Origin: a virus | Taxonomy: Duplodnaviria; Heunggongvirae; Uroviricota; Caudoviricetes | Strand: one strand, 5' to 3' | Virus record (IMG/VR): IMGVR_UViG_3300023184_000047 | Coordinates: 98,057 to 117,779 of that record | Length of the DNA: 19,723 nt | Shown here: piece after piece, positions 1 to 19,723 of the stretch | Position numbering within the stretch: the stretch's first letter is position 1 | How the letters are laid out: each line of letters begins with the position of its first letter | Translations under genes and position numbers: made by a program | Notes under the pieces: generated by a model | What the model was told of the DNA's origin: nothing | What the model saw: only the letters and a program-made list of their open reading frames with translations | Database searches by the model: none

Positions 1-1
1 G

Positions 2-625
2 AACCAATTCTTTCATGCTTGGTTAAAGGACGTAGGACATAATTCAGATATTATTGCCTCTAAAGCAGCAGCCGAAGGTACTCAAGTACATAACGCTATT
101 GATGATTTTTTAAATGGAGCAGAAATTAATTGGTTAGATGAATGGGGCAACGCTAAATATTCACTTGACGTTTGGAAAATGATTCTAAAATTTGCTGACT
201 TTTGGAACACACATAAACCAGAATTAGTAGCAACAGAATACCATTTATTTTCAGATGAACACGAATATGCAGGTACAACAGATATTGTATGTCGTTTAAA
301 AGGACAATTATGGTTGCTAGATAATAAAACATCTAATTCATTACACACGTCTATGGATTTACAATTAGCATCTTACGCTAAAGCATGGAATGAAACTCAT
401 GATGAAAAAATTGAACGAACAGGTATTTTATGGTTAAAAGCCGCCACTCGTGGTGAGGATAAAGGCGGTAAGAAAATACAGGGTAAAGGATGGCAATTAA
501 AAGAAATAGATGAAATTGAAAGAAATTTTGAAATGTTTCTTAAAATTTACGACATCTATAAATTAGAAAACCCTGATGCAAAACCTGCAACTGAAACTCT
601 ACCAACGACTTGTAAGATAGAGTAA
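2..625 (+). CDS. PD-(D/E)XK exonuclease (RecB/Cas4-like phage nuclease), 5'-truncated by window edge
   Basis: Frame is open from base 2 (NQFFHAWLKD...AAAEGTQVHNAID...), so the ORF-track start at 179 is internal. Motifs: GTxVH, YAGTTD, LLDNKTS (D-x-K catalytic motif) and QLASY (QLxxY of the RecB family). Confidence 0.85.
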   Translation, partial: NQFFHAWLKDVGHNSDIIASKAAAEGTQVHNAIDDFLNGAEINWLDEWGNAKYSLDVWKMILKFADFWNTHKPELVATEYHLFSDEHEYAGTTDIVCRLKGQLWLLDNKTSNSLHTSMDLQLASYAKAWNETHDEKIERTGILWLKAATRGEDKGGKKIQGKGWQLKEIDEIERNFEMFLKIYDIYKLENPDAKPATETLPTTCKIE

Positions 626-633
626 ATCCATAG

Positions 634-642
634 ATATTTATA
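634..642 (+). promoter_or_regulatory. ATATTTATW motif (putative phage late promoter), copy 1
   Basis: ATATTTATA, intergenic, 22 nt before ATG 665. Confidence 0.65.
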
Positions 643-664
643 TGTAGACTTTACTACACAATAA

Positions 665-1453
665 ATGAAAGATAAATCTCTGTTAAACAAAGATCTAGTT
701 AAAGAATTCATGAAACACGTTATGAGTGAACTTAGACTAGACTCATTACCTAAAATAAAATTATCCAATGATTCCCAAGAGGCAGTTAAACATGGCTCTT
801 GGGGCGGATACAATACAGGAGACCAATCAATTCGTATAGTAATAGCTAAACGACACCCCGCTGATATATTTAGAACATTAGCTCATGAACTAGTTCACTA
901 TAAGCAAGATTTAACTGGACGTTTACAAGCGGGTGATGGTAAAACAGGTAGTGATGTTGAAAATGAAGCAAATTCTAGAGCAGCAATTATTATGCGTAAT
1001 TTTGCTGAAGCTAAGCCTAGTTTGTTTGAACATTTAATTACTGAATTAAGTTATGGTTTAGAAAATGCTTTACCTTTTACTTATATTGGAGGTAAATATA
1101 ATGAATATACTTTTAAAACAGATCAAAACGAATATAAAGTAACGTTCAAACCAGATGGTGAAAGTACTTATGAAAGAGTATATCATACTGTAAATAGACC
1201 TTTAGGAAAAAATTTTGATGATACTAAAGAAGGAAAACCACTTCAAATTAATGCTACTGTAATGAAAATTACATTGGATTTTATGAAACGAAATCCTGAT
1301 TTTACTATGATTTATATAGTACCAATAGATAGAAAACGATTTGATTTAGTTACAACATATATAAAAAACAATCTCCCCTCAAATTACTCCTTTGAAGCTG
1401 AATCTAATGATGGGGAAGATATAATTGCAATATACAACAAACCAGAGTTATGA
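665..1453 (+). CDS. Zincin-like (HExxH) metallopeptidase domain protein with a second unknown C-terminal domain
   Basis: RTLAHELVHYKQ (HExxH) followed about 20 residues later by ENEAN (candidate third ligand). LITE separates it from an unrelated C-terminal domain. Confidence 0.7.
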   Translation: MKDKSLLNKDLVKEFMKHVMSELRLDSLPKIKLSNDSQEAVKHGSWGGYNTGDQSIRIVIAKRHPADIFRTLAHELVHYKQDLTGRLQAGDGKTGSDVENEANSRAAIIMRNFAEAKPSLFEHLITELSYGLENALPFTYIGGKYNEYTFKTDQNEYKVTFKPDGESTYERVYHTVNRPLGKNFDDTKEGKPLQINATVMKITLDFMKRNPDFTMIYIVPIDRKRFDLVTTYIKNNLPSNYSFEAESNDGEDIIAIYNKPEL

Positions 1454-2016
1454 AAGAAACCCAATTAAAAAAACAATTTAGCGAACGTGATTTACAGCGT
1501 ATGCGAAATATAATAACCAAGAAGACCGGTGAAAAAACCGTAACATCTGTTGGTTATTCTAAAGCAGAAGAATTACACGAAGATGGTGATGTGTGGGAAG
1601 AAAACGGACGTACATGGACCCTTAAAAACGGTATCAAACGTAACGTTAGAAAAGTAGAATCGGCTGCTACACCTTTACTTTGTCCTAAATGTTCTAAATC
1701 TATGAATCATCACTTAGATATTAAAATGTATAATATTCACCAAATGTGCTTACATTGTGTTACAGATATGGAGAGTGATTTAAAAATGAAAGGTGAATAT
1801 GAAGAATATGAACGTAATATGATTTTAAATAACGCTCGTTATACTACCCGTAATATAGAATCTGGATTAGAGCAGTTTTTAGATGATATGGTAAATGAAT
1901 CGTATGCTATGGAAGATGGTACAATTCAAAATTGGTCAGGAGGTATTGATAGAACTGAAGTAAAACAATTTATTCTAGATAAGGTACAAAAAATAAAAGA
2001 CGCAACAGAACGTTAA
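1450..2016 (+). CDS. Hypothetical protein with 2x CxxC zinc finger
   Basis: CPKC...CLHC; ATGA overlap with the upstream stop. Confidence 0.75.
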   Translation: MKETQLKKQFSERDLQRMRNIITKKTGEKTVTSVGYSKAEELHEDGDVWEENGRTWTLKNGIKRNVRKVESAATPLLCPKCSKSMNHHLDIKMYNIHQMCLHCVTDMESDLKMKGEYEEYERNMILNNARYTTRNIESGLEQFLDDMVNESYAMEDGTIQNWSGGIDRTEVKQFILDKVQKIKDATER

Positions 2017-2024
2017 TATTTATA
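2016..2024 (+). promoter_or_regulatory. ATATTTATW motif copy 2
   Basis: ATATTTATA overlapping the stop at 2016, 21 nt before ATG 2046. Confidence 0.65.
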
Positions 2025-2045
2025 GTTAATTAATTCAATTAAATT

Positions 2046-2672
2046 ATGACATTAAACGAAGATTGTGGGTGTAATGGTCCTAAATTAATGCTTAATGAAG
2101 GCAAAAATGATATTTTACTTTCTGAGGGATTAAAATACCACATACAAGAAGGACAAATGTTAATTCAAAATATATATCGTCCCTTATCATCAAATTATTT
2201 TACTCTATTTAGAGAAGCTAGAGAACTATATAACATAGGTGCTCTTTCTGTTGTTGAAGACGATGCCGAATTGTTAGAATCAAATATTGGGGAATATGGG
2301 ATGTATAATGGTATTAGAGTACCACTTGACTATCCTATATCACTTGATGAATTAATTGATTTATACGAATCACAAGAAATAGATGAGGCCGAATTTAAAG
2401 GTAAAAAAGTATCTATTGGAAAACCCAAACGTGGTGGTTCTAAAAAATTCTATGTCTATGTTAAAGATGGGGATAAAGTTAAGAAAATATCATTTGGAGA
2501 CACAACAGGACTTTCAGCTAAACTAAACAACCCAAAAGCACGTCAAGCGTTTGCTGCTCGTCACGATTGTAAAAATAAAAAAGATAGAACTAAAGCATCA
2601 TATTGGTCCTGTCGTTTACCGCGATACGCCAAGCTATTAGGATTCAAAACAACATTCTCAGGATTTTGGTAA
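2046..2672 (+). CDS. Hypothetical protein; acidic N-half plus basic C-terminal ARHxC...YWSC module
   Basis: 208-aa ORF; C-terminal KKFYVYVK...FAARHDC...YWSCR module, recalled from other large-phage hypotheticals (not searched). Confidence 0.75.
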   Translation: MTLNEDCGCNGPKLMLNEGKNDILLSEGLKYHIQEGQMLIQNIYRPLSSNYFTLFREARELYNIGALSVVEDDAELLESNIGEYGMYNGIRVPLDYPISLDELIDLYESQEIDEAEFKGKKVSIGKPKRGGSKKFYVYVKDGDKVKKISFGDTTGLSAKLNNPKARQAFAARHDCKNKKDRTKASYWSCRLPRYAKLLGFKTTFSGFW

Positions 2673-3079
2673 TGATTAAATTAAACGACTTATTAAACGA
2701 GATATTATCTGAAAAACTTTGCCCTAAAGGTAAAGCATATGCTGAACGTCGTAAAAAAGCAGGTGAAGTACATTCTGCTTATTTGATGCTACGTGCTTCT
2801 AAGGTATGTAAAGGTACAATGAAGGAAGAAGAAGAACTTGAAGAATCTCTTCGTGATTGGGTTAAAGAAGAGTGGGTACGAATAGATACACAAGGTAACA
2901 TAGCAGGTCCTTGTGGTTCGATGAAAAAAGATAAACCAACAACTCGTTGTTTACCTCGTGCTAAAGCACAATCTTTATCTCAAGCTGAAAGAAAAGCAAC
3001 AGTTGCTAAAAAAGTAGCAGGAGATAAAAAAGGGAAACAGTATGTAAAAAATACTAAAAAAGCAGAATATAAAAAATGA
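2672..3079 (+). CDS. Hypothetical basic Cys-containing protein with MIKLxxLLxE leader
   Basis: True start is probably ATG 2672 (TAATG coupling with the upstream stop), not 2603. Sequence MIKLNDLLNE...LCPKG...LRDWVKEEW...GPCG...CLPRAK. Confidence 0.75.
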   Translation: MIKLNDLLNEILSEKLCPKGKAYAERRKKAGEVHSAYLMLRASKVCKGTMKEEEELEESLRDWVKEEWVRIDTQGNIAGPCGSMKKDKPTTRCLPRAKAQSLSQAERKATVAKKVAGDKKGKQYVKNTKKAEYKK

Positions 3080-3324
3080 TAAAATTAACTGACCTAATTA
3101 CTGAAAATAAATCTGAAGAATACCCACCATACATGTATTCACCTGTAGGATTTGGGTGTCATGTTTGTGAATACTATTTTAAAGAAGATGGTAAACATAA
3201 ATGTAGCAATAAAGAATATCAAGCATACAAAGGCACAGACGAATTAATAGATAACGAAGGAAATCAAATAAAAGATCCATCTAAATGGTGTTCAAACTGG
3301 TTTCACCCAAATATAGGTAAATGA
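3076..3324 (+). CDS. Small 4-Cys protein, HiPIP-like Cys pattern, MIKLxxLxxE leader
   Basis: C28-x2-C31-x11-C43-x28-C72 with CxxCxYY and WCxxW; ATGA overlap. Confidence 0.7.
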   Translation: MIKLTDLITENKSEEYPPYMYSPVGFGCHVCEYYFKEDGKHKCSNKEYQAYKGTDELIDNEGNQIKDPSKWCSNWFHPNIGK

Positions 3325-3587
3325 TAAACCCATATACAAATCTAGAAATTACAGATAAACACATAATTCGTGAATTTAGTGATGAAACTGATCTAATTGA
3401 ATTTATGTGGCATCGTGATGATGAGGATAGATTAGTTGAGGCACTTCATAATACAGATTGGCAAGTACAAATTGATAATGAATTACCAACATTGTTGAAT
3501 AAACCAATATTTATACCAAAGCACCAATACCATCGAGTAATTAAAGGTAATGGTAAATTACGCGTTAAAATCAATAAATTACCATAA
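3321..3587 (+). CDS. Small cupin-like protein
   Basis: WHRD...WQVQIDNELP...IFIPKHQYHRVIKG pattern: two His-containing motifs in a beta-rich 88-aa protein; ATGA overlap. Confidence 0.6.
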   Translation: MINPYTNLEITDKHIIREFSDETDLIEFMWHRDDEDRLVEALHNTDWQVQIDNELPTLLNKPIFIPKHQYHRVIKGNGKLRVKINKLP

Positions 3588-4300
3588 TGGAAGACATAAA
3601 CAAAAAGAAACTAAGCGGAGAAAAAACGGCTAATCAACTCATAGATAAACTTACATCAGGCTTATTTAAAAAATTATCAAATCATGAATTAGATGTTTTT
3701 AAACAACATTTAGCTAGTCGTTTAAAATTAGTTCAAGATGGACCTCCTTCAAATATGAATGAAAGTATGTTTAGTTCTAATTATCTTACTAATCTGCGTC
3801 CAAAAGGATCATGGAATGAACCAATAGAAGTAATGGTTTATAAAAATGAAGATGGGAGCTATAATGTATCTTTAAATGTGTATACTTTTGACGGAAGTGG
3901 AATGTCTCAAACACGCCGTCTTGCTTTAGGAGATAAAGCTATTCCTTTAAATGATTTTAGACCTGACTATGCTCTTAATAAAATTCAAACAGTCTATGAT
4001 TTAAAAGATCAAGATAAAAAAGAATTAGTAGACTTTATCAATGATATCCCTTCTCAATTACGTGCTATAGAAGTTGAAAAAGGTGAATCACCTCTTAGAG
4101 AAAGACTTAAAAATATGATTCGTAAAGAACTTATGGGTGATAATGAAGATGAAACTGTTCTTCAAGATAGATATATGCAAAAACTACATACATATAAAAA
4201 TATGAAGTTAAATAGAAGAAGCGAATTTGAAATTAATCAAGCTAGAAAAGAATTAATAGATGCTGCTAAAGCATACGGAATAGATTTACCTAAAAAATAA
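3587..4300 (+). CDS. Hypothetical protein
   Basis: 237-aa ORF, TAATG coupling; contains MNE and an LKNMIRKEL helix. Confidence 0.75.
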   Translation: MEDINKKKLSGEKTANQLIDKLTSGLFKKLSNHELDVFKQHLASRLKLVQDGPPSNMNESMFSSNYLTNLRPKGSWNEPIEVMVYKNEDGSYNVSLNVYTFDGSGMSQTRRLALGDKAIPLNDFRPDYALNKIQTVYDLKDQDKKELVDFINDIPSQLRAIEVEKGESPLRERLKNMIRKELMGDNEDETVLQDRYMQKLHTYKNMKLNRRSEFEINQARKELIDAAKAYGIDLPKK

Positions 4301-4309
4301 TACACCTTA

Positions 4310-7300
4310 ATGAAACCAATAGATAAATTTATATTACATGTTGTTCATAATTGGAAGAGTAAGTTAAATGAAGCTTATTCTCCTGCTGTTGTAACTCAAT
4401 TAATGAATAAATTTAAAGAGGAAGCAGATGATTTAAACATTGAAATTAATGATGAGCAATTAAAAAAATATATTGAACGTTTTGATGTTATAAAAAATTC
4501 TCCTAAAATTCAAGAAAAAGATTTATTCAAATACTCCCTTTCTCAATTAATTAAACTTGCTACTACTTCCAAAGGAGCAGAAACCCCAGAAGCAGCTGAC
4601 ATAACACCCGATGTAGTGTATCATAACGATGATGATACTATTATTGTTTATAATGGTTCTAAAGAGGATAATTGTATTCGATATGGCCAAGGTGAAAGAT
4701 GGTGTATAACTAGAGGATCATATTCTAATTATAGATATAGCCAAGATAGATCGTACCCAACATTTTATTTAGCTCAAAATAATAATCTCTCAACAGATGA
4801 TGCTTTAAGCTTTGTTGCTATTCAAGTCAGAAACCCTCAGACAACATCTGAAAACGAAAGATACGTTTATACAAATCGTAAAAACTCTCCTAACGAATCC
4901 CGACCAATGAGTTTTTCTCAATTAGAAAGAGAAGTTCCTTGGCTACGTGAAATCCCAAATGTACAGCAAGTACTTAAATATATACCATTAAATACAGGAG
5001 AAAAAATAACTCAACAATATAAAAATACTCCTATTGGAATCAGAGAATGGGTTAAATTACCATTTGATGTTAAACAACAATATTTAGTAGTTAGAAAAGG
5101 TAAGCAATTATTTAATGATGTTTCTAATGATGAATTTTTATCTAAATACTTACCTAAATTTCCTCAATTAGCTGAATTTATTGCTATTACTCCTGGTATA
5201 TTCCAAACTGAAGAATTATTAAAACATTTAGATGCTTTTTCAAATAACGATAGAAGATCAATCATAGCTAATATGAGAGATAAAGTAGAGTTATCTAATC
5301 TTAAATCTGAAGCTTTACCATTTGATGTTAAAAAATTACTAACAACATTAGGTAAATGGAATTTAGGTAATGATGAACGAATATACATTACTAAAGATGG
5401 GAATGCTATTGTTAAATTAAAATTAGGAGATGATATTACTGTGGGTGTTTATACAGCAGAAGATGATTACCCTAGCGTTAAATTAAATAAACGAACATCT
5501 AAATATTTAACTGATTATCCTGAATTAGATAAAATACCGTTTAAAAGCTTAATTAAATTATCTTCTGATGAAATAATTGATAAATCATTAGTTGACCAAA
5601 CATTAGAAGCAGCTAAAAACGACCCTAATTCTGCCATTCTGGTTAAAGATACAGATAATGGACAAATTGTTGTAGATTCAAATTCATTTGCTTCATATAA
5701 AGTAGATAATGGTAAAATAACTCAAATACCATTTGATAGTGAAGAAGTACAAGTTATATTTGATGAACAAACAGATAATGAAGGGTTTCAACAAAATGTA
5801 TTAAATTTATTTAATCAAAGAGGAAATATACCTGATCAAATAGATAGAGTAGGATTAACTTCTATTCTAAAATCAATTTCAAATGAAAAAAGAACAATTG
5901 GTACTACGGATTATTCTAATTTTCCTGTAGGTATATTAACAACGGATGAAGAAAATCCATTAATATTTACAGTTACTGCGCTTCCTAATACTCGAGGAGA
6001 AAGTCCTTTTTATGCTAAAGTAGTATATGGAACAAGAAATGACTGGAGAGATGGATCTACTAATGAACGTTTCACCCCAGAAATGACAAATGCTTATTTT
6101 GCTTATTTAAGAGGATTAAATCAAACATTTACAGATGAAGGTTTAATCAACGCTCTTTCATCATACGGAATGCCAACTGATTTTACAAAATCAATATTAA
6201 CAAATCCAAATTTACCTTTACAAGATACAAATATATATCGCCCAGCAGAATATCAAGGAACAGTATATTTAATTAATACTCAAAACCCAGCTGAAAGTAA
6301 AAAAATATCAGATACATCTGGAAAATTAATTAAAGCTAATATCAATTCAGCCGCCGCTAGACGTTTATTAGGAGCCCAACAAGCCGAACCAGAAGCACCA
6401 GCGGCTGAACCAGGAGCAGTAGTTCGTGTTCCCCGAGACAATGCGCCCCAAGCACCACCAGCTGGAGCTCCAGGAGAACGTAGAAGAGGTAGACCAGCAG
6501 GTGTAGCAAATGCTCCTCGTGAACCACAACAACGAGCTCAAGGTGATATTGATATACCAACTCAATTTAATAATAGAGGTTTAGAAGCTGGATTTACTAA
6601 TTTACCTAGAAATGATTTTAGAAGATTAAACGTTGATGATGCTACACAAGTACCTAGAATAGGAGATAGAGGAGCAACTGCTAGAGATAATCAATTAGGA
6701 AGAGCAGGCCAAGTAACTAGTGTTTTTAATGTAGGACCAAGTAAAATATACTTTATTAGATTAAATACTCCGGAACCAACAACAATAGCATCTATTAATA
6801 TCCAACCAGGAAATAGAAATTATGTTGTAGTTGGTAATAGATCTTATTCTTTAAATTCACCACGTGAATTAATGACATTTTTACAAAATAGAGATTTAGC
6901 AGAAGGTTTGAGAACGTCTATGTTTAAATTACATTTACAAGAAAATCCTTACATGATTGATGAAATTAAACAATTAAACAATATGAAAAATTTAAAAGAA
7001 GAATACAGTACTGAAGAGAGTTTTAAAGACTACTCTAACGATGCACTTACTGATATGATAATCAACTCATCTAGATTCGAAGGTAACGAAGAGGCAATTG
7101 AAAGAATTAAACAAGAATTAGCAAGACGTAAACAAGCTAAAAATGTAAACGAAGTAACTCCGGCTCAAGAAAGATACAGAGTTAAACCATCTACAAAACC
7201 AACACAGTTTAAACAAGATATAGCAGCCGCTAAAAAAATGATTGATGCTGGGAAATCTGAAAGAGAAGTGGTAGCAAAATATGGCCAAGCAGCTTTTAAC

Positions 7301-7588
7301 GCAGTGAATGCACAAAATCTAGGAGAATCTAAACCCAACTCAATGAAAGAAGATTTAAAAAAATATATTAGAGAAGCAATTCAAAAACGCCTAATGGAAA
7401 ACCAACCAGCGCCATCAAGAAAAACTGAACCTGGTGAAACAGAAACTATTCCTGATAGAGGTACTGAAGAAGAGAAAAAACGTCGTCGCATTGGAAACCC
7501 AAATGTTGAACCAAAACCAAAGGCAATGAACGAAAATGAACAAGAAATTATTAAACGAATTGTAGCACGTTTTAAATCTAAAAAATAA
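4310..7588 (+). CDS. Large (1092 aa) hypothetical protein, probable virion/internal protein
   Basis: Long uninterrupted ORF; N-terminal YGxGxxWC-type domain, Pro/Ala-rich linker with RRRGRP, and many hydrophobic-x-E sites in the C-terminal part. Confidence 0.85.
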   Translation: MKPIDKFILHVVHNWKSKLNEAYSPAVVTQLMNKFKEEADDLNIEINDEQLKKYIERFDVIKNSPKIQEKDLFKYSLSQLIKLATTSKGAETPEAADITPDVVYHNDDDTIIVYNGSKEDNCIRYGQGERWCITRGSYSNYRYSQDRSYPTFYLAQNNNLSTDDALSFVAIQVRNPQTTSENERYVYTNRKNSPNESRPMSFSQLEREVPWLREIPNVQQVLKYIPLNTGEKITQQYKNTPIGIREWVKLPFDVKQQYLVVRKGKQLFNDVSNDEFLSKYLPKFPQLAEFIAITPGIFQTEELLKHLDAFSNNDRRSIIANMRDKVELSNLKSEALPFDVKKLLTTLGKWNLGNDERIYITKDGNAIVKLKLGDDITVGVYTAEDDYPSVKLNKRTSKYLTDYPELDKIPFKSLIKLSSDEIIDKSLVDQTLEAAKNDPNSAILVKDTDNGQIVVDSNSFASYKVDNGKITQIPFDSEEVQVIFDEQTDNEGFQQNVLNLFNQRGNIPDQIDRVGLTSILKSISNEKRTIGTTDYSNFPVGILTTDEENPLIFTVTALPNTRGESPFYAKVVYGTRNDWRDGSTNERFTPEMTNAYFAYLRGLNQTFTDEGLINALSSYGMPTDFTKSILTNPNLPLQDTNIYRPAEYQGTVYLINTQNPAESKKISDTSGKLIKANINSAAARRLLGAQQAEPEAPAAEPGAVVRVPRDNAPQAPPAGAPGERRRGRPAGVANAPREPQQRAQGDIDIPTQFNNRGLEAGFTNLPRNDFRRLNVDDATQVPRIGDRGATARDNQLGRAGQVTSVFNVGPSKIYFIRLNTPEPTTIASINIQPGNRNYVVVGNRSYSLNSPRELMTFLQNRDLAEGLRTSMFKLHLQENPYMIDEIKQLNNMKNLKEEYSTEESFKDYSNDALTDMIINSSRFEGNEEAIERIKQELARRKQAKNVNEVTPAQERYRVKPSTKPTQFKQDIAAAKKMIDAGKSEREVVAKYGQAAFNAVNAQNLGESKPNSMKEDLKKYIREAIQKRLMENQPAPSRKTEPGETETIPDRGTEEEKKRRRIGNPNVEPKPKAMNENEQEIIKRIVARFKSKK

Positions 7589-8592
7589 TGGCTAGACTAT
7601 TAGAAGTAGAATACGAAAAAATATTCAAACCCGAAACAATGGCTTTGCTTAAAGGCAAGTCAGGTGAATCATTACGTGATACACTTGGTACTAAAAATCT
7701 CCAACAAGTAGTACAACGTTCAACTGAATTAGTTCCTGAAATTATAGAAGCCGAAGATGGGTATCGTGATCATTTAGAATTATTAGCGGCGGATATTGTA
7801 ACTAAAGCATATCCTATTATTGATTATGCTAATATTAAGATTGATGCTAAAATAGTAACAATGGGTGATCTTAACATTCCCCAAGAACCGGATGAAGTTG
7901 ATGTAGATGATACACCACCTGAAGCTGAACAAGCAAAACGTCGTATTATAAATGGTATCACACAAGGTGCTTCTATTAGAGGTTCATTTGCTTTTTTATT
8001 GTTTAGAGATTATTTAGATGCTTTTGATGAAGAATTAGTAGCAAAATATAATGAAATATTAAAATTATCGTTTGGTATTTACGATGACGAAAATGCAATC
8101 GCTATGTTATTAGCTATGATTGCACAACAACAAAATATGCCAGGGGGATCAAGTGAAATGGTTTATGATGAAGATGAAGAACAATTTATTATCAAAGCTA
8201 GAGCAATTTGCTTCCCAATGTTAGTACATGAAATAGTAAAAGGATTATATGAAATCGTTGGTACAGAAGGCTTTGGAGCCGATAAAGAAAAAAATCAAGC
8301 AATTGTCAATACTGTGGATAAGTTATCCAATGAACCTAACGATCTACGTTTTGGAAAATTTATCTATGATGCTATATCTGATTTATACAATAGTGGAAAT
8401 GTAAACGACCCTAGAGTTAGAGAATTATTGTTTACTGAAATATATAAACTCCCAGAAGAAGAATTTATCCCATTTATTGAAAATGCAATTAATGGAACTC
8501 TATCAAACGAACAAAAGAAATGGGCATCTGATACAATGCGTGATATTAAAGACGATCTTAAGAAAGACGATACTGGATTATCTGGATTGTAA
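7588..8592 (+). CDS. Hypothetical acidic protein
   Basis: 334-aa ORF, TAATG coupling; AKRRIINGITQGA and FPMLVHEIVKG motifs. Confidence 0.8.
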   Translation: MARLLEVEYEKIFKPETMALLKGKSGESLRDTLGTKNLQQVVQRSTELVPEIIEAEDGYRDHLELLAADIVTKAYPIIDYANIKIDAKIVTMGDLNIPQEPDEVDVDDTPPEAEQAKRRIINGITQGASIRGSFAFLLFRDYLDAFDEELVAKYNEILKLSFGIYDDENAIAMLLAMIAQQQNMPGGSSEMVYDEDEEQFIIKARAICFPMLVHEIVKGLYEIVGTEGFGADKEKNQAIVNTVDKLSNEPNDLRFGKFIYDAISDLYNSGNVNDPRVRELLFTEIYKLPEEEFIPFIENAINGTLSNEQKKWASDTMRDIKDDLKKDDTGLSGL

Positions 8593-8595
8593 TTA

Positions 8596-8604
8596 ATATT
8601 TATT
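8596..8604 (+). promoter_or_regulatory. ATATTTATW motif copy 3
   Basis: ATATTTATT, intergenic, 13 nt before ATG 8618. Confidence 0.65.
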
Positions 8605-8617
8605 ATAAAGCAATAAT

Positions 8618-9220
8618 ATGATCAATTTAGAAAATATACTTAACGAAAATAAATTTCCTGATTTAACTGGTGACGGTAAAGTAACTAGAGCCGATATATT
8701 AAAAGGTAGAGGAGTTAAAATGAGAGAAGATTTAGACGTAGGTCATCAAGACGATGAACCACATATGCTTAAAAGCGATGTTTATAGAATAGCTAAAATG
8801 GCTGCTATGTTATATAAGCAACTAGACAAATATGATAACATGGGAGAAGAAGTAGATTTTCCTCATTGGTGGCAAGCTAAAATAATTAAAGCATATGATT
8901 ATTTACAAGGTGCTTACGGATATTTAGATGGTGAAGAAAAAGTAGCAGCTATTGACTATATGAGCCAAATGAATGAAGTACAAGGTGAAGAATTAAATCA
9001 CGATATATCTCTTATAGGTAGTACATTAAAGAAAATCGAAACTATGATTGATTTTGGTAGAGATCAAGATGTTGATGTTGAAGAAGGATTGCAAACCGTA
9101 CTTAACATCTTAATTGATATTCAACATAAATTAGAAACAGATACTAAAGATGCTGCTAGTCTAGGTGGAGCTAGTAAGTTTTATCAAATGGAGAATATAT
9201 TAAAACAAATGGGTAAATAA
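8618..9220 (+). CDS. Hypothetical multi-module protein with MINLxxILxE leader and EF-hand/dockerin-like loop
   Basis: [10 protein letters not shown] then [12 protein letters not shown]; second module [12 protein letters not shown]...[10 protein letters not shown]. Confidence 0.8.
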
Positions 9221-9705
9221 TGAAATTTAAAACCAAACAAGAATTAGAAGATTTTATTCGTGGGCGTGTACGTCAACGTTTACAAAAAACTGACACTGCT
9301 GAATATCAAGGTGATTCTAATTCTCCTATGAATTTAATGTTAGCTCGTTTTCCTGAACTAAGACAAACATTAGAAAAACTATTAACAATACAATATAGGT
9401 TGTTTGTTAATGATATTGAATGGGTTGCACCTAAACCAACTACATTTAAAATTGTTTTACCTAATAAACAATATTTTAACTTAATATGGAATACGGAAGA
9501 CTTTATTGCTAAAGTAGCAGGTATGAAATATGATATGCTCACACTTAAAGAACGTGAAAGAGCAACTAAAGCAATATCTACACTACTTCAATATGGTCCG
9601 ATAAATGCAAACCTATCACCGGAGGAATTAGCTCAACAAGAACTAACTCCAGCTAAAGGGGAAGCAGCTGCTCCACCACCGTTATCTCCAGAAGAATTAA
9701 GCTAA
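9220..9705 (+). CDS. Hypothetical protein
   Basis: 161-aa ORF, TAATG coupling; WVAPKPTTFKI motif; LSPEEL repeated twice at the C-terminus. Confidence 0.8.
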   Translation: MKFKTKQELEDFIRGRVRQRLQKTDTAEYQGDSNSPMNLMLARFPELRQTLEKLLTIQYRLFVNDIEWVAPKPTTFKIVLPNKQYFNLIWNTEDFIAKVAGMKYDMLTLKERERATKAISTLLQYGPINANLSPEELAQQELTPAKGEAAAPPPLSPEELS

Positions 9706-9706
9706 A

Positions 9707-9738
9707 TTTGGCTCCCTAAGGGAGCCTTATTACATTTA
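9707..9738 (+). promoter_or_regulatory. Bacteroidota-type primary-sigma promoter (-33 TTTG / -7 TAnnTTTA)
   Basis: TTTG 9707-9710, 20-nt spacer, TACATTTA 9731-9738, upstream of ATG 9761. The Bacteroidota consensus is TTTG-N19-21-TAnnTTTG. Confidence 0.6.
9710..9730 (+). terminator. GC-rich hairpin, probable intrinsic terminator of the upstream operon
   Basis: GGCTCCC-TAA-GGGAGCC perfect 7-bp stem directly after stop 9705, followed by TTATT (imperfect U tract). Confidence 0.6.
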
Positions 9739-9760
9739 AACCCTAATTTAACATTACGTT

Positions 9761-10540
9761 ATGAGTAAAAAGAAAAGATTATTTTTCGATATTGAAACAA
9801 GTCCGAACGTTGGATTTTTCTGGCAATCAGGATACAAACTAAATATCCCATACACCAATATTATTAAAGAAAGAGCTATTATTTGCATTTGCTATAAGTG
9901 GGCAGATGAAGATAAAGTATATTCTTTACAATGGGATAAAAATCAAGATGACAAAACCATGTTAGAGAAATTCATGGCCGTAGCTAACGAAGCTCATGAA
10001 TTAGTAGGACATAATGGGGATCGATTCGATTTACCTTGGATTAGAACACGCTGTTTATTTCATGGTATTCCGTGTTTTCCAAACTACACTACACTTGACA
10101 CTTTAAAACACGCAAGATCTAAATTTAGATTTAATAGCAATCGTTTAGATTATATTGCTAAATATTTAGGTGTTGGAGAAAAATCTGAAACCGGTGGTTT
10201 TGATTTGTGGAGAAACATCGTATTAGATAACGATAAAGACGCAATGAACACAATGGTTGATTATTGTAAAAATGATGTTGTCATACTTGAAAAAGTATAT
10301 AACCATATTAAAAACTATGTACCACATAAAACACATTATGGTGCTTTAGAGACAGGAGAAAAAACATGTTGTCCTGAATGTGGATCAACTGATTTAAGAC
10401 ATTCACAAACTCGTTATTCTGCTGCTGGGACTCCACGTATTCAAATGCAATGTAATGATTGTCACAAATACCATACTGTAGCTAGTAGAACATATGATGC
10501 AATAATTGCTAAACAGTTTGAAGGGGAAGTAGAAGAGTAA
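9761..10540 (+). CDS. DEDD/DnaQ-like (RNase_H_2-type) 3'-5' exonuclease with C-terminal zinc ribbon
   Basis: ExoI FFDIETSP, ExoII GHNGDRFDLPWI, ExoIII YCKNDV; CPEC...CNDC. Confidence 0.9.
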   Translation: MSKKKRLFFDIETSPNVGFFWQSGYKLNIPYTNIIKERAIICICYKWADEDKVYSLQWDKNQDDKTMLEKFMAVANEAHELVGHNGDRFDLPWIRTRCLFHGIPCFPNYTTLDTLKHARSKFRFNSNRLDYIAKYLGVGEKSETGGFDLWRNIVLDNDKDAMNTMVDYCKNDVVILEKVYNHIKNYVPHKTHYGALETGEKTCCPECGSTDLRHSQTRYSAAGTPRIQMQCNDCHKYHTVASRTYDAIIAKQFEGEVEE

Positions 10541-10549
10541 ATATTTATT
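10541..10549 (+). promoter_or_regulatory. ATATTTATW motif copy 4
   Basis: ATATTTATT immediately after stop 10540, 13 nt before ATG 10563. Confidence 0.65.
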
Positions 10550-10562
10550 GTAAAATATTTGT

Positions 10563-11006
10563 ATGGACAATTTTGACTTAAAGCGCTTTCTAGTTGAAAA
10601 CAAAATGACTAGAAACTCAAGACTTATAAACGAACAACCTGAACCAGAAGGAATACCAGCTGATGACCCATTAGCACAAATACCAGCTGTACCTGCTGAA
10701 ACACCATCAGAACCATCAGGTGAAATTGATAAAGAAACAGCTAAAGAATTAATATTCGATACTAAAGGTAAATTTTTTACAGTAACCTTTATTAAAAAAG
10801 ATGGTAGCGAACGTGTAATGAATGCTCGTTTAGGTGTTAAGAAATACTTAAAAGGAGGAACACTAGCATACGACCCAGCTGAATTTAATTACATTACAGT
10901 ATATGACATGGGTGCTAAAGGATATAGAATGGTTAACGCTAACACCATTAAAAACCTTAAAATCGGTAAAAACGAATACGTTATACCAACAGCAGTATCT
11001 GAATAA
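10563..11006 (+). CDS. SH3-barrel / WYL_2-like domain protein with N-terminal leader and Pro-rich linker
   Basis: FFTVTFIKKDGSERVMNARLG...VYDM...GYRMVN resembles phage WYL_2/SH3-fold proteins (F.F.KKDG..R.M); preceded by MDNFDLKRFLVE...LINE and a P/E/A-rich linker. Confidence 0.6.
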   Translation: MDNFDLKRFLVENKMTRNSRLINEQPEPEGIPADDPLAQIPAVPAETPSEPSGEIDKETAKELIFDTKGKFFTVTFIKKDGSERVMNARLGVKKYLKGGTLAYDPAEFNYITVYDMGAKGYRMVNANTIKNLKIGKNEYVIPTAVSE

Positions 11007-11012
11007 CATACA

Positions 11013-11053
11013 GACCGATTCATAGCCGGTTGCTCGAAAGAGATAAAATATGA
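11013..11053 (+). ncRNA. Putative structured RNA (H-type pseudoknot with inserted GAAA hairpin), family unknown
   Basis: P1 GACCG(11013-17)/CGGTT(11027-31); loop TCATA(11020-24) complementary to TATGA(11049-53); CTC-GAAA-GAG(11033-42); A-rich linker ATAAAA; locally GC-richer than its surroundings. Confidence 0.45.
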
Positions 11054-11060
11054 CAGCTGT

Positions 11061-11093
11061 GGCGTCAATCATTTGGATTGGCGCCCTTTTTTT
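11061..11093 (+). terminator. Intrinsic (Rho-independent) terminator
   Basis: GGCGTCAATC(11061-70)/GATTGGCGCC(11076-85) 10-bp stem with one G-U pair, 5-nt loop, then C and T7 (11087-93). Confidence 0.8.
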
Positions 11094-11103
11094 CGTATAT
11101 TTA
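11072..11103 (+). promoter_or_regulatory. Bacteroidota-type primary-sigma promoter
   Basis: TTTG 11072-75 (in the terminator loop), 20-nt spacer, TATATTTA 11096-11103, before ATG 11124. Confidence 0.6.
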
Positions 11104-11123
11104 ACAGTTCAAAAATTATAAAC

Positions 11124-12464
11124 ATGAGTAAAAACATTGTAATTGTAGGTGCCGGTGTAGCAGGTATTAATGCTGCAACTAAACTAGTAGATAACAACTA
11201 TAAAGGTAAAATCACTATTATTGATATGGGAAAAGATCCCCATAAACGATTACCAAGTGAAGTAATGACTGGAATGTTAGGTGCAGGAGGTTGGTCTGAT
11301 GGTAAATTAACTTATCACACTGCTATTGGAGGTCAATTATCTAAATACTGTGGTGAAGATAAGGCCATGGAGTTAATGGATCAAGTTATTACTAACTTTA
11401 AACGTTTTCACCCTAAACCTGAAGAAGTACAATGTTCAAATCCAGTTGCTGAACCTGATTTTATTAAACCACACTTTGGTTTACGTTTATTTCCTGTATG
11501 GCATGTTGGAACTGATTATCTATTAGAAATTGCTAAAAATTGGTATAAGTATTTAGTTGATAATGGAGTTGAATTTGAATGGGAAACTAAAGTGATAGAC
11601 ATTGACTTTAATAAGAAAATAGTATATACTTCAATCCCAACACCTTATATGTTAGGTGGAGATGAAACAACAGAAGGACATCACGGACTACTTTATGATG
11701 AACTTATTTTTGGTGTAGGTAAATCAGGAATTGACTTTGGTAAAAAATTAGCTGAAAAATATGACTTACCAACTGAACCTAAATCAGTACAAATTGGTGT
11801 TCGTTTTGAAGCACCACAACACCACTTCCAAAAACTAATCGATGTATCATATGACTTTAAATTATATAGAAAATTTGAAGATAAAGGAGTATCACTACGT
11901 TCATTCTGTACTAATAATAATGCAGCTTATGTTGCAGTAGAAGAAACATACGGAAACTACTCATACAATGGTCATGCTAAAAAAGATGAGAAGTATAGAA
12001 ACGATATGACTAACTTTGGTATTATAATGGAAGTAAACGGAATTGAAGATCCATTTACTTGGAGTAGAAATTTAGTTAAGATGTTACAAATTGATAATAA
12101 AGGATTATATTACTCTCCTTCACGTACCCCATCATTAACATCAGAAGGAGATCATGTAGAAGCAACTCAAATTAATGATTATGTGATGGATGAAGTAAGA
12201 GAAGCATTTGAAGGTTATTTTAAATACATTGATGATTTCATCAGTGGAATGAAAGAAATCTTCCCAACATTAAAAGACGATTGGGGTATGTACATACCTG
12301 AAGTAAAATATCTATCACCTGAGCCACTTGTTGATTATACCAACTTAGCCCTGACCAAGTATCCTAACGTACATTTTGTTGGTGATGCACTTTCCGCTAG
12401 AGGTATAACAGTAAGTGGTGCACAAGGGATTTATGTAGCAGAATATATTTTGAGATATCAATAA
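11124..12464 (+). CDS. FAD-dependent oxidoreductase (COG2509-like uncharacterised FAD dehydrogenase)
   Basis: Rossmann IVIVGAGVAG at the N-terminus, GAGGWSDGKL, RSFCTN, and C-terminal FVGDA...GITVSGAQG. Start placed at ATG 11124 because the track's TTG 11073 lies inside the terminator/promoter. Confidence 0.88.
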   Translation: MSKNIVIVGAGVAGINAATKLVDNNYKGKITIIDMGKDPHKRLPSEVMTGMLGAGGWSDGKLTYHTAIGGQLSKYCGEDKAMELMDQVITNFKRFHPKPEEVQCSNPVAEPDFIKPHFGLRLFPVWHVGTDYLLEIAKNWYKYLVDNGVEFEWETKVIDIDFNKKIVYTSIPTPYMLGGDETTEGHHGLLYDELIFGVGKSGIDFGKKLAEKYDLPTEPKSVQIGVRFEAPQHHFQKLIDVSYDFKLYRKFEDKGVSLRSFCTNNNAAYVAVEETYGNYSYNGHAKKDEKYRNDMTNFGIIMEVNGIEDPFTWSRNLVKMLQIDNKGLYYSPSRTPSLTSEGDHVEATQINDYVMDEVREAFEGYFKYIDDFISGMKEIFPTLKDDWGMYIPEVKYLSPEPLVDYTNLALTKYPNVHFVGDALSARGITVSGAQGIYVAEYILRYQ

Positions 12465-12479
12465 TTTTTCGTACCTTTA
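12449..12479 (+). promoter_or_regulatory. Bacteroidota-type primary-sigma promoter
   Basis: TTTG 12449-52, 19-nt spacer, TACCTTTA 12472-79, before ATG 12484. Confidence 0.5.
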
Positions 12480-12483
12480 ATCT

Positions 12484-12744
12484 ATGGGAAGAAATAAAAT
12501 AATAAAACCACCTTTATTAGAAAATCCAAACAAATATACTCGTGTATTTGAAGATGATGAAAGTATAACTACATGGACTTACAATTTAGATTTTTCCCCT
12601 AACGGACCAATATCCGTAGATATAAAATATAAAACAGAAACAAACAAACCCAAAACAAATGGAAAAAAAACTAAAGACCCCAGACGGACAGACGTTGTAT
12701 CTAGCTCAAACGAAACGCCTAGGACACGACGTTCACGACAATAA
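12484..12744 (+). CDS. Small hypothetical protein
   Basis: 86-aa ORF after a predicted promoter; its last 86 nt overlap the next ORF. Confidence 0.6.
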   Translation: MGRNKIIKPPLLENPNKYTRVFEDDESITTWTYNLDFSPNGPISVDIKYKTETNKPKTNGKKTKDPRRTDVVSSSNETPRTRRSRQ

Positions 12745-12943
12745 CGACCCTAAAGCTGATGAAAAAATCTGGGTATTACATAATACAGAAGGCCCAGCAT
12801 TAATTAAAGCTGATGGTAAAAAAGAATACTATTTTTGGGGAATATTTCAAGGTACTACTCCTGAAGCTATTAGAGAATTAAAACGTAACCATACTGGGCT
12901 CCCACCAGCTAAAAACCCATTGTTTAAAAATAGCTTTAGATAA
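12659..12943 (+). CDS. Small hypothetical protein with LHxxxGPA...G.KEYY repeat unit
   Basis: LHNTEGPALIKADGKKEYYFWG resembles the LHR.DGPA repeat unit seen in large-virus hypotheticals. Confidence 0.7.
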   Translation: MEKKLKTPDGQTLYLAQTKRLGHDVHDNNDPKADEKIWVLHNTEGPALIKADGKKEYYFWGIFQGTTPEAIRELKRNHTGLPPAKNPLFKNSFR

Positions 12944-12944
12944 T

Positions 12945-13475
12945 ATGAAAATAGGATTTGCGGGAACAATGAGTGTAGGAAAAACTACACTAGTAAAAGC
13001 ATTAGCTGAATTGCCTGAATTTAAAGATTATTTTATTGCTACAGAACGCAGTAAATATTTACGTGATTTAGGTATCCCATTAAATACTGATTCTACTTTA
13101 CCAGGACAAATTATATTTTTAGCTGAACGCGCAAGCGAAATTCTGCGAAATAACGTATTAACTGATCGTACTATCTGGGATGTATGTGCCTTCACAGACA
13201 ATGCAGAATCTATTGATGTATATGCGAAATATCGCTATATAGAATTAGCAACATGTATGGGAGACCAATATGATATTGTATTTTATATATCACCTGAAGG
13301 AGTAGAAATTGAAGATAATGGTGTACGTGAGGTTTGCTCTGAATATAGAGACGTAATTGATGAAACTATTGTTGCTTTATTAAATAGATTCCCACCAAAA
13401 CGATTAATCAATATTAAGGGTACAACAGAAGAGCGTATAGCGCTTGTGTTAGAAGCATTTTATAAATATTTATAA
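12945..13475 (+). CDS. P-loop NTPase, nucleotide-kinase-like (AAA_28/NadR-kinase type)
   Basis: N-terminal IGFAGTMSVGKTTL Walker A, DRTIWD, YDIVFYISP. Confidence 0.85.
   Translation: MKIGFAGTMSVGKTTLVKALAELPEFKDYFIATERSKYLRDLGIPLNTDSTLPGQIIFLAERASEILRNNVLTDRTIWDVCAFTDNAESIDVYAKYRYIELATCMGDQYDIVFYISPEGVEIEDNGVREVCSEYRDVIDETIVALLNRFPPKRLINIKGTTEERIALVLEAFYKYL
13466..13474 (+). promoter_or_regulatory. ATATTTATW motif copy 5
   Basis: ATATTTATA at the end of the kinase gene, 22 nt before ATG 13497; part of the palindrome TATAAATATTTATA 13461-13474. Confidence 0.6.
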
Positions 13476-13496
13476 TAAATGTAAACCCAAATAATA

Positions 13497-14126
13497 ATGA
13501 AAGTATCTCAATTAAAAGAAAACATCCGTAATATAGTTCGTAAAAAACTTAGTGAAGCTACTATTGATGTAACTAACCCTGCTACTGAAACTCCACAAAC
13601 TAAAAAATCAAAAATAGATATAGCTAGAAGAACAACAGGGAATAAAAACCTAGGAACAGAAAAAGACCCAGTTGAATTTATTGAAGAAACAGGAGATTAT
13701 AATGCTGCTCGAATTGATAAAATGAGTCGTGCTGAATTAATTGATTTTTTAGGTTTAGATAGAATTGAAGCTATAAACTGGTCAGACAAACAACTATTTG
13801 GGGCTGCTAGAGAATTAGCTGATGATAAAGAAACATCAATGGATGAAGCTGATTATATTGATGATGACGATACAATACATGAAGATGTTGAAGACGTTGA
13901 TTCATCAGGAGATGAGATGGCTAAATATTATGATGAAATATATGAAGCCGGAACGAGTGGCGATTTTGAAGCTAATGTTGCTCCTGGTTCTATTTATCAA
14001 CTAAGTGTTAAATCACATCCAACAAGACCAAATTTAATAATATTATCTCAAGATAACGGACAAAAAATTGTAGTTAATGTTGAAGATGTTAATAGTTTAA
14101 TTAATATACTAAGAAAATTAACATAA
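13497..14126 (+). CDS. Acidic hypothetical protein with amphipathic leader ending in LSE
   Basis: MKVSQLKENIRNIVRKKLSE, then a very D/E-rich central region. Confidence 0.8.
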   Translation: MKVSQLKENIRNIVRKKLSEATIDVTNPATETPQTKKSKIDIARRTTGNKNLGTEKDPVEFIEETGDYNAARIDKMSRAELIDFLGLDRIEAINWSDKQLFGAARELADDKETSMDEADYIDDDDTIHEDVEDVDSSGDEMAKYYDEIYEAGTSGDFEANVAPGSIYQLSVKSHPTRPNLIILSQDNGQKIVVNVEDVNSLINILRKLT

Positions 14127-14485
14127 TGAATATTACAAAACAAGATATAATATTATGTGTTATAGTTGTATTAGCTGCTTGGAATATATTTACTACAAAT
14201 AGTATTAGAACAGACGTTGAAGGATACAAAGCTAAGATAGAATCAATACAAACTAAAGTAGATTCAGCACAAGTAGTCAACAAACAAATAGACACCAAAA
14301 TTGATTCAGTAAAAGAAAATGTAGTTTCTATCACAAAAGAAATACACCACATAGATAAAACAATAACAGTTGTAAAAGAAAAAACAAATGAAAAAATTAA
14401 TACTATTAACAAGTTTTCTAATCCTGAGTTGGAATACTTTTTCACAAACCGCTACAACCCAGCCCTTAACGGTAGTAAAAACTGA
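14126..14485 (+). CDS. Membrane-anchored coiled-coil protein (i-spanin-like topology)
   Basis: N-terminal TM IILCVIVVLAAWNIF followed by heptad-like helical sequence; TAATG coupling. Confidence 0.65.
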   Translation: MNITKQDIILCVIVVLAAWNIFTTNSIRTDVEGYKAKIESIQTKVDSAQVVNKQIDTKIDSVKENVVSITKEIHHIDKTITVVKEKTNEKINTINKFSNPELEYFFTNRYNPALNGSKN

Positions 14486-14822
14486 TACAACGCAGGTTTG
14501 TTTACCAACTCCAATAGCCAGACAAGTGGCTAAGGATTTAATTCGTTTGGATGGTTGTAAAGAGGAAATAAAACTTACTCAAGAAAAAGTAATTAAATTA
14601 GAAGAAAGAGAAGTACAAAAAGATACTATTATAAAGCTTTTAAATGATAAAGATGTAAATAATCAATATATCATTAATCAAAAAGATTTACAAATAGGTC
14701 AATACGAGCATCTAACAGATAATTTAACAAAAGAACTAAAAGGTCAACGCACCAAAACATTTTTTTATAAATTAGGTACTTTTGTAGGTATAATTACAAC
14801 TTCTTATTTATTAATAAAATAA
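14388..14822 (+). CDS. Secreted coiled-coil protein with C-terminal TM (candidate spanin partner)
   Basis: Signal peptide MKKLILLTSFLILSWNTFS|Q, coiled coil, C-terminal hydrophobic LGTFVGIITTSYLLI; overlaps the upstream gene by 98 nt. Confidence 0.65.
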   Translation: MKKLILLTSFLILSWNTFSQTATTQPLTVVKTDTTQVCLPTPIARQVAKDLIRLDGCKEEIKLTQEKVIKLEEREVQKDTIIKLLNDKDVNNQYIINQKDLQIGQYEHLTDNLTKELKGQRTKTFFYKLGTFVGIITTSYLLIK

Positions 14823-14843
14823 GATATACATAAAATGTTACAT

Positions 14844-14874
14844 AAAGGTCTGGCTTATTATAGTTAGACCTTTT
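14844..14874 (+). terminator. Probable intrinsic terminator
   Basis: AAAGGTCTGGCT(14844-55)/AGTTAGACCTTT(14862-73) stem with two G-U pairs, 6-nt loop, T run; intergenic, before terL. Confidence 0.7.
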
Positions 14875-14876
14875 GT

Positions 14877-14885
14877 ATATTTATA
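14877..14885 (+). promoter_or_regulatory. ATATTTATW motif copy 6
   Basis: ATATTTATA, 13 nt before the terL ATG. Confidence 0.65.
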
Positions 14886-14898
14886 TATAAAATAATAT

Positions 14899-16482
14899 AT
14901 GAGTGAACAACAAGATATAAAGGAGATAATTAAACAGGAATACATTAAATGTATGACTGACCCTGCTCACTTTATGAAAAAATATTGTATGATTCAACAC
15001 CCAACAAGGGGAAGAATACAATTCAATTTATACCCATTTCAAGATAAGGTTCTATACCAATTCCAAAAAAATAACTATAACGTTGTATTAAAATCAAGAC
15101 AGTTAGGTATCTCAACATTAGTAGCTGGTTTTTCTTTATGGTTAATGTTATTTCAAAGAGATAAAAATATACTTTGTATCGCTACAAAACAGGAAACTGC
15201 TAAAAACATGGTAACTAAAGTACGATTTATGTACGATAATTTACCTTCCTGGTTAAAAGGAGCCGAGAAACCCTTGGAGAACAACAAGCTCTTACTTAAA
15301 TTACCTAATGGTTCTCAAGTTAAAGCAGTATCGGCAGCAGGGGATGCAGGTCGTTCAGAAGCCGTTTCTTTACTTATAATAGATGAGGCCGCGTTCATTG
15401 ATAGTATACATGAAATATTTGCTTCGGCTCAACAAACGTTAGCAACTGGAGGAGGATGTATAGCATTATCTACTCCAAATGGTACGGGAAATTGGTTCCA
15501 CCAAACATGGCAGAAAGCTGAAATAGGAGCTAATTCATTTGTTCCAATTAGGTTAAAATGGAATGTACATCCTGAACGAGATCAAGTATGGCGTGATCAA
15601 CAAGATGCTGATTTAGGGCTTAGAATGGCTGCTCAAGAGTGTGATTGCGATTTTAGTACTTCTGGAGATACAGTATTTGAAGCCGACGTAATGCAATGGG
15701 TTGAAGCTAATTTAGCTGACCCACTTGAAAAACGAGGAGTAGACGGAAATTTATGGATATGGGAACAACCAGATTACAGTCGATCATACTTAGTAACAGC
15801 TGACGTTGCTAGAGGAGATGGAAAAGATTACTCAGCTTGTCATGTTTTTGATTTAGAAACCTCAACTCAAGTAGCCGAATATAAGGGGCAAATAGGAACT
15901 CGTGATTATGGACATTTATTAGTTGGGTTAGCAGCAGAATATAATGATGCTTTATTAGCAATTGAAAATGCAAATGTTGGTTGGGATACTGTGCAAACAG
16001 CTATTGATAGAGGATATAAAAATTTATATTACTCACCTAAAACTGAAGCATATACATCAGACCAATGGGCAAGACGATCAGAAAATCTAGACAGTTTAGT
16101 AGCTGGTTTTACAACATCAGTTAAAACTCGCCCTTTAATGATTGAAAAGTTTAGAGAATATACTCATGAAAAAGCATGTGTTATTCGTTCTAAACGTTTA
16201 TTAGATGAAATGAAAGTATTTATCTGGAAGAATGGTAAAGCACAAGCTCAAGAAGGATATAATGACGATTCCGTAATGGCTTTCAGTATGGGACTTTACT
16301 TAAGAGATACAGCATTAAGATTTAGAAAATCTAACATAGAATACGATAGAACAAATTTAATGAATATGACTATGGATAGAGGTACCATGAATGCTATAAA
16401 CGCACAAGGGCAACAAATGGCTAATCCATGGAAAATACAAGCAGACCACGGTACTGAAGACATAACGTGGTTATTAAGATAA
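14899..16482 (+). CDS. terL: Terminase large subunit (T4 gp17-like)
   Basis: Q-motif LYPFQ, Walker A VLKSRQLGIST, Walker B LLIIDEAAF, coupling motif STPNG, RNase H-like nuclease ADVARGDGKDYS ... DDSVM. Confidence 0.96.
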   Translation: MSEQQDIKEIIKQEYIKCMTDPAHFMKKYCMIQHPTRGRIQFNLYPFQDKVLYQFQKNNYNVVLKSRQLGISTLVAGFSLWLMLFQRDKNILCIATKQETAKNMVTKVRFMYDNLPSWLKGAEKPLENNKLLLKLPNGSQVKAVSAAGDAGRSEAVSLLIIDEAAFIDSIHEIFASAQQTLATGGGCIALSTPNGTGNWFHQTWQKAEIGANSFVPIRLKWNVHPERDQVWRDQQDADLGLRMAAQECDCDFSTSGDTVFEADVMQWVEANLADPLEKRGVDGNLWIWEQPDYSRSYLVTADVARGDGKDYSACHVFDLETSTQVAEYKGQIGTRDYGHLLVGLAAEYNDALLAIENANVGWDTVQTAIDRGYKNLYYSPKTEAYTSDQWARRSENLDSLVAGFTTSVKTRPLMIEKFREYTHEKACVIRSKRLLDEMKVFIWKNGKAQAQEGYNDDSVMAFSMGLYLRDTALRFRKSNIEYDRTNLMNMTMDRGTMNAINAQGQQMANPWKIQADHGTEDITWLLR

Positions 16483-16486
16483 AAAA

Positions 16487-16495
16487 ATATTTATA
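16487..16495 (+). promoter_or_regulatory. ATATTTATW motif copy 7
   Basis: ATATTTATA in the 16-nt terL-portal gap, only 3 nt before the ATG. Confidence 0.55.
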
Positions 16496-16498
16496 AAC

Positions 16499-18361
16499 AT
16501 GATAGATACATCCTTATTTGGTAGATTAAAACGATTATTCTCAAACGACGTAATCATTAGAAACGTTGGCGGGAGCCAAATACAAGTTATAGACAGCGAT
16601 CACATTCAAGCAACTGGTGTGGTTCAAACCAATATGTATCCTGAGAGATACCAACGTATCTATACAGGGGGTTTAGGTACATATATTGGTAATGCCCCCT
16701 ACTCTAACTTCACAGTATTAAGACCTCAATTATATAACGATTATGAGGTAATGGATGGTGATCCAATCGTTGCTTCTGTATTAGATATCGTTGCTGACGA
16801 ATCTACACTTAAAAACGGGGCAGGTGAGGTATTAGCTATTAAATCCTCAGACGAAAACATACAAAGAATATTATATAATTTATTCTATGATGTACTTAAT
16901 ATAGAATTTAACCTTTGGGGTTGGATTCGTTCAATGTGTAAGTATGGTGATTTTTATTTACACCTACACATTGCTGAAAAATATGGTGTATATCAAGTTA
17001 TTCCACTTAATGTTTACAACGTACTTAGAGAAGAAGGAATAGATCCTAAAAATCCATCTTATGTTCGATTTAGAGTTGAACCAAATGCTTCTTATACAGG
17101 TGTATTAGGTGGGTTAGATAATAATGATATGGTTTTTGAAAACTATGAAGTAGCCAATTTTAGACTCCTAGGAGACTACAACTTCTTACCATACGGAAGA
17201 TCATACATCGAACCAGCTCGTAAAATATTTAAACAATTAGCGTTGATGGAAGATGCGATGTTAATTCACCGTATATTAAGAGCACCACAACGTAGAGTTT
17301 ATTATGTGGATACAGGAAATGTTCCACCAAATGAAATTCCTGCATTTATGGAAAAACTTAAAGGACAAACTCAACGTACTCCTATGGTTGACCCAAAAAC
17401 AGGTGAATACAATTTACGTTATAATATGATGACTGTAAATGAAGATTTTTACATACCTGTTAGAGGCGGAAATACATCAACTAAAATTGATACTTTACCT
17501 GGTCTTGAATATAACGCAATCGAAGACGTTGTTTACTTAAGAGATAAAATGCTATCTGCTATGAAAGTGCCAAAAGCATTTTTAGGATATGAAGCAGATG
17601 TTGAAGGTAAATCTACATTAGCACAACAAGATATTCGTTTCGCTCGTACAATTGAACGTATTCAACGTATTGTTGTATCTGAATTAACTAAAATAGCATT
17701 AGTTCATTTATATGCTCAAGGGTATACTGATGAAAATTTAACAAACTTTGAATTAGAATTAACTACTCCATCTATTGTTTACGATCAAGAAAGAGTAGCA
17801 TTAATGAAGGAAAAAGTTGATTTAGCTAAACAAATTATAGATACAGGTTTGTTCCCAACAGACTACATTTATGATTATATATTCCATATGAGTGAAGACA
17901 AATATGATGATATGAGAGATTTAGTTGTTGAAGATAAAAAACGTATGTTTAGATTATCTCAAATCGAAAACGAAGGTAATGACCCTGTTACAAGTGGAGA
18001 ATCATATGGAACACCACATGATCTTGCTTCATTATATGGTAAAGGAAGAAACAATATGGGTGTACCACCAGCATATGATGAGGATGTACCTGTTGGAAGA
18101 CCACAAGAAAAAACATCAGTTTACAATACACAAAAACGCATATTAGGTAAAGACCCACTTGGTAAATCTATAGAATTAAACCCAGATGGTCCAAATATGC
18201 CAAATCCTAAAGGTGGATCACCTTTGGCACTTGAAACAACTAAAGCAGTATTTGCTCAAAATAAAAAAATGCTTAGTGAAATGTTTACTAAAACAACGGT
18301 ATTTAATAAAGAAGAACAAGGTTCCTCATTATTAGATGAATCAAATCTTAAAGATTTATAA
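16499..18361 (+). CDS. Portal protein (T4 gp20-like)
   Basis: SYIEPARKIFKQLALMEDAMLIHRILRAPQRRVYYVDTGNVPP and EDFYIPVRGG...IDTLPG match the conserved T4 gp20-family blocks; adjacent to terL. Confidence 0.93.
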   Translation: MIDTSLFGRLKRLFSNDVIIRNVGGSQIQVIDSDHIQATGVVQTNMYPERYQRIYTGGLGTYIGNAPYSNFTVLRPQLYNDYEVMDGDPIVASVLDIVADESTLKNGAGEVLAIKSSDENIQRILYNLFYDVLNIEFNLWGWIRSMCKYGDFYLHLHIAEKYGVYQVIPLNVYNVLREEGIDPKNPSYVRFRVEPNASYTGVLGGLDNNDMVFENYEVANFRLLGDYNFLPYGRSYIEPARKIFKQLALMEDAMLIHRILRAPQRRVYYVDTGNVPPNEIPAFMEKLKGQTQRTPMVDPKTGEYNLRYNMMTVNEDFYIPVRGGNTSTKIDTLPGLEYNAIEDVVYLRDKMLSAMKVPKAFLGYEADVEGKSTLAQQDIRFARTIERIQRIVVSELTKIALVHLYAQGYTDENLTNFELELTTPSIVYDQERVALMKEKVDLAKQIIDTGLFPTDYIYDYIFHMSEDKYDDMRDLVVEDKKRMFRLSQIENEGNDPVTSGESYGTPHDLASLYGKGRNNMGVPPAYDEDVPVGRPQEKTSVYNTQKRILGKDPLGKSIELNPDGPNMPNPKGGSPLALETTKAVFAQNKKMLSEMFTKTTVFNKEEQGSSLLDESNLKDL

Positions 18362-18369
18362 ACAAGTAC

Positions 18370-18378
18370 ATATTTATA
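18370..18378 (+). promoter_or_regulatory. ATATTTATW motif copy 8
   Basis: ATATTTATA, intergenic, 17 nt before GTG 18396. Confidence 0.65.
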
Positions 18379-18395
18379 ATTAGTAAATTAACAGA

Positions 18396-19247
18396 GTGAA
18401 ACTAAAACACAATAAATTTAAGAACACTGGTATTTTATTTGAACTACTTACCAGGCAGATCACCGCAGATATTATGTCTAATAAAGAGTCGGCGGCTGTT
18501 GGTATTGTTAAAAAATATTTTTCCAAGGGAGAAATTGGAAAGGAATACAAATTATATCAAGCTTTAACTAAAGTTGCTTCTTTAAACGAAGCAAAAGCTG
18601 AAAGTATTATATCTTCTACAATTAAGTTAGCAGAACGTTTAAACCGTACTGCATTACGTAAAGAAAAATATAACCTTATTAAGGAACTTAAACAACATTA
18701 TGATTTAGAGGATTTTTTTAAAGCAAAAATTCATAATTATAAGGCGCATGCTTCTGTTTATAATCTAATTGAAGCTCAAATATCATTAGAATTTATAGAT
18801 CCATCATTTATCATTGATAATAAAGTAACTTTACTTGAATTCTTAACAAAACAAGATATAGACAAAGATAAAGTTGAAAATCAAGTAATGCTTGAATATG
18901 CTTCTCAAGATAAAGCTACACGTGCTTTGATCTCTAAAATAATGGTTGAAAAATTTAATGAAAAGTATGCTAATTTAATACCGGAACAACGTGAAGTATT
19001 AAGAGTATATATTAATAAAATTTCTAATACTGTTTCTTTAAAAGAATTTATTAATGAGAATTTAGAAGGTATTAAAAATTCATTAGAATTATTACAACAT
19101 AAAGTAGTAGATCAAAGAACTCAAATTAAACTTAAAGAATTAGCATCTATAATTAAACCTTTAGATAAAACTGAACAAGTTAAAGACGAAGATATACTAA
19201 ATATCCTCCAGTTTCATGAATTAATACATGAAATTAAAGCTCTATGA
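18396..19247 (+). CDS. Helical hypothetical protein in the head-assembly position
   Basis: 283-aa ORF with GTG start (KHNKFKNTGILFELL...), directly after the portal. Confidence 0.8.
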   Translation: MKLKHNKFKNTGILFELLTRQITADIMSNKESAAVGIVKKYFSKGEIGKEYKLYQALTKVASLNEAKAESIISSTIKLAERLNRTALRKEKYNLIKELKQHYDLEDFFKAKIHNYKAHASVYNLIEAQISLEFIDPSFIIDNKVTLLEFLTKQDIDKDKVENQVMLEYASQDKATRALISKIMVEKFNEKYANLIPEQREVLRVYINKISNTVSLKEFINENLEGIKNSLELLQHKVVDQRTQIKLKELASIIKPLDKTEQVKDEDILNILQFHELIHEIKAL

Positions 19248-19723
19248 TACCTGACAACATTAAAAAAATAATAGACGAAATACTTGATGAAACACTATCC
19301 GAAATGGATGGTGCTACTAGCACTACAGCTAGTGCTGGGGGTGGGTACAATAGTAAATTTTTTCTTAAAAAACTTGACGAAAAAACACCTACATTAGCCG
19401 CAGGAACAGCAAACATCAGTTCATATACTAAAGATGGATTTAAGAAAGTTCCAGAAGGAATGCCATCTGACTCTAAAGTATATGATTACAAACAGTTTCC
19501 ATCGGAACCAAAACCAAAATCTATTAAACTTTATAAAGAAGAACAATTAAATGAGATATCTTATCGTCGTTTTAATGAAAATGTTTCTAAAGTAACACCT
19601 GAACGTAAAATTACTCGCGCATTATCTGAAGTAAAAAAACGCATTAGAGAAATAGAGCAAGTAATTGAATATTCTTCTAGATTAAAAGACGAAAATATAA
19701 TAAAAAAGGAGACATTTTGGGTA
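19244..19723 (+). CDS. Hypothetical protein (candidate prohead core protein), 3'-truncated; missing from the ORF track
   Basis: ATG 19244 (ATGA overlap), open to the window end: MIPDNIKKIIDEILDETLSEMDGATSTTASAGGG...EQLNEISY...KETFWV. Confidence 0.8.
   Translation, partial: MIPDNIKKIIDEILDETLSEMDGATSTTASAGGGYNSKFFLKKLDEKTPTLAAGTANISSYTKDGFKKVPEGMPSDSKVYDYKQFPSEPKPKSIKLYKEEQLNEISYRRFNENVSKVTPERKITRALSEVKKRIREIEQVIEYSSRLKDENIIKKETFWV

Follow-up and report, generated by a model that had tools for sequence, protein, structure and literature searches.

The window examined here, a 19,723-nucleotide stretch of the contig of an uncultured, T4-like phage of Flavobacterium type, raises the question of why three proteins of otherwise unrelated sequence begin with nearly the same ten residues. 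A first-pass annotation had read this shared leader as an address that sends a panel of cargo proteins into the capsid. Every part of that reading that can be examined computationally came out as predicted, and we consider it probable that the decapeptide M-I-K/N-L-x-D/N-I/L-L-x-E, hereafter the class-A consensus, is a capsid-targeting propeptide of this phage group.

Three genes with a class-A leader

The three N-termini lie exactly where the annotation had placed them (Table 1). The 2672 protein opens with MIKLNDLLNE and the 3076 protein with MIKLTDLITE, and a class-A decapeptide also stands at the beginning of the 8618 protein; the start codons are backed by coupled stop/start overlaps and by the same beginnings in hundreds of database homologues. 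Past the leader, the three proteins are indeed unrelated and fall into separate families by BLAST. In the 2672 protein, a second L-x-E site (ILSE) ends at 2713, and two small Cys-containing modules lie downstream of the leader. Its family is large (842 homologues) and keeps MIKLxDILxEILxE at the N-termini, with an invariant Glu14 and, in some members, Asp at position 10; conservation ends at residue 14, and the PHROG matches of the protein start past the leader. An AlphaFold model predicts the leader to be a separate N-terminal helix comprising residues 4-14 (mean pLDDT 69.5). The 3076 family comprises 239 homologues. In the 8618 protein, an EF-hand/dockerin-like loop follows directly after the leader, and in the phage immuto the 8618 domain is embedded in a protein of 841 aa.

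Table 1. Features of the window discussed in the text; genes are named by their first nucleotide
Feature	Position	Strand	Description
ATATTTATW late-type promoter motif	2016..2024	+	Heads operon 2046-2672-3076-3321
Further ATATTTATW copies	Starts at 634, 3507, 8596, 10541, 13466, 14877 (terminase), 16487 (portal), 18370		
2672 gene	2672..3079	+	135-aa, very basic protein (pI 9.7); class-A leader 2672-2701
3076 gene	3076..3324	+	82-aa Cys-rich protein; class-A leader 3076-3105
Gene for 1092-aa protein	4310..7588	+	Same late block; N-terminus ends KLNE/A at residue 21 (slash, putative cut)
8618 gene	8618..9220	+	200-aa acidic protein; class-A leader 8618-8647
10563 gene	10563..11006	+	147-aa protein; 24-aa class-B leader (10563-10634), then WYL_2/SH3-like domain
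13497 gene	13497..14126	+	209-aa acidic protein; class-C leader 13497-13556, end KLSE
Large terminase subunit, T4 type	14899..16482	+	PF03237, phrog_2
T4 gp20-type portal protein	16499..18361	+	PF07230, 3e-67
19244 gene	19244..19723	+	Open-ended; two genes past portal; three tandem I/L-x-E sites at N-terminus

All six genes to which the annotation had assigned a strict or looser leader (2672, 3076, 8618, 10563, 13497 and 19244) stand behind the late-type promoter motif ATATTTATW, as claimed, and inspection of the N-termini showed that the enzymes of the window (9761, 11121 and 12945) lack a leader. The motif is strand-specific, with 26 copies on the coding strand versus 5 on the other, and its copies lie mostly 12-31 nt ahead of starts, including those of terminase, portal and baseplate genes. 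The enrichment of leaders behind ATATTTATW holds in this genome (median 170 nt versus 3910 nt, p = 0.003) but, with a crude distance measure, is not significant in two relatives, G001 and immuto. Among leader genes from a blind scan, the motif stood upstream at a frequency no higher than that for neighbouring genes.

A protein-level module limited to ORF starts

Motif searches of the contig, its relatives and IMG/VR, run with controls, place the shared leader far above chance as a real observation. Across all 117.8 kb of the contig, the strict motif stands at three N-termini and at no internal site in ~35,000 residues, and a looser, T4-like pattern is found at 4 of 192 N-termini, where 0.14 would be expected. 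One sequence fitting the loose pattern, MVKIENFINE at 73068 of G000, is distant from any late motif and was set aside as probably a chance match. Glu occupies position 10 in all 20 distinct MIKL- proteins of relatives (background 7.7%). The coding pattern of the decapeptide was detected in at least 120 IMG/VR stretches, whereas the backwards control matched 4; of 102 pattern matches, 95 stand at ORF starts; five large relatives yielded 18 hits on the coding strand and none either on the other strand or with the control pattern. The tag extends beyond this phage and is widespread in uncultured aquatic T4-like phages.

When 94 leader proteins were aligned, M1, I2 and E10 were invariant, K3, L4, D6 and L8 were each present in at least 90%, and past position 10 nothing was conserved. 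Leu4 appears in 87 of 91 and Ile or Leu at position 7 in 89 of 91, with a search pattern that permitted other residues at both positions. The synonymous codons of the leader are free to vary, as illustrated by D6 (GAC 48, GAT 43). The tag is a discrete, portable, protein-level module limited to ORF starts.

Cargo families and exchange of leaders

In relatives, 40 distinct leader proteins fall into at least 25 unrelated families. The domains carried behind class-A leaders include Zeta-toxin-like kinases (9), NUDIX, ART-PolyVal, RNase_T, NT5C and a cell-wall hydrolase, and the catalytic domains begin no more than a few residues past the leader. Some cargo families (deoxyribonucleotidase, kinases, exonuclease) are equally compatible with ordinary cytoplasmic enzymes. 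In relatives, one class-A gene sits amid nucleotide-metabolism genes, and its immuto equivalent has a late motif 21 nt upstream.

Among homologues of the 8618 protein, the start of the mature domain sits behind class-A, class-B or class-C-like leaders (types defined below), and the conserved mature motif begins 2-4 residues past the Glu of L-x-E. Most of the 51 listed 3076 homologues with a locatable mature motif start with a class-A leader, and several carry an alternative leader, MKKEFNITxW...LKE, a few residues ahead of the same mature start. These comparisons show that the class-A leader is interchangeable with other leader types, natural swaps being joined directly after the Glu or a few residues from it. 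The Zeta-like kinase has orthologues in enterobacterial T4-like phages, of Yersinia and Morganella, where it bears T4-type tags, and in RsoM2USA and HTVC008M, where it bears other L-x-E tags. The kinase domain is also located inside gp53 of the T4-core jumbo phage Atu_ph07, which is a virion protein represented by 31 peptides (PMC6102473, Table S5), and ORF257 of RsoM2USA, from the same gene array, forms an abundant band among the virion proteins.

Further leader types and neighbouring genes

The looser leaders listed by the annotation for 10563, 13497 and 19244 are real, but those of 10563 and 13497 are not degenerate copies of the tag and instead represent separate, interchangeable classes. 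We distinguish four leader types: A, MIKLxDLLxE; B, the 24-residue FDLKKFLxENKLT...; C, MKxSELKxxIKE...; and D, ...RMQKLAGI.... The class-B leader of 10563 contains two L/I-x-E sites, and leaders of this class precede 7 unrelated mature families across this contig, immuto and relatives; class-C leaders precede 11. Some class-C-like N-termini belong to tail and baseplate modules; these may simply be amphipathic helices. It is conceivable, although we are doubtful, that the four types are distinct address codes, each with its own docking site or layer on the scaffolding core. Under this assumption, a leader swap on cargo of the 8618 or 3076 type may tune copy number, position or ejection order, and uncultured T4-like phages would possess a sorting code for a large arsenal of injected effectors.

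The 19244 gene had been counted among the cargo. Its position is conserved in relatives and is the place where T4 has its prohead-core genes (gp67/gp68); judging from position and motif, we consider it likely to encode a prohead-core protein rather than cargo. The N-terminus of the 1092-aa protein is conserved in G001 and suggests that this protein may be a processed head protein; family searches assigned it to no family, and an Atlas look-up returned only unnamed viral clusters.

The head module and its protease

The T4-like portal and terminase reported by the annotation are present. The gp21-like protease expected downstream of the portal was found in relatives, which encode a gp21-type protease, scaffold and capsid protein past the portal, with the protease 2.7-3.6 kb after it. 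The window's own contig stops 1.36 kb past the portal, two genes on, and the absence of PF03420 from this contig is uninformative because the contig ends ahead of the protease position. Relatives with portals 87-95% identical carry PF03420 and PF07068. Against control sets that are small, and in a manner inseparable from the co-occurrence of any other T4-type head or late-gene feature, PF03420 (gp21-type, S77) is present on 20 of 32 leader records versus 4 of 24 controls (Fisher p = 9e-4); among records at least 90% complete, the counts are 7 of 7 and 2 of 10, respectively (Fisher p = 0.002). The reversed-pattern control provided only 4 records, one of them with PF03420, and a replacement control of 20 size-matched records was obtained with an unrelated N-terminal pattern.

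The known protease substrates in close relatives carry the same kind of site at their beginning. Their capsid protein begins with MENLNxLLE/, followed by LLE, ILE and VVE ahead of the Gp23 domain, their scaffold contains ...LLKE/A, and their protease contains ...LLIE, comparable to LLIE in T4 gp21. When residues 1-50 of the 2672 family were co-folded with a close relative's protease, the score was an uncalibrated 0.00, which is neutral as regards binding.

Interpretation and alternative explanations

Mutagenesis of the T4 capsid-targeting sequence (CTS) assigned residues 4 and 7 to the targeting of IPIII and residues 8 and 10 to processing, the cut falling after L/I-X-E (PMC9026906). By analogy, it is probable that the 2672, 3076 and 8618 proteins enter the head, lose their leader to the head protease and reach the host with the DNA. 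The amphipathic N-terminal helix would attach the late protein, once translated, to the scaffolding core of a T4-type prohead; a gp21-type (S77) protease would then cut after Glu10 of L/I-x-E and, in the 2672 family, a second time at Glu14; and the mature protein would remain in the head and exit with the DNA. We infer core binding, cleavage, virion presence and injection from the T4 system, and we suggest that the cargo might have an anti-defence role. Our literature search found no virion proteomics, either of immuto or of other T4-like phages of Flavobacterium, and no published description of this leader.

Alternatively, the leader could be an N-terminal helix for a partner outside the capsid, acting as an oligomerisation or docking tag of a cytoplasmic complex, as a chaperonin or protease-adaptor signal, or as a localisation tag. 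Such a role would suit the modelled leader, a short amphipathic helix, and the several cargo families made up of enzymes able to act in the infected cell; GroEL/GroES are also encoded by these phages, and the co-occurrence test is unable to separate the protease from other lineage-specific genes. However, a non-capsid partner leaves unexplained the invariant Glu10 together with Leu8, a combination identical to the T4 protease site; the swap joints at or just past the Glu; the recurrence of the motif on capsid protein, scaffold and protease; the fact that orthologous cargo in T-even-like phages has a T4-type CTS; and the presence of the Atu_ph07 protein in virions. We therefore regard this explanation as unlikely.

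The leader could also be a protease-removed propeptide that holds the cargo inactive until maturation, with incorporation occurring via the mature part. Potential toxicity is a feature of many cargo domains (Zeta-toxin-like kinases, ADP-ribosyltransferase, nucleases), and the closeness of the catalytic domains to the leader would fit such zymogen control, which we nevertheless judge quite improbable: one ten-residue helix is unlikely to inhibit 25 or more unrelated folds, in T4 nothing beyond the first ten residues is needed for targeting (PMC9026906), and the T4 targeting positions 4 and 7 are conserved here besides the cleavage positions. Selection at the nucleotide level, for a sequence that enhances translation initiation or for a recombination hotspot at which cassettes are shuffled, would reduce the peptide to a by-product. 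The leader codons are AT-rich, as favoured close to start codons, and the leader boundary is a module-exchange site, so that the shared 30 nt could help recombination; yet the amino acids are fixed whereas synonymous sites are free to vary, AT-richness does not account for Asp6, Leu8 and Glu10, and other leader classes with very different DNA do the same job, and we thus give this explanation very little credence. Finally, Lys, Ile, Asn and Leu are common at the 32% GC of this genome, which invites the suspicion of a chance N-terminal resemblance in AT-rich DNA; the lack of internal occurrences, the constancy of Glu10 in MIKL- proteins and the scarcity of IMG/VR matches to the reversed pattern refute it and leave its probability next to nil.

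If the leader is a capsid-targeting propeptide and acts as in T4, a ten-residue rule would pick out the head-carried proteins of uncultured aquatic T4-like phages. The cargo would then be first-minute effectors, comprising Zeta-toxin-like kinases, ADP-ribosyltransferase, NUDIX and nuclease domains and many unknowns, and the leader would offer a sequence-only route to candidate host-takeover or anti-defence proteins in phages that are unculturable. It would also supply a set of naturally occurring tags with which foreign proteins could be loaded into the capsids of Bacteroidota phages.

Comparison with known systems

The leader resembles the T4 CTS in its extreme N-terminal position, its length of ~10 residues, its hydrophobic positions 4 and 7, the L/I-x-E cleavage site formed by L/I at 8 and Glu at 10, and its occurrence on otherwise unrelated, often small or basic proteins. 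Both occur alongside a T4-type head module of portal, scaffold, capsid protein and S77 protease, of which all but the portal are known here from relatives. In the T4 genome (NC_000866), ipII and ipIII begin with MKTYQEFIAE/A and gp24 with MAKINELLRE/S; the gp24 propeptide matches the class-A consensus by identity or similarity at 7 of 10 positions. Unlike the T4 tag MKTYQEFIAE, class A reads MIKLxDLLxE, is carried by dozens of cargo families rather than a handful, and coexists in the same phages with three or more other interchangeable classes of leader. Here Ile or Val often follows the predicted cut site, where T4 mostly has Ala. The host lineage also differs, the closest cultured relative infecting Flavobacterium, and the present system is known from sequence alone.

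In the giant phages phiKZ, 201phi2-1 and SPN3US, long propeptides of head and ejection proteins are cut by diverged gp21 homologues after S/A/G-x-E; these propeptides are thought to direct proteins into the prohead, and paralogues with identical N-termini occur (PMC5694885). A gp21-type protease trimming many internal head proteins would be common to both systems, whereas the giant-phage propeptides mostly exceed 100 residues and have another P3 preference, in contrast to the 10-24 residues and T4-like L/I-x-E found here. Sec, Tat and lipoprotein signal peptides are likewise N-terminal, portable and removed by a dedicated protease, as the leader is presumed to be, but the leader is short and amphipathic with two acidic residues; such signals were rejected as candidates, the consensus MIKLxD(I/L)LxE having no h-region of at least 10 residues, no twin-arginine motif and no lipobox.

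Polyvalent proteins have been described as injected along with the DNA (PMC7824862). The cargo shares domains with these proteins, with T4 Alt and with gp53/gp54 of Atu_ph07 (ADP-ribosyltransferase, Zeta-toxin-like kinase, NUDIX and nucleases), but most of it is small, single-domain and separately tagged rather than joined in one giant fusion. The mechanism itself is known from T4; the version of this lineage and its cargo are, to our knowledge, undescribed.

Results

The class-A leader, a decapeptide of the form M-I-K-L-x-D/N-I/L-L-x-E, begins three window genes named here by start position: 2672 (MIKLNDLLNE), 3076 (MIKLTDLITE) and 8618, whose N-termini are exactly those given in the first-pass annotation. 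These start calls are credible because the starts of 2672 and 3076 overlap the stop codon of the gene before, that of 8618 lies 22 nt downstream of a ATATTTATT motif, and hundreds of database homologues have N-termini of this kind. The proteins were rightly described as otherwise unrelated, since their mature parts do not match one another; the 3076 protein is Cys-rich, and the 8618 protein is acidic with an EF-hand-like loop. Across the contig, the strict leader motif occurs at three N-termini and at no internal site.

The class-A leader is a portable module, widespread and conserved at the protein level. A back-translated leader pattern gave 18 coding-strand matches in five large relatives, all of them ORF starts, and none on the other strand, and the backwards control pattern gave no matches in the same genomes. 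The 40 distinct leader proteins from loci around related portals belong to at least 25 families whose mature parts are unrelated, and Glu10 is present in 20/20 distinct MIKL- proteins. A blind scan of IMG/VR returned at least 120 stretches, against 4 with the backwards pattern; among the matches listed, 95 of 102 were ORF starts. When 94 leader proteins from the matches listed were aligned, M1, I2 and E10 were invariant and K3, L4, D6 and L8 were conserved at 90% or more, with no conservation beyond position 10. Synonymous codons of the leader vary freely, which indicates selection on the peptide, and AlphaFold models the leader of the 2672 protein as a separate helix (residues 4-14). A literature search found no published description of this leader.

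Leaders are also exchanged naturally. Homologues of 8618 carry one conserved mature motif, beginning 2-4 residues past the Glu, behind a class-A (10 residues), class-B (22 residues, ending ILLE) or class-C-like (ending PLSE) leader, and in the cultured relative, Flavobacterium phage vB_FspM_immuto, the domain sits within an 841-aa protein. The 3076 family swaps in a leader ending LKE; members of the 2672 family all keep Glu14, and in some of them residue 10 is Asp. Leaders of classes B (on 10563), C (on 13497) and D precede 7, 11 and 12 unrelated mature families, respectively. The class-B leader (M-x-N-F-D-L-K-K-F-L-x-E-N-K-L-T-x-N-S-...-L-x-E, 22-24 residues) was seen on at least seven unrelated proteins, one of which, in immuto, carries the annotation PduO-type adenosyltransferase. 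The fourth type (...F-I-x-E-A-x-R-M-Q-K-L-A-G-I...) was seen on 12, two of them encoded by genes that interrupt the head module of the relative G001 between protease and scaffold.

Coordinates of features in the window and in related genomes
Feature	Record	Position	Remark
ATATTTATW motifs	Window	634-18378
Late-block protein	Window	4310-7588	1092 aa
Late-block protein	Window	7588-8592	334 aa, pI 4.4
8618 mature start	Window	8645-8710	Looks like an EF-hand/dockerin calcium loop
Hairpin and promoter-like element	Window	9706-9760	GGCTCCCTAAGGGAGCC, then TAAATTTG
Class-B leader	Window	10563-10634
Large terminase	Window	14899-16482	T4-type
Portal	Window	16499-18361	gp20-type; PF07230, 3e-67
Class-B leader	G000	C1:76480
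Class-B leaders	immuto	1803, 103806, 117631, 118632
Class-A leaders	immuto	24569, 103366
Class-C leaders	immuto	102294, 113188, 123355
Fourth-type leaders	G001	L017:97-477, 7317-8315, 16114-16563, 16569-16895
DUF5856 protein	Relative	L017:16902-17270	Head module
Four MIKLKDLLxE genes	6.2-kb IMG/VR contig	L179:175-2013
Jumbo-phage array	RsoM2USA	L356	ORFs 254-258
Jumbo-phage array	Atu_ph07	L357	gp053-gp054

The coding strand carries 26 copies of the motif ATATTTATW and the opposite strand 5, mostly 12-31 nt upstream of start codons, including those of terminase, portal and baseplate genes; by this strand bias and position it appears to act as a promoter element of the late type. The six genes named earlier as leader-bearing do all lie behind it. 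The enzymes in the window lack the leader, and 9761 has a Bacteroidota-type TAnnTTTG rather than ATATTTATW. The proposed link between leader and late promoter holds in this genome, but was not demonstrable in the other genomes tested. The T4 late promoter TATAAATA is present in the motif as its reverse complement, but the motif reads on the sense strand, and it stands upstream of approximately 13% of ORFs in loci from the blind scan. Before the DNA-polymerase exonuclease-subunit gene, a GC-rich hairpin and the following TAAATTTG look like a terminator and a Bacteroidota-type -7 promoter element.

The contig (117.8 kb, 32% GC, approximately 71% complete, nearly all genes on the same strand) belongs to an uncultured virus whose nearest cultured relative is immuto (160 kb), a phage of Flavobacterium sp. 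LMO8, and the 19.7-kb window forms its right-hand end. Both the T4-like portal and the terminase claimed for it are present. A gp21-like protease 3' of the portal was found in relatives, where protease, scaffold and Gp23-type capsid genes lie 2.7-9 kb past it; a protease profile search of the contig gave no match, which is uninformative because the contig ends 1.36 kb past the portal, before that position. Among close relatives, whose portals are 87-95% identical, the N-terminus is ...LLIE in the protease (PF03420, 1.9e-30) and ...LLKE/A (a slash marks the presumed cut) in the scaffold candidate, and the capsid protein begins MENLNxLLE, with three further h-x-E sites preceding the Gp23 domain. 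In immuto the protease is gp070. The head module of relatives also encodes, between protease and scaffold, a DUF5856 protein that PHROG labels 'starvation-inducible transcriptional regulator'.

The gp21-type (S77) protease family PF03420 was found on 20 of 32 records from the blind scan, among the matches listed, including 7/7 estimated to be at least 90% complete; every negative record was at most 68% complete. It was found in 4 of 24 controls and in 2 of the 10 complete ones (Fisher p = 9e-4 overall, 0.002 for complete records). The controls are small sets: 4 records matched the backwards pattern, and 20, chosen to match in size, came from a search with an unrelated N-terminal pattern. This co-occurrence ties the leader to T4-type heads; by itself it does not distinguish the protease from the other head genes.

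Among the matches listed, Pfam assigned the 94 leader proteins to Zeta-toxin-like or AAA_33 kinases (9), DUF5872 (4), NUDIX, RNase_T, ART-PolyVal, cell-wall hydrolase and NT5C, with domains beginning only a few residues past the leader. Homologues of one cargo kinase in cultured T4-like phages bear lineage-specific tags: T4-style MKSFLEF...IDE/A in Yersinia phage JC221 (similar in Morganella phage Mm5), MTTFKEYLLE/G in Ralstonia phage RsoM2USA and MIPFILKE/G in pelagiphage HTVC008M. The kinase domain of Agrobacterium phage Atu_ph07 is located inside gp53, which was detected in purified virions (31 unique peptides, 45.5% coverage), as was its neighbour gp54 (15 peptides; PMC6102473, Table S5); a cargo homologue is therefore packaged in another T4-core phage. 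The gel band richest in gp53 ran far below the protein's 87 kDa, which hints at processing. RsoM2USA ORF257, from the same gene array as the kinase homologue, is an abundant virion band (PMC8504454). Such arrays in cultured jumbo phages place genes with short L-x-E-ending N-termini beside ART-like (YRG motif) and Zeta-like kinase domains.

Family searches on the two late-block proteins gave no match. The 1092-aa protein has a conserved 21-residue N-terminal segment ending KLNE/A and is possibly a head protein that undergoes processing. The 8618 domain is part of its immuto counterpart. Over 24 residues, the 8618 mature start shares 83% identity with a stretch of pelagiphage HTVC027P.

Discussion

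We consider it probable that the class-A leader is a lineage-specific capsid-targeting propeptide working in a T4-like manner. What we observed is its position, portability and motif, its strand and start specificity, its association with S77-protease genomes and the swaps around the cleavage motif. As in T4, the leader would dock the cargo protein on the prohead core and be cleaved off, and the cargo would then reside in the head and be injected. Weighing against this reading are the small control sets, a residue after the predicted cut that differs from that of T4, the enzyme-like cargo and a late-promoter link seen in one genome.

In T4, gp21 cleaves after L/I-X-E, residues 1-10 of IPIII suffice for packaging, with targeting set by residues 4 and 7 and processing by residues 8 and 10, and this tag is all that T-even internal proteins have in common (PMC9026906, PMC3012670, PMC5694885). 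The T4 record gives MKTYQEFIAE/A for ipII and ipIII, MAKINELLRE/S for gp24, ...QLLIE/T for gp21, MLKE/QLIAE/A for gp22 and, for gp23, a 65-residue propeptide with several L/I-x-E sites. The class-A consensus is conserved at precisely those four positions (4, 7, 8 and 10), and 7 of its 10 positions are identical or similar to the gp24 propeptide. The 2672 protein shares its small size and strongly basic character (pI 9.7) with T4 internal proteins, and the L179 array of four successive small genes, each starting MIKLKDLLxE and one encoding a NUDIX hydrolase, resembles the variable loci that encode internal proteins in T-even phages.

What the first reader, a model, noticed from the sequence alone, without database searches (positions are those of the whole stretch)
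11007..11093. Compact pseudoknot RNA followed by an intrinsic terminator, with an alternative antiterminator pairing
Seen: in an otherwise AT-rich intergenic gap there is a P1 stem GACCG/CGGTT, a loop TCATA able to pair with TATGA 25 nt downstream, a CTC-GAAA-GAG tetraloop hairpin and an A-rich linker, then a strong terminator (11061-11093). GCCGGTTG (11025-32) can alternatively pair with CAGCTGTGGC (11054-63; 8 bp with a 2-nt bulge), which would break both P1 and the terminator base. Established: small H-type pseudoknots with A-rich L3 are the architecture of preQ1-I and SAM-II aptamers and of type III antitoxin RNAs; the sequence does not clearly match any of these. Inference: either an unknown riboswitch/attenuator controlling read-through into the FAD oxidoreductase, or a stable 3'-UTR-derived small RNA.
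Basis: partly seen in the sequence, partly recalled or inferred. Interest (0 to 1): 0.72.

Follow-up and report, generated by a model that had tools for sequence, protein, structure and literature searches.

The report
Phage kissing-loop transcription switch, candidate riboswitch
Hundreds of large aquatic phages carry a small folded RNA, absent from the Rfam RNA-family library, whose two hairpin loops pair with each other and so block a transcription stop signal in front of an enzyme gene of unknown function; it looks like a new riboswitch, but its trigger is unknown.

Summary
11004-11067 is a 64-nt motif: conserved single-stranded leader, hairpin P1 (11013-31), A-rich linker, marginal hairpin P2 (11051-67). 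The two 9-nt loops form a 6-bp kissing helix (11020-25 with 11057-62), intact in 342 of 343 distinct copies, with two-sided changes at three pairs, also in copies found without constraining loop 2. The terminator (11061-93) takes P2's 3' strand and loop 2 and co-varies with them, so kiss and terminator exclude each other: ZTP/guanidine-IV-like ON-switch architecture. 325 of 342 copies precede a COG2509/VP0956-like flavoenzyme gene (also 39%-identical homologues), often via a pyrimidine-dimer glycosylase gene; usually one copy per genome; no Rfam match; seen only on phage DNA. Caveat: the flavoenzyme gene has its own conserved early-type promoter overlapping the terminator, so the switch would only add read-through from late transcripts. 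No expression or binding data. Odds: structure 0.95, switch 0.75, small-molecule riboswitch 0.45. No earlier scan note on this RNA was found.

The parts
10541..10549 (+). Late-promoter-like motif (ATATTTATW), presumed source of the transcript that runs through the RNA motif
   Evidence: 26 copies on the coding strand of the genome, 18 within 45 nt of an ATG ORF; 5 on the other strand, none before an ORF; promoter function inferred; also noted as e1-5418897
10563..11006 (+). Upstream gene (147 aa, leader-peptide N-terminus plus WYL_2 Sm-like domain); not a fixed partner of the motif
   Evidence: Pfam PF10902 E 6e-7; upstream genes fall in 78 clusters among 193 copies; WYL_2 lies near the locus both with and without the motif
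11004..11012 (+). Conserved single-stranded 5' leader; A11012 faces G11032 (A.G pair at the base of P1)
   Evidence: U at -3 in 319/342, A at -6 in 299/342; A and G flanking P1 in 227/228 and 226/228 of the set not selected for them
11013..11031 (+). Hairpin P1 (5 bp here, 5-6 in family) with 9-nt loop L1 (11018-26)
   Evidence: 5/5 pairs with two-sided changes, 100% of cells paired
11020..11025 (+). Kissing strand of L1
   Evidence: pairs with 11057-62
11033..11050 (+). A/U-rich linker (14-28 nt in family) with an optional small hairpin 11033-42
11051..11067 (+). Hairpin P2 (4 bp here, 2-4 in family, about 0 kcal/mol alone) with 9-nt loop L2 (11055-63)
   Evidence: 3/3 pairs with two-sided changes; energy
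11057..11062 (+). Kissing strand of L2
   Evidence: 6/6 pairing in 342 of 343 copies; 99.7% of cells in protein-selected loci aligned without the kiss
11061..11093 (+). Intrinsic terminator (stem 11061-85, U7 11087-93) whose 5' arm uses the end of L2 and the 3' strand of P2; exclusive with the kissing fold
   Evidence: overlap in 317/342 copies, 304 with at least 5 U in 8; three-way covariation
11072..11103 (+). Early-type, Bacteroidota-sigma-A-like promoter (TTTG 11072-75, 20-nt spacer, TATATTTA 11096-103) giving the flavoenzyme gene its own start downstream of the terminator
   Evidence: about 13 intergenic copies before genes in this genome; 261/342 homologues against 3.4 in shuffles, fixed spacing in 174/192; function inferred from the known consensus
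11124..12464 (+). FAD-dependent oxidoreductase, COG2509/VP0956-like, substrate unknown; first gene of the controlled operon
   Evidence: Rossmann motif; JGI name 'uncharacterized FAD-dependent dehydrogenase'; best fold match PDB 3NLC, E 3e-15
12484..13475 (+). Rest of the operon: 86-aa and 94-aa unknowns and an AAA_28 (NadR-like kinase/ATPase) gene
   Evidence: PF13521; AAA_28 within 3.2 kb in 151/168 loci

Best explanation
A cis-acting transcription attenuator, most likely a small-molecule ON riboswitch of a class not yet described. RNA polymerase coming from the late promoter finishes whichever gene is last in the late block and transcribes leader, P1, linker and P2. P2 is too weak to stand alone; it holds only if loop L2 docks on loop L1 (6-7 bp, two wobble pairs). 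If the kissing complex is stabilised in time (by a ligand held by the near-invariant unpaired nucleotides: leader U and A, the A.G pair, the loop A's and C's), the terminator's 5' arm is not free and polymerase reads through into the flavoenzyme operon, adding late expression to that from the gene's own early promoter. Otherwise the much stronger terminator strips P2 and L2 and transcription stops at 11087-93. SHOWN: the fold, its strand, its exclusion with the terminator, its place and gene association. INFERRED: transcription through it, switching, a ligand. GUESS for the ligand: the flavoenzyme's substrate or a related nucleobase/nucleotide (modified or damaged purine, 7-deazaguanine intermediate), next a flavin or nicotinamide compound.
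For: Kissing helix: 99.7% paired, 3 pairs with two-sided and 2 with one-sided changes in loci chosen by protein only and aligned without the kiss; slid controls 23-54%. Prospective test: a metagenome scan on P1/L1 only returned 94 copies with a loop 2; all but one carried the compensating change once one mis-registered call was corrected. On a flavoenzyme tree the C-G/U-A and A-U/U-A swaps need at least 7 and 8 changes, the same number on both sides. Terminator tracks the motif: P2-5'/P2-3'/terminator triplets G-C-G 104, C-G-C 72, C-G-U 16, U-A-U 8; all 31 copies with A at L2 position 7 have U opposite in the terminator. Energies: alternative hairpin mean -19.7, P2 alone -0.2, kiss -5 to -9 kcal/mol, so the kiss needs help or timing. 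Gene association: 325/342, 16 of the rest too short to tell; kept before 39%-identical enzymes; single copy in nearly all genomes. Precedent for the logic: guanidine-IV (PMC11611296) and ZTP (PMC10907184, PMC7484762). Context for the ligand guess: QueC, QueE-like and FolE genes in this genome, QueC in 6/6 complete relatives, a homologue directly after a queE-folE-queC cluster, homologues in deoxyinosine-containing Fletcherviruses (PMC13091555), glycosylase genes first in 37/342.
Against: The flavoenzyme gene has its own promoter beyond the terminator, so the motif is not a normal 5' leader. Gene association cannot be separated from synteny within one phage group; one full copy lacks the gene (L497). 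About one locus in five lacks the motif and has a plain terminator/promoter, so it is dispensable. No bacterial copy found, unusual for a metabolite riboswitch. Kissing loops often form without any ligand (PMC10907184). QueC is also in a genome without the motif (G540). No transcript or binding data.
Confidence: 0.45

Rival explanations
1. Same switch, protein trigger: a phage or host RNA-binding protein recognises the kissing complex and its leader and holds the terminator open (as BglG/SacY-type antiterminators hold RAT sites), for example to couple late read-through to the stage of infection; the flavoenzyme itself could be the binder.
For: All structural evidence fits equally; phage-only range fits a phage protein; the conserved single-stranded leader could be a protein contact.
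Against: No co-travelling RNA-binding gene found: the Sm-like WYL_2 neighbour occurs with and without the motif and upstream genes vary; one site per genome is little for a dedicated antiterminator.
Confidence: 0.2
2. Trigger-free kinetic attenuator: kiss and terminator race during transcription and set a fixed, or speed-, Mg- or temperature-dependent, fraction of late read-through.
For: Kissing helices can form unaided (PMC10907184); the kiss is complete before the terminator's 3' arm is made (layout); loss of the motif leaves a plain terminator.
Against: A fixed leak needs no such conserved non-paired nucleotides (leader U 319/342, flanking A.G, the invariant central A-U pair 343/343); a weaker terminator would do.
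Confidence: 0.1
3. Not a switch for downstream genes but a 3'-end element or small RNA of late transcripts (stability, processing site, decoy, or loop-loop oligomer such as packaging RNAs form), the terminator overlap being genome compaction.
For: Sits 5-15 nt after the stop codon of any late gene; the downstream gene has its own promoter; P1-only halves occur between late genes; intermolecular kissing is known in phage RNAs such as manA (bioRxiv 10.64898/2026.07.01.735769).
Against: In a terminated RNA the terminator (about -20 kcal/mol) destroys P2 and the kiss, and this overlap is kept by compensatory change in 317/342 copies; no tie to any upstream gene.
Confidence: 0.15
4. A small self-cleaving ribozyme of a new class that trims the late transcript.
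For: Small size, conserved unpaired leader next to a tertiary fold, position abutting stop codons; L1 faintly recalls the twister L4 loop (from memory).
Against: No Rfam family, ribozymes included, scores on it even at E 10; the twister P2-like pairing of the leader exists only in this copy; exclusion with a terminator is not a ribozyme trait.
Confidence: 0.05

Closest known systems
ZTP/ZMP (pfl) riboswitch
   Same: ON switch in which a weak 3' hairpin docks by a long-range loop pairing, and the terminator invades that hairpin by strand displacement; kinetic control (PMC10907184, PMC7484762). A-rich linker and short last hairpin as here (own knowledge).
   Different: ZTP's pseudoknot joins loop L3 to an internal junction of a P1-P2 domain; here both partners are terminal 9-nt loops. 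No sequence match; not before purine/folate genes; phage-only; downstream gene has its own promoter.
Guanidine-IV riboswitch
   Same: Two hairpins, a kissing loop that prevents completion of an intrinsic terminator, read-through when formed (PMC11611296).
   Different: There the kiss uses the terminator hairpin's own loop (PMC10907184); here it uses a separate hairpin P2 that the terminator dismantles. Genes are mepA exporters there, a flavoenzyme and glycosylases here.
preQ1-I, SAM-II and type III antitoxin H-type pseudoknots
   Same: Small size, A-rich linker, a hairpin loop in a long-range pairing; this phage does encode 7-deazaguanine genes.
   Different: The loop pairs with a second hairpin loop, not a free 3' tail; no Rfam match; single copy, no toxin gene.
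HIV-1 DIS-type kissing complex (own knowledge)
   Same: 9-nt loops laid out as 2 unpaired + 6 paired + 1 unpaired nucleotides.
   Different: Two different loops in one bacterial-virus transcript, coupled to a terminator; no self-complementary palindrome.
Candidate structured RNAs from IMG/VR (Fremin et al. 2023, PMC10690425)
   Same: Same database; 8495 automated candidates, 1241 with terminators; this motif may be among them.
   Different: The main text names no riboswitch, kissing loop or oxidoreductase link; supplements not held, so overlap is untested.

Membership tests
Any Rfam 15 family | Score at or above the family's gathering threshold | tested here: not met
   0 hits in the window; at E 10 only an unrelated hit outside the motif; none on six divergent copies
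Riboswitch (general) | Conserved structure with covariation and conserved unpaired nucleotides | tested here: met
Riboswitch (general) | Expression platform exclusive with the aptamer fold | tested here: met
   terminator overlaps P2/L2 in 317/342 with three-way covariation; prediction only
Riboswitch (general) | Lies in the 5' leader of the regulated gene, between its promoter and start codon | tested here: inconclusive
   upstream of the flavoenzyme gene in 325/342, but the gene's nearest promoter lies after the terminator; it is a leader only for read-through from late promoters
Riboswitch (general) | Direct, selective binding of a small molecule that changes expression | not testable with these tools
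   needs probing and termination assays
ZTP riboswitch | P1-P2 domain whose junction pairs with L3; Rfam model match | tested here: not met
   simple hairpin P1, loop-loop pairing; no Rfam hit
Guanidine-IV riboswitch | Kiss formed with the terminator's own loop; upstream of mepA-type exporters | tested here: not met
   kiss uses L2, which becomes the terminator's 5' arm; downstream genes are a flavoenzyme or glycosylases
preQ1-I / SAM-II H-type pseudoknot | Loop pairs with a 3' single-stranded tail after an A-rich linker | tested here: not met
   the proposed tail pairing is not conserved; the partner is a hairpin loop
Type III toxin-antitoxin antitoxin | Tandem repeats of the pseudoknot before a terminator and a toxin RNase gene | tested here: not met
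   single copy; downstream gene is a flavoenzyme
Stop-codon read-through or frameshift stimulator | Fixed spacing after a stop and an open frame into the next gene | tested here: not met
   frames 50/48/45, open in frame in only 3 of 50
Known small ribozymes (twister, pistol, hammerhead, hatchet, HDV-like) | Catalytic core consensus / Rfam match | tested here: not met
   self-cleavage itself not testable here

The most novel reading that the evidence does not exclude
A riboswitch class that exists only in phages and senses a metabolite of the phage's own nucleotide-modification or damage-repair chemistry (for example a 7-deazaguanine intermediate or another modified purine), letting late transcripts switch an orphan flavoenzyme and glycosylase operon back on; finding the ligand would also reveal the substrate of the COG2509 enzyme family.
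Probability: 0.25. Interest if true: 0.9.

Novelty: new variant of a known kind. Interest (0 to 1): 0.76.

Why it matters
New riboswitch classes are rare finds, and phage-specific ones would show that lytic phages read host or own metabolite levels with RNA. The motif is only about 60 nt, has hundreds of natural variants with a well-supported fold and a built-in readout (termination), so it can be tested at once. A ligand would give the first functional handle on a widespread, uncharacterised flavoenzyme family (COG2509/PF21688-like) that thousands of aquatic phages and the deoxyinosine Campylobacter phages carry. Even under the protein or kinetic rivals it is a new way of wiring a late transcript into an early operon.

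Tried and rejected
Rfam at gathering and E-value thresholds: nothing. Read-through/frameshift fusion of the upstream gene to the flavoenzyme, suggested by an open in-frame stretch in this window: rejected. Pairing of the 5' leader with L2 or with the linker end: the leader does not follow L2 changes. WYL_2 protein as cognate partner: no coupling. tRNA genes next to the motif: none. Bacterial copies: exact-pattern scan of GTDB gave 14 hits, three real ones all in phage-like context inside MAG contigs, the rest without P1/P2; model search of 151 genomes of the class of a Flavobacteriaceae MAG and 25 other genomes found none (samples only, no positive control in those runs); no close flavoenzyme homologue in 401 genomes of that phylum. 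Literature: loop sequences, COG2509 and phage-riboswitch searches gave no description of this motif; the Campylobacter deoxyinosine paper of 2019 and the ZTP strand-displacement paper were not held. Bias note: fixed loop letters and filtered on stems, so invariance there is partly by construction; searches are the unbiased checks. Tree counts can be inflated by recombination between motif and gene.

Full report
SETTING. The window is the end of a 117.8-kb virus record (71% complete) of a T4-like phage with terminase and portal genes on the + strand. Complete relatives are 149-174 kb. The host is probably a member of Bacteroidota, inferred only from the promoter consensus (own knowledge: -33 TTTG, -7 TAnnTTTG, 19-21 nt apart). 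The finding lies in the 117-nt gap between a WYL_2-domain gene (10563-11006) and an FAD-dependent oxidoreductase gene (11124-12464).

OBSERVATION CHECK. The terminator is strong (z -3.2). The upstream part is not unusually stable as a single sequence (z about -1) and matches no Rfam family. The decision therefore rested on homologues.

HOMOLOGUES. Loci fetched by the flavoenzyme protein alone showed the same motif just upstream of the gene: 60 of 80 loci score with a covariance model, and 6 of the other 20 have no upstream DNA. A second protein-selected set, reaching enzymes of about 40% identity, gave 62 of 76. In all, 342-343 distinct copies were analysed.

THE FOLD. P1 (11013-17 with 11027-31) is 5-6 bp with two-sided changes at all five pairs. 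It is flanked by an A and a G that are almost invariant (227/228 and 226/228) and preceded by a conserved unpaired leader (U at -3 in 319/342). After a 14-28-nt A/U-rich linker comes a second hairpin P2 (11051-54 with 11064-67), 2-4 bp, with two-sided changes at all three core pairs. Both loops have 9 nt. Positions 3-8 of L1 pair with positions 8-3 of L2: pair types U-G/U-A/C-G, C-G/U-A, A-U (invariant), U-G/C-G, A-U/U-A/G-U and G-C/G-U/U-A/A-U; all six pairs hold in 342 of 343 copies. Because early scans fixed the loop letters, two unbiased tests were run. In protein-selected loci aligned without the kiss, 99.7% of cells pair, three pairs show two-sided changes, and slid controls give 23-54%. 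A scan that specified only P1 and a degenerate L1 returned 94 metagenome copies with a second loop, and the second loop carried the compensating letters in all but one after correcting one mis-registered call. On a tree of 140 flavoenzymes the two clean swaps need at least 7 and 8 changes, equal on both sides (recombination may inflate this). The G-U pairs fix the + strand and RNA as the working molecule.

THE SWITCH. The terminator's 5' arm starts inside L2 and runs through P2's 3' strand. This overlap is predicted in 317 of 342 copies, 304 of them with a U-rich tail. When P2 changes, the terminator's 3' arm follows (G-C-G 104, C-G-C 72, C-G-U 16, U-A-U 8), and all 31 copies with A at L2 position 7 have U opposite it in the terminator. 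Both exclusive folds are thus under selection. P2 alone is worth about 0 kcal/mol, the kiss -5 to -9, the alternative hairpin about -20. The kissing fold can win only with help or by timing, as in the ZTP riboswitch, where a weak last hairpin and long-range pseudoknot are displaced by the terminator (PMC10907184, PMC7484762), and in guanidine-IV, where a kissing loop blocks the terminator (PMC11611296). Kiss formed means read-through: an ON switch.

WHAT IS CONTROLLED. The flavoenzyme gene follows within 2.7 kb in 325 of 342 copies (first gene in 269; a pyrimidine-dimer glycosylase of either of two types is first in 37); 16 of the rest are too short and one (L497) lacks it. Upstream genes vary (78 clusters). 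Genomes nearly always hold one copy; L491 holds two, one before a glycosylase and one before the flavoenzyme. The enzyme is COG2509-like, closest in fold to VP0956 (PDB 3NLC), substrate unknown, and travels with a 92-aa gene and an AAA_28 kinase-like gene. Hints on chemistry are indirect: this genome has QueC, a QueE-like radical SAM gene and FolE, QueC is in 6 of 6 complete relatives with or without the motif, a 41% homologue directly follows a queE-folE-queC cluster, and 25% homologues occur in Fletcherviruses, which replace dG with dI (PMC13091555).

THE COMPLICATION. A promoter-like pair of boxes overlaps the terminator (11072-76 and 11096-103). It recurs about 13 times before genes in this genome, has a fixed spacing in 174 of 192 homologues and is found in 261 of 342 copies against 3.4 in shuffles. 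The flavoenzyme gene can therefore be transcribed early without the switch. The RNA motif must be made from upstream late promoters (10541-49), and the switch would govern a second, late wave. Loci without the motif keep a plain terminator/promoter unit like the one at window 9707, so the switch is dispensable in about a fifth of these phages.

ALTERNATIVES. A stop-codon read-through signal was suggested by the open frame in this window but fails in homologues. A protein-held antiterminator, a trigger-free kinetic attenuator, a 3'-end RNA and a ribozyme remain, at about 0.2, 0.1, 0.15 and 0.05. No bacterial copy was found. Expression could not be checked.

VERDICT. A real, strongly supported RNA motif that is in no Rfam family and that I could not find described; it may be an unnamed entry among the automated candidates of PMC10690425. 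It works like a ZTP/guanidine-IV-type ON attenuator but is a member of neither. Structure 0.95, switch of some kind 0.75, small-molecule riboswitch 0.45. Interest 0.76; new variant of a known kind.

Noticed in passing
L197:4594 / L451:629-682, L231, L407:559-611 (G556:21358): Half copies with leader and P1 only, placed between late cargo genes right after a stop codon; probably relics of recombination in the variable late block, possibly a function of P1 alone.
   Followed up: partly
L491:947-1010 and 2384-2443: Two full copies of different loop types, one before a pyrimidine-dimer glycosylase plus endonuclease gene, one before the flavoenzyme gene.
   Followed up: partly
L497:10819: Full motif followed by a decayed glycosylase start and then genes that look like prohead core and major capsid genes; the only long locus without the flavoenzyme gene.
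   Followed up: partly
G000:C1:489-9427 (outside the window): 7-deazaguanine pathway genes: QueC (1847-2764), QueE-like radical SAM (7772-8545), FolE (8732-9427), and an unassigned 262-aa gene at 489-1277; no TGT hit in this 71%-complete record.
   Followed up: partly
L402:1-6188: A 41%-identical flavoenzyme gene sits directly after radical SAM, FolE, SAM decarboxylase, DUF5591 and QueC genes and before AAA_28 and DNA polymerase A; no RNA motif there.
   Followed up: no
L406:4911-6179 (Campylobacter phage NCTC12673): Fletcherviruses, whose DNA has dI in place of dG, carry a 25%-identical flavoenzyme near dUTPase; a candidate for the unknown dITP pathway (speculative).
   Followed up: no
window 9707-9737: Fused terminator hairpin and early-type promoter before the DnaQ-like exonuclease gene; the same unit stands before the flavoenzyme gene in motif-less loci L002, L008 and L044.
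   Followed up: partly
window 11007-11123: The gap is open and in frame between the upstream gene and the flavoenzyme gene; chance, not conserved.
   Followed up: yes
window 10563-10600 and many upstream genes in loci: Unrelated late genes share short N-terminal leader peptides, as in earlier scan notes on capsid-targeting labels.
   Followed up: no
L099, L199, L446, L467, L628 just after the promoter: A short conserved G-rich stretch resembling a tRNA 5' end follows the promoter in some loci with inserted endonuclease genes; ARAGORN finds no tRNA in L099, L199, L446 or L467.
   Followed up: partly
L385, L387, L392: Phage fragments with the motif are binned into bacterial MAGs in GTDB.
   Followed up: partly
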